Positions 1 through 64,000 of a stretch of DNA of 64,000 nt are shown here, piece after piece; within the stretch, counting starts at the first letter, position 1, and every line of letters starts with the position of its first letter. The notes below the pieces were generated by a model. That model had not been told where the DNA came from. It worked only from the letters and a program-made list of their open reading frames with translations, and ran no database searches. Where the stretch lies: positions 141,382 through 205,381 of the forward strand of contig JBJLBB010000006.1 of assembly GCA_045568435.1 (NCBI GenBank). The letters run 5' to 3'. Position numbers and translations under genes: made by a program. The stretch is from Candidatus Poseidoniaceae archaeon (GTDB taxonomy: Archaea; Thermoplasmatota; Poseidoniia; Poseidoniales; Poseidoniaceae).

Positions 1-1123
1 CATTGAGTAGTTGTATTGAACGGCGGAGAGGTGAGTCAATATGAGTCAGTATGTCTTTTTGATTTGTCCAATTATATTGTATTGCATATAGTAGATGGCC
101 ATTTAAAGAAGACGCAGGTGAGAAAGATAATGCAATTAAAGAAGCCCAAATAGCTGGTTTATCAGGAATTATGGCAAGTCTGGTACCGTTAGATTTAGTC
201 CTAACAATCAGTCTTAGATTCATTCCAAAAATCTTCAATGGCCACTTTGTTGGATTATTATATGTTGAAGGGCACCGATAATCTTGCCATTGTTCAACCC
301 ATGGGAAATCTGAAAGTTGGTCCAATCCATTTGGATGGTTGTGAAATGCAGCATTAACCGTTTCATGGAAAATCATACCTCCAACTTTTGCAATACTCGT
401 CCTAAGGTCTCTGGCCCATGCAGATAACGGATGAATTCGATGATTTTCAGGCGGAGTAATATTCTCTTCAGACATCCATTCAATCCATGACAGTGTAGCC
501 AGCAATGAATCTCTATCCGTGTGTCTGCGTCTTTGCCTCCGCCTGAATTGTAAACGTTCTTGGATGGTTGTGTCCGATGGTATTTGGATTGAACCAAGGG
601 CGTATATGAGTTGATTCAAATCCCAACCTAAACGTCCTTTACTATCAAAAAGCATCCTGACAACTGAGGCCACTGGAATATCATTTGGCAACTCTCGGCC
701 ATTGATTATTGCTTTAGAAGATAGAAATGATAAACGAATATCGCCTATCATTTCGAAGCCTTGGTGTAAAATCGATCTATCCTTTGAAGTCAGTCTAACT
801 CCATTCTCTAGATCATGGCAGATTTGGAGACCTTTTTCTCTAGTACAAGGAAATGATAAAACCGGGTCTAGATTTTCATCTAATCTTGCCCAATCGGTTA
901 GTTTTGTATCTAGTACTGAAGATTGGAAGCATTCCCAGCGCTTCTTACTCGTTTTATCACCGCCACCAATATATTGAACTGCTTTTTCTGATGCTTCCGG
1001 ATGAACATCTTTGCCCCAAGTCTTATTTTTCGACTGCTTAGTCATTGAATCGCATAGGGCACATAAGCCTCTAGTGATGGCTTTTGATTCACAAACTTGG
1101 CATTTTTCACCCTTATTAGCCAT
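1..1123 (-). CDS. Hypothetical protein with N-terminal Cys4 zinc-ribbon-like motif, truncated by the window edge (>374 aa)
   Basis: Translated by hand and absent from the ORF track because no stop lies in the window. ATG at 1123 gives MANKGEKCQVCESKAITRGLCALCDSM..., and the frame stays open to base 1. Confidence 0.8.
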   Translation of the reverse strand, partial: MANKGEKCQVCESKAITRGLCALCDSMTKQSKNKTWGKDVHPEASEKAVQYIGGGDKTSKKRWECFQSSVLDTKLTDWARLDENLDPVLSFPCTREKGLQICHDLENGVRLTSKDRSILHQGFEMIGDIRLSFLSSKAIINGRELPNDIPVASVVRMLFDSKGRLGWDLNQLIYALGSIQIPSDTTIQERLQFRRRQRRRHTDRDSLLATLSWIEWMSEENITPPENHRIHPLSAWARDLRTSIAKVGGMIFHETVNAAFHNHPNGLDQLSDFPWVEQWQDYRCPSTYNNPTKWPLKIFGMNLRLIVRTKSNGTRLAIIPDKPAIWASLIALSFSPASSLNGHLLYAIQYNWTNQKDILTHIDSPLRRSIQLLN

Positions 1124-1172
1124 CCCTATCTCCTCGATAATTCGACGAGACTATTTCAATAAATGATAGATA

Positions 1173-2216
1173 TTAGGCTATTTGTTTGAATGCTTCAATG
1201 GTACGGTCGACGTCTTCATCGGTAATATGGAGGTGAGTTACAGCCCTAACTGCAATCGGCCCTACTTCGAGTACATCAATTCCTAAATCAGATAATTTTC
1301 TAAGAATTTCTTTAGCACCTTGCTCGCCTTCGATATAGACCATATTTGTTTCAACACTATCTAAGTCTACACTAAATCCATCGATTTGGTTTACCGCTTC
1401 GGCTAATCTCTGTGCCCTGGAATGGTCTTCAGACATTCTCTCTATGTGATGCTCTAATGCATAGATTCCACAAGCTGCTAGAACTCCTGCTTGACGCATT
1501 CCACCGCCAAACATCTTTCTCCATCGATGTGCTTTAGAAATAAATGCTGATGAACCAACTAGAACACTTCCTACCGGAGTTCCTAGGCCTTTGGAAAGAC
1601 AAATTGAAATCGAATCATAATCTCTAACCATCCTTGATGCTGAGGTTCCTGTAGCGATTACTGCATTGAAAAGTCTAGCGCCATCAATGTGAGCAGCGCA
1701 CCCATTATCATGGGCAACTTTAGCGATTTCATCCAGGACATGTTGAGGATAACATGTGCCTCCTCCTCTATTTGCAGTATTCTCAACACAGACTAGTGAA
1801 CCATTTGGATAATGTCCTAGGCTGCCTTCTTGTTTACGAATTGCTTTGGCTACATCTTTGGCGTCCATTATTCCAGACTTTCCTTGAACAAGCGCAACTG
1901 AGCAACCGGAAAGTGCGGCATAGCCACCTCCTTCGTAAACGTAAATATGGCTAGCGGTTTCTGTGATTATTTCGTCACCAGAATTAGTATGCGCTCTGAT
2001 AGCAATAGCATTGGACATCGTTCCACTCGGGACAAAAAGAGCCGCTTCCTTGCCAAGCATTTCTGCTAACATATCTTGTAATTTGATTACCGTTTGGTCA
2101 TCTCCAAGAACATCGTCGCCTACCGGGGCATTCATCATAGCCTCTCTCATAGCAGTAGTTGGTTGGGTAACAGTGTCACTACGAAGGTCTACTCGTTCAC
2201 TGGGATACTCGCGCAT
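1173..2216 (-). CDS. ltaE: Low-specificity L-threonine aldolase (PLP-dependent)
   Basis: Motifs DLRSDTVT, FVPSGTMSN, HIDGARLFNA, CLSKGLG (PLP lysine) and GGGMRQAG. Confidence 0.95.
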   Translation of the reverse strand: MREYPSERVDLRSDTVTQPTTAMREAMMNAPVGDDVLGDDQTVIKLQDMLAEMLGKEAALFVPSGTMSNAIAIRAHTNSGDEIITETASHIYVYEGGGYAALSGCSVALVQGKSGIMDAKDVAKAIRKQEGSLGHYPNGSLVCVENTANRGGGTCYPQHVLDEIAKVAHDNGCAAHIDGARLFNAVIATGTSASRMVRDYDSISICLSKGLGTPVGSVLVGSSAFISKAHRWRKMFGGGMRQAGVLAACGIYALEHHIERMSEDHSRAQRLAEAVNQIDGFSVDLDSVETNMVYIEGEQGAKEILRKLSDLGIDVLEVGPIAVRAVTHLHITDEDVDRTIEAFKQIA

Positions 2217-2256
2217 AGAGAGTCGTAGTATCCATCACTCATCAATGCGGCGATGG

Positions 2257-2709
2257 TCAAAGTAATTTCAACTCTCCAGTAATACTTGACAATAATGATT
2301 CGGTGTCGGGCCCTAAGGCTAAAACTGTCAAAGATCCGCTTGGGATTTGTGTATGTCCTGCATCATGAATTTTAGTGGATAAAATGCCTTTGTTGGATGC
2401 TACCTTTTCTAGTTGTAATAAATGGTCTGCATCAGTGCCTTTGACGCAAATTTTCTTTTGCCCTGATGCTAGCCAAGATTCCAATAAATCGGGTGCTTCT
2501 TTTCCACATTTCAATGTTGAAGAAACCGCTGCATGGCCTACTTGTGCAGCGATTTTTCCTTTACCCATCTTCAGATTATTATTTACCACCAAGACCATTT
2601 TCACTTCTTCGTCGACAGTACTGCGATGCCTAAATGGCGGAGCGGTCAAACTGTGTATGAATGAACGTAGACCCATTGCGCTTCGTTCATAGCACGGGCT
2701 CTTCCTCAA
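2257..2709 (-). CDS. pth2: Peptidyl-tRNA hydrolase, Pth2 family (paralog A)
   Basis: LKMGKGKIAAQVGHA, GQKKICVK and DAGHTQIPSGSLTVLALGP. The start may be the downstream Met (MGLRS). Confidence 0.92.
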   Translation of the reverse strand: MRKSPCYERSAMGLRSFIHSLTAPPFRHRSTVDEEVKMVLVVNNNLKMGKGKIAAQVGHAAVSSTLKCGKEAPDLLESWLASGQKKICVKGTDADHLLQLEKVASNKGILSTKIHDAGHTQIPSGSLTVLALGPDTESLLSSITGELKLL

Positions 2710-3086
2710 TAAGGCTTCAAGTCTTGAACCAAAGCATCGATACTTCTTCGTGGCCCAGGACCAATTCCAAGCACCGTTATTGTGCCTGGAGGTATTTCGG
2801 TATGACCTGCATCTTTTACGATGTGCGTGATTAAATTTGCCGACTGTGCTTGCCCTGCTAATCTTTGAAGGGAAGAAAGGTCTTCAACCTGTAAACAAAT
2901 TTTCCTTGCCCCACTATTTTTCCATCTTTCAAGTAAGCGCTTTTCTGATTTATTGGCGGCAAGAGTACAACTGGTTGCCGCATGCGCACATTGAACTGCT
3001 AACTTGCCCGCTGATAATTTCAAATCTTTGCGTGCGATTAGGACCATCGTAGTCTCATTATGACTCGATGACATAACCTTCAACAA
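2706..3086 (-). CDS. pth2: Peptidyl-tRNA hydrolase, Pth2 family (paralog B)
   Basis: RKDLKLSAGKLAVQCAHA, GARKICL and DAGHTEIPPGTITVLGIGP. Confidence 0.92.
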   Translation of the reverse strand: MLKVMSSSHNETTMVLIARKDLKLSAGKLAVQCAHAATSCTLAANKSEKRLLERWKNSGARKICLQVEDLSSLQRLAGQAQSANLITHIVKDAGHTEIPPGTITVLGIGPGPRRSIDALVQDLKPY

Positions 3087-3717
3087 CCGCTACTTCTATT
3101 TCTTCAAGAGTTGGTTGGTATTGTAAGACCCTAACGAACCATGAACTGAACCAAGCTGCGAATGTTAAGTTCCCAAGCGCATGCATTAAGTCATATGGAA
3201 TTCCATTGGCGAGATAAATCAAGAATTGGTTTAACCCGACCGAACCATCGATAATTGAAAACGATACTATGATGTCGAACAGGAAAGCGCTGAAAATTGA
3301 TAGAGTGAATAATCTTTTGAAATTGATTTGATTTGAGACGACTAGTTTAGAGTTGGCTCCAATAATTGCTACAATGGACCAACCCATGGCTTGGTATAAA
3401 GTCCAAATTCCATTACCGATTATGAAATTAGAAATCATAGTAACCAGTATTGCAAATGCCACTCCTCTTTTGGCACCCAACTGCGCCCCAACTAGAAGGG
3501 CGGCGATAGTAACCGGCTGAATATTTGGCAGTGGAGTCATAACTACACGCAAAAGTGAGACACCAGCAATAATAGAAGCAAATAAGATAATATCTGATGT
3601 TCTACGCTTGGTTGAACTCAATAATGTCGAAAAAACAATACCGAGTAAAACTACGTCTAGAACCAAACTCCCTATCGGCCCCAATACAGGACCGTGGATG
3701 CCAGTGGCTTGGAACAT
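3058..3717 (-). CDS. ECF transporter S component, CbrT-like (probable cobalamin uptake)
   Basis: About 6-7 TM helices. Motifs LPNIQPVT, SNFIIGNGIWT.YQ and GIPYDLMHALGN resemble CbrT-type S components. Confidence 0.75.
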   Translation of the reverse strand: MFQATGIHGPVLGPIGSLVLDVVLLGIVFSTLLSSTKRRTSDIILFASIIAGVSLLRVVMTPLPNIQPVTIAALLVGAQLGAKRGVAFAILVTMISNFIIGNGIWTLYQAMGWSIVAIIGANSKLVVSNQINFKRLFTLSIFSAFLFDIIVSFSIIDGSVGLNQFLIYLANGIPYDLMHALGNLTFAAWFSSWFVRVLQYQPTLEEIEVAVVEGYVIES

Positions 3718-3755
3718 GAACTAGCCAAAAAGTGAAATGTCTTGAGCATTGTCAT

Positions 3756-5465
3756 CTAAATTATCTTCCAATGCACAATACTATCGCTATTTATTTCTGC
3801 ATATTGTGCAGAAACCATAGCCTCTGAACCGTCAACAAAGAATATCCAACCTTCACCTTGAATTCCATTGAAACTCTCAATATATTTACCAATCGAAGTA
3901 TCGGTGTCCTCTACACTAACCATGAGACTATCGGATGCTTTGTAAGTTAACTCAAGGGCATTATCATTATTTAGGTGTCCACCAGAAACTAAAGTTTGAT
4001 TGTCAAATTCAAAAACTACAACTTGTGTTCCAAGCCATTCCTCAGGCCAATCATCGTCCCACAATTCTTCTGAAGTCTTGGTATCATCATTGAGTCCAGA
4101 GACATAAGAAGACCATGCAGTGGCTATATCATTGAAAGCGAATGTAAAAATCACGACTAAAATTACAATTAAGAACCGGAATGAAGACTTGTAATTTCCT
4201 CGGAGAAACTGTATTCCAGAGGTTGCCAAGAATATGAATAAAATCAATGTCAAAATCTGAGATATGTATCCCGAGTCTACTGATTCTTGTACCGTTAGTT
4301 CATTGTTTACTGATGAATAAACTTGTAGATAACCGTTATCATTTCCAAGTGCTAGAATCTGCTTCTCTCCTATTGATTGGTAGGCAGGTGCTGAAGTCCC
4401 ATACCAATCAAATCTTGTTGAAAGTAATTCATTAAAACCCAACTCAGTCGAGTTATTTAATGTAAATAATCCCCAGCCTCCTTCTACGGTATTTCTTGGC
4501 ATCATTAGCATATTATCGAATACTACTGAGGATTCGCCGTTGGAAATAAATGGGTGCTGATCGATAAACTGGCAAGACATAGAACAATCAAATGTCTTGA
4601 CAAAGTTTGAATCTATTGTTAGAATCGTGCCATTCAAAATTATCGGGATACCTGGCGAAGGCCCGGATTTAGAGAGGATTTCTAGAGTAAAATCTGTCGG
4701 GTCGAGAAGTGCGATTGTACTTTCAGTCGCCCCTTGGCCATGGACTAATAATTTACCACCTACCGGTAAAGGAGCATGTCTAATCTTACCGATATCTAAA
4801 AATTTAGAACTTATATTTCCTTGCTTAGACACTTTCCAAAGAGTTCCTGTTTCGTCTCCCAGAAAATAATTTTCACCAGACTTGGAGACTCCGTTTCTCC
4901 AACCGAGTCCGGTTTCTATTTCGAAATTTATTGAGCCATCAGAAAGGCAATAATTAGCTAATCCCGTTCTGGTTGGGACCAATAAATCGTCTGAATCAAT
5001 CAGTAATGAACCGGTAATTCCCCATGTTAATACCTCGGTATTTTGTTGCCAAAATAAATTACCAGTTACTGGATGTAATGCCTGTATAGTACCATCTGAC
5101 CAGCCAATGACTATCATATCAGACCATGTTCCACAATCACCTTGTCCCTCCTCAACATAAGTTATAGGAGACATATCATTTGAAGTTGAATTATAATTTA
5201 GGTTCGACCAAAGTAGTTCGCCATCTAAGTCAAATGCATAGATTCCTGCTGGGTCGGAGTTCGGAGTAGAAGTTGAAGTCCTAACAAAAATAGTATCATT
5301 GGTAATCAAGGGTTTTGTTGAAATAAAGGTTTCACCAAAGTCATATTCCCAATCCAATTCTAAGCCTTGTATTGTTTCGGCCTCTCCTTGAGCGGAAACG
5401 CTTGACAGCCCTCCGAGTAAAATCAAAATGGACAATACAATGGCACCGTAGCGCATCATTCTCAC
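3756..5465 (-). CDS. Membrane-anchored PQQ-like beta-propeller protein with C-terminal DUF4430/transcobalamin-like domain
   Basis: Signal peptide, propeller repeats (YAFDLDGELLW, ALHPVTGNLFW), two TM helices, then C-terminal GKYIESFNGI..GWIFFVDG..A.VSA....INSDSIVHW. Confidence 0.7.
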   Translation of the reverse strand: MRMMRYGAIVLSILILLGGLSSVSAQGEAETIQGLELDWEYDFGETFISTKPLITNDTIFVRTSTSTPNSDPAGIYAFDLDGELLWSNLNYNSTSNDMSPITYVEEGQGDCGTWSDMIVIGWSDGTIQALHPVTGNLFWQQNTEVLTWGITGSLLIDSDDLLVPTRTGLANYCLSDGSINFEIETGLGWRNGVSKSGENYFLGDETGTLWKVSKQGNISSKFLDIGKIRHAPLPVGGKLLVHGQGATESTIALLDPTDFTLEILSKSGPSPGIPIILNGTILTIDSNFVKTFDCSMSCQFIDQHPFISNGESSVVFDNMLMMPRNTVEGGWGLFTLNNSTELGFNELLSTRFDWYGTSAPAYQSIGEKQILALGNDNGYLQVYSSVNNELTVQESVDSGYISQILTLILFIFLATSGIQFLRGNYKSSFRFLIVILVVIFTFAFNDIATAWSSYVSGLNDDTKTSEELWDDDWPEEWLGTQVVVFEFDNQTLVSGGHLNNDNALELTYKASDSLMVSVEDTDTSIGKYIESFNGIQGEGWIFFVDGSEAMVSAQYAEINSDSIVHWKII

Positions 5466-7501
5466 TCCGTTATTTTCTGAATTGCGGCCCTAAGTAATGC
5501 GCTAACCGCCTTACCATCAGCAGCACCTGCAGCCTGCATTACAATGCCCATTAGCGGACCCATGGCACCCATGCCTCTTTCTTTGACGAAATCGGCTCTT
5601 TGACTGACTATGTCGTTAACTATTGATTCCAAATCCCCTAAATCTGCAGGCTTCAAACCATTATCTGAAGCATACTTGGCTATATCTTGTAAACTTGGTA
5701 ATGTTTGATTTGAAAACTCTGCGATTACAGAATTTACCGCCTCTCTTGTCAAGTCGCCATTCTCTTTAGCAGTCAAAACCAAACTTGAGAGTTGTGGGTC
5801 TTTGTCGTCATTCTCCAACAATACCGCCGCCCAACCTTTGTGAGGCAAGTCTCCGCAGAAATCAACGAATAAGTCGTCTAATTCTCTTGCCAATAGTTGG
5901 CTGGATTGGTCTTTAGAAATATCATATTTACTCATTCTTTGTGACCTTTCGTTATCGGTCATCGGTAAATTAGTGAGAATATTATCCCACATTTCAGTAG
6001 TTAGTTTTAGTGTTGGAATATCGGTTTCAGGATACATCCTAGCGCCCCCTGGCAATGGGCGCATTGGAGCGGTTGTTCCATCTTCTGGTGCGCCTTTCTT
6101 GACTACAACATTCCTTACTTCTTGTGAGACTCTGTGCCATGCTAATCTGGCTCTAGCAAGTACACTCTCCAAGGCTAATTCTGCTTGCCAATTAGGAGCT
6201 AAGCATAGTACGAAGCCGTCGTTGTCTTTCAAAGATAATTGCTTTCTAACCAAGCCTACATGTTCTTCTTCAATTCCATAAGCGGGCAATTCATCAGAAT
6301 GGAAAACCCCCTTGACACCTGCCAGTTTTGCTGCACCGGCTAATTCACGACCTAGTCTTGGTAACTGAGAGCCTTCATCGTCGAGTTCTTTAGTACCGAT
6401 TAGTCCTGCCAAACCTGGAAGTGGTAAAGCCAACATTACACTATTTTTAGCCAATCCAGTTTTGACCATTTTAGAATCACAATCTGCAAATTGAGTTGAT
6501 ACGTCTGTTAGTTCTAGAGGTAATGCTGCTGCCACTTTTTCTGCAACTTCTTGTTCAATTTCTGAGTCTGTAGAGCGCCTATCAGGAGGAAGTAGTGGTA
6601 AATCCATGGCCTCTCTAAGTTTATTTGTTAGACGATAAAAATGCAGTTGTCTGGCCATTTCAAGTCTGATAATTCGAGGGATCCAAGATAGGTCTTGACA
6701 GCCTTTTATCTCGATTCTATCGCCACATGCAATTGATACATTGAGGTCTTGTCTAATGCTACCAAGTCCTCTTCTAACCCTTCTTGTCTGTCTTAGAGAC
6801 CTACCAAGCGCGATTGCTGTTTGCTTTGCATGTTCAGGAGAAATGACGTCGGGAGCGGTTGCGATTTCGATCAATGGCAAACCTAAACGGTCTAAATTGT
6901 AAATCACTTGCTCTCCATTTTCTGTTGAGATTGTGTCTAGTTTTCTGGCACTGTCTTCTTCTAGGCACAGTACATCTATCCCTACTGGGCCTTCTTCAGT
7001 CTGTAAAGTACCGTCTGTGGAAATCAAAGTAGTTCGTTGAAAGCCACTTGTATTAGAACCGTCCACCACAGTTTTTCTCATCGTTTGAAAAAGTGAGACC
7101 GGTTTGGAGTTAACCAGTGCTGAAACGGTTAATGCGATGTCCAAGGCGTCTTCGTCGTGAGATAGTGGCGGTTGCTCATCTAGTTCAATCAATCCCGAAT
7201 TTGGCGATTGTGCATAGATGAAAGAGCGATTTCTTTTCGATTCAAAGCGAGCGGCAACATCGATTTTGCCGCCTTCGCCTCTCGATGCGCGTAATTTACG
7301 GGAAAATCTCGGCCAATCTTCTGGAACTGTGTCAATCGTGACATCGTATAATTCTCCAGTCTGCCTAGAATGTAATTTCCCTGTAGAAAGTTGTTGATGG
7401 ACTTCAAGCCCGCACATGAAACCCAATCCCTCTGGGTCAAGAGCAGTGGCATTGTTAACTTCACCTTCCGGTTCGTTAACATGTACTTCGGCCATGGCCA
7501 T
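5462..7501 (-). CDS. gatE: Glu-tRNA(Gln) amidotransferase subunit E
   Basis: CGLEVHQQL, MRKTVVDGSNTSGFQRT, LEEDSAR, LDRLGLPLIEIAT, RQDLNVSI, GVFHSDELPAYGI and RMYPETD. Confidence 0.97.
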   Translation of the reverse strand: MAMAEVHVNEPEGEVNNATALDPEGLGFMCGLEVHQQLSTGKLHSRQTGELYDVTIDTVPEDWPRFSRKLRASRGEGGKIDVAARFESKRNRSFIYAQSPNSGLIELDEQPPLSHDEDALDIALTVSALVNSKPVSLFQTMRKTVVDGSNTSGFQRTTLISTDGTLQTEEGPVGIDVLCLEEDSARKLDTISTENGEQVIYNLDRLGLPLIEIATAPDVISPEHAKQTAIALGRSLRQTRRVRRGLGSIRQDLNVSIACGDRIEIKGCQDLSWIPRIIRLEMARQLHFYRLTNKLREAMDLPLLPPDRRSTDSEIEQEVAEKVAAALPLELTDVSTQFADCDSKMVKTGLAKNSVMLALPLPGLAGLIGTKELDDEGSQLPRLGRELAGAAKLAGVKGVFHSDELPAYGIEEEHVGLVRKQLSLKDNDGFVLCLAPNWQAELALESVLARARLAWHRVSQEVRNVVVKKGAPEDGTTAPMRPLPGGARMYPETDIPTLKLTTEMWDNILTNLPMTDNERSQRMSKYDISKDQSSQLLARELDDLFVDFCGDLPHKGWAAVLLENDDKDPQLSSLVLTAKENGDLTREAVNSVIAEFSNQTLPSLQDIAKYASDNGLKPADLGDLESIVNDIVSQRADFVKERGMGAMGPLMGIVMQAAGAADGKAVSALLRAAIQKITE

Positions 7502-7538
7502 CCCAATCGTTCATCATTCAAGATAGCAACGCATGAAC

Positions 7539-9689
7539 TTAGACAATTTGCAATGTATCATAGCCGGATGGGCGCATTATGTCCCCGTTCCTAACTAATT
7601 TCTCAATTATGTCTTCAGCTTTAGTTCTTGAAATCTTGTACTTCTCAGCCTCTGTATAAACGTCCAATACATTTGCAACCTTGACTTGGTTGGTCGATTG
7701 ATTCTGTAATGTTGAGATTATTTCTATCAGCATTCTTTCTTGGTTCCTAACTGATGTTTTCTTGCCGGTTTCAATAGTAGTCATATCGAAATTCTCACCC
7801 ATCAATTCATTTCTCCATGTTTTTGTCAACCTTATCGCTCTTTCAACATCATCAATGGTTGCAATGTTAGAAAGTCTGATTCTTGCGCTTGCTTCAGCCA
7901 TTCTGGCTACTGCTTCTAGAGAACGAGCAGTTATTGAAACACTATCAGAGGATTCTCCCCCTTTCTTTCTAGTTTCCACATAAAATTCAACTATCTTGTT
8001 CTGGGCTTCTTCCTCAAGTTTAGGGTGAATTGACCTCTTGGAGTAAGCGATATACTTTCGAATTAAATCTCGAGCGAGTATCTCGTCGCCATCTTGGGAT
8101 TTCTGAACTCCTGTGATTGAGTTCTTAGCAGGGTCTGGGGCGCTTCCTTCGGTCACCAATAATTCACTAGTTCCGATAAGACGATTCTTGATTATGTGAT
8201 TGGCAATTTTAGAATCCTTGGATTCGTCGGCATCATCGGTAAGTAGCCAGATAATGTCAAATCTCGAAATAAGTGGTGGAGCGAGATTTATTTGGCCTGT
8301 AAAAGGTGTTTCTGATATTGGCTCGAAACGTCCATTCTTCGGGTTTGCTGCTGCCAATACCGCGCATCTTGTTCTTAGACTTGCATTAATTCCTGCTTTA
8401 GAAATAGAGATTGTTTGTTGTTCCATCGCTTCATGCATACTCGACCTATCGCCTTCATTCATTTTGTCGAATTCGTCAATTGCTGCAAGTCCTAAATCTG
8501 CAAGTACCAATGCACCTGCTTCAAGGGTCCAACGTCCTTCCGCGGCAGAATCTTGTACTGCTGCTGCTGTCAAACCAGCTGCAGAAGCAGATTGTCCAGA
8601 GGTGAATCTCCCACGAGGAGAAATTCTTGACATGTAATTGAGTAATTGGGATTTAGCAACACCAGGGTCTCCCATCAAAAGAATGTGAATGTCGCCTCTA
8701 TTCCTTGTTCCATCAGGATTTAATCTTGCGACTCCGCCAAAAAGTTGGAGCATCAATGATTCTTTGACACGGTCCATGCCGAATATTGAAGGGGCTATGC
8801 TTTTTGTGAACAGGTCATAGATATCCTCTCTACTGGCTAATTCCTTGATCTCTAATTCTTCATCTTCGGAAATTTTGATTTCCTCTAACGGAATATTTTG
8901 TCTTTCCAATGAATGAATACGCAGGAAGATATCGAAAACAGGAGTATCTTTACCACCTTTTCTCTGGGAGCGAATGAACAGAACTCCATTCGCTTTGACT
9001 CTGTCTCCTGGGTTCAACTTACCCGCTAAATCATGTTCTCCGATACAAATAATCCGTTCAGGCTGAATTCCACCTTTCATTTGTTCTGGTAATTCTTGTA
9101 GTTCTATGAACTGTGAATTTATCAAAATGGATTCTTCTTGTTGTAGAACAAATCTAGTCTGTCTCTTTGGTTTCCCGCAACCGCCATCTATTTGCGAACA
9201 TTCGATCGGTTCGATCAATTCTTGCTCATTTGGTTGATTGATAATCATCACATGACCACAAGAAGCACATTCGAATGATGCTGAATAAATTCTAGGCCTT
9301 ACGCCTGAAATCTTGGTTGTGACTGCGTCTATTGCCAACATTTGGCCGATATCGTCGGAACGGAGTTGGGATACAACTCGTATCTGGTCGCTTGGCAAGT
9401 GGACGATTCTAACGAAGGGGAACATGTTTGGATGTCCGGCATCTCGTAAAAATTGCCTAAGGGCGTGGTTGGCTGCATGGAAATGAAGTTCTGGATGTTC
9501 GATGATATCATGAGCGAATTCATCGTCGAAGCCTTCAATGATTCTGTAAGAGACTTCTAATGATTGGTCGTCAGGCCAGTTTTGAGCGAGGTTATGGACT
9601 GATTCTGCATACAAATCTTGAATCATTGAAGTCCATCGGGCTGGCAAATCAAACTCTTGTAACAACTCATCACCTCCTGTGTAATTCAA
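7539..9689 (-). CDS. mcm: Replicative DNA helicase MCM
   Basis: Zinc finger CASC...CSQIDGGC, Walker A GDPGVAKSQ, Walker B IDEFDKM, arginine finger SRFD and a C-terminal winged helix. Confidence 0.97.
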   Translation of the reverse strand: MNYTGGDELLQEFDLPARWTSMIQDLYAESVHNLAQNWPDDQSLEVSYRIIEGFDDEFAHDIIEHPELHFHAANHALRQFLRDAGHPNMFPFVRIVHLPSDQIRVVSQLRSDDIGQMLAIDAVTTKISGVRPRIYSASFECASCGHVMIINQPNEQELIEPIECSQIDGGCGKPKRQTRFVLQQEESILINSQFIELQELPEQMKGGIQPERIICIGEHDLAGKLNPGDRVKANGVLFIRSQRKGGKDTPVFDIFLRIHSLERQNIPLEEIKISEDEELEIKELASREDIYDLFTKSIAPSIFGMDRVKESLMLQLFGGVARLNPDGTRNRGDIHILLMGDPGVAKSQLLNYMSRISPRGRFTSGQSASAAGLTAAAVQDSAAEGRWTLEAGALVLADLGLAAIDEFDKMNEGDRSSMHEAMEQQTISISKAGINASLRTRCAVLAAANPKNGRFEPISETPFTGQINLAPPLISRFDIIWLLTDDADESKDSKIANHIIKNRLIGTSELLVTEGSAPDPAKNSITGVQKSQDGDEILARDLIRKYIAYSKRSIHPKLEEEAQNKIVEFYVETRKKGGESSDSVSITARSLEAVARMAEASARIRLSNIATIDDVERAIRLTKTWRNELMGENFDMTTIETGKKTSVRNQERMLIEIISTLQNQSTNQVKVANVLDVYTEAEKYKISRTKAEDIIEKLVRNGDIMRPSGYDTLQIV

Positions 9690-9864
9690 TCTCGCGACTA
9701 TGAGACATAATTGGCAACAGTATATGAAATCATTTCTTAGCCTTCCCCCACCCCTTTATTTCCACTGGAGAAAGGGTGGCTCTATGTCCTTTTTTTACCA
9801 AATATATTGATGTCCATTGCCCATTGGCCATGACCGCAGAACCAATGAGTGAGGAACTTCTAGA

Positions 9865-10896
9865 GTGGGCATGCCCAAACATTCTTTTGCCCCGGTTCTT
9901 GGCCAAATCGATCGGTTCGTTTTGGATTCTAAACTATTAAAAAATCGTCTTGGCGACCCCACTTCTAGAGAAATTATAGTTCATATTTCTCCAAAGGGTA
10001 TTGATTTAATTAGCAAGGGAAAAAAATTACCTACAATTATTTACTTAGCACCATTTACTTCTTCAGGCCCAGCCAGAGCAGGTTGGAAGGCTTTCTCTGA
10101 GAGCCTATTACAGCGCCATGAGCGTTTGGTTGAGTCGGGAGAAATGCTTCCATGTATCTTGGTAATGCCCGATACCTTCACCTCTCTAGGCGGGAATCAA
10201 TTTGTTGATTCTCCAGTTTTAGGCAACTGGAGTTCATGGCTATGCAATGACCTAAAAGAATGTATAAAGCAACGATATTCTTGTAACGATAAATTTGGCT
10301 TGGTCGGGAAATCTTCTGGAGGATATGGTGCTTTGTATAATGCTCTTACCAAGCCAGGCCATTGGGATGCTGTAGCCAGTCATTCAGGTGATGTAGGGTT
10401 TGAAACTATGTTCATGCCAACCTTTGCTGAAACCATTACCCATATTTCGCGTTACGGCACTCCTGCCAAATATGTCGATGCGGTAATTAACGCTGGAAAA
10501 ATGAGTTCTGATGATTTTCATACCTTGATGATTTGTGCGATGGCTGCCTCTTATGACCCTGGAGAATGTGATGATTCAAACCCTCTTGGAATACAACTTC
10601 CTGTAGACATGGATTACTGTGAAATCATCGAAGAGCGTTGGTCAAACTGGCTTAATTACGATACTCTACGGTTGATTGAATCTAATTCAAGTAATCTTGA
10701 TTCGTTAAAATTATTATTTATTGACTGCGGAAATCTAGACCAATACGGTATACAGTATGGAAGTCGTAAGTTGACTGCTCGGCTATCAGAGTTGGGAGTT
10801 GAGCACACGTGGCAAGAATTTGATGGTACGCATTCTGGTATTGATTATCGACTAGATATTAGTCTATCATTGCTATCTAAATCCCTCATGATTTGA
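9865..10896 (+). CDS. Alpha/beta-hydrolase esterase (enterochelin-esterase-like family)
   Basis: Nucleophile elbow GKSSGGYG, IDCG..D acid and C-terminal FDGTHS histidine. Confidence 0.85.
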   Translation: MGMPKHSFAPVLGQIDRFVLDSKLLKNRLGDPTSREIIVHISPKGIDLISKGKKLPTIIYLAPFTSSGPARAGWKAFSESLLQRHERLVESGEMLPCILVMPDTFTSLGGNQFVDSPVLGNWSSWLCNDLKECIKQRYSCNDKFGLVGKSSGGYGALYNALTKPGHWDAVASHSGDVGFETMFMPTFAETITHISRYGTPAKYVDAVINAGKMSSDDFHTLMICAMAASYDPGECDDSNPLGIQLPVDMDYCEIIEERWSNWLNYDTLRLIESNSSNLDSLKLLFIDCGNLDQYGIQYGSRKLTARLSELGVEHTWQEFDGTHSGIDYRLDISLSLLSKSLMI

Positions 10897-12056
10897 GCCG
10901 GTTTATTCATGAGTTGCCTTTGGATGGAATAGCCATGGCCAAGCCAATGGACTATGCAAGTGCTGGGGTCGACATCGACTTGGAAGGGTCTGCTGTCGCT
11001 TCTTTAATCGCTTCTTTAGGACGTTCTGTTCGACCTGCTGGGACACCTGGGGCGCCAGTTGACTTGCCTGGTGGATTTGGCGGGCTAATCGAATTTGGAG
11101 ATAGTCTTCTTGCACTAGCTACCGATGGCGTAGGAAGTAAACTTCAAATCGCTTCATTGCTAAATCAATGGGGTGGAGTTGGAATAGATTGTATGGCTAT
11201 GAATGTCAATGATTTGCTATGTGTTGGGGCAGAGCCAATCGCATTTGTCGATTATGTGGCTGTACCTAAACCAGACCCCGAAACCCATGCTGCTTTGGGT
11301 GCATCACTCGCTGAAGCATGCCGACTTGCTAGAGTTACTTTGGCGGGTGGGGAAACCGCATCATTACCGGGTATAGTTACAGAGTTAGACCTTTCAGGAA
11401 CTGCCTTAGGATACGTCAAAAAAGGTGAAGCGATAACAGGTGAAAATCTACAAGAGGGCGATGTATTAATCGGTTTACCATCCTCGGGAATTCATTCTAA
11501 TGGATACTCGTTAGTTCGAAGAATTATTGAGCATTCAGATTATGATTATACCAGCGAAGCCCCGTTTGATGCAAATAGTATTGGAAGAGACGTATTGCGT
11601 TTTACTGGAAGTGAAAATCAAAAAATAACATTAGGAGAGGTATTTCTAAACCCAACGCGTATCTACTGTGACCCTGTGGTTGATTTGATTCATCACGCTC
11701 AGAAAAATAATGATTTCTCGATCAGCGACCTTCGTGCAATATGTCATGTTACTGGTGGCGGTTTATCCAACCTATTACGCCTGCATGAAGATTTAGGCTG
11801 GCATATCAGCAACCCACTTCCAGTTCATCCAGAGTTTTCTTGGCTCCAAGAAATAGGAGGAGTTGAAACTCGTGAAATGTATCGAACTTTCAATATGGGC
11901 ATTGGCATCATTATTGCGGTTAGTGCCGATAAAGCAGAGACAATTTGTGGTTGGTTACAAGAAAAAATGACTGGTGTTGAAATTATTGGAAACGTATTAG
12001 AAAATGGCCATAAAGTGACACATGCCATTGAGGGCGTAGAATTCACTCATTACTGA
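10893..12056 (+). CDS. purM: Phosphoribosylformylglycinamidine cyclo-ligase (AIR synthetase)
   Basis: YASAGVDID, TDGVGSK, AMNVNDL, GGETA, SSGIHSNGYSL and TFNMGIG. The start is probably at MAKPMDY. Confidence 0.96.
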   Translation: MSRFIHELPLDGIAMAKPMDYASAGVDIDLEGSAVASLIASLGRSVRPAGTPGAPVDLPGGFGGLIEFGDSLLALATDGVGSKLQIASLLNQWGGVGIDCMAMNVNDLLCVGAEPIAFVDYVAVPKPDPETHAALGASLAEACRLARVTLAGGETASLPGIVTELDLSGTALGYVKKGEAITGENLQEGDVLIGLPSSGIHSNGYSLVRRIIEHSDYDYTSEAPFDANSIGRDVLRFTGSENQKITLGEVFLNPTRIYCDPVVDLIHHAQKNNDFSISDLRAICHVTGGGLSNLLRLHEDLGWHISNPLPVHPEFSWLQEIGGVETREMYRTFNMGIGIIIAVSADKAETICGWLQEKMTGVEIIGNVLENGHKVTHAIEGVEFTHY

Positions 12057-12084
12057 AATATTCATGAATATCTTTTATACAAAG

Positions 12085-12600
12085 TTAATCGTTAACCAGT
12101 TCTGAGTTGGTATTGAAATTAGAGAACTGTTTTGAAAGTTCAACTTCTTCTAAAGAAGGAAATTTAGCAAAGAGTCCATTGATAGTGGTAGCTTCATGAT
12201 TAATTAATTCTCTATTTGAGATTCTGGCCATCAGTGGTTGACGTTGTTTAGAACTGTCAACAGGCACTCCATTTTCCTGCTTTAACAACCAATCTGCGCC
12301 GGTTTCAAGAAGACTAAATGCATCACAAGGAATAATTTGAATATCGCCTTCGATTTTAGTTAAGCACCATTTGAGCAATTCAAGTGGACCTGTCACTTCA
12401 TCGGGGTCTGGCCATACCTCTCCTTCGAATAATTCAATGCGAGAACTCGCTCCACACAATGTAATGATTCGCTGAGCGCCAAGTTCTGAGTAAATTGTCA
12501 AAAGGCGATTTACTCCGCCTTTCATCATAGCTTTATCTCGGCCCATTCTAGTGCTTTTACCACCGGCAAGAAGAAGAATTGTGGTCATAATAATCATCAA
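12085..12600 (-). CDS. MobA-like NTP transferase
   Basis: LLAGGKSTRMGRDKA, GPL, PCD and C-terminal NFNT. Confidence 0.75.
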   Translation of the reverse strand: MMIIMTTILLLAGGKSTRMGRDKAMMKGGVNRLLTIYSELGAQRIITLCGASSRIELFEGEVWPDPDEVTGPLELLKWCLTKIEGDIQIIPCDAFSLLETGADWLLKQENGVPVDSSKQRQPLMARISNRELINHEATTINGLFAKFPSLEEVELSKQFSNFNTNSELVND

Positions 12601-12806
12601 TGTAATTCGTCGAGGCGGTTCATAGCTCCTTCCAATTCCAACAATAAACTTCTGACTCTCTCTAAAAGGGCTTTTCTTTCTCTTGAAGAGCGCGCTTCAG
12701 GCAACCATTCTAGAAGGCGGCGTACATCTTGAGCGTCCCGTTGAACTGTCCATTGTAAAACAGCCTCCATAACGGGGTCTTCGGTTGGTAAAAACCGCTC
12801 ACTCAT
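12597..12806 (-). CDS. Small helical hypothetical protein
   Basis: 69-aa ORF in the operon with an ATGA overlap into the next gene. Confidence 0.7.
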   Translation of the reverse strand: MSERFLPTEDPVMEAVLQWTVQRDAQDVRRLLEWLPEARSSRERKALLERVRSLLLELEGAMNRLDELH

Positions 12807-12831
12807 AGTAGTTCGAGTATGAGGCGGCGTT

Positions 12832-13455
12832 TCAATTATTTGATGTCAAAAGGCGCTTTCTAATCTTTTCAAACAATTCTCCACCACTTGGAGCAGTAGA
12901 TACTAAGTCTTTCAAATCTCCAACTTTTTTGTCTCTTATCGAGATAAATAACATTGCAATTTGATGCCAAAGTGTACTCTGTTCAGCCATTGCAATCAGC
13001 CATTCATCATCTGGAACTTTATTTTCTGAACGGTTCATCTCTTCTGCGATTTCAAGAATTGTTTCCAATGGTTCACTATCATTGAATAAGTGAATGAAGG
13101 TAATCCATGGGTCTTCTCCCAAATCTTCTAGCGATAGATTGGCAAGTAGTAAACCAACTAATTTCAAATCTTCTTTGCCATGTCTCTTCCATAGTTTAGA
13201 AATCAATTTTGCCAACTTTTTACGATTTACCACATTTGTAAGTAGCCAAGAAGTTAATGTGCGCATATCTGGGTCTGTGCTTCCATAGTGAAAGGCAAAT
13301 GCTCCTTGTTTAGCTAAAATATCAGTCTTAGGTTTGGTTATCATGCCAGGCGTACTTACTTTGTAAGCATTTAACAAAAATTTCATTGTTTTGCGCCTTG
13401 ATTTAAGGATTTTTGGCGGGGTATTTGCCAATAATTCATCTAACTGTAGATTCAT
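12832..13455 (-). CDS. Hypothetical all-alpha protein (possibly HEAT-repeat/AlkD-like)
   Basis: 207-aa ORF overlapping its upstream neighbour by ATGA. LWK..G.ED..L...LL loosely resembles helical repeats; the family call is weak. Confidence 0.6.
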   Translation of the reverse strand: MNLQLDELLANTPPKILKSRRKTMKFLLNAYKVSTPGMITKPKTDILAKQGAFAFHYGSTDPDMRTLTSWLLTNVVNRKKLAKLISKLWKRHGKEDLKLVGLLLANLSLEDLGEDPWITFIHLFNDSEPLETILEIAEEMNRSENKVPDDEWLIAMAEQSTLWHQIAMLFISIRDKKVGDLKDLVSTAPSGGELFEKIRKRLLTSNN

Positions 13456-13955
13456 TTCTTAGCACCGTCAGTTGATTTCTTACGAACAACATCAAACAAG
13501 TCGCCAACTAAACTAACCGAATCTCTAAGAGTTCCAAGCATCTTATCGATAACATTGGGGTCTTCGAATTTCTCTTTGACGATTTCACGAAGTTCTGCTT
13601 CAATGTTCTCATGCTCCTCATCATCGATTTGAAAAATATCTCTTAAGTGCGCTAACACTCTAAACTCATCTCTTGAAAGTGATGCATTAACAATTGCTAT
13701 CTCGAAGACTTTTGTATAGATGTTTTTGGCACCTGCCAATGTTATTGGCTCTCCGCCTTTGATTGCCTTGCCAGTCCTGATTGCTTCATAGATCTTTGAA
13801 GGTTCGTCTTCTTCAAGGTTTAGTGCGCTAGCCAATTTGATTACCAGTCGCTTTTCTTCTCTTGTCAAGACGCCGTCGACCAGCATAACTTCTATGGTAC
13901 TTTGGAAAACCTCCAAACTATGACACAGAACCTCGGACACAATACGCCGATGCAC
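13452..13955 (-). CDS. TerB-like domain protein
   Basis: Two TerB half-repeats: MLVDGVLTREEKRLVIKLASALNL and AIVNASLSRDEFRVLAHLRDIFQI. Confidence 0.7.
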   Translation of the reverse strand: MHRRIVSEVLCHSLEVFQSTIEVMLVDGVLTREEKRLVIKLASALNLEEDEPSKIYEAIRTGKAIKGGEPITLAGAKNIYTKVFEIAIVNASLSRDEFRVLAHLRDIFQIDDEEHENIEAELREIVKEKFEDPNVIDKMLGTLRDSVSLVGDLFDVVRKKSTDGAKK

Positions 13956-14156
13956 TTACTGTTCTTGAATTAGTTGCTCTTAAAAAATAGGGTTTTTTGC
14001 GTTTTTATGATAAGAGCATTCAATAAGTATTGGCTTATCCCGTATATTGTTCACATCCTGTTCACGCCCATGATTCGTCATGTGGCTCCAGATTGATAGA
14101 GGAGTTATCTCCCTATTATTTGGCTCAGAGATGTGGATACTAAAGGAGGAATTCAA

Positions 14157-15398
14157 ATGGGAAAGAAACCACATAATCGCGGAGGGCACGGCCCAAAGCA
14201 GAGCAAGGCGATGAAATACCAAATTCGCGCTGATATTAAGGTAAACGGAACGGTTCAACGTAAGGACATTATTGGAGCAATAATGGGCCAAACAGAGGGC
14301 CTTCTTGGAGATGAATTAGAATTAAGAAAACTACAGAGAACCGCAAGAATCGGACACGTTGACGTAGAAATGGAGTCTAAGGGTGGCAAAGTTCACGGTA
14401 TGATTTTAATTCCAAGCAGTCTCGATAATGTTGAAACTGCAATCATTGCATCTTCACTGGAAACAATCGATAGAATCGGCCCTTGTACGGCTAAAATATC
14501 AGTGGTAGAAATACTTGATATCCGTGCAACAAAGAGAACTACTGTCGTTGACAGAGCCAAGGAACTATTATTGAAAATGGTTAACTCTGGAGAAGCTGCA
14601 TCAAAGACTGTAATTGAAGAAGTTCGTTCGGTATTAACAGTAGGAACTGCCACGTCTTTCCATGGATTGACATGTGGACCAAATGTCGAGTCTTCATCAT
14701 CTTTGATAGTTGTTGAAGGAAGAAATGATGTTCGAAATTTATTGAATTGTGGTGTTAAAAATTCGATCAGTGCAGATGGCGCCGGAGAGATAAAGCAAGA
14801 ACTAATCGACCTAGCAAATGGAAAAGAAACTGTCATACTAGCAATAGATGGTGACAGAGGCGGAGAGATGTTATTTAGCCAATTGATGGAAATGATGAAA
14901 GTTGACTTCGTAGCACAAGCACCAGTCGGTCAAGAATGGGAACTATTACCTCAAAAGACTGTTACAAAGTGCCTTTCGATGAAGGTTGATGCGACCAAGT
15001 TTGGACATCAAATCAGTAAGAAACAAGAGGCTGATGACAAAAAAGCGGGCGTTGAAGACAAAAACTGGGCAGAAGATATGGAAGAAACATTTGTCCAGAA
15101 AGAAGCTCCTGCTGAAGTTCATGAATTCTTTGACCACCTCGATGCTCTAGAACCTAAGAAGGCTCTATTTGTAATGGTTGATGGAACTATTTCAGACCCT
15201 GTTGGGCCTTCAAAGTTGGCAAAGGCAGCTGAGGAAGCTGACGGAGCAATTGCGATTGTTTTCAATGGACCTGTGAGTGAAAGAACACTTGAGATTGCAT
15301 CGACTGCAGCAATTGAAACCGTTGTTGGCACCAAAGCTGGTAAAGGTTATCAAGAGCGTGCAGATGTTAAGTCGTGGTTAGTTGATACACACCGTTGA
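14157..15398 (+). CDS. dnaG: Archaeal DnaG (TOPRIM; primase-like, exosome-associated)
   Basis: DIIGAIMGQTEGLLG.ELELRKLQ, LETIDRIGPC, IVVEGRNDV and DGDRGG. A GGAGG at 14145-14149 supports the ATG at 14157 rather than GTG 14133. Confidence 0.95.
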   Translation: MGKKPHNRGGHGPKQSKAMKYQIRADIKVNGTVQRKDIIGAIMGQTEGLLGDELELRKLQRTARIGHVDVEMESKGGKVHGMILIPSSLDNVETAIIASSLETIDRIGPCTAKISVVEILDIRATKRTTVVDRAKELLLKMVNSGEAASKTVIEEVRSVLTVGTATSFHGLTCGPNVESSSSLIVVEGRNDVRNLLNCGVKNSISADGAGEIKQELIDLANGKETVILAIDGDRGGEMLFSQLMEMMKVDFVAQAPVGQEWELLPQKTVTKCLSMKVDATKFGHQISKKQEADDKKAGVEDKNWAEDMEETFVQKEAPAEVHEFFDHLDALEPKKALFVMVDGTISDPVGPSKLAKAAEEADGAIAIVFNGPVSERTLEIASTAAIETVVGTKAGKGYQERADVKSWLVDTHR

Positions 15399-15404
15399 TT
15401 TGGA

Positions 15405-16310
15405 TTAATTCAAATCAAATTCGGAAGTTGCTAACTTTTTAGCGGCCTTAGTGCTGTTTAGACAAGCCAAATAATCGCCGTTAGGGATAGAGCTGTTGCT
15501 GTCTGTCATCACATTACCATTCAAATCTATTATCTGGTATCCTGCATTGAAGATTATTTCAAAAACTTCATTTGATGTTCGATTGATTGAATGTAATATT
15601 GTATCTTGAAGTTCGAATAAAATATATTCTATCTTCTTGTTTTCTAATAGATTCTTGGCCCCGCTTAGGACATCTGATTCAAACCCTTCCACGTCTATCT
15701 TCATGAAATTGATTCGGTCGATTTTCAATTCCTTCGATATATCATCAATCGTTCGTACATTAACTTCGACCTTACCGATAGTTGGGCTATTATCTACATC
15801 ACCGAGAGAATGGTGGCCATGAAATCCTTTGATGTATAATTGCATCTTTGATTGTTTTTTACCTAATGCCAAATTATGCAAGGTGATATTGGTTATATTG
15901 CGTAATTCTTGTTGAGACTTTATTGTATCCAGGTTGTCTGGATGGGGTTCAAATGCGTGTACATGTTTGCATCTTTGCGCAAACCAATTTGCAACAATTC
16001 CCATATTGGCTCCTACGTCAAATACAATATCATCTTGTGAAATTAAGGGTTCAATTCGGTCTAGCCAAGGTACAGCGTCACATACTTTGCCGCTATCAAG
16101 AGCCCAATTCATGCGCTCCCCATAATTTAGAGGCCGCATCAAACCTCTGTCTTTATCATGCACAAAAAGTTCTAAATCGCTATTTGCAATTTTGCGATCT
16201 AATAATGGATATAGTATGAAACGATTAAAAATACGCCCGGGAGTGTTTAGACCATACAAAAAAGCACGGACTGGAAAACTATGATTCTTCTTTGATTTTG
16301 AAATAGCCAA
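15405..16310 (-). CDS. FkbM-family SAM-dependent methyltransferase
   Basis: FDVGANMG, HAFEP and MKIDVEGFE. Confidence 0.9.
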   Translation of the reverse strand: MAISKSKKNHSFPVRAFLYGLNTPGRIFNRFILYPLLDRKIANSDLELFVHDKDRGLMRPLNYGERMNWALDSGKVCDAVPWLDRIEPLISQDDIVFDVGANMGIVANWFAQRCKHVHAFEPHPDNLDTIKSQQELRNITNITLHNLALGKKQSKMQLYIKGFHGHHSLGDVDNSPTIGKVEVNVRTIDDISKELKIDRINFMKIDVEGFESDVLSGAKNLLENKKIEYILFELQDTILHSINRTSNEVFEIIFNAGYQIIDLNGNVMTDSNSSIPNGDYLACLNSTKAAKKLATSEFDLN

Positions 16311-16429
16311 TCCCCCTTAGAGAGTGGTATAGGCTACTTGTTTATGAGTTCCGTCCTAATGAATTTAAATTCAAATAAGCCATTCTCACATTCGGGCATA
16401 TTAAGAATCTCCTTCATTGTGCCTAGTTT

Positions 16430-17716
16430 ATGAGCGAAGAGGATTCTTCGAGTTGGCCTGACGATGAAGACCCGTTTTCCACTATAGAGGAAAAGGTCGA
16501 AGAAGAGGAAGAAGTACAGGAATCGATAGAAACTAAAGAAGTCGATGAAGTGGCTGAAGCAGAAGAATCTGAACCGGAAGAAGCCATGGAAAATGTACCT
16601 TGGAGCCTACCTATTCGGTCCGCTCCTATTATGGCTCAAACAGGAGATATTGTACAAGAATTTCCATTGAATGAAAGTCCAGATGGGCTTAGTTCAACTT
16701 CGATTGTAGTAAATGAAAATCTAATCAGAATTGTAGAAGCCAACTATGGAGAAGATGGACAAAGAAGACTGAATGTTAAAACTGTTATGAAACAGGAATT
16801 GACTGGTTTTTCTCACACCCATAATGAACTAATGCATAAGCACCAATGGCTATGGATTGTCGCATTTTTTGTTGGCCTCGGCTTTAGTTTCATAACACAA
16901 CTCTCTTTGTTTGGACAATTATTACTTGGAATTGGATTAATCGGCTGGATTTATATGCACCTCGAGGTGCATAATCTAGAATTTTCTACTCATGGTTCAA
17001 AGCACAAAGTTACCTTCACCGGGTATGGTTCAAACCGTGCTATGTTCCGTGCTAGTATGGCTTTAATCGGTCCAACGATGGCAAAATATATCGAAACCGG
17101 AGAATTAGATACGAAATCGATTGATGATTTACATGAATCATTAGCTAAGCCACCAGAAGTTATTCCACCAATGCCACAAATGGCGCCTATACAACCTGTA
17201 GTAATGGCTCCAACAATGACTACTGAGGCCCCAATGGCCATGGAAAATATTCCTGCGCCGCCTGAAGTGAACCAATTACCACCACCTGCTCCACCTGAAA
17301 CCAATCAGTTACCGCCACCTGCGCCACCTGAAGCGAACCAATTACCACCGCCTGCTCCACCTGAACCTGTTCAGCAAAGTGGCCCACCAGCATCCAATAC
17401 CATGGCCCCACCTGCTCCACCACAGCCTAACCAATTACCACCGCCGCCTGCTCCGGCTGAAACCAATCAATTACCGCCACCTCCTTTGTCGCCGATGAAT
17501 AATGCACTACCTCCTGCAACCCTTCCACCTCCATTGCCGCCACCAGGAACGGCTTTACCCCCTCCGATAGGTTTGGGTTTAGCACCGATAGATGCTGGTG
17601 AAGTTCCTCTAGATGCGCCTCTTCCTGATGCGCCACAAATTTCAGTCAAAGCTTCGCCTGTTGAAGAATCGTTATCACCAGATGAGCAGAATGAATTGCT
17701 TGAAGAACTCAAGTGA
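16430..17716 (+). CDS. Membrane protein with acidic N-terminus, two TM helices and a Pro-rich repeat tail
   Basis: Hydrophobic hairpin at about aa 140-177 and NQLPPPAPPE repeats. Confidence 0.8.
   Translation: MSEEDSSSWPDDEDPFSTIEEKVEEEEEVQESIETKEVDEVAEAEESEPEEAMENVPWSLPIRSAPIMAQTGDIVQEFPLNESPDGLSSTSIVVNENLIRIVEANYGEDGQRRLNVKTVMKQELTGFSHTHNELMHKHQWLWIVAFFVGLGFSFITQLSLFGQLLLGIGLIGWIYMHLEVHNLEFSTHGSKHKVTFTGYGSNRAMFRASMALIGPTMAKYIETGELDTKSIDDLHESLAKPPEVIPPMPQMAPIQPVVMAPTMTTEAPMAMENIPAPPEVNQLPPPAPPETNQLPPPAPPEANQLPPPAPPEPVQQSGPPASNTMAPPAPPQPNQLPPPPAPAETNQLPPPPLSPMNNALPPATLPPPLPPPGTALPPPIGLGLAPIDAGEVPLDAPLPDAPQISVKASPVEESLSPDEQNELLEELK
17252..17484 (+). repeat. Coding 33-bp tandem repeat (PPPAPPExNQL; 3 near-perfect plus 2 degenerate copies)
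   Basis: Recurring cctgaa...aaccaattaccaccacctgc.cca units. Confidence 0.85.
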
Positions 17717-17717
17717 G

Positions 17718-20441
17718 TTATACCGCTTCAACTATAATTCCGCTGGCCGATGGTAAATTCATACTTTTGACCAATTTCTCAACTTCCTTTGATAGTTCGG
17801 CTAAATCTTGGGAGTTTGGCAGATCTTTGTCATCTTTACTCAATGGCAAAGCGAACCCAGGGCCTGGAATCCGATTCAAGGCATTTCCAAGATTCTTGGT
17901 ATCTTGTAAGAAATCACCTTTGGAACCTGAGTGACGGGCTTCCAACCGTGACTTCATCCATTTGTTATATTTTGGAATGGCGGATTCTATTTTGTTGACC
18001 AGTTTACTTCTAATCGCATCGTTTTCATCGCCAGTAGGCAATAATCTGAGTATTATTCTTAGCATTCTATCTACTCTCATATCCCTAGGTTCAACACCGA
18101 CATGAGTGGCTATCGATTTGCGAATTAATTTTACAGAATCAACTCCTGGCTCTTCTAAACTTTGAGCGGTTTCTTTCAATCCCAAAGTCCTTAGAAGGCT
18201 TTGATAAGTTTGAATAGAAATCTTTTCTGAATCAATTGAAGTTGAAATGACTGTATGCTTTTGAACTATTGTCTCTGGATGAATTTCTTCTTCCACCACT
18301 TCTTCCACCGCTTCTTCCACCACTTCTTCTTCCTCAATTATATTTGATTTCAGTTCGCTCCTTTCTATTTTTATTTGAATCGGTTCTTCTTCGATTACAG
18401 GGTCTTCGTGAAGGTTTTCCTCTTCCATAGCATCAAGCATGGCCTCATGGGCCTCTTCCAATGTTGAAGAGGGGGCCTTCACATGTTCTGGAATAGGCAG
18501 TAGGGTTTTCCTTACTGGCTCCGGTTTCCACGCTTGGAATTCAAAATCTTCATCCTCTACTTCTCTAACTGAGAGAAGCCTCATGAATGATGGAATATTT
18601 TCTGCTAATTCTGCTAATTTAAGTGGGTCTTGGAGTTTCTCTTGAACCTGAATCGCTAAGTTGATATCTCTATTCCAAGGTAAAGTAGTCAATCTTCTCC
18701 TAAGTGATTCATGATTTAAAATTAATTTTCTAACACTACCCAGAGTCTTAGCAAGTTCGATTGGGCTTGATTCAAGTTGCGCCGAGAGGTGCCCAGTATA
18801 CCATCCCGCTGCATTATATTGTGATAGTTCGTCGACTAATTTTCGCTCCAATCTCTCATTTATCGCTGAAGTTACTACGGAGTTTCCTGTGGCAGTAATA
18901 TTGTTGCTAATGCCATACTTTCTCGACTGGGCTACGTATTCCTCGAACTCTAAGAGGGTGAAACTTGAGGATGGTGTTTCTTCAGAGGCTTTGCCTTGCT
19001 TGATTAGGTCTAACAACTCTGATTCAAGCATTCTTCGATGTCTAGTCCTACGTTTAGTGAAGTTTTGTATCATCGATTTTGTATCTTCAATAATATCGCT
19101 TCCCGCTTCTATCTCTTTGAGCAGTGAAATACGCTTATTGACCGAATCGGAGCCTTCAAATGAAATATCTAAATCCAATAAGTCCGATATACAGTCAACT
19201 CTCTGTTGCCACAATGGCTGCGCGTTGGATATCATGGAAAGAGCATTCTTTGGGTCCCCTTCTATCATCGAATGATAAGTATCTAATAGCAACCCATGAT
19301 TTTCATACTTGTCAAGAAGAGCGAAGCACTCCAATTCAATTCGCCTCCATTCTTGTTGTAAATCTTCTACAACATCAATTAGATTTTCTGTATGCTCCAA
19401 ATAGCCAACATAAGAATCGCCGATGCTGGTGGATTCGGACCATATAGTTGTGATTCTTTGAAATCTTTCAAGCCATTCTAAATGGTGATTTACGCGCTGT
19501 TCAATCTCAGGAATATTGGTTTCCCATTCCATTAACTCTTCAGGTTTAATCGCGTCATCATGTGGGAAAATTATACCCTTTGAGCGCCAATTAAAAATTA
19601 CATCATTTACAGATGAAAGGCGTTTGTATAAATCATCACTAATGGCCATTATTTTAGATTTGAAATCCATTAAATCAATTTCGTTTCCTTCGGCAATTAG
19701 GTCGATTCTTTGGTTCTCAAAGTCATTAGCGATTGCATCGTCAAAAGAGGATAGTTGGTCGATAATTAACAAACGGATAATTTCGTGCTCTGTATGCAGC
19801 CTCTGCTTTTCTGATATCTGCTCCAATGCCTGAACCATCGGCATTTCAAGAATATAATCAACATCATAATCCTGTTCTCTAAGAGATTCAACGGCATTAA
19901 AAATAGTTCTTTTTTGTCTAGCTTCATTTAGTTCAATACGGGCTATTTCTTCATCGAGTCTCGAAGACATCTCAGGTGACTTGAACATCGGCAATAGCAC
20001 TGAAATTTGAGGGTGAGAGGTGGGGTCTAAGGAATCGCAGCGGGCTAAGAAAAGAAGGATTTCTTCTCCTTTTCTAACAGCATTCCACTCATTCTTTACC
20101 TGCTGAAAAACGAGTTCCCATGGACGGTTATCTGTTGCCCATTCCTCATATTCTTGCTTTACTAATTCGCCATTCATTGGGTCGCGTAATTCTGATAACC
20201 ATTGGTCGAATAAGTCACTATATGACGGATTATTTTCAACCCATGAAAAATCTAACCTAGATTTCAGATCTGCTGATAGATTAACCAAATATTCTACTCT
20301 CAGCAAGGCTTCTGAGGCTAAATCTGAATTATCTCTCAAATAGTCCTCAATACTGGACACATCCCAGCCAAAATCGGCCCAAGAATCTATTTGATTGTCA
20401 AACCAAGAATCCGATTGTTCGGCTTCATCTTGACTTGCCAT
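17718..20441 (-). CDS. Large acidic helical hypothetical protein (907 aa) with a dispersed W/Y-xxx-G-W/Y repeat motif
   Basis: Long ORF with GAGGT upstream and no catalytic motif recognised. Confidence 0.8.
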   Translation of the reverse strand: MASQDEAEQSDSWFDNQIDSWADFGWDVSSIEDYLRDNSDLASEALLRVEYLVNLSADLKSRLDFSWVENNPSYSDLFDQWLSELRDPMNGELVKQEYEEWATDNRPWELVFQQVKNEWNAVRKGEEILLFLARCDSLDPTSHPQISVLLPMFKSPEMSSRLDEEIARIELNEARQKRTIFNAVESLREQDYDVDYILEMPMVQALEQISEKQRLHTEHEIIRLLIIDQLSSFDDAIANDFENQRIDLIAEGNEIDLMDFKSKIMAISDDLYKRLSSVNDVIFNWRSKGIIFPHDDAIKPEELMEWETNIPEIEQRVNHHLEWLERFQRITTIWSESTSIGDSYVGYLEHTENLIDVVEDLQQEWRRIELECFALLDKYENHGLLLDTYHSMIEGDPKNALSMISNAQPLWQQRVDCISDLLDLDISFEGSDSVNKRISLLKEIEAGSDIIEDTKSMIQNFTKRRTRHRRMLESELLDLIKQGKASEETPSSSFTLLEFEEYVAQSRKYGISNNITATGNSVVTSAINERLERKLVDELSQYNAAGWYTGHLSAQLESSPIELAKTLGSVRKLILNHESLRRRLTTLPWNRDINLAIQVQEKLQDPLKLAELAENIPSFMRLLSVREVEDEDFEFQAWKPEPVRKTLLPIPEHVKAPSSTLEEAHEAMLDAMEEENLHEDPVIEEEPIQIKIERSELKSNIIEEEEVVEEAVEEVVEEEIHPETIVQKHTVISTSIDSEKISIQTYQSLLRTLGLKETAQSLEEPGVDSVKLIRKSIATHVGVEPRDMRVDRMLRIILRLLPTGDENDAIRSKLVNKIESAIPKYNKWMKSRLEARHSGSKGDFLQDTKNLGNALNRIPGPGFALPLSKDDKDLPNSQDLAELSKEVEKLVKSMNLPSASGIIVEAV

Positions 20442-20614
20442 AAGGTGACCTCGACACTGATGAGTGCTGAAAGTCTTTGAATGTGAGCAAAGAACTGGCC
20501 AAAATGAGGGGATTTTTTGATTTATTTTGCTTATCGGACAAAATCGAAAGGTCGGGAAATCGCCTTCTTATCACTCAGTTTAGCCGATGAGCATAAAGGG
20601 GCAAAGAAAACTCG

Positions 20615-22927
20615 TTGCTTATGGAACCACTAACCGCTTTATTTGGAATCGCTGTCATAGGCGCTGGAGGAGGTACGGGATTTTGGCTAAAAAAGACGCA
20701 TGACAAGTTAGTTAGCGTCACTGAAAACAATATTCTCCTTCAACAAAGTCAAAGCGCTCATTTTAGTCATCTAAATACTGAAGTTTCCAATATGAATTCT
20801 AAATTATCCACTCTAAACGGCATGGTAGAAGCGCTACGTGCAACCAATCCTGAATTAGATGGGGCTTTATTGGCGCACAATACTATTGCTCACCTAGAAC
20901 AAATTGGTGAATTGGGTGATTCCCTAGAAGAAAGTGAAATATTCTCTCAAGCGCTAAATGCTCTGGAGACATTGGTTTCTCCTGTTTCTATCGAAAGTAA
21001 CGTAGGAGATTCAAATCTAATAAATCAGATTACGTCAAATTTAGTCTTACGATTAATCGAGTTATTTGACAGACATAATATGAATGCTAGCAGTATTGGA
21101 CTAAAAGCAGTCACTGCCCATAAATTAGGCCATGCAAGTTTAGCACTTAGAAGATATGATTGGGCTGAGAATTGTTTTGGGATTGCATACTCTTCTTCTC
21201 CAGGAAATATGAATATTTTAGAAGCACTTGAGCATATTGCATTAGAAAAAGGAGATGAAGAATTACGAAGACATTGGCTTGAAGCGAGAATGACCGTTCA
21301 GCCAGATAGTCCTGAATTACTTAGAGCCCATGCCCATTTACTAGCAAAGATGGGAGATTTAGAAGCCGAAAGAGACGTTCGACGTTTGGAGGCTTTAGGG
21401 CTAGATACTCCAGCAGACAGGTCGCTACTTTCAGGACTACGTGCAAGAGCTGGCTCTCATTCTGAGGCTTTAGAAGCAATTGAAAAGGCACTAGAGGAAG
21501 ACCCTAATCAATCCAAAGATTGGTTGAGTTATGCTAATTTATTACATCAAGAAGGAGAAGATGCTAAGGCTTACGAAGCAGCGAATAAATGTCTAGATTT
21601 AGATCGGCAATGTGGAGATGCTTGGGCCTTAACCGCCAAACTATTAGCACCAAAGTCAAATCGACTAAAGGAAGCACTCAAAGCAGCTGTTCACGCTGTT
21701 GCTCTAGAAGCAGGCGGGGTAGATTTGATTTTACTCAAGGCCGACCTATTACTTACCGAAGGTTCGGTATCGGCTTCTGAAGAATCACTGGTTAAAGCAC
21801 TAGATAAATATTCGATGAATGGAGAATTGAGGGCCAAGGTAGCAACAAGATATCTCTTAGATGGACGAATTGACGACGCTCAGCGTTTACTCGATGAAAC
21901 ACCAGTAGGAATCGACCATGCATTACTGCACGTTGTAGAAGGGCGATTGCACCTTGCAAACGCTGACAGAACTAGAGACGGTACTGGAGAAACCGATTCG
22001 ACTTTGCTATCTGTGGCTATATCCGCTTTTGAAAATGCATTGAAACTAAATCGAGAATTAGGCGTAGCATGGCTTGGCTTGGCTAGAACAAATCGACTGT
22101 TGAATAATATTGATTCAGCGGATGAAGCAATAGCAAGAGCGGGGCGATTGCTTTCTGAGGAAGACCCATCTGTGGCTGCTGAATCAGCACTTCTCGCCCT
22201 AGATAAGGGAGATATCGCAACTGCAGCACAACAAATTGACGTAGCAGACATACATGGGCAAAGCGCAGTAATCACATATGTAAGAGGTAATATTGAAGCA
22301 CGTAGTGGTCACTTAGACCGTGCATTAGAGTATTATGCTAAGACTCTCAAAGAAGACCCTGGTCACATAAGGGCTAGATTGAATAGATGTAGTATATACA
22401 TGGCATTAGATGAAGGAAGAAGGGCATTAGATGATGCTGAAATCTTACTGGACTTAGCACCAAACTTTACCTTGGCTAGATTCAAAAAGGCCGAAGCTGA
22501 AATGGCACTCGGTGAATGGTCAAATGCAAGAGCAAACTTAGAAATCGTACTTGAAAAAGCGCCTCATCATCATCAGGCATTAACCCAATTGGCATCTTGT
22601 TTCATCGCTCTTAACAGGCATGAACGTGCTGAAACACCTCTAAATGATGCTTTGCGGATTTCTCAAAATTATGCACCTGCATGGCACCAAAGAGGTTTAC
22701 TATACCTTGAATGGGGTAGAGATGATAATGCTTTGAGTGATTTTGAGGCTGCTGTGAAGTGTGATTCTAATCACTTGGATGCGCATTTACATATCGCTGC
22801 CTTACATCATGAGGCTGAAAGATTCGATGAAGCGGGTGCAGGATGGAGAGCGGTATTAGCGATAGATGAAGATCATGTTGTTGCTAGAACAAGATTAGAC
22901 GAGTGTGAGATTAAGTTGATGTCTTGA
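20615..22927 (+). CDS. Membrane-anchored tetratricopeptide-repeat protein
   Basis: N-terminal hydrophobic anchor and many TPR units (e.g. AWHQRGLLYLEWGRDDNALSDFEAAVKCD). The start is probably MEPL at 20621. Confidence 0.9.
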   Translation: MLMEPLTALFGIAVIGAGGGTGFWLKKTHDKLVSVTENNILLQQSQSAHFSHLNTEVSNMNSKLSTLNGMVEALRATNPELDGALLAHNTIAHLEQIGELGDSLEESEIFSQALNALETLVSPVSIESNVGDSNLINQITSNLVLRLIELFDRHNMNASSIGLKAVTAHKLGHASLALRRYDWAENCFGIAYSSSPGNMNILEALEHIALEKGDEELRRHWLEARMTVQPDSPELLRAHAHLLAKMGDLEAERDVRRLEALGLDTPADRSLLSGLRARAGSHSEALEAIEKALEEDPNQSKDWLSYANLLHQEGEDAKAYEAANKCLDLDRQCGDAWALTAKLLAPKSNRLKEALKAAVHAVALEAGGVDLILLKADLLLTEGSVSASEESLVKALDKYSMNGELRAKVATRYLLDGRIDDAQRLLDETPVGIDHALLHVVEGRLHLANADRTRDGTGETDSTLLSVAISAFENALKLNRELGVAWLGLARTNRLLNNIDSADEAIARAGRLLSEEDPSVAAESALLALDKGDIATAAQQIDVADIHGQSAVITYVRGNIEARSGHLDRALEYYAKTLKEDPGHIRARLNRCSIYMALDEGRRALDDAEILLDLAPNFTLARFKKAEAEMALGEWSNARANLEIVLEKAPHHHQALTQLASCFIALNRHERAETPLNDALRISQNYAPAWHQRGLLYLEWGRDDNALSDFEAAVKCDSNHLDAHLHIAALHHEAERFDEAGAGWRAVLAIDEDHVVARTRLDECEIKLMS

Positions 22928-22949
22928 GATATCAAACATTTTTCTAAAA

Positions 22950-23411
22950 TCAAATAACACCGATTACTTTGACTAGAATTCGTTTTCTTCTCTGACCATC
23001 GAATTCTGCGTAATGAATTTGCTCCCAGTTTCCAAGATGTAGTTTGCCATCTCTTACTGGCATAGTAACTTGTTGCCCTAATAATTGGCGCTTAAGGTGG
23101 GCATCTCCGTTATCTTCACCTGTTTTATGGTGGTGATATTCTTCTCCTTGATTGCCATCAATTCCATGAAATGGGGCAACCTTTTCGAGCCATTTCATGA
23201 TGTCATGATGTAAACCATACTCAAGGTCATTGACATAGCAGGATGCGGTTATATGCATCGGATTTACTAGGACTAACCCATCTTTGATTCCACTATTTGA
23301 AACAACTTCTGCAACATCTCTTGTAATACAAATAATTTCATATCGTTTCTCTGTTTCAATCCATAACTCTTCTACAAATGTTGCCGCCTGCCCAGTAACT
23401 AGTGTGCCCAT
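22950..23411 (-). CDS. yjbQ: YjbQ/UPF0047 family protein
   Basis: [23 protein letters not shown] and LGNWEQI.YAEFDG.R. Confidence 0.92.
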
Positions 23412-23461
23412 AATATCTCGCCAGATTGAGATTTATGGTTTATGTCCATCAATATTTGCTA

Positions 23462-24124
23462 TCAAGAAGATAGTAGGTCTATCACCTGTGGATAAAGGAT
23501 ATGTTCCTCTATCTTTACTCTTTGAGATAATGTCTCGATGGTATCATCGGAAAAAACTGGAACTTTTCTCTGGGCAATAATCTGACCGGTGTCCATGCCA
23601 GCATCAACGTAATGTACCGAACAGCCAGATATTTTTACGCCCGCTGACAAAACATCCTTGTGGGCATGTGCGCCAGGGAATTTAGGTAAAAGGGACGGGT
23701 GGATGTTCAATATTTTCATGTCCCAATTTTCAACAAATTGTTCGCTTAATAAACGCATATAGCCACTTAAAATAATCAATTCGATATCATATTCTTTTAG
23801 ACAATTTGAGATTTGTAGTTCGTGATTTAGCCTGCGTTCTGTTTTGTCTTCAATATCGGCTAAAGGCAATACTTTAACTGGAATTTCGAGGGCTTCTGCG
23901 ATCTTGATTCCTCCTGCATCTGGATTATTAGAAATCACCAATAATGTTTGATGGTTACAATGCTGCTTCGACTTTTGGTGTCTTAATAGAGCCTGCATGC
24001 CTGTTCCAGAACCTGAAATTAGAATGGCGCAGCGTAAAGGTTGCTTTTCTGAACCAGTCCTGTGGTTATCAGGAAAGTGCGCCATGAATAGTGGTAGTGA
24101 CGCGATGTTTTGAGGGCTTCGCAA
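23462..24124 (-). CDS. purN: Phosphoribosylglycinamide formyltransferase
   Basis: ISGSGTGMQAL, LSGYMRLL, NIHPSLLPKFPG and GCSVHYVDAGMDTG. The start is probably MAHFP. Confidence 0.95.
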   Translation of the reverse strand: MRSPQNIASLPLFMAHFPDNHRTGSEKQPLRCAILISGSGTGMQALLRHQKSKQHCNHQTLLVISNNPDAGGIKIAEALEIPVKVLPLADIEDKTERRLNHELQISNCLKEYDIELIILSGYMRLLSEQFVENWDMKILNIHPSLLPKFPGAHAHKDVLSAGVKISGCSVHYVDAGMDTGQIIAQRKVPVFSDDTIETLSQRVKIEEHILYPQVIDLLSS

Positions 24125-25774
24125 TCAATGACGAAATAAGCGATGACCAGTAAATAGCATCGAAATACCTTTTTCATCCGCCGCATCTATCACTTCTTGG
24201 TCTCTTATTGAGCCGCCTGGCTGAACGATAGCTGAGGCTCCTGATTCGGCTGCTTGTTCAAGTCCGTCTTTGAAAGGGAAAAAGGCATCTGAGGCTAAAA
24301 CGCAGCCTTCTGCTTTCTTTCCTGCTCTTCTAGCAGCGATTCTAACCGCTTCAACACGACTGGTTTGGCCTGGACCTATACCAACTGTTGCTGTACCTTG
24401 AACCATAACTATAGCATTAGACTTAACTTGTTCACAAACCCTTACTGCAAATTTCATACTAGCTATTTCTTGCTCTGTCGGTTGCTTCTTAGTTGGAACT
24501 TTGGCCTTGGACCAATCTATCACAGGAGCTTCTTCAGTCTGAACTAACCAGCCACCTTCAATTGGCTTTTTGACCAAAATTCTTTGCAGTGGGGAGAGTC
24601 TGTTTTCTGGAGATTGGATTGTTAGGATTCGTCGATTCTTTTTCTTCATCACAATTTCCTTTGATTTACCGTTATATTCTGGCGCCATTAGAACTTCGAT
24701 AAATAGTGGCTCCATTGCTCCAGCAGTGTCTTCTTCAAGTGGTTCATTGAAACAAATAATTGAGCCAAATGCCGATTCTGGGTCACTCGCTAAAGCGGCT
24801 TGATATGCTTCTAATTGAGTTGCTCCAAGTGCTGCTCCACATGGATTATTATGTTTAACAATAACACAGGCATGAGGTGTTTCTGGCCATTCATCTGTCG
24901 ACAGTGAACGACATAATCGAAGGGTGGCATCGGCGTCTGAATAATTATTGTAAGACATATCTTTGCCACCTTCCACAACTGCAGTAACTAATGTAGAATG
25001 GTTTCCTTTTGCTTTAGGGTCGATATACAGGGCTGCAGCTTGATGGCTGTTTTCCCCATACCTTAGGGATTGAGACATATGAGCAGAAGAAAGTAAGGTG
25101 TCGGGAAGTCTTTGTGTTTGGATTTCTTTGTCACCAGATTGTTCGGGCCTTCCGACCCATCTGGCATGTAGTTCATCCGATATTGCTGCGTCATAAGCCG
25201 CTGTATGTTCGAATGCTTCAAGAGCTAATTTTTGCCTAAAGGCCAAATTGATTTTTGAAACATCTTCTGATTGCTTAATAGTTGAAATGACTTCATCATA
25301 ATTTGATGGGTCACAAACTATCAAGACATTGCGATGGTTTTTTGCTGACGCCCTAACCATTGTTGGCCCGCCTATGTCTATCATTTCCAGTAATGCAGAA
25401 TCTTCTAACTTAGGTTCTTGCATTGCAGCATCGCTAAATGGATATAGATTACAAGCAACTATTTGGATAGGAGGGTAATTTAATTCTTCCAATCCTTTCC
25501 TATCTGCTTCGCTTTCCAATCTTGCTAACAATGGCCCATGGATTGCTGGATGGAGTGATTTTACTCGACCATCAAAAATCTCAGGGTGACCGGTCACATC
25601 TGAAACTCCTATTACATCCAATCCGGATTGAGATAGTACTCGTGCTGTACCACCTGTTGAAACCAGTTCAAAGCCAAGTTGTGAAAGGGATGTTGCAAAT
25701 TCAACAATGCCTGTTTTATCATATACGCTAAGCAGAGCCCGGGGTTTACTAGATTCTACCATTACTATGCCCAA
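24125..25774 (-). CDS. purH: Bifunctional AICAR transformylase/IMP cyclohydrolase
   Basis: ALLSVYDKTG, STGGT, DGRVKSLHP, IDIGGPTMVR, LRYGENSHQ, KHNNPCG and ASDAFFPF. Confidence 0.97.
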   Translation of the reverse strand: MGIVMVESSKPRALLSVYDKTGIVEFATSLSQLGFELVSTGGTARVLSQSGLDVIGVSDVTGHPEIFDGRVKSLHPAIHGPLLARLESEADRKGLEELNYPPIQIVACNLYPFSDAAMQEPKLEDSALLEMIDIGGPTMVRASAKNHRNVLIVCDPSNYDEVISTIKQSEDVSKINLAFRQKLALEAFEHTAAYDAAISDELHARWVGRPEQSGDKEIQTQRLPDTLLSSAHMSQSLRYGENSHQAAALYIDPKAKGNHSTLVTAVVEGGKDMSYNNYSDADATLRLCRSLSTDEWPETPHACVIVKHNNPCGAALGATQLEAYQAALASDPESAFGSIICFNEPLEEDTAGAMEPLFIEVLMAPEYNGKSKEIVMKKKNRRILTIQSPENRLSPLQRILVKKPIEGGWLVQTEEAPVIDWSKAKVPTKKQPTEQEIASMKFAVRVCEQVKSNAIVMVQGTATVGIGPGQTSRVEAVRIAARRAGKKAEGCVLASDAFFPFKDGLEQAAESGASAIVQPGGSIRDQEVIDAADEKGISMLFTGHRLFRH

Positions 25775-25818
25775 TCCTTCGCTCTAGTTCGAGACTCATG
25801 AACATAGCGATTGTACAG

Positions 25819-27465
25819 TTAATCTCCACGGGCTGAAATCACTTGGTCAACACGCAATAAACCACAAGCTGTTTCACATGCCGCTTCGATTGCGTGTGCG
25901 ATTGTATCTGAACACTCTAATACATCTTTGAGTGCTCCTGCTTCGCCTTTTTTATTGATTCCACTATTGGACGTATTATTGCGTTGAAGTGCCCTTAGAG
26001 ATAATAATGAATCCAATCGATGTTGTCCTGCGTTTGAGGCAAGCGTTGCTGGAATGGATTCTAAGGCTCTAGCAAATGCTTCCATTGCAAGCCTCTCTCT
26101 ACCTGGGTTAAGTTCAGCATTCTCTCTAACAAATAAACTTGCAGACATATGGAAACTTCCGCCACCACAAATGACTGAGCCGCATTCTATTGCAGCACAA
26201 ACAGAGCGCAATGCGTCATACATCCCCCTTATTATCTCCTCACTTGCAACGCCATCGCCCCCTCCAACATCTATTGTAGATATTTTTGTTTGCTCGCCAA
26301 CTTCTAAGGTGATTCTATCTCTAGGTTCATTGGAATCCTCAACTCTTGTTATCGACATTGTTTCAAAATGCCCCAAAGATTCCTCGGTTAAATCGTCGAT
26401 ATGATTGATCATTTCTGCACCTGTTGAAAGGGCTAGGTCTTCTGTACCGCTCCTCTCTAGGCCGTCCAGAATAAAGATTCCATGATCGACTAACTTGTGC
26501 ATTATTCTATCATCTATATTTTCGGCACAGAATAATATTTTAGCCCCTGAAGAAATTATCTTTTCTGACTTTGAATCCAGTATATCTTGTTCTGCTTGGA
26601 TGAATGATTCCCACTGTTCTGGTGTAGTAATCTCGACTTCAGAATCTCTGGAAGTCTGCTGTAATTCAATAGGACATGATAGAATTGCCACCTTACCTTT
26701 GGATAGGTTTCTTGGTAACCTATCGGATTTCAATCGCCTCTCTAAGACCAGTCCTTTGACCAATCGAGTATCAGAAATACTTCCCATTCCAGATTTAGCC
26801 ATTCGAATGTCTTCTGTATTGACGACATGATTATTTTCTCTTAATTGTGCTACTTGTTTTGATGCAGCAACTATTATTTTTGCCAATTCATCACTATTTG
26901 TTTCGGCAGACGTTCCCGATAGGGATGTTTTTGCTACCGAAATCAAGCCCTCAGCATCATCTATACTGATTTTCTGCTCAACGCTTTCCAAGTGTAGTAA
27001 AGTGTGTTGCAAAGCACTTCTATATCCATTGACCAATACAAGTGGGTTGAGTCCCTTTTCGAGTAATCTTCCTGCTTCTCTCATTAATTCACTGGCAAAA
27101 ATAAGACAGCCTGTTACGCCGTCACCAAAAGCATTCTCTTGAGATTCTGCCAATAATACGAATGCTTTGGCGGCAGGGTGCTTGACCAGTAACTCTGAAA
27201 CAATCTTAGCGCCGTCATTGGTTACAGCAGCCTCTCCATTGGTTTTGTAAAGCATCTTATCTAACCCATTAGGGCCAAATGTTCCACTGATTAAATTGCC
27301 AAATGCTACTGCTGCTCCAACTAATTTTTGTGTAACTGCTACACCACTAGTTACCGAAGTAGTAGGTCTAACGATTGCTACTGGAGCGCGTCCTGAGCCA
27401 TCGTTTGGTTGAGCCATGAGGCTGGCTAATAATCGCCTGTTGAAGAAACCTTTTATGGGGTTCAC
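25819..27465 (-). CDS. Divergent group II chaperonin (thermosome/CCT-like) subunit
   Basis: TFGPNGLDKML, VTNDGAKI, FGDGVTG (canonical GDGTTT), GGGS and FARALESIPATLASNAG. The start is probably ATG 27417. Confidence 0.88.
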   Translation of the reverse strand: MNPIKGFFNRRLLASLMAQPNDGSGRAPVAIVRPTTSVTSGVAVTQKLVGAAVAFGNLISGTFGPNGLDKMLYKTNGEAAVTNDGAKIVSELLVKHPAAKAFVLLAESQENAFGDGVTGCLIFASELMREAGRLLEKGLNPLVLVNGYRSALQHTLLHLESVEQKISIDDAEGLISVAKTSLSGTSAETNSDELAKIIVAASKQVAQLRENNHVVNTEDIRMAKSGMGSISDTRLVKGLVLERRLKSDRLPRNLSKGKVAILSCPIELQQTSRDSEVEITTPEQWESFIQAEQDILDSKSEKIISSGAKILFCAENIDDRIMHKLVDHGIFILDGLERSGTEDLALSTGAEMINHIDDLTEESLGHFETMSITRVEDSNEPRDRITLEVGEQTKISTIDVGGGDGVASEEIIRGMYDALRSVCAAIECGSVICGGGSFHMSASLFVRENAELNPGRERLAMEAFARALESIPATLASNAGQHRLDSLLSLRALQRNNTSNSGINKKGEAGALKDVLECSDTIAHAIEAACETACGLLRVDQVISARGD

Positions 27466-29495
27466 TTACCCAATTTGTGAAGTTTTCGCGTTTCATCATT
27501 ACTCCAATGGTAAGCCATTTTGAGTAATTTTAGGTAGTGGCTGAGGCCATCTCTCTCCATCTTGGAATGTAATGCCTCGTTGTTGATGAAAATGTCTCCC
27601 CACAAATTAGCAGCAGTTCCTTTGTGACCCTTTGGCAAATCAAATGTTTCCTTTGTAGTTGGATCCAATAATGATTTCCAGACTACTGCCGGATTTACTG
27701 CCATGGTAACTTCAACGATAACTTCGCTTTCTCTAAGGCCTGTCCCAGTTTGCCATGAGTCCTTTCCAAGGTCTGCTAAGAATGGCAGACATAAGTCTTG
27801 AATTGATAGGCTTGTCATAGAGTCTGCATTGGTAAGTCCGGTATATGCTTCTCGCATTCTACCTCTATCTGCTCCTCTTGAACTGGTCATAGTTCTTAGT
27901 TTATCGATAGAAGTTGGCACAAGGAATCTAATATCGGTATAGTACACTAGAGGGTTGTCGTCTTTAGCACCAAATATGTGTGAGAATGGCGCTGAACCAG
28001 CTGATTCTCCAAGTATGTCCATTGGATAAATTGTCTTCAGTGCACTGTTGGCTATAGATTGTACTATTCTTCTCATTAGACGCTCAGGTGCTTGTGAAAT
28101 ATCGTCGAAAGAATTCATATATTCTTCCATGTCGATAATATCGTAACCTCTAACTGCAAGAATAGAGTGAACGTTTGGTCCAATCATTTTCTCTCCGTCA
28201 ACATCTGCTTGACTGATCCAGCGGGCGCCTTTGGCGACATCTGAGGCAGCGACAAGGTCTGCATAAGCCTTGAAACGTCGTGTTACGCGGTTCATGAAAT
28301 CTGCTTGGTCTAATTTAGTGAAGACTGTCGCCTCATAGTTAGACTTCAATGCATGGTCTGCAACTTGGCTTGCGTTAACACAAGTCAGTAGGTTACCTTG
28401 GTCAGAAGCATACATTAGTAGTCTTCTTCTCTTGGAAGAACCGCCCAATGTCCCTACTTGTGGGTCTGTTAATATGTATCCAAGACAGGCACAAACCTCG
28501 AATAAACGAGAGTACTTGTCTTCGTCGCTTGCTCTAGAAATCCATTCGTCAAGCCCTGGTTCAACACAGTGGAATTCAAGTGGAACCATTTCAGAACCTG
28601 CACCAAACATTTGCCTAACGGTAGAAGAACTCATCATTCCCATAAGAGAATACATGGATGTCTTTCCAGTAGTCATGAAAACGTCTGTGATTCCTTCTTC
28701 ACCGAAAGATGCTCTTCTGTCTGGAAGGTTAACCAAGAGGTTGAATGCTGTTGGAGTATCTCTGTTTCCATTGACTGCTGGCCAAATCCAAGTGTGTGGT
28801 CTTGTAACAAGGAAACCATTAGCATCCTTCCCAAATCCAGCTGGAGAGTAACGAATCCACCCCAGTCTATTGTTGAATGAAACGCCTCTATGCATCAATG
28901 ATGGGTAGAAACACTTGTCCAATGGGTCTGAATCTGGTACAACGCCTCTGTGTCCTAGGCCCCAAAGAATTGTTTCCCATTCTGCAAATTCGCCGTCTTT
29001 CTTTCCGAGGAATATGTGATTGTCGCCAGGCATATCTCCTGTTAAGAACGAGCCGCCCATTCTGTCTTCGTCACCTGTTGAACAGAAAAAGAATGATTGT
29101 GTAGTAAATAGTTGCTTAGGAGTCCACATGTTGGCGTTAATGATCGTCTTTTGTTTCAAGAAATCTGCAACTGTCAAAATTCTACGCTCGAATTTGAACC
29201 TCTCCGCTTCGATCCATGTTGAACCGAGATACAGGTTGGTGTTGAGTAATTTTGCCTTAGCAGGCCCTATGTACCTTGAACGAGGGTCTGATTTTGCCAT
29301 ATCTGTTTCAGGCAGTTCTTCCCAAGGACCTGTTCTTGGAAGATAATCTAAGAATGCTTCATGGTTGAATTTTTCAACTTGTGCATTAGAGACGGCTTCT
29401 TCTACTTCATCCATTAATCTGACATATGTCTCACTAGGATTCATTCTGTCTGTCTTCATCATTTCTTTATTTGATACTGTTTTATGTTCCCACAT
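27462..29495 (-). CDS. Hypothetical protein (677 aa), no family recognised
   Basis: Long ORF with a GAGGTGA Shine-Dalgarno immediately upstream. Confidence 0.8.
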   Translation of the reverse strand: MWEHKTVSNKEMMKTDRMNPSETYVRLMDEVEEAVSNAQVEKFNHEAFLDYLPRTGPWEELPETDMAKSDPRSRYIGPAKAKLLNTNLYLGSTWIEAERFKFERRILTVADFLKQKTIINANMWTPKQLFTTQSFFFCSTGDEDRMGGSFLTGDMPGDNHIFLGKKDGEFAEWETILWGLGHRGVVPDSDPLDKCFYPSLMHRGVSFNNRLGWIRYSPAGFGKDANGFLVTRPHTWIWPAVNGNRDTPTAFNLLVNLPDRRASFGEEGITDVFMTTGKTSMYSLMGMMSSSTVRQMFGAGSEMVPLEFHCVEPGLDEWISRASDEDKYSRLFEVCACLGYILTDPQVGTLGGSSKRRRLLMYASDQGNLLTCVNASQVADHALKSNYEATVFTKLDQADFMNRVTRRFKAYADLVAASDVAKGARWISQADVDGEKMIGPNVHSILAVRGYDIIDMEEYMNSFDDISQAPERLMRRIVQSIANSALKTIYPMDILGESAGSAPFSHIFGAKDDNPLVYYTDIRFLVPTSIDKLRTMTSSRGADRGRMREAYTGLTNADSMTSLSIQDLCLPFLADLGKDSWQTGTGLRESEVIVEVTMAVNPAVVWKSLLDPTTKETFDLPKGHKGTAANLWGDIFINNEALHSKMERDGLSHYLKLLKMAYHWSNDETRKLHKLGK

Positions 29496-29505
29496 TTAAT
29501 TCACC

Positions 29506-30189
29506 TCAGAATTTTCGTGAAGATTTAGGACCACTGGATTTTGGTTTAGTGGCTTTTTCTTCTACTTTTTCTTCTACTTTTTCTTCTACTTTTTCTTCTA
29601 CCGGCTCTTCCGCTGGTTCTTCCACTGGTTCTTCCACTGGCTCTTCCGCTGGTTCTTCGGTTTCCTCTTCAGTCGCTGTTTCAACTGGTTCGATTGTTTC
29701 TTCGGAAGGAGAGTCGTCATCTCCTAGTTGCTTTCTAATCGCTGTATCTGCAGCAATCGATGCTGCAACTTCTGCCTTAGCGATTACTTCATCGGCGTCA
29801 ACTGCGCCAGTGACTCCAGCAGTAGCTTGCTTGATTATTATTGCCGCAGTAGCAGCCATGGATGCGTCAACATAAGGTGCTGCGCGGTAGAAATATTGAA
29901 TTAAAAACCCTAGAGTTCCAAATACTGCCCCAAGACCAATAATCAATCCATTATTGATATTTTGAGTTCTGTCTGGATTATTGAACAACTCATCGGCAGG
30001 AATTCCTGTTTCAGGAGGCCACCATGTAGCCCCATATGCATTTGTGATTACTTCGATAGTTGCCCAAACAGCATATACTATCATGATAATCGATGCAAAG
30101 TTCATCAATGTTCTATTCTCAAGTAAGAAGGCAACTAGCGCGTCGCCCTCTTTTTTCGCTTCTTCGCCCTGCCCATCTTCAGTGCTCAT
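29506..30189 (-). CDS. Membrane protein with two TM helices and an acidic repeat tail
   Basis: Two hydrophobic segments followed by (A/V)EEP and VEEK repeats. Confidence 0.8.
   Translation of the reverse strand: MSTEDGQGEEAKKEGDALVAFLLENRTLMNFASIIMIVYAVWATIEVITNAYGATWWPPETGIPADELFNNPDRTQNINNGLIIGLGAVFGTLGFLIQYFYRAAPYVDASMAATAAIIIKQATAGVTGAVDADEVIAKAEVAASIAADTAIRKQLGDDDSPSEETIEPVETATEEETEEPAEEPVEEPVEEPAEEPVEEKVEEKVEEKVEEKATKPKSSGPKSSRKF
29554..29658 (-). repeat. Two adjacent coding 12-bp tandem repeats (VEEK x4 exact; A/VEEP x4)
   Basis: TTTTTCTTCTAC x4 at 29554-29601, followed by yGGyTCTTCCrC units. Confidence 0.9.
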
Positions 30190-30256
30190 ACCTTAGGGTG
30201 TTCGGCTTGACTATTAAAGTGAAACCCCTTTCGAAATATCAAAAAGGTGATTTTCT

Positions 30257-31618
30257 CTATCTGCGCCCTTTTCTGCCTTTTTTCCCTCTACCTTTTGAGC
30301 CTCTAGACTGATTTTCCCATGCACGACCGGATTTACTTCTTCTATCTTGTTTGTCTTCCCAGTAAGGATTTCTAGGATTTTCCATTCCTTCGGGCATCTC
30401 GTCAAGCGATTTTACCGAAAGAGCGATGCCGCCTAATTCATCTTGTAATTGGCGTATATTTTCCCCACCTCTGCCGACAAGAGTAGAAATCATATTGTCG
30501 GGAACGTAGATATTTGCACTACTATCGCTTAATATTTGGATTTGGGATTCAACTCCAATCCATTCTCTAATCTTCTGGATGAGTGCTTCTTTGGCCAGAG
30601 ACTTCATTGGCGACATTCTCCTAGAGGCTCCTTCTACTGGAACAACTGCTATTTCAGAGCCGAAAGCGAACATTTCATGAGTGATTTTTCCACTTGGGAA
30701 TTCAACTACTTCAATTACTGGTCTAGCTAATTCCTCTTGCATACCAGTAGGTGCTTTAACCGTCATTCTCAGTTCCAAGACTTGTTGAATTGTACCTGCT
30801 TCAACGTGTAGAATTGTGTCGAGGACCTGGCTAACTAAACCTAACTCAACCTTACCAATCAATCTCTGAATTGCCTCTAATGCAGAATTAGCGTGGGTGA
30901 CTCCCAGTAAACCTACTCCTGCTAATCTTACATCGGCAAATATTTCAAAATCACGAGCCCGTCTTACCTCATCAAATATCACAAAGTCTGGTCTAACAAG
31001 AAAAATAATTTCAGCTGTTTTCTCTAAATCCCCCTCTAGAGGAGCATATTGAGTTATTCGATCTGCTAACTGTAAGTCTCTTGGAGACTCCATTGTTTTG
31101 ACCATCGTTCCTAAATCATTGTCGAGATATTCGGCTATTGCTTGGGCTAAGGTGGTTTTTCCAGAGCCGGGCCTACCACAAATGAAAACGCCTCTATGAT
31201 GATTGGAAAGTCTTTCTATCAATCTAGGGTCTAATTCATAATCGCTAATTTGTAATTTTGCCACTGGGCGGACTATGGTGATCTCTCTTGCATCAGCAAA
31301 TGGCGGCCATGCACAAGCAATACGTAAATCTCCGAGTTGTACAACTTGGCAACCCTTGCGATTTATCTCTAAGAAACAATCACTTCTGTGGTTGTTTGAT
31401 TCTGCTAATTCAACCAACTCTTCTTGTAAAGATTCGAGCCTCAGTGTATCCCAATTACCATCGTCTTTGTCTTCAACCTCAACGAGTTTTAATTCACCAA
31501 TCGTTCCTCTTTTTACTCTTGGTGGGCAATCTGCTTTGAGAAAAACGGTATGAACGTCATCCATCAATAGGCTCTCTACAAGTTCCGGTAGTTCGGGGTG
31601 GTCGCCGTGTTTAGCCAT
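30257..31618 (-). CDS. PINA/VapC-type PilT-like ATPase with C-terminal KH domain, apparently lacking the PIN domain
   Basis: PPF.DAREITIVRP, Walker A GRPGSGKTT, KTMESPRDL, FDEVR, DVRLAGVG..GVTHA and KH motif LVGRGGENI. Confidence 0.88.
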   Translation of the reverse strand: MAKHGDHPELPELVESLLMDDVHTVFLKADCPPRVKRGTIGELKLVEVEDKDDGNWDTLRLESLQEELVELAESNNHRSDCFLEINRKGCQVVQLGDLRIACAWPPFADAREITIVRPVAKLQISDYELDPRLIERLSNHHRGVFICGRPGSGKTTLAQAIAEYLDNDLGTMVKTMESPRDLQLADRITQYAPLEGDLEKTAEIIFLVRPDFVIFDEVRRARDFEIFADVRLAGVGLLGVTHANSALEAIQRLIGKVELGLVSQVLDTILHVEAGTIQQVLELRMTVKAPTGMQEELARPVIEVVEFPSGKITHEMFAFGSEIAVVPVEGASRRMSPMKSLAKEALIQKIREWIGVESQIQILSDSSANIYVPDNMISTLVGRGGENIRQLQDELGGIALSVKSLDEMPEGMENPRNPYWEDKQDRRSKSGRAWENQSRGSKGRGKKGRKGRR

Positions 31619-31687
31619 AACAAACAGACATGGTTACAGCACACGGCCTTTGACACTTCGCCCTCAAAAGAGAATTCGCTTTGGTTT

Positions 31688-32080
31688 TCAAGCCGTAGAG
31701 GGTTGTAGGATATCGATTGTCCACCAGAAGGTTCCAATGGTGACAAGCGATAGAATATAGGTACCAACAAATGGAGAATCCCACAACGATATACAGAATT
31801 GTGAAAATAATATAATTGTCACGACGAATGCAAAAGTGTTGAGGAATCCTTTACTATTTAATCCCAGATATTCGAAGGTTGTATCTTTGGTAGAAATAAT
31901 CCAAATGAAACCGATTAATCCGGATAATGCAATCGCTGTCCATGCGGTTTGGATGGCGTCTCTGGTAGTAAATGCAACGATCAATGTCGCTAACAAAGTC
32001 GCTGAAAGAAGACGATTGGTTGCTCTCATCGATAGCCCCATGTCATATTCGAATGGCTCTCGATTCTTGAATGCTCGCAT
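31688..32080 (-). CDS. Small 4-TM membrane protein
   Basis: Four hydrophobic segments; operonic with the upstream genes. Confidence 0.65.
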   Translation of the reverse strand: MRAFKNREPFEYDMGLSMRATNRLLSATLLATLIVAFTTRDAIQTAWTAIALSGLIGFIWIISTKDTTFEYLGLNSKGFLNTFAFVVTIILFSQFCISLWDSPFVGTYILSLVTIGTFWWTIDILQPSTA

Positions 32081-32083
32081 AAC

Positions 32084-33070
32084 CTAATTGGGTTTTCGAT
32101 TAATCTTGTCGAACTCCGACTGAGATAATTCTGAGAATTGTTCAACCATTCTAATACTTCTCAATATGGCGCCTTGAGATGGAGAGATTGTTTTGCCGTC
32201 TACCAAATTTCCCTTTGACATCGATATGGTGTGAAGCCATTCCAATTCTAAGGGCAGCTCATTGGAATCAGTATTTATCGATTGTAGCCCCTTTTGGGAA
32301 TCATGTAATATTTCGCTGTGGTTTGCCAAATCGACCAATATCGAGCCGTTTTCACCAAAAAACCTGACTGTTCTTTGCTCTTCTTTACCGCCCCATGCAA
32401 CCTTTATTTCTGCTTCTTTTTGGCCGGAAAATTCCAGTAATATATCTGCATAAATCGGTTTACCGAATTTAGAATGTTTGACATGCGAAAGATGGGTTCG
32501 TTGGGGTTCAAGTTCTCCAAAACAAAAGCAAGATGTGTCGATGCCATGGATTGCTAATGCCTGAAATACATCCGACGACTTGGCTGGCTCTCTTGGAGTT
32601 ATACGGGTGAATTCAATGCGTTCTAATGCCCCGATGAGTCCACTAGATATTTTACTTAGAGCCTTTTTAATCGCAACGTGAAACCTGAGTAAATGCCCTA
32701 CTGAAAGAACCCGTCCAAATGTTTGGCTCGCGTTTAAAATCGATGTTGCATCGGTTAAATTGGTGGCGATCGGTTTTTCCACAAGAACATCTATTCCTCT
32801 TGAAAGGAGTTCTACAGAAATCTCCGCGTGTGACTCTGGAGGGGTAACTACTGCGACAATGTCCAGATGTTTTTTATCGACCATATCTCGCCAATTTTGA
32901 AAAAATCCATCGACTTTTCTCGATACCTTTTCGCTGGATTTGATGTCGATATCACTTGCATAAATATGGTCTATGTCAACTCTTTCTTTGATTTGATTTA
33001 GCGTTTTAATATGGGCCATGCCCCATCTTCCACAACCGATAATACCGATATTAACTCCCATAGAAATCAC
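32084..33070 (-). CDS. Gfo/Idh/MocA oxidoreductase (probable nucleotide-sugar dehydrogenase)
   Basis: IGIIGCGRWG, VLVEKP, VGHLLRF and LAIHGID. Confidence 0.9.
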   Translation of the reverse strand: MISMGVNIGIIGCGRWGMAHIKTLNQIKERVDIDHIYASDIDIKSSEKVSRKVDGFFQNWRDMVDKKHLDIVAVVTPPESHAEISVELLSRGIDVLVEKPIATNLTDATSILNASQTFGRVLSVGHLLRFHVAIKKALSKISSGLIGALERIEFTRITPREPAKSSDVFQALAIHGIDTSCFCFGELEPQRTHLSHVKHSKFGKPIYADILLEFSGQKEAEIKVAWGGKEEQRTVRFFGENGSILVDLANHSEILHDSQKGLQSINTDSNELPLELEWLHTISMSKGNLVDGKTISPSQGAILRSIRMVEQFSELSQSEFDKINRKPN

Positions 33071-34003
33071 TTATTCGTAACTACGGGGTTTGAGAGTTTT
33101 GCCATCCTGGTCGGATTTAATTAATTCATAATTATCAATCTCTTGATTTAAGGAATCAAAATCGATTAGATTCTGTTTGTCAAATCCTTGGTCCTCGAAG
33201 ACTTCTTGGGAAAATGAGTAACCTTCAACTCCAACATACTCAGCTCTTGATACCCTTGTTGTAATTCTTGAATAACCATGGTGCCAAAGGGCAAGGGCGG
33301 TGATTGCGTCTTGGCTGGTGGCAACCCTGAACGGCAATTTGGAAAATGGGGGCGTCATACACTCAGATGGAATCATTGGATTCGGCTTTTGGTGCCTCTT
33401 CCTAGATATCCACTTGCGCATGAACAACCACCTAATCCTACGATGCGGCCTATTTGTATATGTGTATTTTAGCAAATATTTGCTCTCAAATTCGTAAATG
33501 ATATGTTTGATGTCGTCCCATACCTTCTTGGTAATGACGTATCCCCAAAAATGTCGATTTGTTGAGATGACATGATTTATTTGAGTTGCCTGGATTTCAG
33601 GGGCATTATGATTGATATTATAGGCCATCACAGTGCCGATATCGCCGTAATTTGAAGCCCAATCTGAGATGTCAAATACTGTCTTGACATAATTTGGGGC
33701 AAGTACCATATCATCTTCTAGAAGCAAGATTCTATCGTATCCTAATTCGTCAAATAAAGTCCTTCTTGCATCGATTAAGTGTCTCCCAATGCCCCAGTTT
33801 TCTTCTCGTAAAACATAGGTTACGTTTTTGAATTTAGAACCTTTTACAAGATTCACAATATCTTCCTGTCTTGATTTAGGTCCTCCGTCCAAATAGACAT
33901 GTAAATCATGTTCGAACGCCTCTGGATTATTTTCTAAACTGGATAGGACTTGTTGAAAATAGTCAGTTCGGTTGAATCCTAATAACAAGATTGCGGACTT
34001 CAT
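33071..34003 (-). CDS. GT-A fold glycosyltransferase
   Basis: LLGFNR.DY, YLDGG, N.GI, LLEDD (DxD) and FWGY. Confidence 0.8.
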   Translation of the reverse strand: MKSAILLLGFNRTDYFQQVLSSLENNPEAFEHDLHVYLDGGPKSRQEDIVNLVKGSKFKNVTYVLREENWGIGRHLIDARRTLFDELGYDRILLLEDDMVLAPNYVKTVFDISDWASNYGDIGTVMAYNINHNAPEIQATQINHVISTNRHFWGYVITKKVWDDIKHIIYEFESKYLLKYTYTNRPHRRIRWLFMRKWISRKRHQKPNPMIPSECMTPPFSKLPFRVATSQDAITALALWHHGYSRITTRVSRAEYVGVEGYSFSQEVFEDQGFDKQNLIDFDSLNQEIDNYELIKSDQDGKTLKPRSYE

Positions 34004-34004
34004 A

Positions 34005-34925
34005 CTATTTCACCTCAAGTGGCCTCTTCAGCCATAAATCGCCGGCTAAAACTTCCCACTCATCGCTTTGGGGCTGACAAGAATTGTGATAATTGGTAAA
34101 TTCACCAAATACCCATTTATCGCCAGTCAAGAAAAAGTCAACTCTACAATAATCAATATCTTCAGCCAACTTTTGTGAGATTTCTATCAATTCATCAAGT
34201 TTGTTCTGGCCTAGTATTGATATTATTTCATCGGGAGTATTATCCTGTGACCATGGCGAATTAGTTTGATGAATTTTATTACCAGATAAATCATATATTG
34301 CTTGAGAATGAGATTTCATACGCCCAATATCATATTGGATAAATCCTGCTTTGCCGTGGAAAACATGAACTTTCCAATCGGGCGGGATTTTGCCATCATC
34401 AAGTAATAATTCTTCCACCATGACCCCTCTAGGAGATATATTGCTAGCGCCCCATTCCAATGGAACTGGGAAATTTTCTTTCAAGCAAGTTTTCAATTTA
34501 CGCTCAATTCTCCAGCGAGGCCAAAAGCCTCCATTTTGATCCCTGCCGTTTCTAATAACTCTATATCGATTAATTGAGCGATTAAACGGGTTAAATTTAC
34601 GCTCAATCCCTGCAATTGACTCCTCCTCATTATCCATTATGAACAAAGCATCTCCAGACCAATGATTTGTTTTTATTACACATCTTGAAGGCAGTTTATC
34701 CCATGGAATTTTATGTGTCTTGTCTGACCAGTGGTATAGTTTTGGAAGATTTCCCGATTTCTTTTCCTCTACTATTTCTCTAGCTCGATATTTGTCTTCC
34801 ATTTTTATCAGTAATGGATTTCTATCATGTAAGCAACGCTTCAATAATAGTTGACTATAGTGGTCTTTCTTATCATCGTTCAAACGATGATGGGGCGTTA
34901 CACCCCCAGGAAGAAGCCCGCTCAT
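34005..34925 (-). CDS. TupA-like ATP-grasp amidoligase (surface glycan modification)
   Basis: EDKYRAREIV, VIKTNHWSG, MVEELL, DWKVHVFHG, RVDFF and FGEFT. Confidence 0.85.
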   Translation of the reverse strand: MSGLLPGGVTPHHRLNDDKKDHYSQLLLKRCLHDRNPLLIKMEDKYRAREIVEEKKSGNLPKLYHWSDKTHKIPWDKLPSRCVIKTNHWSGDALFIMDNEEESIAGIERKFNPFNRSINRYRVIRNGRDQNGGFWPRWRIERKLKTCLKENFPVPLEWGASNISPRGVMVEELLLDDGKIPPDWKVHVFHGKAGFIQYDIGRMKSHSQAIYDLSGNKIHQTNSPWSQDNTPDEIISILGQNKLDELIEISQKLAEDIDYCRVDFFLTGDKWVFGEFTNYHNSCQPQSDEWEVLAGDLWLKRPLEVK

Positions 34926-34972
34926 AGGCTTGCCAATCTGTTCTTAATGAAGAATAAACCGCATTTATGAAT

Positions 34973-37333
34973 TCAACTTTTTTCTGGTTCTGCCCCACCA
35001 TCCGAGGAGGTTGAGGAGCCAGATTCCTCTTCTGAATCTGTTTCTGTTGAAGATTCTGAAACTGCAACATCCTCAACGTAATAGTTGTTATACGGAGATT
35101 GGTAATCTAATTGGACGCTGGCTGATTGTTCCATAGAAGTTAGATTAGTCGCTGTTACTCCTCCTGAAGAAATCGCATAGACATAGTCTCCCATGAATAT
35201 TGAACGACGGATGTTGTAGTCATTCCACCAGTAATTATTATCATCATCATTAAAGAAATTTGAATGGTTTACTTCGCCATGAACTGTCATATTTGTCCCA
35301 TCTAAAGGTATATTCACTAACATCAATTTGGAAACATAGTCATAATTCCAATGATAATTACCTGCTGAATCATACCATGTATTGTAACGATATGTAGACA
35401 ATGGAATTGCTAACATATCTTTAGGTGCCCAATATTGGAATGCCTTGTGCTCATATGATGCTTCAGAATAAGACCAAGTCCATGAGTTGTCATCTCCATT
35501 CGAAACTGGAGAAACCGATAGAATGCTTGAGACATTTGGTGCGGTTGGGTCTGAAATATCAAAGATCGATAATCGTGTTGAAGACCAGTCAAGCCCAAAT
35601 CCATCTTCTCCTGCAGGGCCCATTCCAATGGTTAGAAGTGCGTCTTTAGAAAGTGGGTGGATATATGTCGAGACGCCAGGAATTTCTAATTCTCCCAAAA
35701 TAATAGGTTGTGCTGGATTTGAAAGGTCGATTACCCATAGTGGGTCTATTTGTCTAAATGTAACCAGATAAGCCCTATCGCCATCGAATCTCGCACTCCA
35801 GATTCGCTCTTCGGGAGCGATGCCGTCAACCTTTCCTACTTCTTCAAGCGATTGTTCACCCGTACTAGTATTGACTTGATGTGTTAGAGTTACGACACTA
35901 GAAGACATCGGTTCTGGGTCTTCCATCCACCATCTAGCCCATTGGCCTTCAGTGGTTGCTACTCGGATTATTCCTTGATATTCTGACAGTGAAAATTGAT
36001 TTAGAATTGTGCCATCTACTCTTCCTGAGCCGGTGTAAATTGTTTCAGCAGGGTTAGAAATGTCAAATGTGTGAAGGTTTGTAGATTCCCTACTATCGTC
36101 ATCACCCCAAAACCACCACCAATCCCAAGCATTTTCGCTCAGAATTAATTGGTCTTGTGAGGCATAGACCATCGGATAATTGCCTACGATGTGGTCGGCA
36201 TCAAAATCAAATCTATCTGCACCTAAGTCAAAAGTAAATATGCTGTTAAATCCTCGATTGAGTCCGTCTTCTGGTGCGACAAAGTCATTACAATCACTAT
36301 CGGATAATCCGTGTATAATAACAGCCCCATTTATTCTTTCATAAACTCGTGGGATTATATCTCCAATCGATATTTTATCCAGAGATTGTTGATTTTCTAG
36401 CATTGTTTGATAAGCTACTTTTTCCCTAATTTCTAGTCGCAGAGGGTCTTCATAATCTAAATCCCAATAGCCCTCTGGTAAGTCTAGCCAACTTTTCATT
36501 TGAGGTAAATTTAGCCATGCATGAGAAACTGTCCTAATCGTACCATTAACCTCTCTTGCAGTAATGTAACTACCTTCAAGGAATAGTTCTCTTTCCAGAT
36601 CGGGGTTGCTGCGGTCACTAATGTCAAAAACTGAAAATTTCGTTAGTGAAGAAGTTCTCCATGAAGAATACTCTTCATCCCAATCCATCGCTTCATACAA
36701 TGGATTTGTAGGTGGAATGTTCCAAGAAGAAACAGTAGATATTACCACTAGTCTATCTCCATCAAGCATCATGGCTTGGGGAGTTCCCTCGACAGAAGTA
36801 TTGGAAAGTGGTTCTAGTTCGCCGAACTCAGGAACTCCAAGAATAACTAGTGTATTGCCGTTCAAGAAATAGATGTAATATCCATCTGTCTTGACGAAAT
36901 CTGCTTCATCGACGCCTTGTTCTTGGTTATTGGTTCCAGAGAAATCCGTTCCTTGCTCTCTTCTTGGTTGAATACTGTTTGAGCCGCCTGATGCTGAATC
37001 AGAAGACGATTCGGCGACCACCCCGTCCATCATCATGTCATCTTCAAACCAGCCGCCGTAGAAATACTGCTGTTCAACTGCTTGAAGTAATTGAATCCTA
37101 TATTCTTCTGAAATAGAGGATTTTAGTTGGTCTTCCAGTTCCTCGCAATCGGTAAAAGCAAGAAGGTTAGGGCTTGCTATACTTCTTTTTGTGGTTGTGG
37201 ACCAGTCGTCTGGCAGTTCAATTTGAGGTACTTCAACTTCAGCATCATTGTTAGCGATACAACCAGATAAAGCGAATAAGCTAACAATAAATATTGCAAG
37301 GTATTTCTCTCTAGCCATGATAATACTAACCAT
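34973..37333 (-). CDS. Secreted beta-propeller-domain lipoprotein (Beta_propel family)
   Basis: Lipobox LSGC, STNNQE-like TNNQEQGVDEADFVKTDG, LNQFSLSEY, SARF.GDRAYLVTFRQIDPL and LGELEIPG.STYIHP. Confidence 0.88.
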   Translation of the reverse strand: MVSIIMAREKYLAIFIVSLFALSGCIANNDAEVEVPQIELPDDWSTTTKRSIASPNLLAFTDCEELEDQLKSSISEEYRIQLLQAVEQQYFYGGWFEDDMMMDGVVAESSSDSASGGSNSIQPRREQGTDFSGTNNQEQGVDEADFVKTDGYYIYFLNGNTLVILGVPEFGELEPLSNTSVEGTPQAMMLDGDRLVVISTVSSWNIPPTNPLYEAMDWDEEYSSWRTSSLTKFSVFDISDRSNPDLERELFLEGSYITAREVNGTIRTVSHAWLNLPQMKSWLDLPEGYWDLDYEDPLRLEIREKVAYQTMLENQQSLDKISIGDIIPRVYERINGAVIIHGLSDSDCNDFVAPEDGLNRGFNSIFTFDLGADRFDFDADHIVGNYPMVYASQDQLILSENAWDWWWFWGDDDSRESTNLHTFDISNPAETIYTGSGRVDGTILNQFSLSEYQGIIRVATTEGQWARWWMEDPEPMSSSVVTLTHQVNTSTGEQSLEEVGKVDGIAPEERIWSARFDGDRAYLVTFRQIDPLWVIDLSNPAQPIILGELEIPGVSTYIHPLSKDALLTIGMGPAGEDGFGLDWSSTRLSIFDISDPTAPNVSSILSVSPVSNGDDNSWTWSYSEASYEHKAFQYWAPKDMLAIPLSTYRYNTWYDSAGNYHWNYDYVSKLMLVNIPLDGTNMTVHGEVNHSNFFNDDDNNYWWNDYNIRRSIFMGDYVYAISSGGVTATNLTSMEQSASVQLDYQSPYNNYYVEDVAVSESSTETDSEEESGSSTSSDGGAEPEKS

Positions 37334-37427
37334 TACTTTGTTATCAAAGAATGGGTTACATGGGCGTGACTAATTGTTTGAGTCAAAAAACACTAAGAAT
37401 ACTGGTAAATGATAACCAATTTCTTGA

Positions 37428-38057
37428 ATGATGGCTTTGTGGAGTGGTTTGGTTGCTATGTCAAAAAAAGGTGGAAAACCTTCTCCCGTGCGAAAGTGGG
37501 CTATGCGTCAATACTGGCGTATGCAACAATCTCAAGCTGTTGTAGGCCTGCTTCTTTGGGGCACTACTATCACGCTACTACTCTGGCCATACGTAGAATG
37601 GAGATTTTCAGATAATTGCGACTCAGGTATATGCTTTAACGATACTTTACTAGGTCTACCTGCAACATATTTCGGCCTTGCTTCGATCTTCCTTTCCGTA
37701 ATGCTAGGTGTTCTAACAATTGGCTATCTTTACGATAAAGTATTCTCGCTTTGGACTGAATGGCGCAGTGTAGATATGGAAAGAAATCCATACACAACTT
37801 ATGCATTAACTCCTAACTGGATGATGGTTACTGCATTACAAGCAGAACTACTGAAGCGTTCTTCACCAGATGATAAAAAAATTCAAGAGCAATCTGAATG
37901 GTTCTTAAAGTGGTGCAAGCATTATGCTCAAGGAGAATTATTTGCTAGAGCTGTACAAAAATGGGACGAGGACATGGGGACAACCCCTACGTTTTGGTTC
38001 ACTGATGATGAAGCAATGCAAAAAGCGAGAGATATCGTCTTTGATGATGAGGCCTGA
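37428..38057 (+). CDS. Hypothetical membrane protein (2 TM)
   Basis: Two hydrophobic helices and a GYLYDKVF.LW....V..ERNPY motif. The start is probably MSKKG. Confidence 0.75.
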   Translation: MMALWSGLVAMSKKGGKPSPVRKWAMRQYWRMQQSQAVVGLLLWGTTITLLLWPYVEWRFSDNCDSGICFNDTLLGLPATYFGLASIFLSVMLGVLTIGYLYDKVFSLWTEWRSVDMERNPYTTYALTPNWMMVTALQAELLKRSSPDDKKIQEQSEWFLKWCKHYAQGELFARAVQKWDEDMGTTPTFWFTDDEAMQKARDIVFDDEA

Positions 38058-38181
38058 TGGCGGCGTATTCCATTGAAATATGTATTTATCTAATTTTTTA
38101 TATAATATATTTACACCACTATAATAAATAAACTCCGGTAGGGAATTTCCAAACCTATTATTAGTTAGAGGGCGAGGAACA

Positions 38182-38916
38182 GTGGTGAAGGAAGGTATTC
38201 TAATAGCCGTTGAAGGTTTGGATGGCAGTGGTAAATCCACTCAAGCAAAACTACTGTTGAATTGGATTCGTGCCCTAGGTTTGCCTGTTCACCACACAGA
38301 ATGGAATTCAAGCCCTTTTATCAAAGCTGCAACCAAGGAAGGGAAAAATAGCAAGAGATTGAAACCAATGACTTTCCATCTAATACATGCTGCTGATTTT
38401 GCCGATAGATGGGCCCAACAGATTGAGCCGATGTTAGAAATTGGTGGTATTGTCATATGTGATAGATACAAGTTTACTGCAATGGCTAGAGATGGAGCGA
38501 GGGGTGTTTCGAACGATATAATCGAACAAAACTATTCGTTTGCTCCAGAACCTGACCTTACGATATATTTTGACATTCCACCAAAAATTGGCTATCAGAG
38601 AATAGTATCTGGAAGGCCATCGCTTAAATGGTATGAAGCGGGTTTGGATATGGGGTGGACTCATGACCCATTTGAATCATATAAAATTCTTCAAGGCAAG
38701 ATAAAATCGATTTATGACGGATTGGTGTCCGAGGGAAGAATTGAAAGAATTGATGCCAATGGTAGCGTGGCTGAAATTCAAGCCCGGGTTAGAAAATTAA
38801 TTGGCGATAAACTCGATTTCGCTAATATCGATACAATAGATGAAACTGACCGGATGGCGGAAAACATTCGGTCTTCTTCATTTGATTGGATGCAATTTCA
38901 TGAGGACGGTGAGTAA
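38182..38916 (+). CDS. Thymidylate-kinase-fold protein 1 (intact P-loop)
   Basis: IAVEGLDGSGKSTQ, AADFADR, ICDRY, PEPDLTIYFD and YEAGLD. Confidence 0.88.
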   Translation: MVKEGILIAVEGLDGSGKSTQAKLLLNWIRALGLPVHHTEWNSSPFIKAATKEGKNSKRLKPMTFHLIHAADFADRWAQQIEPMLEIGGIVICDRYKFTAMARDGARGVSNDIIEQNYSFAPEPDLTIYFDIPPKIGYQRIVSGRPSLKWYEAGLDMGWTHDPFESYKILQGKIKSIYDGLVSEGRIERIDANGSVAEIQARVRKLIGDKLDFANIDTIDETDRMAENIRSSSFDWMQFHEDGE

Positions 38917-39585
38917 ATGGGCAACAGTGGTAAATTGATTGTAATTGAGGGCCCGGACCATGTGGGCCGGTCACTACATGCTCGCCTTTTAGCAGAGCGA
39001 TTAGAAGCCCATGGAGTAGCAGTCTCAACTATTGGCTTAGCACGTTCGCAACTTTTAGGCGAACTTATCAAATCTCATTCAAATGAATTACATCAATTGA
39101 ATTGGCGCACCAGATCTTTGCTCTATGCAACAGACCTCAATGACCAAATAATTCATGAATTAGAAACACTATTAGAAGCTGGCTTCGTAGTGATTGCAGA
39201 TAGATATACACTTACACCGATAATTAGAGAAAAGATAAGAGGTGGCAATACTCGTTGGATAGAGGGACTATACAACCAGGCTCCAAAACCTGATTTGACA
39301 ATTGTACTTCATGCAGGTGGAAGGCGTCTACTAAATCGAATAATTCACAGTAATGATTTAGCTTCTTTGAATGGTTTTGAGGCAGGCATGGATTTGAATA
39401 TCTCGCCATCGGTTACGAAATCCTTCCTAGAATATCAAAAACTGCTGAAAGCCGCCTTTGCTGAATACGCCGAAGGGAAGGATATGCCTATCATCCCAAC
39501 AAAACAATCTGTTAAAGACGTTCACAAAGAAATTTGGAGTCATGTCAAACCAATCGTGAAAGATGTTCTTCAAGTTTTTAAATAG
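38917..39585 (+). CDS. Thymidylate-kinase-fold protein 2 (degenerate P-loop)
   Basis: IVIEGPDHVGRSLH (P-loop Lys replaced by Arg), LLYATD, IADRY, PKPDL and FEAGMD. It starts immediately after the stop of protein 1. Confidence 0.85.
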   Translation: MGNSGKLIVIEGPDHVGRSLHARLLAERLEAHGVAVSTIGLARSQLLGELIKSHSNELHQLNWRTRSLLYATDLNDQIIHELETLLEAGFVVIADRYTLTPIIREKIRGGNTRWIEGLYNQAPKPDLTIVLHAGGRRLLNRIIHSNDLASLNGFEAGMDLNISPSVTKSFLEYQKLLKAAFAEYAEGKDMPIIPTKQSVKDVHKEIWSHVKPIVKDVLQVFK

Positions 39586-40042
39586 TAACAGAATTTACCA
39601 AATCCTCTAAAGGGATTCTTATTCTGGGTATTGGAAAATCCACAATATGTTTCGTTGTTTTTGGAGGATAAAGGCGGCGGCTTTGGGCCCAATTTAGCAC
39701 ATCTTGTTTTGAAACATTAGAAAAATCGCTCCAGGGCCATAACTCTAGTTTGATGCTATCATTGTTTAGATACTCAACTTCGATAACTGGAATAAGGTTA
39801 AGCTTTAACTCGATGCTTGCTCGATATTTATGATGCCCATCAAGTATTGTTTTAGTTGTCTTATCAATCAAAATAGGTTTATGAAAAAAACCTTGTTTTT
39901 CCAACTTTTCTCGCATTTCTTGCAAGCGATCTGGGATGGTTTCCTCGTGAGGCAGTAAGTTGTCGATGTTAATTAATGACCACCCCATATTTAACTTTGA
40001 GAAAAGTTCGCTATTATTTATTGGGGTTGGATTGCTCATCAT
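39578..40042 (-). CDS. ParB/Srx-fold protein (SerK/SbnI-like N-terminal domain)
   Basis: LLPHEE, PILID, ILDGHHK and YPPKTTKH. The ATG at 40042 overlaps the upstream TGA (ATGA); the ORF-track start is 40060. Confidence 0.78.
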   Translation of the reverse strand: MMSNPTPINNSELFSKLNMGWSLINIDNLLPHEETIPDRLQEMREKLEKQGFFHKPILIDKTTKTILDGHHKYRASIELKLNLIPVIEVEYLNNDSIKLELWPWSDFSNVSKQDVLNWAQSRRLYPPKTTKHIVDFPIPRIRIPLEDLVNSVTI

Positions 40043-43000
40043 ATAAGCATCAATTCCCATATCCCTACAGAGCCAGAGTCCTCATTGGCCACTAATAACA
40101 ACGGAGTCCCTGTTGGGGAAACATCAGCTGAAACAAATTCCATATCCTCGGGATTTGAAGAGCCGTCCACTTGAATCCATTGTTGGAAAGTGGGATTATT
40201 GGGGTCTGTAATGTCATAAATCATAACCCCGAAACTTCGCTCCATTGAGACAAAGAGATACTGCCTTCCATCAATTTCTCCAACCTTAACTCCTTCAGGT
40301 TCAATCCCTTTATTATCATCTCTAGTATTCATTTCATCGACAAGGTGTTGGCCGTTATTGGTTGAATATTGTGAAAAGTCATGTCCACTATCCCATACCA
40401 TTTCCAAATCTGTTGTCCAAATGGAAAACGACCTTGCCCCTACTCCGCAGATATAATCTAAATCGCCATCACCATCATGGTCACCACAATTATTTGGTAC
40501 GTTCAGCCTTCCTAACTGGTTCATTTGTTGCATGTTAGAAGAATCTGGAAACCGCATTGGATCGAGGTTTGTCGAAGCAATTCGTATTTCTTCATTTAGG
40601 CCGATTTCTAAAATTCCTGATGAACTATTGAAATACCGGTAATCACGAAGATCCCCCTCATTCCCGGTTATCAGGTAAGTTACGCCATTGACTGTATAAG
40701 ACGTTATACCATCCGGCATATACATCGACATAACTGGCCAGGGCTTTGGATTGTAAGCATCTTCATCACTTGCATCGAGTGGATGTAATCTAATATTTAC
40801 GAATCCCATCGGGATATTGGTTTCAGTAGGTCCAGAATCGGTCATGATTGCTAAATTTAACTCGCCAGTAGGATTGAATTGCCAAGAGCCGGTGTCTACG
40901 AGGAAATTGAGTAAATCTATCGGCCCGTCGTTATTATCAAGATCACATAAGTTGGAAGTAGTAATCGTTGCAACAAAAACTTCCAATGATTTGTCATCGA
41001 TATAGGCTATCGTACCGATATTATTTGGACAATCGATGGAAAAGTCAACCCCTTCTAAGTCCTCTAGATTATCTGGGGTTTCGTGAATTGAGTGTATCTG
41101 TCCTGAAAAATCCCTAATTTCAATCAAATCAGATGAATCATGAACTATAATCAATTGTTGATTACCGATATAATCTAAACCTGAAATATCGCCGCCCTGA
41201 GTTGGTATTGTTGAGAAAGATGTAGTGCTAAATTGTTGGTTTGTTTTATTCAACCAATCAGATGATATTGCATAAACATGTAAGTCATTATCTGTTTGGC
41301 TACCTGCTACTAGGAAGCCAAATTCGTTTGATGGCCATGCTGTATCTCGATCTGTATTTGGAATGAATGTTAATGATTCTAATCCTTGTCCATCATCGAT
41401 GTCAACTGGTAAATCGCTTAGTGAGACAATCGAATGAGTTTCGAAGGTTGTTGAATAACTAAGTATTTCGACTTGAGTAGTCGATTCGTCTGCAGCAAAA
41501 ATTATTCCGTTTTCGTCACATGTTACTGCTTCATAGTCAGAACCGGTAGTGTAACTATCGACTGGAGTTCCTTGATTGTCGATCATATGTATTGACCCGC
41601 TGTCATCAGCTACCAAATACGCCGAGTACGCTGCGCAATAATTTAGACCGCTACCTTCCCCTGAACCAAGTAAAGTGCCGAGTGAGGTGAACGTAAGTGG
41701 CCCATCGTTAACTGCAGAATTCAAACTATTGTCAATTGATAACATGTAGGGGGTGTTAGAAATTGTTTGAAATTCTCCCGAGATGCTATTACCAACAATG
41801 GTTAATGCTTCTGGTTTATCTCCATATCTATCGCCGAGTTCAACGAATGGTGATTTCAAAACCGGATTAAGTCCCTGGCTTGCAGCCGTAGGACCTGCTT
41901 CTCCCCCAACATAAGCAGAGTTTGGATTGCCAGGTGAGAGGCCTGTGACGCCAAAAGTAGTCGAAGAATCTACCAATCGCCCCCATGATGTATCAGGGCT
42001 TAGTGCCGGGACAATTACGATATCAACAACGTTGCCTGCTGAATCTTCCATCGTGACTGACTCGCCGCCTGACGATATCTTAATCGGCAAGTGATGTGCT
42101 CCATTTTCATCTACTGTAACAGCAAAATCTTGGTTGCCATCATTGGTATCATCAGCAAACAGCAGTAAGTGGGAGTTGGCTTGTATTGACGAACCGGATG
42201 GAAAAGTGTAAGATTTTGCTGGATCATCATAGAATTTCCAACCTGTTAAATCAACCGGATTGGCAGTAGGGTTGAATAGTTCAATATAATCTGAATCGGT
42301 TACGCCATCTTGAAATGGATTTGGTGGTCCAAGAGTCACCTTGCTTGCTACCTCATTGATGACAATTTGATCGCTTACTATGGTAGATGATGGGTCGGTG
42401 ACTGGTTCGTCGACTTCTACATCGTTAATTTCATTCATTGACATCGCTTCTAAAACACCTGCTTCGGTAACAGAAGACTCAAGTTCGAGTAGGTTGGTGG
42501 CTTGTGAAGTATCAACTCTGAATACCCACTTACTAGCATCCGTACCAGTAAGTGAGTCTCGCTCGATAACTAGTAACTCATCTTGATTGATGGCAACCAT
42601 AGATGTTACTTTATCCATTTTACCGCCTGCAGAATAAGCTCCGTCTGTTAATTCAACTGGGTAGAGGTATTGCCCTGTTAATTCCATAATTGAGAGATCT
42701 ATTTCCAACAGTCTAATCCACCGCTCGGTAGTACCTGGTGTGCTCAATGATGTTTGCGTCATAGCAAAGGCAGTTGATTCATGACAGGCAACCGCTTCAA
42801 AGCCCTTATTCGACTCGATTTCTGCAATGGCTTCTGGAAGTATTGGAATATCGTTGTCACTCGCTTGGGCTATGGTTAAATTTTCTGGGACTAATCTTGC
42901 CAAGCGATTACCGTCGCCACCAAAAATTTGCAGTGATGGGATGCTTTCATCCCCAAGCAAGAATACGTTCAAATCGTCGACATTACAAACGGTTAGATCT

Positions 43001-44505
43001 TCGAAATCACCTTCCTCATTCAGGGTGACTAACGGTTCAGCGTCGACTGAAATTTGTTGGTTTATGCCGTCATATCTCATGATTGAGATTTCTGAACTAC
43101 TATCTGATAATAACGCGTAAACTTCCTGCTGTTGCTCATCTGCACCGAGGTACAGAAGTCCCGAGGTGTCTGTAACTGGAGAGTCTTCCCAAATCATTGG
43201 GTTATGGATTGCTGCACCGGATGAGTGTGGCTTAAATCCAAGTGGCATTAGTCTAGTAAATTCGCCGTTGATTACATCAAGTTCAGCAACTGCATTAGCT
43301 TCCTGTATTGCTACCCAAGCCATAGTTGAGTCGGGTGAAACCGTAATATATTCTGGTTCAAAATCTACGCTCAAGTTTGCACTAGGCCCAAAAACCCTAA
43401 TGCCTTGTGCGGCCAATTCCTCTCTTTGACTTTCGAATTGGTGGAAATATGCATGCTTCACATCGTCTTGATTTAATTCGTCCAAAGGCCCGCTGACGTC
43501 AATGATTGTCACACTACCTTCTGGGTCTGCCTTGTAATCTGCTGATGGTTGCCCTTCATTGGCAACTAAAATTGTATTACCATCAGGGGTGAAGGTAATC
43601 ATATCTGGTTGGTATCCAGCGTTAACAATTGCTAACGCTTCGCCTGATGTGTCAATAAAATAAACTAAACCAATCATTGGTTCATCCTTAATGATTGGAT
43701 ATTGGATGCCGCTAATTATCTCATATTCAGTTCTCTCTTTGTGAACTGCAATCGCAAGTGTACCGTCAGAATGTCTAATATCGATGCTGTTTGGCTCGCC
43801 TATTCTGGAAAGGTCAACTCTATCTTCTAGGACAGGAAAGGTTGGATTGCTCATATTTACAATGTCGATTGATTTTTCCAGTACGTTTACCAAAAATAAC
43901 CGTTGGGTTACGGGATCATAAGCTGGTATTTCCAATGTGCCAAAGGTTCCTGCATCATGGTCATACATACCGAGAAGGCGTGCAGATAAGGTTTGACCCT
44001 GCGCTGGAGAGCCATAATTGATTGTTAGCCCATTACAAATTTCTGAGTTGTACATCATATCCGTTCTTTCAAAAACCGTGGTGAAAGTACATCCTTGTCC
44101 AGCAAGAATTAGGGAACGGTCGTCTGAGCATGTCAAAATGGCTTCACCGTTAGCAAGCAACGCAATTTTACATCCTGAATCCAGATTGATAAGCCTCTCA
44201 CCTACTGGATAATATTCGATAGTAACTGATTTATCATCGCAATTAAGTTTCAGTTCTTGGTTATTTGTAATTTCATAATCACAATTTTGAATATATCCTG
44301 CATCAACTGTTAACATAACAGAAAGAGGGACGCCATTAGCCCCAACACAAGTAAGTTGGGAATTATTTGCATCTAATACACACTCTCTCATTTGAAAATC
44401 GGGTAATGGAGTGTATACTGTCTCTATTTCGTTTTCATTAGATATGCACCCTGTCAAAAACATAGTACACAAAATTGCTACAATAAAAATTGCTTTCCTC
44501 TTCAT
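40039..44505 (-). CDS. Giant secreted lipoprotein: choice-of-anchor-I (alkaline-phosphatase-associated) propeller with inserted phytase-like, LTD and SdiA-regulated-like domains
   Basis: Lipobox LTGC. Outer-domain motifs PDMITFTPDG..ILVANEG.P, EPEYI, MYMPDGI, NEGD.RDY, GARSFSIW, DNKGIEPEG and LLVANEDSG. LTD motif IVINEV...DYIELFN. Confidence 0.8.
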   Translation of the reverse strand: MKRKAIFIVAILCTMFLTGCISNENEIETVYTPLPDFQMRECVLDANNSQLTCVGANGVPLSVMLTVDAGYIQNCDYEITNNQELKLNCDDKSVTIEYYPVGERLINLDSGCKIALLANGEAILTCSDDRSLILAGQGCTFTTVFERTDMMYNSEICNGLTINYGSPAQGQTLSARLLGMYDHDAGTFGTLEIPAYDPVTQRLFLVNVLEKSIDIVNMSNPTFPVLEDRVDLSRIGEPNSIDIRHSDGTLAIAVHKERTEYEIISGIQYPIIKDEPMIGLVYFIDTSGEALAIVNAGYQPDMITFTPDGNTILVANEGQPSADYKADPEGSVTIIDVSGPLDELNQDDVKHAYFHQFESQREELAAQGIRVFGPSANLSVDFEPEYITVSPDSTMAWVAIQEANAVAELDVINGEFTRLMPLGFKPHSSGAAIHNPMIWEDSPVTDTSGLLYLGADEQQQEVYALLSDSSSEISIMRYDGINQQISVDAEPLVTLNEEGDFEDLTVCNVDDLNVFLLGDESIPSLQIFGGDGNRLARLVPENLTIAQASDNDIPILPEAIAEIESNKGFEAVACHESTAFAMTQTSLSTPGTTERWIRLLEIDLSIMELTGQYLYPVELTDGAYSAGGKMDKVTSMVAINQDELLVIERDSLTGTDASKWVFRVDTSQATNLLELESSVTEAGVLEAMSMNEINDVEVDEPVTDPSSTIVSDQIVINEVASKVTLGPPNPFQDGVTDSDYIELFNPTANPVDLTGWKFYDDPAKSYTFPSGSSIQANSHLLLFADDTNDGNQDFAVTVDENGAHHLPIKISSGGESVTMEDSAGNVVDIVIVPALSPDTSWGRLVDSSTTFGVTGLSPGNPNSAYVGGEAGPTAASQGLNPVLKSPFVELGDRYGDKPEALTIVGNSISGEFQTISNTPYMLSIDNSLNSAVNDGPLTFTSLGTLLGSGEGSGLNYCAAYSAYLVADDSGSIHMIDNQGTPVDSYTTGSDYEAVTCDENGIIFAADESTTQVEILSYSTTFETHSIVSLSDLPVDIDDGQGLESLTFIPNTDRDTAWPSNEFGFLVAGSQTDNDLHVYAISSDWLNKTNQQFSTTSFSTIPTQGGDISGLDYIGNQQLIIVHDSSDLIEIRDFSGQIHSIHETPDNLEDLEGVDFSIDCPNNIGTIAYIDDKSLEVFVATITTSNLCDLDNNDGPIDLLNFLVDTGSWQFNPTGELNLAIMTDSGPTETNIPMGFVNIRLHPLDASDEDAYNPKPWPVMSMYMPDGITSYTVNGVTYLITGNEGDLRDYRYFNSSSGILEIGLNEEIRIASTNLDPMRFPDSSNMQQMNQLGRLNVPNNCGDHDGDGDLDYICGVGARSFSIWTTDLEMVWDSGHDFSQYSTNNGQHLVDEMNTRDDNKGIEPEGVKVGEIDGRQYLFVSMERSFGVMIYDITDPNNPTFQQWIQVDGSSNPEDMEFVSADVSPTGTPLLLVANEDSGSVGIWELMLI

Positions 44506-44514
44506 AATTTCACC

Positions 44515-45529
44515 TCAGGTTAAACCTCTTACCTCGTTATTCATCAGTACAGTATATTCTGTATGCTCGATGTGAATCTTTACGTAACAAATTGGGAATT
44601 CATCTCCTGTACCGCAAATATCTATTCCATCTTCCATCAGTAAAATGCTTTCACCAAAAGTCCAGACGGTATCTTCTACCTCTTGAATTATCATGCATCC
44701 AGTGCCCATGGAACCAGGTCCTGCCTCAGGATTGATGTCTTGGCCAGACATCATGCCGTTTGTCCGGCTTGCCGTTGGTGTCTGATCTTGTTGAAAATTG
44801 ACTGAACCATCTGGAACTGCGGCATATGATTCTGTTGAGGAAAGCGCAGGCCAAGAGATATTTTGGTGAACTTCTCCTTGTGGATTTATCAGCGAAACCA
44901 TTTCACCTTCTGATTTGAGTTTGAAGTTCATGTGTAAGGGCCCTTCCTCTGGTTCATCATCGCCCCAAACAATAAGGTAGCCTCCAGCGGGAATACTGGT
45001 GCCTGCGGGGAATGTGTAACCTTCTTTGCCGCCTGCGACATACTCTTCGAACGCATCAGTCATCTTCCAGTTGGACAAATCCATTGGCTCTGCACCTGGG
45101 TTGTAAAGTTCCAGCCAGTCATCATAATCGCCGGTTTCGTCTTGTAATCCCGCATCGTTCGACGCGACGATTTCGTTAATTCTCACATTCGGGCTGCCCG
45201 AGCCTGTGTTCTCGACTTCTACTAGAGTTGGGGGTAAGCATGTTTCGTTGAGTGGATTGTTGAATTGTGTTCCATCAGAATTTACCACCTCGACCGTTAT
45301 TGTAAGATTCGCCCATTCTACTGAAGCCCCCATGTTGGATTCAAACTCCAAGTTTAACAATGCATCTTGTTTGTTGAAGCCTACTTTTTGGGGTGAATCA
45401 TAATCATGAACTATCATGTATCCTTGGATCTCATACCTAGTTTCCTGTATCATCACTAGAGGTACACCCGGCTAAGGCAAAGCTTAGCATCATAAAAATC
45501 ATCAAAAACGCTTTACTGTAATTATTCAT
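44515..45529 (-). pseudogene. Lamin-tail-domain (LTD) lipoprotein with a pilin-head-like domain; frameshift near 45440 (error or pseudogene)
   Basis: ATG 45529 gives MNNYSKAFLMIFMMLSFALAGCTSSDDTGN* (signal peptide and lipobox). The body continues in another frame (ORF 44515-45456) with INEIVA..DWLELYN..DLSNW. Confidence 0.75.
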
Positions 45530-46826
45530 TGTTATCCCTCTTGGTTATCATCTTCTTCGTTAGACGTTGCTTCATTTGAATTGGTCGGTGGTTCGTTAGA
45601 AGTTTCCGATTCGTTATTGGATATGAATATTTAGTATGTGCCATGGATTCATTGAAAATACTCTCTGGTAGTGGAACAAAGCCTACTTCTGAAATAATCT
45701 CTTGTCCTCGTGAACTGTAACCAAATTCCAGGAAAGGTAGAACCTTGGCCCAAGATGAATTATCAATGTTGAGATATATTTCTCTTGCGAGAGGAAAATA
45801 GGTTTGATTCTTAATTGACGAAACGGTCGGATGTATTACGTCTTCAATGCCGTCCGCTGCACTGTGGGTTAAATTGGCAGATATTGGCACAGAATGGAGG
45901 ACGGATTGGTGTGCTTCATAGTAAGAATAACCGAAAAAGCCTATCGCAGCGCCGTCTTGTGAAACCCCGTTGACAATGACGTTGTCGTTGGCGCTGTTTT
46001 GATAACCATTACCGCGTTGAGATGCAAAGGCTTCCACTGGGTAATCTCTTTCGCCAGCAAAACACTTGGTACAGAATACCATTTCGCCAAAGTATTCATA
46101 AGTACCAGATTGTAAATCCGGGCCCCAGAGTGATATTTCTTGGTCCAAACAATCGCTTGTATCGCCCAAATCCTTCCACTCACGAACTCCATCATCATCG
46201 TTATTTGGGGTCACGCTTGAAAGATCAAGACCGCCAAATTGTGAATAAACTAAGTCGCTTTCACTCCAATCTGAATAAATCCAGCGTAATTGTGCAACGC
46301 TGAGGCCGCCAATTGATTGTATACAACGGTCAGCATCACCGCCGCGGGCAACAATGAGGGTTACGCCGTCCATGGCAATTGGCATTTGGGTGAGAACGAT
46401 ATCGCTTGGTTTACAAGAAAAATACCTGGTACCAGATTCGAGAGTTGCCTCGATTGGTTTGAATGTTCGACTCATTGAACCAATATCGACATGGTCATTA
46501 GAGGTAGAGCAAACTGCAGAAGCCCCCACTCCCGAGCCGCCGCTGGCAACTGAGACTTGGATAGAGCCAATTTCTTCCCTAAAGCCCTCTGCCCATCCAG
46601 TTGCTAGCGGATACACAGTCGAAGACCCAGCGATCCTTATATTGCCACCAGATTGTTCGATTTGAGTGCTTCCATCAGTTATTGTATAATCTCCATTAGA
46701 TTCTTGCTTGCCTTCATCATTGGAAATGCACCCTGACATCATGGTAAAAACTAGTAGAGCCATCATAGTGAAGCAACGGAAATTATACTTCTCCATAGTT
46801 GCGGTAGAATGGTCAAATAGATTCAT
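45522..46826 (-). CDS. pstS: Phosphate-binding lipoprotein PstS (single domain; C-terminal tail probably frameshifted)
   Basis: Lipobox MSGC, IAGSSTVYP, SGGSGVG, DIGSMSR, SGTYEYF, IGFFGYSYY, YFPLAREIY and VGFVPL. Confidence 0.9.
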   Translation of the reverse strand: MNLFDHSTATMEKYNFRCFTMMALLVFTMMSGCISNDEGKQESNGDYTITDGSTQIEQSGGNIRIAGSSTVYPLATGWAEGFREEIGSIQVSVASGGSGVGASAVCSTSNDHVDIGSMSRTFKPIEATLESGTRYFSCKPSDIVLTQMPIAMDGVTLIVARGGDADRCIQSIGGLSVAQLRWIYSDWSESDLVYSQFGGLDLSSVTPNNDDDGVREWKDLGDTSDCLDQEISLWGPDLQSGTYEYFGEMVFCTKCFAGERDYPVEAFASQRGNGYQNSANDNVIVNGVSQDGAAIGFFGYSYYEAHQSVLHSVPISANLTHSAADGIEDVIHPTVSSIKNQTYFPLAREIYLNIDNSSWAKVLPFLEFGYSSRGQEIISEVGFVPLPESIFNESMAHTKYSYPITNRKLLTNHRPIQMKQRLTKKMITKRDNNE

Positions 46827-46939
46827 ACCCCGCCAATAGAATATTTAGTAATATTGAGATATAATTATCAAAATATAGTTTCTATGCATGTTGGTAGTAT
46901 AACCGAGCCTGTTAGTCGTAGATACCTAAAAAAATAGGA

Positions 46940-48436
46940 GTGACTAAAATGAAAATAAACGAGAGAGAAAAATTTGAAAAAGCGGTAAGTCCGGTAATTG
47001 CAACGATTTTGATGGTTGCGATAACTGTAGTGTTATCTGGCGTACTCTATGTATGGGCTGCAAACCTAGCAGAAACCAACACAGACGGTGATTTGAGCCT
47101 GTATAACTTCAGTGTCCGAGATGCGCCTGGTAGCCCTACTAGCGGTGCAACCGATGACTTAGTAATTGTAACAATGGATATTGGTGAGGAAACTGGTTGG
47201 GCTTCAGTAATTGTCAAACTGTCTATTGACGGTGCGGCATCAAGTACCTGTGCAAACCCTGGCTCAACAACCGGAGTTTGTGTAGTAACCGAGACCAGTG
47301 CAAATGATGGTGGTTGGCAAGTTGGAGAATCTGTCACCATATCAGAGAATTCAGTAGATCTTTGTAGCAGCGAAGTCTGTGAGATTACTGTTACTATCCT
47401 TAATAGTAGAGAAGGAACAACTCTAGACACCTCAACCACAACCTCTGAAGGTGACTCAGCTGCTAGCAGCGGTGGCTCTACAAACGGTGGCACAGGTGAT
47501 AACACTGGTGGCGACACTGGTGGATCTACTGGAGCACCTGCCTGTATTGCGAATGAGGTTTCAGTAACTGAGGCACATGCAGATGGAGATAGTGCTGTTG
47601 ATCCATCTACAGGCGTTTTATTTGATGACGATTACATCGAATTATACAATAGTGGTGCAACATGCTCCATGGATGGAGTTTTGATGTACGATTCTTCTGG
47701 AATGGAGAATGATGGTACTACTTTTGCTATGGATCTTGCTAGCGGATACACTTTGTTCCAGAAGAATGACAACGCAGTAAAAGATGGTACTGACGGATTA
47801 TTTGGTTTCGGGCTAGGTAAGGGCGGAGATTCTGTCAGCCTTGATTTCGATGCTGATGGCACTCCTGAGCAGACATTTGTTCTACCATCTTACTCCGATA
47901 ACGGTGCTGCTGAAATCTGTAATGGAGTAATTCAACCGACCGGCCCAGGTGCAGAAACCCCGGGTTCAGCCAACAACTGTCATGCAACTGTCGCAATTAC
48001 CGAGGTTGCTAACAAAGGCAGTTCTGGAGTTTGTTTATTCAATGATGATGGTTCAATGGACGGTACCGCAGACTGGGTAGAAATCTGGAATTATGGTGCA
48101 ACAGATGTTGATCTAAGTGGATTTATTCTTCATGATGACAAAGGTGCGGGTGATTCAAAGGCATTTGGCCTATCAGGAACTATTGCTGCAGGCGACTATA
48201 TGTTGTTATGTAATGATGACTCTACACAAGGTGTGTTACAATTTGCCTTTGGTATCGGCGGCGATGATACTGTAACCTTGACTGATGGAACCAATGAAAT
48301 CTGGACTTCTGGAGCTCTCCCTGAGGCTGATTGTGAAGCAGACGCTGCATGTAATCCTGATGATGTCTATGCCATGGATGGTAAAGGCGCTTGGTCTTAT
48401 GTACCTGGTGCAGAAACCCCTGGTGCAGAAAACTAA
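46940..48436 (+). CDS. Archaeal type IV pilin-like protein (class III signal) with two C-terminal LTD-like domains
   Basis: KFEKA|VSPVIATILMVAITVVLSGVLYVW, Gly/Thr linker, then VTEAHA..DYIELYN and ITEVAN..DWVEIWN..DLSGF, each ending AETPG. Confidence 0.85.
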   Translation: MTKMKINEREKFEKAVSPVIATILMVAITVVLSGVLYVWAANLAETNTDGDLSLYNFSVRDAPGSPTSGATDDLVIVTMDIGEETGWASVIVKLSIDGAASSTCANPGSTTGVCVVTETSANDGGWQVGESVTISENSVDLCSSEVCEITVTILNSREGTTLDTSTTTSEGDSAASSGGSTNGGTGDNTGGDTGGSTGAPACIANEVSVTEAHADGDSAVDPSTGVLFDDDYIELYNSGATCSMDGVLMYDSSGMENDGTTFAMDLASGYTLFQKNDNAVKDGTDGLFGFGLGKGGDSVSLDFDADGTPEQTFVLPSYSDNGAAEICNGVIQPTGPGAETPGSANNCHATVAITEVANKGSSGVCLFNDDGSMDGTADWVEIWNYGATDVDLSGFILHDDKGAGDSKAFGLSGTIAAGDYMLLCNDDSTQGVLQFAFGIGGDDTVTLTDGTNEIWTSGALPEADCEADAACNPDDVYAMDGKGAWSYVPGAETPGAEN

Positions 48437-48468
48437 TGCAAAATAAATCATATTTTGTCCCCAAAACT

Positions 48469-48517
48469 TGAGATTATGCTCGGGGGTTTCGGCCCCCGAG
48501 TATACTCATTTTATTTT
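48469..48517. terminator. GC-rich hairpin with TTCG loop and T-tract between convergent genes
   Basis: tatgctcggggg-tttcgg-cccccgagtata followed by ttttatttt. Confidence 0.75.
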
Positions 48518-48534
48518 GTGAAAACTAACCCTTG

Positions 48535-49617
48535 TTATGAAGCGATGTTAGTAATCCTTGAATCGAGGAAATTTTGAATCGCATTGTATGCTGCTTCAAC
48601 CCCGTTATCGAAGATTATTGTTGGTGATTCATTGTTAGCCGATAATAGTGCAGCGTCTAAATCATCTACAGTGATTTTACGCTTATTCAGCATTGCAACA
48701 TTGGCATAGGCTTTGCTCGCTAGCACTGCATTAATCTCTTGCTCAACTTGGCCGGGTTCTGGAATGCACAAAGATGGAAGCCCTAACACACCAACTTCAC
48801 CGAGTAGTTGGCTACCTGCGGTTTGATAAATTAAATCGCAACTAAGTAAATCATCAATAAAACCCTGATTGGAAATTGGGCAAGAAATGACATCTTCTGG
48901 TATTTCTTCGGGTTTATGGCCGTATAACTTTACTTTCAAACCGTGCTTTCTGGCATGATCGACTATTGCGTCAAAATGGCAAAGTACGCTTTTTCTCATG
49001 TAAGCAACAGCATGGGTGCCTTGTGGCTGCCATGCACCAGGGAAAAACTGCGGCCTAAGCATAGGGCCAACTAGATGTACATCATCTTTTTTTGGCTCTA
49101 AATTAAAGCCCTTTGAAATAACGCTTAAAGCAGGTCTTGGAGTGAAGATTTTGCACAATAACCTTACTGGAAAAAGTCGTGCTCGTTGGCTTATTGACAA
49201 CCTATCAGCAAGTTTTGTGTCAAGTGAGAAACGTTGGCTGTTGAAGGAGATAATTGGTTTATCGAGCGTTTTTGCTGCTCTGGCAAATGTCGGTTCAAAA
49301 TCTGAGATTAAAGCATCAGGCTGATAGTGTTGTAATTGCTTTATACAATCCTTGACTCTGTTACGATGGCCTTTGATGAATTTAGCAGTAGCATAGGCAG
49401 TGCCAAAGTAGGATATTCCTCGTTTCCCCAGTACAAATCTTGGGGTTTCTAGATGAGTCACTGATTCGGCTCCGTACCGCTTCTCTAACAAATCTACTGC
49501 ATCGCCACAAGTAAAGAACTGTACGCTGTGGCCGGCTTCAATCAGTCGGTCTGCTAAACCGATAGCACGAGTAGTATGCCCCCTGCCTTCGCCTGCTAAG
49601 GCATAAGCGATATTCAT
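48535..49617 (-). CDS. GT-B glycosyltransferase, MJ1255/VC2487-like (GT28-related)
   Basis: YALAGEGRGHTTR, ISDFEP, TAGSQLLGE and P.PGQVEQEINA. ATGA overlap with the upstream metallophosphoesterase. Confidence 0.85.
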   Translation of the reverse strand: MNIAYALAGEGRGHTTRAIGLADRLIEAGHSVQFFTCGDAVDLLEKRYGAESVTHLETPRFVLGKRGISYFGTAYATAKFIKGHRNRVKDCIKQLQHYQPDALISDFEPTFARAAKTLDKPIISFNSQRFSLDTKLADRLSISQRARLFPVRLLCKIFTPRPALSVISKGFNLEPKKDDVHLVGPMLRPQFFPGAWQPQGTHAVAYMRKSVLCHFDAIVDHARKHGLKVKLYGHKPEEIPEDVISCPISNQGFIDDLLSCDLIYQTAGSQLLGEVGVLGLPSLCIPEPGQVEQEINAVLASKAYANVAMLNKRKITVDDLDAALLSANNESPTIIFDNGVEAAYNAIQNFLDSRITNIAS

Positions 49618-50519
49618 ACAATCACCTCGGCAGCACGCTCGATATTCGGCTCTAATTCATCGAAATCAAGATTGAATTCTGCTTCGAAGGATGGTTGATT
49701 GCTGGCACTTTGTTTCGCTCTTTCTCTCAGTAGTGAAATTGTTGAGATTTTCGGTGAATACTCTAGGATTTCCATTGTTCCATCCATTGCTTCTGCGATT
49801 GCGGTACAAGATTCCAACCAATCTCCGTCATTCCAATATTCTACGCCGTTTTTTACTCGGAATTCTGCTTTGTGAATATGTCCACAAACTACTCCATCAT
49901 ATCCGAGTCTCGCGGCTTCTCGTGTTACAGTATTAACATAGTTTTTGAATGTCCTGGAATTACTTTGCATCGCCCTTCTAGCAGCGGTTGCTAATGACCA
50001 CTGGGGCAGTTTTAGCAATCGCCTAGCCCAAGCAATAGGGCGGTTTATTTTCATCAATAATTGAACGCTAAAGTGGCCTAAGTGGCACAGCCAGCGATGG
50101 TTTTTGATAAATAAGTCAAACTCATCTCCATGTATTATCCATAGATTTCGACCGTCTGCAGTAGTGTGTTCTGCTTGATTTATTATTTCTATGCCATGAA
50201 TTTTTGTTGAACACCAATCGCGGAATGCCTCATCATGATTGCCGGGTATGTAGTAAATCTGAGTGCCTTTATTGGCTTTTGAAATCAAATTTTGTATTAT
50301 TAGATCTTCAGTTTCTGTCCAATGCCACTTCTTCCCTTTGCACCAGTGGTCAATAATATCACCAACAAGGTAGATTTTCTCTGCGTCATGAGATTGTAAG
50401 AAGGCTAACAGCTTATCGCTTTGAACGCCTTTAAGTCCAAGATGGCAATCTGAAATGAATAACGTTCGATAATGTGTGGCCTCTAGTAACAGAAATAGCG
50501 CCCCGTTTGGGCTAATCAA
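49614..50519 (-). CDS. PlcP/LpxH-like metallophosphoesterase (phospholipase C-like)
   Basis: YRTLFISDCHLG, YLVGDIID.W, YIPGNHDE, IHGDEFD, VVCGHIH and YWNDGDWLESCTA. Confidence 0.85.
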   Translation of the reverse strand: MISPNGALFLLLEATHYRTLFISDCHLGLKGVQSDKLLAFLQSHDAEKIYLVGDIIDHWCKGKKWHWTETEDLIIQNLISKANKGTQIYYIPGNHDEAFRDWCSTKIHGIEIINQAEHTTADGRNLWIIHGDEFDLFIKNHRWLCHLGHFSVQLLMKINRPIAWARRLLKLPQWSLATAARRAMQSNSRTFKNYVNTVTREAARLGYDGVVCGHIHKAEFRVKNGVEYWNDGDWLESCTAIAEAMDGTMEILEYSPKISTISLLRERAKQSASNQPSFEAEFNLDFDELEPNIERAAEVIV

Positions 50520-50574
50520 GGAGAATACTATATTTCACCCCAAAGAAAGTAAGTCGTAGTATATAGGATATATA

Positions 50575-51690
50575 TCAACCAAATCTCCCTGAAATATACC
50601 TAGCAGTCAATTCTTTTGATGGGTCGCCAAAAATTTTCGAGGTCTTGTCGAATTCAACTAGTCTGCCGAGGTACATGAAGCCGGTATAGTCACTTACACG
50701 TTGAGCTTGACTCATAGAGTGAGTAACAATAACCACTGTGAAATGTTTTTTCAGTTCCAAAATTAATTCTTCAATTTTTGCCGTAGCAATAGGATCTAAT
50801 GCTGAACAAGGTTCGTCCATAAGAATTACTTCGGGTTCAACTGCAATTGTTCTAGCAATACAAAGTCGTTGTTGTTGTCCACCGGATAGACTGGTGCCCA
50901 ACTCATGGAGTCTGTCGTTAACTTCGTCCCAAATTGCAGCACGTCGCAATGACTCTTCGACTATTTTATCCAACTCCCTCCTACTTGGGGTGTAATGAAG
51001 TCTAACGCCGTATGCGACATTTTCGTAAATTGATTTAGGGAATGGATTTGGTTTTTGAAATACCATGCCAACTCTTCGACGGATGGTAACCAAGTCAGCA
51101 CTACGCCCCATTATTTCCTCGCCGTCAAGTTCGACTGAACCGTCCACTTTACAAATTGAGATTAGATCATTCATTCGATTTAAACATCGCAATAAAGTCG
51201 ACTTACCGCAACCGGATGGGCCGATTAGAGCAGTCACTGAATTGCGTTTGAATGGGATGGATACATTGTAAATTGCTTGGGCATTGCCATAGTGTAAATC
51301 TAAGTCCCGAATCCACATATGAGCATCGCCATCGATTTCTAAATCTCTTGTTGAATCTGGTATTTCTTCATGAATATCAGAATCATCGCTCATTTCATCC
51401 GGTAATGATGCTAAATATTCTTTGATGATTGTAGATTCCTCAAAATCTGCTTTGCCATCAATCTTAGACATTGAGGTTAAGATACCTCGAATTTGAGATT
51501 TTTTAGGCTGTTCCGAATCGTTAGAGAGCAGTTGTTTTAGTTGAACGAAAAGTTGTTCCTCCTCGTCAGAAATTTCCCCGTCGGCCGCCATTAGCTCTTG
51601 CAATGCATTGAATAACGACTCATGATTATCACTAATCTCTGTCTCTTCAACGATTTCTTCATCTTCTGTGTTTTCTTGTTTTTTCGTCAT
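50575..51690 (-). CDS. pstB: Phosphate ABC transporter ATPase with a ~120-aa TerB-like N-terminal extension
   Basis: [56 protein letters not shown] and YISGRFG. Confidence 0.96.
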
Positions 51691-54600
51691 GTGCTTGAAT
51701 ACCTCCTAAAGTGTGCACGGAGTAAAATTGCTGCTGAGTTGACAATAACTAAAGTACCTAACAACACGATTGAAGCGCCAGCAGCTGCGACTTTAAAGCC
51801 CATTTTTGGCATATCTGTCCAGCGATATACTTGAACTGGTAATACGGTGTAAAATCCTCTATCATTAGAGTCTGGTCCAACATATTCTGCCGGATCTGCC
51901 GACATTGGGCCTCGGTCAGCCCATAATGGAATGTTTTGTAAGTGAGGTTCAATACCAGGGAACCAACTAGCAAATCCGTCTAACGATGGAGTATGCTGAT
52001 ATGATACGTAAAAGAAGGCGTCTGGTTCAGTAAATACTGAGGCAACTGCGCCAACCAAAATAAGAGGTGCTGCCTCCCCCATAATTCTTGACATGGCTAA
52101 AATAGTTCCAGTCATCATTCCAGGCATTGCATGTGGCAATACATGGTCTTTAGTCACCTGCCATTTGGTACAGCCTAAACCAAATGCTGCATTTCGTAAT
52201 GATGGTGGAACTGCCCTGAGCGCCTCTTGTGAAGAGATTACAATTGTAGGCATAGCCATCGTTGCCATGGTCATACCAGCGGTCATCACTGTACCCCCCA
52301 ATCCTAGACCAATTCCTCTATCAGTCAAAAAGAGGGCTAATCCAAATAACCCGAATACAATCGCTGGAACTCCAGCAAGGTTAGTAATTAGAGCTTGAAT
52401 TCCTCTTCGGAACGAATTATTTGGTGCATACTCTTCTAGCCAAATTGCTGCGCCAATTGAAAGGGGAATGGCAAACAACATCGTGTATCCCACAACGTAG
52501 ACGCTACCCCAAAATGCCGCCCTTAAACCCGCTTTATACGGTTCTGATGAAGTATAATCTGACCATACAAATGGAATGTGAATATTCATTGGAATGACAA
52601 ACAATGCTATCACCATGACCACCAGTGCCGCAGTCATCCATCCCTCTCGTCCTTTGATTACTAATCCTAATCGGTCTTCCTGAATCTTGTTGGTTCGAGT
52701 CAATTGTAGTGCTGCAATTACCAACTTTTTAGCCCCGACAAACGACATCAATAATAGAACCGCCCCTATAATCCATCCTTCGATTAAAATCCATGAAAGA
52801 GCAATATACCAGACGATTACGTTTAACACCAACAACCCGAAATCTACCAATCCGTCTGCTAGAGGAACATTTTCATCAGGGCGCATCTTGATAATATCTG
52901 AAATTGCAGTAATTAAGGCGATAAAACTCATCAGTGATACTGCTCCACCAATCGTGAATGAGAATGGGACCAATAATACCGGTTGGTTTTCATTAAATGT
53001 ACTAATAAAGATAAGCAATGCTCCGATGAAAATAAGTAGCCTAATTAGAACACCAAATAATCTGCTTAATAGTTCTGAAGAAAATGATAACCATGACCAT
53101 GTTGTTTTCGTTCCAGTATCAAGTTCCTTTGAGCCTAATTTGATGAGCCCTGAACGTATTGATAACAGAGTCCGGTTTGGATATCTAACAACAAAAAACA
53201 TCCCAATTAATCCTAGGTAAGCAAACATCGGCAGATAAGGGTCTCGTTCTTCATACATTTCCAAGCCACTCTCATGTCGATTTGAGGCTCCGCAATATTG
53301 CAGCCATGATAACTGGTCAAGATATCTAATTGTATCACACCATTCTTCTGAGTCCATTATTTGATCTGATACTAGAGAAGTTGCTTTATCACAATCAAAG
53401 TCTGCATATAGTGGATCATTTTGTTTGTATGATTCTGAACATTTTTTCGAATACAGGTCAGAAGTAATTTGCCAAACAACAGGTATTGAGGAGATATTGG
53501 TTTCAGAATAATTAAACAACTTTGCGGCAGAAACCCCTTGCCCTTGAACCAAGTTAGCAATACCGTCTCCGTCGATATCTCTATCTTTTACTTCATCATG
53601 AACTCCATCGCCATCTGCATCGTTTAATGAAATCCATTCACTTATTGACATTGGTTGGTCGCCTGATTCATATCGGCCAACGCCTGGACAATATTTTGGA
53701 TGCCCGATAATAGGATTATCGTCATTATCCCCATCAATATCAAAGTCACAAACATCAATTGTTCCATCGTTATCCAAGTCATCGTCATCGATAAACCGGA
53801 ATTGGAACCAATCTGCGGGAGAGCCAAGAGCAAAATCGCCAACCTCTCTGTATGAGGTTTCTAGAGCGTCATTAGCCGGACCTGATGTTTGAGAATAAGT
53901 GACAGTGTAATTCATCGTATGGTTGACATATAGCCAATTTGTTGTTACCCCTCCTGACGGTTTTAAAGTGATGTGGGAGTCTCTCTCAAAGTAATCCCAT
54001 TGACCTAAAAAGCCGTTTGATAATGAAGGGGCAGCAATTCGACTAGATGTGCTAAAATACGGGCCTGATGGGTCATCCACTAGGTTGACATACACTACAT
54101 CGTGACCTGTATTAGAAATAGTTACTCGGAATTCGGTTGACCGGGTTTTGGTAAAAATTGATGCTTGGATTTCATAGCCATCGTCATTCTTGAATTCTCC
54201 TACAACTGCCTCACCAGTCAAACCTGCTGATAGGATGTATGCTGATGTTTCAGCCTTAGTACAGAATTCTGGGGTAAACATTCCAATATACTCTTGAGGC
54301 CGTAATATCTGTTCTGGAATTTGCTCAATGTCAAGTGGCCGCCATTCCCTATCTGTTTGGTTGTAAATCGAAGCAACTGTTATTTCTGAAAATTCGCCTA
54401 TTCCAGTTGCGCTTCTGTTAAGCCAAATATCTCCATCACCGCGGAAAATTGGCGTTACTGGTGTATAATGTAGCCATAATTTACCATCTTTGAATGCGTG
54501 CGGGTAATCATTGCTGAACTCTAATACACTGTTTAAGAATTCGTCGCCCTCTGCTGAATCCCAACGGAGACCTTTCCATACCCATTGGCTTCCATCATCT

Positions 54601-55379
54601 GAATCGACCCAATAATCTCCCATTCCTGGGGTTGGGGCATCTGGTCGCTTGAAGATGTTGATTCGCTCTTCTTCTCCGGTGCTGTAGCCCTTAGCTTCTT
54701 GACTAGTGCCGGGTAATATGTCTAGAACCTCCCATGGCTCAACAGGTTTGTAAGTATATTCTGCTAAGCCCTCATCACAAAGCGTACGCTCTAAGTCAGT
54801 ATCTAAATCCCATACAGATTGGCCGTCTATGCTGGTAAATATCTCTGAGTCATTTTCTATGCCCATAAAAGCACCGTTAGAGAGTATTGGTCTTGGATCG
54901 TAATTGTCTCGAGTTGCAGCATAGTGAGTTTCTTCCCATTTTGCCTCTATAGTGATATTAGACCGATCTATGCGTAAGTCTGCATCGAAGGGTTCAACCC
55001 TTGCATCGCTAGGTACTGACAAACCAGACGGTATTTGGTCGGTTCTGTACTCTACAGTATTGCCGGAACTATCTAACCAGCTTGTTATGCTGTACGCTTC
55101 CCAAGAAGGATTCCAACTTTCTGCTTTCCAAGAAAGTTGTGTTTGTGCAACTGGTTTACTGCCTTCTCTTATCCCATCAACTTCAATTTCTTGTTCAGGA
55201 ACAAATGCCTCCTCTGTGATTTGTGTCAATAGAGTAACAAGAGCTAAACCGCAAACTAAAGCAATTGAAATAAACACGGATTTGCCAATTTTGGCGGTTG
55301 CATAACGGCGCTTTAACGAGCGTTGTGGAAGCAGGGATGTACCGAAAAGGCCATTGTAATTGCTCAGTCGTTCTCTCAA
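51687..55379 (-). CDS. pstA: Phosphate ABC transporter permease PstA with a very large extracellular insertion (1230 aa)
   Basis: C-terminal core [47 protein letters not shown]-like and LPVQVY.W. Confidence 0.9.
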
Positions 55380-57883
55380 TCGTATTCCTCCCTAAAACGA
55401 GTCATTATCCTGTGTCCGACCAAGTTTAATGCTAATGTAATGACAAATAGGTATAATCCAACTGCGAACAATGAATAGTATGGTGTTGTGCCAATAGGTA
55501 ATTCTCCTCCGATTCGTTGAGCAATATATGCAGTCATTGTTTGGGCAGATCTAAACATATTGTCTGAATATACTGCTAATGTTCCCACAGACAATGTCAC
55601 GGCCATCGTTTCACCTATTGCCCTTGATAAAGCGAGAATAATTGATGCCAATATGCCAGAGAGGGCCGATGGAATTGTTACTCTTGCTGTTGTTTCGGTG
55701 GGTGTTGCACCAAGAGCATAAGACGCCTGTCTCAAATTATCTGGCACTGCTCTCAAGGCATCTTCAGATAATGAAGCGATTAGGGGTGTAATCATTATCC
55801 CCACTACAATTGCTCCGTTTAGAGGATTGAATAGTTGGGGTTCTTGCGAGATCCACCCACGTTCGAGAAAAGATATGCCAATGTCTACCACTATTGGAGC
55901 GATGACTACGAAAGCAAAAAATCCGTAAACTACAGAGGGGATGCCTGCTAATAGTTCAAGAATCGGTTTGACAATATTTGCAACTCTAGGGCTGGCATAT
56001 TCGGACAAAAATATGGCTGTACCGAGTCCTAATGGAATGGCGATGACCAATGCACCTAAAGCAACTTGCAAGGTTGTTTGCAATAGGGAATTTACTCCCA
56101 TATGGAGGTTTGAATCTACTGTGACTAAACCAACTGTTGTTATGTCTGTCTTCCACCATGTCTGTGTGAAGAATTCTCCCAATGAGCCATTAACTCGAGC
56201 AACTACATCCAGATACATCAAAAGAATGGTTATTACCACTGCAATATTCATTGCTAATCTACTATCTGAATCAACAACTGCATATTTGTTATTACCTGAT
56301 TGATTCCTTGAGTCGTTGATTACCTTAGCAAACATTAACACTGCTACGCAAAGTGCAATAGTATGACCTATTTGGATAAAATAGAAGTTTGTGAATGAGA
56401 TGAAAAGCGAGAATATCCCTAGACTTAAAGTGGAATAAGGTAACTTTCCATCTAATTTCCAGCCAAAAAATGTCAATATGAAGCTTAATGCAGAGACTAA
56501 AAGAATGATTGACAAACTAGGTGGAACTAACATAGACATGGTACTTATGGTTGCCAAAAATGCAAAATTTGTTCTTAACACTGGCACTATCAAGTCTATT
56601 CGTTCAACTGGAATGTTTACTAACCAGCGAGGTGAAAATATTGTCAATACTACAACTAGGATGGTAATTACTCCCAACAACAGACCGAATTTATCTCTAT
56701 CTGGAGTGTATGGGTTTGGATCGTAAGCATTAGGTAATCCATCACTATCGATATCTTCGTCAATGTTATTTGTGATGCCGTCGCCATCAATATCATTATC
56801 AAGAAGTTTGCCTGCTCCATCAACTTGCTCATTTGCTACTCCATCGCTATCATAGTCAAACGGCAAATCCTTAATTTCCAACTTTCTCAAATTATCGAGT
56901 AAGTCCTGATGTGAATTATTGCCCCCTGTTGTAAAGTCGCTGGTGAAAATATATGATGATACCTCGTTTGAAAAATTATATGATGATGAACTAAAACGTG
57001 AAATTGATTCGCCTTGAAAATCAAAGAATGAGTATTGATCAATGGTGAAGCATCCATCGCTGGTTTTCTCGATACCACGAATAACAAATTCATCTTCAAG
57101 TGACTGGAGTATTGGTTGCCCCTCATTATGACAAAGTGTTACTTGATTGATGTTTATCTCGTCGTTCTTTTTGTAATCGGTGTTATTTTCATAATATGGT
57201 AATAGCGCTTGGTATTCTTCCATGCTGAGTCTAGCACTATCATCACCAACCCATATCGTCACCCACCATTCTCGAGCGAGTTCGGGGTCTTGTTTGTGTA
57301 ATATCAAGGCATTTTCATTATCTGCAATGTATTGTAAGGGTATCTTTGGATTCTCGTCATCCCAATGCTCCGGGTTTTGATCAAAGTATTCAGATAAATA
57401 TGAACGTTCTGAATCTAATCTTGGTCCAACGATTATTGTCCCATCAGCAAGCTGAAAAGCACTGCCTTGTCTATCGCTATCGTCTGTATAGGTTCCGCTA
57501 CTAGAGTCCCACCCGTAGGTATCTATCATTGGGTCAGACAGAAAGACCATGTGTTCCATATCCCAATCAACTATACAAAAAGTGTCTAGCCACAGTGGGT
57601 CAGATAGTTTTCCATCGTCATATATTGCAGCGTCTTTGATACTTGCCTTCAAATCTTCATCCCAATCTTGAGGTGGGGTAAATGAGTCGGCACCGCATGC
57701 AAATCCTCGATAGAATTTCGAACCGGATTCAAATAATACAAACACGATGCCGGCAGTGATCATTACCACGGTAGCAGCAAGGGCAAATAAGACGATACCT
57801 GGGGCACTTTCTTCTACTCTTCCTCGCCAACGCATAACTTGCCCCCCAACATTCTGCGTTGTGTTATGTGATGGCAGAGGCAT
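55376..57883 (-). CDS. pstC: Phosphate ABC transporter permease PstC with a large extracellular insertion (835 aa)
   Basis: Core GLGTAIFLSEY, KPILELLAGIPSVVYGFF, SEDALRAVP, SRAIGETMAV and LFAVGLYLF. The start is uncertain (possibly MRWRG). Confidence 0.9.
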   Translation of the reverse strand: MPLPSHNTTQNVGGQVMRWRGRVEESAPGIVLFALAATVVMITAGIVFVLFESGSKFYRGFACGADSFTPPQDWDEDLKASIKDAAIYDDGKLSDPLWLDTFCIVDWDMEHMVFLSDPMIDTYGWDSSSGTYTDDSDRQGSAFQLADGTIIVGPRLDSERSYLSEYFDQNPEHWDDENPKIPLQYIADNENALILHKQDPELAREWWVTIWVGDDSARLSMEEYQALLPYYENNTDYKKNDEININQVTLCHNEGQPILQSLEDEFVIRGIEKTSDGCFTIDQYSFFDFQGESISRFSSSSYNFSNEVSSYIFTSDFTTGGNNSHQDLLDNLRKLEIKDLPFDYDSDGVANEQVDGAGKLLDNDIDGDGITNNIDEDIDSDGLPNAYDPNPYTPDRDKFGLLLGVITILVVVLTIFSPRWLVNIPVERIDLIVPVLRTNFAFLATISTMSMLVPPSLSIILLVSALSFILTFFGWKLDGKLPYSTLSLGIFSLFISFTNFYFIQIGHTIALCVAVLMFAKVINDSRNQSGNNKYAVVDSDSRLAMNIAVVITILLMYLDVVARVNGSLGEFFTQTWWKTDITTVGLVTVDSNLHMGVNSLLQTTLQVALGALVIAIPLGLGTAIFLSEYASPRVANIVKPILELLAGIPSVVYGFFAFVVIAPIVVDIGISFLERGWISQEPQLFNPLNGAIVVGIMITPLIASLSEDALRAVPDNLRQASYALGATPTETTARVTIPSALSGILASIILALSRAIGETMAVTLSVGTLAVYSDNMFRSAQTMTAYIAQRIGGELPIGTTPYYSLFAVGLYLFVITLALNLVGHRIMTRFREEYD

Positions 57884-57929
57884 TGGACTCTTTTATGTTC
57901 CTAAATATACTATATAGTCATACATAGTT

Positions 57930-57968
57930 GAACCAAGTGGAAGGGGTTGCCCCCTTCGCACTTGATTC
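57930..57968 (-). terminator. Long hairpin with GCAA tetraloop between pstS and pstC (partial terminator or mRNA-stabilising element)
   Basis: Minus strand gaatcaagtgcgaagggg-gcaa-ccccttccacttggttc, beginning 28 nt after the pstS stop. Confidence 0.7.
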
Positions 57969-57995
57969 GGAGGACTTATGTTGACTCTATAGTAA

Positions 57996-60244
57996 TCAGC
58001 TGAAGTCGCCTTCAGCGGAAACTCTACGCCACATCTCTTGCCATGTTGCGTCATCTAGTGGAACGTATCCTACTTCAGAAATCTCGGCGGTTCCGTCTCC
58101 TGAGTAAGCCCAGATTAGGAATGCTGATACTTCGTCCCAAACGTCGTTGTTGACATTCATGTACAGTGGCCTAGAGAGAGGTGCGTAAGATCCGTCTCTT
58201 ACTGTACCTGCGTCTGGAATTACTGCAGTTTCTGTAGTGTCGCCCATACCGTATACATTGTCGTTTGCGACGCCTGCTGCTGATAGAGTTGCTTGATTTT
58301 CTGCATAGTAAGCAAAGCCGAAGTAACCGATTGCAGTTTCATCACCGTTTAGAGTGTTTACCAGTACGTTGTCGTCCGATGATTGAGTTCCTGCTCTAAA
58401 TCCTTGAGATGCTTCATCAAGTATCGACTCGAAGAAGTACTCGTAGGTGCCAGAGGCAGCGTCTGGGTACGCAAGAACAATTTCTGCGTCTGGACAGTTT
58501 GCATTAAGCTCTGACCACTTGTGGGTACTGTCATCGTTGTCACCGTTTGGTGTTACAGAGGACATATCGAGTCCTGCTGCACTTAACTCGGATGCGGTTT
58601 CAGCAGAGAAGATCCATCGTAGTTGAGCAACTGTTAGGCCGCCCATTTCCTGGATACACATATCAGCTGCACCGCCTTTCTTGGTAACCACGGACAATCC
58701 GTCTACAGCGACTACAAGTTGGGTTACAGTGATTGAAGTGTCGCCAACAGCACACTCAACTTGGCCGTTTTCGTCAACGCCGTCTTGTGTTTCTGTTGCC
58801 TTCCAATTTCTGGACATGTCTCCAATATCTACTTGGGAGCCTTTTGCTGAGTTAGCACAAACTCTACCTGCACCTGAAGATGAACCGCCAGATTCTACTG
58901 TGATTGTAGTATCGCCACAAATTTCTGTATATGCTTCAGCCCAAGCTTCCGCAAGTGGCAGAACCGTTGAGGACCCTGCGATTGAGATACTTTGTGCGCC
59001 ACTACAGAATGCGTCGTCAAAGATATCTGAATTTCCACCAGCAGTCATTCCTTTCAGGTATGAATATCTGCTAAAGAACATCTGAGCTTCTTGGTTGTCG
59101 TTTAGGCTAACATATCCTACTTCTCCAACCTTGTCTTGGCCCATTTCGGTGAACAATCCGTACGCCATGAATGGTAGTGTGTTTTCAAGTGAGGCTGCAT
59201 CGATTAATAGGTTCATGAACAATGGCCTGGACAATGGGTTGTAAGATCCGTCTCTAACTGATGTAGCGTCAGGAGCAACCATGTTACCTGCATCGTTTAG
59301 GACTGGTGATGCAGTTAGAGTTGCTAGGTTTTCTTGGTAGTAAGCATATCCGAAGTAACCGATTGCGGTCTCGTCACCGATTAGAGCGTTAACTAGAACA
59401 TTGTCGTCACTGGATTGTTGTCCAGATCTGAATCCTTGTTCAGCTTCGTGTAGAATTGCTTCAAAGAAGTACTCGTAAGTACCCGATGCTGCATCTGGGT
59501 ATGCTAGATTAATTTCAGCATCTGGACAGTCGCAGATAGTTCAGACCACTTGTGGGTGCTGTCGTCGTTGTCGCCGTTAGGGGTGACAGTTGACATGTCT
59601 AAACCTGCTGTTGAAAGTTCGGCTGCAGTCTCTGCGGAGAACATCCAGCGTAGTTGGTCAGGGGTTAGACCGCCCATTCCGTTTACACAGGTATCAGCAG
59701 CGCCGCCCTTCTTCATAACTACGGAAAGGCCGTCAAATGCAACTACAATTTGTCGTGCACTTCTTGATGTGTCTCCAACCAGACAATCCATAGTGTAACC
59801 ATCTTCGTCGATGGCTCTCTCGGTGTCTTTCCAGTCACGAGACATGTCACCAATGTCTACTGGTGTACCCTTTGCAGAGTTTGCACAAACTCTACCTGCG
59901 CCGGAGGAAGATCCACCAGATTCGACTGTGACGGTTACGCCTTCACAAGCCTCTGTGTAATATTCTGCCCATGCTTCTGCAAGTGGTAGAACGGTAGATG
60001 AACCGGCGATGCTAATTGAACCATCTGGCCCACATACAATGGTGCCGACATCGATGGTGCCGTCATCTACTGTTGAGTTGGTGCCGTCATCTACTGTTGA
60101 GTTGGTGCCGTCCCCAGTAGTGGTACCAGGGTCAGTGTTGTCGTCTTTGTCATCGTCATCACTTCCTAGACATCCGGCCATAGCTGAGACCATCATAAGT
60201 AAGATCAGTGTTATTGCTTTCATTTTTATGCTTTGAGTTTTCAT
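57996..60244 (-). CDS. pstS: Tandem double-domain PstS lipoprotein (~750 aa), split by a 1-nt frameshift near 59532
   Basis: ORFs 59504-60277 and 57996-59282 join if one base is restored in tct gc[n] gac tgt cca. The bridge reads CPDAEINLAYPDAASGTYEYFF...IGYFGYAYY, matching the second domain. Lipobox MAGC. Confidence 0.88.
60056..60112 (-). repeat. 24-bp coding tandem repeat (DGTNSTVD) in the PstS linker
   Basis: GGTGCCGTCATCTACTGTTGAGTT x2 plus a partial copy; each unit encodes an N-S-T sequon. Confidence 0.9.
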
Positions 60245-60299
60245 AGTATGCTCTCTCTCGATTCGGGGGTAGTTCACATAGTATTGTGTACTGCCTCCA

Positions 60300-60345
60300 C
60301 AAACTAATTATTTCACTATATTAATATATAGGCATATATATAATT
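60300..60345. promoter_or_regulatory. AT-rich divergent promoter region for pstS and the phoU regulator, with a CTATAT-N4-ATATAG inverted repeat
   Basis: CTATAT at 60316-60321 and ATATAG at 60326-60331, with flanking TATA-like tracts. Confidence 0.5.
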
Positions 60346-60391
60346 GGGGTGTCATGGGTATCTATCCGGAGTCATACGGAGGTGCGTTAAC

Positions 60392-61434
60392 ATGGAGATT
60401 GTGGGCAATATCGAGTATCGGAAACTACAGGTTACTGGTGGTTCTACATTCATTGTTAGCCTGCCAAAAAAATGGATCAGAAATAACGGTCTGTCGTCCG
60501 GAGACGTAGTAGGGGTAGAATGTTTAGCAAGTGGGGAAGTACAAATTACTCCTCACGAAGTAAAACAAAATAAACGCAGAGTATCTATTGACTTAAGCAA
60601 GTTCCCTAAAAGTGCGCTTTACGATTACCTTGTTGGCGCATATGTTTGCGGGGCTGATGTGATTACTATCACGATGAAAGATGGAATCCCAATTCAACAA
60701 AAAAGAATCATTAGAAGATTTCTTAGAGATACAAGAGGAATGGAGGTATCAGAAGATGAAGTTAAGAAAATATCGATTGTTTCACTACTAAATCCAAATG
60801 AATTGCCACTACAAACAAGTTTGAATCGAATGTATTTACTAGTAACAAGTTTGGTAGAAGATACACTGGGAGTACTTGCTGGGGACGATAAGGATATTAT
60901 TTCTGATTATGAAGACAGGGAACGGCAAATTGATGCTAGACGTTTACTTATCCATCGGCAAGTTGCTATGGCCCTACATTCGCCACAAATTGAAAGGGGT
61001 TTGGGTATTGATAGATATCAAGCTATGGAGCATGCAATCATGGCCAATTACTTAGAAAGGATGGGCGATCACGCGCAAACCTTTGCTAGTTTAGTTGATG
61101 GTGACCGAAACCATAAGATTGATTTTGTCGGAAAGTCAACTGCCAATGGCAGCGATACCAATATGGTTATCTTCACTTAGGAGCGATTATAAGAAACACA
61201 TACTCAAAAGATATTTCTGTCCTAATAAAAGCAAAACAAGACTTGACTAAAGCAACTGCCGATTTAGAGCATCATGAGAACGAATTGATGTCTTCACGGG
61301 CACGCGCAACCAGTGTTCTTTCTGAATTTAGAATATCTGAAATCGTTAGAAGATTATGTGGATATAGTATAGACCTTACAGAGACTCTAATCAATATGCT
61401 TATTGCAGGTAAGACCGAGGCCTATGGTAAGTAG
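60392..61434 (+). pseudogene. phoU: AbrB-PhoU archaeal phosphate uptake regulator, interrupted by two frameshifts (~61100 and ~61180)
   Basis: RKLQVTGGSTFIVSLPKKW (AbrB) and ERMGDHA. The protein continues in shifted frames as QLPMAAIPIWLSSLR, then AIIRNTYSKDISVLIKAKQDL...RRLCGYSIDLTE. GGAGGTG precedes ATG 60392. Confidence 0.8.
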
Positions 61435-61442
61435 GTGAGAAT

Positions 61443-62120
61443 ATGGTGCCGCCAATAAGAACAAATTTAGATAGTCGAATGAATACACTAAGGTCAGCGA
61501 TTTCTGACTTCTTTGGTTCAATCATTTCATCATACAATTTAGCAGTCAATGGAATAAAAAATTTCAATGAAGGGGACTTAAAAGAAATTTACAAATTAAG
61601 AAAAAGTGCTCAAAGACAAGCCGAGCATCTCTCACAAGATTTACTATTAGTGCTAACTCTTAACCAGCCCCTATTACAAGATTTGAGGATCATTGCTTCA
61701 TATCTAAGGGGCGTAGACGTAATTGAAAGACTCGCTCGTCATGCAAGAGATATCGCTGATGCACAGACTCTATGGCATGATATTGAAAATACTGATACGC
61801 CTCTGTTATCCGAATTATCCTCACTTGGGCATGAGACAGTAGCATTGATTGAAATAATGCGTGATTGCCTGGTAGACGAAAAAGGGGTGCCTGAAGAGTT
61901 GTTGAAAGAAAAGTGGATGTCTATTTCCGAATTATTTTCTAATATTTCAACCGAAATACTTGAAGTTCAAGGTCAATCTATCGGCGGCCGCGAAGGGAGA
62001 ATTTTGCTTAATACCATGGCTAAACGATTTGAACGCTCATCATATAATTTGATGAGGCTTGCAGACTTATGGCATTATGCGCTTGAAAACGAATGGATAC
62101 ATCTAGAATCTGTAGCATAA
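61443..62120 (+). CDS. phoU: PhoU-domain protein
   Basis: LNQPLLQDLRII...DVIERLARHARDIA and a second repeat KRFERSSYN. AGGTGA upstream. Confidence 0.8.
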   Translation: MVPPIRTNLDSRMNTLRSAISDFFGSIISSYNLAVNGIKNFNEGDLKEIYKLRKSAQRQAEHLSQDLLLVLTLNQPLLQDLRIIASYLRGVDVIERLARHARDIADAQTLWHDIENTDTPLLSELSSLGHETVALIEIMRDCLVDEKGVPEELLKEKWMSISELFSNISTEILEVQGQSIGGREGRILLNTMAKRFERSSYNLMRLADLWHYALENEWIHLESVA

Positions 62121-62710
62121 CGCCGGCAAGAGGGATTGAATTGGGTTATGGGTTAGAAATCGAACGTAGATTCTTTGTGGACGGCAGGGATTCAAAGCCA
62201 TGGCGGAATGTACCAAATCTGTCTAAGATAACGCAGTTTTATTTGGATATTGATTTATTCGAGATAGGGAATTTACAACTTTTTTACGATTCTATTCCAA
62301 TAGTGCCAATAAGTAAGTCGGAGGATAATTTAATCAGCAAAGAGAACTTCTCAAGTGCAAGATTAAGATTTATTGACGACAAGATTATTTTGAGTATAAA
62401 AGGGAAAAAAAATTACGATACTGCAATGGAGTTTGAATGGGAATTATCAGAAAAACCTAGAGGCATTAACCTCGATGATTATCCCTTCGTTGAGAAAACT
62501 CGATACTTTTGGCCCAATAAAGATGGTTTGACATGGGAGATTGATGAGTTTGAAGGGGGGTTGGCCGGCTTGGTTTTAGCCGAAGTCGAATTACATGATT
62601 CTACACAGATTGTTGAAATTCCAGAATGGGCCGGTTCTGAAATTACCGGATTGCCAGGATGGTCTAATTCCGCTTTAGCGAAGACTATTGAATCGTTTAA
62701 ACAGGATTAA
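62093..62710 (+). CDS. CYTH/triphosphate-tunnel metalloenzyme
   Basis: EIERRF (ExExK-like), RLR, EFEW, VEKTRY, WEIDEF.G...GLVLAEVEL, P.W.G.EITG and SN..LA. The true start is probably near 62141. Confidence 0.88.
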   Translation: MDTSRICSITPARGIELGYGLEIERRFFVDGRDSKPWRNVPNLSKITQFYLDIDLFEIGNLQLFYDSIPIVPISKSEDNLISKENFSSARLRFIDDKIILSIKGKKNYDTAMEFEWELSEKPRGINLDDYPFVEKTRYFWPNKDGLTWEIDEFEGGLAGLVLAEVELHDSTQIVEIPEWAGSEITGLPGWSNSALAKTIESFKQD

Positions 62711-63803
62711 ATGAATTTACGGCCGAAATTATTCTTTCAATTTCTGAATCTTTTAATTCATGCATTACCGGAATAGCAACTAAAGATTTGGCTAGGTGAT
62801 TTGTGTTAGCTAGTTCCACTTGATGTTGCGGATGCTCAGCAAACAGTTGTTGTTTGTGGCAAGGGATTTGGTAATACCTGCGGGCATCAATTGCATATTG
62901 ATCAAGGTGTTCAACTAACTGGTTAGGATACTTTGTTGAAAGGCAATACTGATGCCAAGCATGTCTAGTGTTCGGCCTTACCTTTGGAGTTACTAAAAAC
63001 GGGTGATTGGTAAATTGTTCAGTATACCTATTAGCGATATTCCTGCGCCGTTCTACCCATTTATCGAGTTGTTTTAATTGCTCAATTCCAATTGCAGCAG
63101 ATACTTCTGACATTCTCAGATTACTCCCCAATTGCATAGATTCTAAACTTGGCGACCTGCCATGGTTTATTACTCCGTGAACCAGTTGACTCAGCTCTTT
63201 TCTCGTAGTAGTTAACATGCCACCTTCGCCACCCACTGCCATATTTTTCGATGGGAAGAATGAGAAGCACCCTATATCACCTAATGAACCAGATTTACTT
63301 TCTTCGCCATTTGAGCCAATAAATGATGCTCCATGAGCCTGTGCTGCATCCTCAATTAAGTAAATTGAATTATTTTTACAAAGATGAATTATCTCTGGAT
63401 TGTAAATCTGTCCGTAGATATGTACGGCAATTACAGCTTTCGTTTTGCTAGTCAACGCATTTTTAATTGAATGAAAATCAATACACCAAAAATCTTCTTC
63501 AACATCTACAAAAACTGGGGTTGCACCGACCAAGGAAATTGCCGTAACTGTCGATATGAATGTGTATGATGGCACTATCACTTCGTCTCCTGGACCAATG
63601 TTCAAAATCTTTAGAGCTGCCCATAGTGAGGAGGACCCATTTTGACAGGGTGCTGCAGATTCTGCGCCGCAATAAGTAGCAAATAATTCGCCGAATTCTC
63701 TGCCTTTAGCACCTTTAACCCACTGCCTAGAGTCCAGGGTTTCAATAGCTGCATTCCTCATCTCTTCTGTCCATGAGGGCCTTGCTGTTGGAATCCTGTC
63801 CAT
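62697..63803 (-). CDS. DegT/DnrJ/EryC1/StrS nucleotide-sugar aminotransferase
   Basis: GPGDEVIVPSYTFIST, IEDAAQAHGA, FSFFPSKNM..GGEGG and G.NLRMSE. Confidence 0.93.
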   Translation of the reverse strand: MDRIPTARPSWTEEMRNAAIETLDSRQWVKGAKGREFGELFATYCGAESAAPCQNGSSSLWAALKILNIGPGDEVIVPSYTFISTVTAISLVGATPVFVDVEEDFWCIDFHSIKNALTSKTKAVIAVHIYGQIYNPEIIHLCKNNSIYLIEDAAQAHGASFIGSNGEESKSGSLGDIGCFSFFPSKNMAVGGEGGMLTTTRKELSQLVHGVINHGRSPSLESMQLGSNLRMSEVSAAIGIEQLKQLDKWVERRRNIANRYTEQFTNHPFLVTPKVRPNTRHAWHQYCLSTKYPNQLVEHLDQYAIDARRYYQIPCHKQQLFAEHPQHQVELANTNHLAKSLVAIPVMHELKDSEIERIISAVNSFNPV

Positions 63804-63840
63804 GGTTCGGCTAGAGCATTATCACCTAAGAGTATGTGTA

Positions 63841-64000
63841 TTAATCACCTAAAGTTCCGTATAATTCAATACCATTGACATAATTAGGCTCGTTAATGGT
63901 GTCCGATGATGGGACGCTCAATTCCAATGAACTGGGGGTGGGCGAAATGGGCTCTGAACCAAATTTGGCGGAGCTTGTAGGCGATATATTGTCAGTGGAC
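63841..64000 (-). CDS. 3' end of a CDS entering from beyond the window
   Basis: Open frame ...SPTPSSLELSVPSSDTINEPNYVNGIELYGTLGD* ending at 63841. Confidence 0.45.
   Translation of the reverse strand, partial: STDNISPTSSAKFGSEPISPTPSSLELSVPSSDTINEPNYVNGIELYGTLGD

Follow-up and report, generated by a model that had tools for sequence, protein, structure and literature searches.

A close described relative of the transporter analysed here is the PstSCAB importer of E. coli, whose structure has been solved by cryo-EM (9k3s, 9k3x and 9k3y; PMC12976172). According to that study, R220 of PstA and R237 of PstC have roles in phosphate (Pi) selectivity, the P3 loop of PstA extends into the PstS cleft, and the docking of PstS is transient, its capture having needed cross-linking. 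In MalFGK2 the P2 domain of MalF holds MalE throughout the cycle, with a Kd of 7-22 uM (PMC6906923), and GlnPQ carries two binding domains in tandem on its permease (10.1101/2020.12.19.423572). N-terminal extensions of PstA and PstC are described as DUF3333 and DUF3708, mostly in Alphaproteobacteria (PMC3597751). The organism considered here belongs to the Marine Group II archaea, which are reported to be uncultured and among the most abundant archaea of the surface ocean (PMC6461757). A literature search, which did not extend to supplements such as the transporter tables of that paper, found no paper describing the proteins presented below.

The window, a stretch of 64,000 nucleotides from the genome of a Poseidoniaceae archaeon, contains a Pst operon on the minus strand in the order pstS-pstC-pstA-pstB, with PhoU-type genes near it (Table 1). 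This is the sole high-affinity phosphate ABC importer of the organism, and each of its subunits is enlarged; the genome (94.6% complete) has one Pst permease pair only. The initial annotation had reported a PstA of 1230 aa and a PstC of 835 aa, and both frames were found intact at the coordinates it gave, overlapping by 4 nt. The start of pstC is probably M17 (position 57835), which gives 819 aa, because in the contigs of two runs there is one more base upstream of this codon, a 92% identical PstC cluster (P0022) is 819 aa long and the Atlas record begins at residue 17. The neighbourhood of the operon is one of phosphorus scavenging: it has a metallophosphoesterase, a third PstS-like gene and the two PhoU-type genes, and it also encodes a surface protein of 1488 aa whose domains are of the choice-of-anchor I and phytase-like types.

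PstA and PstC each consist of a complete canonical six-helix permease behind an N-terminal module, in the order K/R tail, anchor helix, acidic ectodomain, extra helices and 6-TM core. PstA reached 204.7 bits against NCBIfam TIGR00974 (cut-off 193.45), its residues 923-1225 corresponding to profile positions 23-271 of 272, and PstC reached 245.9 bits against TIGR02138 (cut-off 196.45; residues 548-830); on the whole proteins, Pfam matched BPD_transp_1 alone. The cores match the solved E. coli chains (E 4.6e-19 for PstA and 3.9e-14 for PstC), and both Pi-selectivity arginines are kept in the alignment to E. coli. Canonical PstA proteins (283-287 aa) align from their residues 1-3 to giant PstA from 891-897 onward, and canonical PstC aligns to residues 542-835 of the giant one. 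The six-helix cores are complete, as had been proposed. The initial annotation had also described inserts of ~660 and ~345 aa: the sizes stand (about 660 and 337 aa), but the alignment with canonical PstA shows N-terminal extensions and not insertions within the core. Inside the PstA core itself, the P3-loop insertion was present in 3/3 giant rows, and in none of the three canonical and two medium rows.

In the hydropathy profile of PstA the anchor helix is followed by a 710-residue non-hydrophobic stretch (125 D+E, 53 K+R) and by helices from residue 767 on, and in PstC by 337 residues (71 D+E, 20 K+R) and helices from 395 on. The extra helices previously suggested before the cores are thus seen in the profile, about five in PstA and three to five in PstC. 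A weakly hydrophobic segment at ~716-734 of PstA was counted as the fifth because the topology requires it, and an odd number of extra helices returns the chain to the cytoplasm before the N-in core. A Pfam search with the extra helices of PstA and PstC (E<=10 for PstC) gave nothing.

Table 1. Coordinates of the Pst genes and of their predicted parts in the window.
Feature	Coordinates	Strand	Remarks
pstB with N-terminal TerB-like extension of about 125 aa (51316-51690)	50575..51690	-	TIGR00972 389.1 bits, residues 125-371
pstA, giant type	51687..55379	-	1230 aa, TTG start; TIGR00974
Canonical PstA core (residues 913-1230)	51690..52643	-	R1098 aligned with E. coli R220
~50-aa insertion in PstA P3 loop (TM5-TM6)	51864..52019	-	alignment
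PstA extra TM helices (residues 716-912; five)	52644..53234	-	parity and positive-inside rule
PstA ectodomain (residues 57-715)	53235..55211	-	about 660 aa, pI 4.14
PstA Cys-rich membrane-proximal segment (residues 616-715)	53235..53534	-	invariant C647, C663, C681, C696
PstA DxDxDG block (residues 531-615)	53535..53789	-	two similar double-loop units; invariant C544, C564
Two units of phage-tail-fibre-type repeat (PstA residues 226-335)	54375..54704	-	exhaustive protein search
PstA anchor helix TM0 (residues 29-56)	55212..55295	-	K/R-rich tail before helix
pstC, giant type	55376..57883	-	835 aa as longest ORF; TIGR02138
Canonical PstC core (residues 542-835)	55379..56260	-	R754 aligned with E. 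coli R237
PstC extra TM helices (residues 395-541; three to five)	56261..56701	-	hydropathy
PstC ectodomain (residues 58-394)	56702..57712	-	337 aa, pI 4.05
PstC DxDxDG block (residues 341-394)	56702..56863	-	invariant columns; 65% median identity
PstC anchor helix TM0 (residues 24-57)	57713..57814	-	hydropathy; 78% median identity, 16 homologs
pstS, lipobox-bearing, tandem	57996..60277	-	two PBP_like_2 domains in the assembly, frameshift near 59529-59531
PhoU-domain genes	60344-61180 and 61443-62120		beside the Pst operon

An extracytoplasmic location of the ectodomains, as assumed in the initial annotation, is supported by several features of the sequence: the K/R tails, a net charge across homologs of about -76 (PstA) and about -40 (PstC), invariant Cys (8/8 in the PstA ectodomain, over 18 aligned rows), a helix parity compatible with an N-in core, and conserved Dx[DN]xDG loops. 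On this evidence the cytoplasmic alternative does not apply. The N part of the PstA ectodomain is 66% covered among homologs; in PstC residues 58-215 are conserved and residues 216-340 form a lineage-specific insert, missing in most homologs. Both ectodomains are under purifying selection: dN/dS is 0.14 and 0.11 for that of PstA (two same-genus genomes) and 0.06 for that of PstC, with 0.02-0.05 for the cores.

We searched Pfam, PHROG, PDB and Atlas with the PstC ectodomain and found no match, and profile searches with both extension pieces returned no phosphatase, nuclease or binding-protein family. Except for a repeat at PstA 226-330 (see below), the ectodomains do not correspond to already-described common domains, and both permeases have predicted ectodomains of 340-660 aa without recognisable family. 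One could suppose that they are degenerate PstS-like binding-protein domains fused to the permeases, since an 880-aa protein made of an anchor helix, SBP_bac_1 and BPD_transp_1 (a sugar binding-protein/permease fusion) shows that such an architecture is used in this genome. However, hhalign of a 21-row PstS-domain alignment against both extension alignments gave a probability of 0.1-0.2%, binding-protein families had no match at E<=10, and a separate multi-domain pstS is encoded upstream, so that we consider this origin extremely improbable.

The DxDxDG motifs quoted in the initial annotation are present in both proteins, with Dx[DN]x[DN]G sites at 534, 545, 587, 599 and 601 of PstA and at 343, 362, 364 and 377 of PstC. 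The motif aspartates and glycines are invariant in 18 rows (PstA) and 17 rows (PstC), and the PstA block (64% median identity) has an internal similarity score of 53 against a shuffle maximum of 43. The likeness to thrombospondin type 3 repeats consists of runs of Dx[DN]xDG loops and, in PstA, of a flanking Cys pair. The term 'thrombospondin-type-3-like' therefore holds as a resemblance of the loop runs but not as membership of Pfam TSP_3 (PF02412, gathering threshold 25 bits), as all scores were below threshold: the PstC ectodomain had 7.4 bits (E 4.7), the PstA ectodomain of the window had no TSP_3 match, and homologs matched in 7/18 rows (best E 0.054) and 11/17 rows (best E 0.02). PDB sequence searches with the blocks gave nothing but sub-threshold EF-hand loops (E at least 0.16). 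We infer that the ectodomains fold with bound Ca2+, which seawater contains at ~10 mM. The Dx[DN]xDG motif is described as binding Ca2+ in many unrelated folds (PMC3123361).

DxDxDG-like motifs are widespread in the surface proteins of this genome, where 46 of the 1551 ORFs (at least 150 aa) have at least three of them, mostly proteins of 700-2900 aa with 1-2 hydrophobic segments, and genes of the thrombospondin type are reported to be a widespread kind of adhesion gene in Poseidoniales (PMC6461757). Because such modules are common in the surface proteins of this genome, a generic structural or envelope role is equally plausible for the DxDxDG block. The Ca-loaded blocks, which are the best-conserved parts of the ectodomains, would then tie the transporter into the surface protein layer or set a distance, with no specific role towards PstS. 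As an account of the ectodomains, we regard envelope anchoring or spacing as possible but unlikely. HMMs of the PstA ectodomain segments, DxDxDG block included, match no other protein of the genome at E<=0.01, so that the PstA block is not a shared cassette, and anchoring leaves the matching enlargement of PstS, of the PstA P3 loop and of PstB unexplained.

The conserved putative Ca-binding motifs would also suit a direct capture of ligands, in which the Ca-loaded acidic ectodomains would concentrate substrate near PstS, either by docking phosphatases or by binding organic phosphorus, polyphosphate, Ca-phosphate particles or phosphate ion pairs themselves; the phosphorus-scavenging neighbourhood of the operon points in the same direction. 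However, the ectodomains match no phosphatase, nuclease or binding-protein family, and the neighbour genes are not kept beside other giant operons: in the fetched flanks of 13 giant loci, the metallophosphoesterase and the glycosyltransferase were found in 3/13 and the phytase-like gene in 0/13. This role appears quite improbable.

The repeat in the PstA ectodomain was examined by an exhaustive search in 1.84 billion proteins, in which the matches reached E 3.8e-20 (P0060) and 2.3e-18 (P0061); 43 of the 53 matches were confined to the repeat stretch, with 1-9 stretches per protein. Of the 15 matched proteins scanned, three have Phage_T7_tail or Prophage_tail domains, and 188 of 263 candidate stretches from viral contigs encode relatives of one tail-fibre-like repeat protein; no solved structure covers the repeat, and no Pfam model was found for it. 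PstA 226-330 aligns with two repeat units of the tail fibres of uncultured podovirus-type viruses. In these fibres an adaptor domain similar to T7 gp17 is followed by 4-9 matched stretches, whereas in PstA the two units are inside a membrane protein. These matches speak for a virus-related function, in which host-virus conflict would maintain the ectodomain as a receptor for viruses, as a decoy or as a module traded with them. It should be considered, however, that the repeat is only about 105 of the 660 ectodomain residues, that a dN/dS of 0.11-0.14 indicates purifying and not diversifying selection overall, and that the matching viruses are without any link to this host, GenBank phages giving only four weak matches (E 5e-4). 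Such a function seems very improbable.

Since the adjoining pstS is mis-assembled (a collapsed repeat and a frameshift), errors do occur at this locus, and we evaluated whether the giant permeases could be an artefact of misassembly or of gene calls run together, or else a pseudogene in decay. Two studies, with independent runs, each gave a single contig (9460 and 9443 nt) that covers positions 50500-59301, with 4 and 7 differences, and spans pstB, pstA and pstC unbroken, so that misassembly, a concern of the initial annotation, does not apply; at least 0.90 of the sampled words were present in 16 DNA runs from 5 studies. Moreover, uninterrupted frames of 1090-1403 aa are present in 17 of 40 Pst-bearing genomes of the order, and the ectodomains are kept by purifying selection. 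We give an artefact next to no credit. The same architecture was found in 17 PstA and 34 PstC protein clusters, the longest 16 PstA clusters measuring 1159-1284 aa. The giant type is present in 17-18 of the 40 Pst-bearing Poseidoniales genomes sampled, more than any other Pst type found there; no free-standing canonical 300-aa Pst permease was seen in this sample. Among the genomes sampled the N-terminal module is confined to Poseidoniales, and the cores of the giant-type PstA proteins all group in one clade.

The partners of the permeases are enlarged as well. Pfam PBP_like_2 was found in both ORF pieces of pstS, and the stop-to-stop frames fit one gene. Depth over 59106-60098 is ~2x in three DNA runs, an extra T at 59529/59531 is present in other runs, and a 95% identical relative (G034) has an intact three-domain pstS of 1099 aa, to which positions 59169-60064 of the window align twice; the pstS of the window is probably a collapsed three-domain gene. 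All the giant-type loci with pstS in reach (12/12, the window counted) have 2-3 PstS domains, whereas at medium-type loci with a complete pstS a single domain was found (7/7). As for PstB, the TerB match is present in 8 of 14 aligned rows (best E 1.5e-5), and in most lineages giant permeases come with this TerB-like domain.

Our preferred reading, which we advance tentatively, is that the ectodomains form a Ca-stabilised extracellular scaffold keeping the tethered multi-domain PstS at the gate, because giant permeases always come with a PstS of 2-3 domains and with a longer P3 docking loop in PstA. Both ectodomains would lie next to the face of the PstCA core where PstS docks and would hold or guide the tethered PstS domains; in a cell with no outer membrane, a loaded PstS domain would thereby always be near the gate, by analogy with MalF P2 holding MalE and with the tandem binding domains tethered to GlnPQ. 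A precedent within this genome is the 880-aa fusion protein mentioned above, in which another binding protein is kept at its permease behind an N-terminal helix. The 12 giant loci are however not independent, because their PstA cores belong to one clade, and the co-occurrence of giant permeases and multi-domain PstS could reflect the common descent of one operon type. Against a scaffold stand also the large lineage-variable parts of the ectodomains, unexpected for a precise docking surface, and the PstS chains, which have 0-1 DxDxDG motifs and no recognisable partner module for the ectodomains. The scaffold could be part of a new architectural class of ABC importer built by Poseidoniales, a self-contained 'portable periplasm', in which the Ca-loaded ectodomains of PstC and PstA would make a cage over the gate and a lipid-anchored chain of three PstS domains would work inside or along it, so that phosphate caught by any of these domains would pass to the translocator and not be lost by diffusion; regulation would be coupled to this through the extra helices and the TerB-like domain of PstB, all as an adaptation to nanomolar phosphate without an outer membrane. 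We regard this wider proposal as rather unlikely.

The Pst type found most often in the order sample differs from the textbook transporter in each of its subunits, a difference that bears on how Marine Group II archaea compete for scarce phosphate. For structural biology, it presents type I importer permeases with predicted ectodomains of no recognisable family. If the ectodomains manage tethered binding domains, they would show how high-affinity capture is done by cells without a periplasm, and would be a much larger version of the MalF-P2 principle.

Compared with known systems, the operon has the same family assignment and the same gene order as E. coli PstSCAB. However, E. coli PstA (296 aa) and PstC (319 aa) have six helices each and no ectodomain. 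The giant PstA (1230 aa) has about six helices more and an ectodomain of 660 aa, and the giant PstC (819-835 aa) four to six helices more and an ectodomain of 337 aa; in addition, the P3 loop is longer, PstS has several binding domains and PstB is extended by an N-terminal domain. With DUF3333 and DUF3708 there are other cases of Pst permeases with N-terminal additions, but neither matched the extension pieces of the window PstA and PstC (E<=10), DUF3333 is absent from the genome at E<=0.01, and its profile of 151 positions is far smaller than the giant-type extensions. With GlnPQ and other fused binding domains the system shares the presence of several binding domains near one translocator; here, however, the PstS domains, two or three in number, are on a lipid-anchored chain of their own, and by profile comparison the ectodomains are not binding-protein folds. 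MalF P2 is likewise a domain that a type I importer permease carries outside the cytoplasm, folded and close to the docking face, where the Pst ectodomains would stand too, and MalF also has extra N-terminal helices. P2 is an Ig-like domain of about 186 aa (residues 91-276) between TM3 and TM4, whereas the Pst ectodomains are 2-3.5 times larger, are carried by both permeases and lie in an N-terminal extension.

The initial annotation had described giant PstA and PstC permeases in the pst operon, and we confirmed both with the lengths and coordinates listed in the table. According to NCBIfam, PstA matches TIGR00974 at residues 923-1225 (204.7 bits, cut-off 193.45), PstC matches TIGR02138 at residues 548-830 (245.9 bits, cut-off 196.45) and PstB matches TIGR00972 at residues 125-371 (389.1 bits). 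A PDB sequence search with the PstA-family profile retrieved the solved E. coli chains PstA (E 4.6e-19) and PstC (E 3.9e-14); in the same profile alignment R1098 of PstA and R754 of PstC align with E. coli R220 and R237, which the accessible text of PMC12976172 gives as the determinants of phosphate specificity in E. coli. The source genome (2.10 Mb, 9 contigs, 94.6% complete) contains no second Pst permease pair, and this operon is therefore taken to encode the transporter in use and no redundant duplicate. For pstC, translation probably begins at M17, which would give a protein of 819 aa and leave 57835-57883 (minus strand) upstream of it; an extra C is found behind 57841 in two runs, the cluster closest to PstC has 819 aa, and the ESM Atlas record begins at residue 17.

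Features of the pst operon and its neighbourhood in the window
Feature	Coordinates	Strand	Remarks
Third single-domain PstS-like gene	45522-46826		
pstB	50575-51690	minus	371 aa
PstB N-terminal extension	51316-51690	minus	~125 aa; two helical DG-E motifs and an acidic linker
pstA	51687-55379	minus	1230 aa; TTG start; 4-nt overlap with pstC
Two repeat units, PstA 226-335	54375-54704	minus	match uncultured phage tail-fibre proteins
pstC	55376-57883	minus	835 aa
pstS	57996-60277	minus	
1488-aa surface protein	within 40039-50519 / 60344-62120		choice-of-anchor I, phytase-like and lamin-tail domains
Second lamin-tail protein; pilin-N plus lamin-tail protein; glycosyltransferase; metallophosphoesterase	within 40039-50519 / 60344-62120		
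Two PhoU-type genes	within 40039-50519 / 60344-62120		

A check of contiguity had been asked for in the initial annotation. Two contigs from different studies, one of 9460 nt and one of 9443 nt, each span 50500-59301 unbroken and show 4 and 7 differences, respectively; in a third run, two contigs together cover 52608-59301. For 16 DNA runs from 5 studies, the share of sampled words of 51687-60300 that is present is 0.90 or more. The PstA ectodomain retrieved 17 protein clusters at E<=0.001 (29-93% identity; the longest 16 have 1159-1284 aa and one is an 894-aa piece), and the PstC ectodomain retrieved 34 clusters of 567-827 aa. The unbroken contigs of independent studies and the recurring homologs rule out misassembly. 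In comparisons with two same-genus genomes (Nei-Gojobori), dN/dS was 0.14 and 0.11 for the PstA ectodomain, 0.06 for that of PstC, 0.07-0.20 for the extra helices and 0.02-0.05 for the cores; the ectodomains are thus under purifying selection, somewhat looser than in the cores. Given the contigs, the clusters and this selection, that the giant genes are an artefact is hardly credible. There is also a hint of transcription: two RNA-library runs, X17 and X18, contain 0.45 and 0.39 of the sampled words, and the X17 contigs include pstS, the pstS-pstC junction, parts of pstC and pstA, and pstB, with the provisos that such libraries may contain DNA, that contigs cannot rank genes and that uncovered bins carry no meaning. 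A scan for sigma-70 promoters and terminators returned 34 sites against 34.2 expected, under a model that is not applicable to archaea.

The additions had been described as inserts within the permeases. The intact core and the extra helices were borne out, but not the insertion: canonical Thermoplasmatota PstA proteins (283-287 aa) match giant PstA from 891-897 onward, starting at their own residue 1-3 and including the tail and TM1, and canonical PstC aligns with PstC 542-835, so that the additions are N-terminal extensions placed before complete cores. Hydropathy of PstA shows a helix at 29-56, then 710 non-hydrophobic residues (125 D+E, 53 K+R) and further helices from 767 on; in PstC a helix at 24-57 is followed by 337 residues (71 D+E, 20 K+R) and by helices from 395 on. 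The predicted extra helices are five in PstA, counting a weakly hydrophobic one at ~716-734, and three to five in PstC; an odd number is expected in PstA because the chain must regain the cytoplasm before TM1. All homologs carry a K/R-rich tail ahead of the first helix, the PstA loops 735-773 and 891-912 have a median of 5 K+R, and the median net charge across homologs is -76 for the PstA ectodomain and -40 for that of PstC. None of the eight cysteines of the PstA ectodomain (201, 373, 544, 564, 647, 663, 681 and 696) varies among 18 aligned rows whose identity spans 36-94%, which suggests disulfides. Taken together, tail, loop charge, net charge, helix number and cysteines indicate, at the level of sequence, that the large domains of both proteins are extracellular.

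The DxDxDG motifs reported earlier are present, with Dx[DN]x[DN]G sites at 534, 545, 587, 599 and 601 in PstA and at 343, 362, 364 and 377 in PstC. These blocks are invariant and are the best-conserved parts of the ectodomains (median identity 64-65%, against 37-52% for most others), while PstC 216-340 is missing in most homologs. The runs of motifs resemble thrombospondin type 3 repeats, but membership in Pfam TSP_3 was rejected, since every match is sub-threshold: TSP_3 was the sole Pfam match to the ectodomains at E<=10 (E 4.7, PstC), and scans of the individual members gave 7 of 18 rows (best E 0.054) and 11 of 17 rows (best E 0.02). A PDB sequence search with the DxDxDG blocks returned EF-hand loops at E>=0.16 or nothing meaningful. 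The earlier interpretation therefore holds in part, as far as the sequence features of extracellular, predicted Ca-binding domains are concerned, and what emerges is a functional-looking Pst core with conserved, outward-facing domains that are probably Ca-binding and, by prediction, disulfide-bonded. As rivals to the role proposed below, anchoring to the envelope through generic DxDxDG modules could explain these domains, though this is rather doubtful, and it appears unlikely that they capture phosphate species directly or serve as docking sites for phosphatases. As a separate observation, 46 of the 1551 ORFs of at least 150 aa in the source genome have at least three DxDxDG-like motifs, with a maximum of 39, and the majority of the 46 encode 700-2900-aa surface proteins with one or two hydrophobic segments; the surface proteome is therefore rich in Ca-motif proteins. 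Thrombospondin-type genes are widespread across the order, according to the available portion of PMC6461757.

An already known common domain was also looked for in the ectodomains, and no library (Pfam, PHROGs, PDB, ESM Atlas) recognises them. PHROGs gave no match at E<=0.1, ESM Atlas neither a usable match nor a model of either ectodomain, and the PDB sequence search with the extension profile matched the core alone. Extensions of the DUF3333/DUF3708 type were rejected, with no match to the ectodomains. The ectodomains might instead hide a cryptic binding protein, which is highly improbable, and this candidate was discarded at an hhalign probability of 0.1-0.2%. When the PstA and PstC extension alignments were compared by hhalign, the cores alone were related, and direct local alignment of the two ectodomains joined just their DxDxDG blocks, and this marginally, with a score of 74 where shuffled sequences reached at most 70. 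No further protein of the source genome was retrieved by HMMs of six segments of the PstA extension, and the PstC ectodomain, searched against proteins of 185-590 aa, found short-contig fragments and two weak motif matches only. A literature search that did not cover supplements (e.g. the transporter tables of PMC6461757) found no description of these giant Pst proteins.

One stretch of the PstA ectodomain does have relatives elsewhere. In the exhaustive search 43 of 53 hits matched PstA 226-330 alone, in 1-9 stretches per protein and with E down to 3.8e-20, and nine hits aligned in detail have 4-9 repeat units each; PstA therefore contains two copies of a repeat unit that otherwise occurs in the tail-fibre shafts of uncultured phages. 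Phage tail domains occur in 3 of 15 hits scanned, and one hit has a T7 gp17-like adaptor domain matching solved tail fibres. Relatives are encoded by 188 of 263 candidate stretches of viral contigs, and GenBank phages gave 4 weak matches. The PDB sequence search with this stretch returned nothing below E 0.43, and no Pfam model or solved structure covering the repeat was found. That the stretch has a virus-related role in PstA is, in our opinion, very improbable.

Survey of PstA lengths showed that the giant type recurs. Among 151 genomes from the order, 40 have a PstA match at E<=1e-30, and for the high-quality subset the figure is 19 of 59; types were assigned from the open frame around the match. 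The giant type (PstA 1090-1403 aa, PstC 700-838 aa) is present in 17 of these 40 genomes, 13 of family f1 and 4 of family f3; the medium type (PstA 578-676 aa, PstC ~450 aa) in 14; and a PstC-PstA fusion of 623-632 aa in seven, all f3. In one genome a truncated PstA frame accompanies a medium-type PstC, and in another a giant-type PstC alone was seen. Each of the 40 genomes has one Pst type, and none has a free-standing permease of ~300 aa. Medium-type PstA has a 140-aa loop and extra helices, and no similarity was found between its additions and the giant extensions. In the phylum sample PstA occurs in 145 of 251 genomes and its ectodomain in 8, namely the source genome and 7 of 30 from f1, with none in 17 from f3 or 203 from other families; the f3 giants of the order sample carry the ectodomain at 32-36% identity. 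Exhaustive search of 1.84 billion representatives gave only four full-length relatives, plus fragments. In a tree of 25 PstA cores, the deep part of which is unsafe owing to three long-branched rows, the 14 giant rows fall together in a single clade (support 99/93), inside which the f3 giants branch among those of f1 (97/99). Other Thermoplasmatota families have large frames of a different build, at least about ten among the matches listed for the phylum sample; the two examined (loci L007 of genome G331 and L008 of genome G203) are PstC-PstA fusions of 1081-1126 aa with a ~350-aa insert and no DxDxDG. We also observed that the medium-type PstA cores of L005 (genome G044, f1) and L028 (genome G137, f3) are nearly identical, with branch lengths of 0.01, which suggests a recent transfer or a binning error.

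Other components are enlarged in giant-type loci, 16 of which, window included, were examined. Ten of them (L011-L015, L019, L020, L022, L109/L115 and L110) encode a PstS with three PBP_like_2 domains, L018 and the window one with two, and in the remaining four (L009, L016, L017 and L021) pstS is cut off or out of reach. Where a medium-type locus includes a complete pstS, as seven do, the encoded PstS is always single-domain and divergently transcribed. The two-domain, frameshifted pstS of the window is probably a collapsed repeat: in G034, a relative of 95% identity, pstS is intact, begins with the same lipobox and encodes 1099 aa in three domains; window 59169-60064 has two separate alignments to this G034 gene, depth is about double over 59106-60098 in three DNA runs, and at the frameshift near 59529-59531 other runs have one more T (59529/59531). 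An N-terminal PstB extension of ~100-150 aa is present in 13 giant loci and absent in two f3 giants and in the medium type; TerB matches 8 of 14 aligned PstB rows (best E 1.5e-5). The docking loop P3 of PstA (TM5-TM6) is ~50 aa longer in all three giant rows compared with three canonical and two medium rows. Giant ectodomains thus go together with a tethered PstS of several domains and with an altered docking loop; this evidence is weaker than the number of loci would imply, because the giant operons share one ancestor and are not independent.

The surroundings of the operon (40039-50519 and 60344-62120) are devoted to phosphorus scavenging, and most of these neighbours appear not to recur next to other giant operons, as far as the fetched flanks reach. 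Separately, contig C8 of the source genome (42798-45440; 2299-4941 of locus L010) encodes an 880-aa sugar-type ABC permease with an anchor helix, SBP_bac_1 and a BPD_transp_1 core; this fusion adjoins a second permease, an ATPase, a carbohydrate-binding-module protein and an alpha-amylase.

We tentatively propose that the ectodomains flank the docking face, where they may retain the PstS domains or steer them. Loops P1 and P3 of the E. coli transporter enter the PstS cleft, and docking there is so transient that its capture took cross-links (both from the accessible text of PMC12976172). Ectodomains placed beside the docking face would keep hold of tethered PstS domains, and a loaded domain would then be likelier to reach the gate, given that the cell lacks the outer membrane that would otherwise keep binding proteins nearby. 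Of known systems the nearest functional parallel is MalF P2 (residues 91-276, Ig-like), which, according to the part of PMC6906923 available, reaches ~3 nm and binds MalE with a Kd of 7-22 uM all through the cycle. A second analogy to the proposed handling of PstS is offered by the tandem binding domains of GlnPQ, as described in the available text of 10.1101/2020.12.19.423572.
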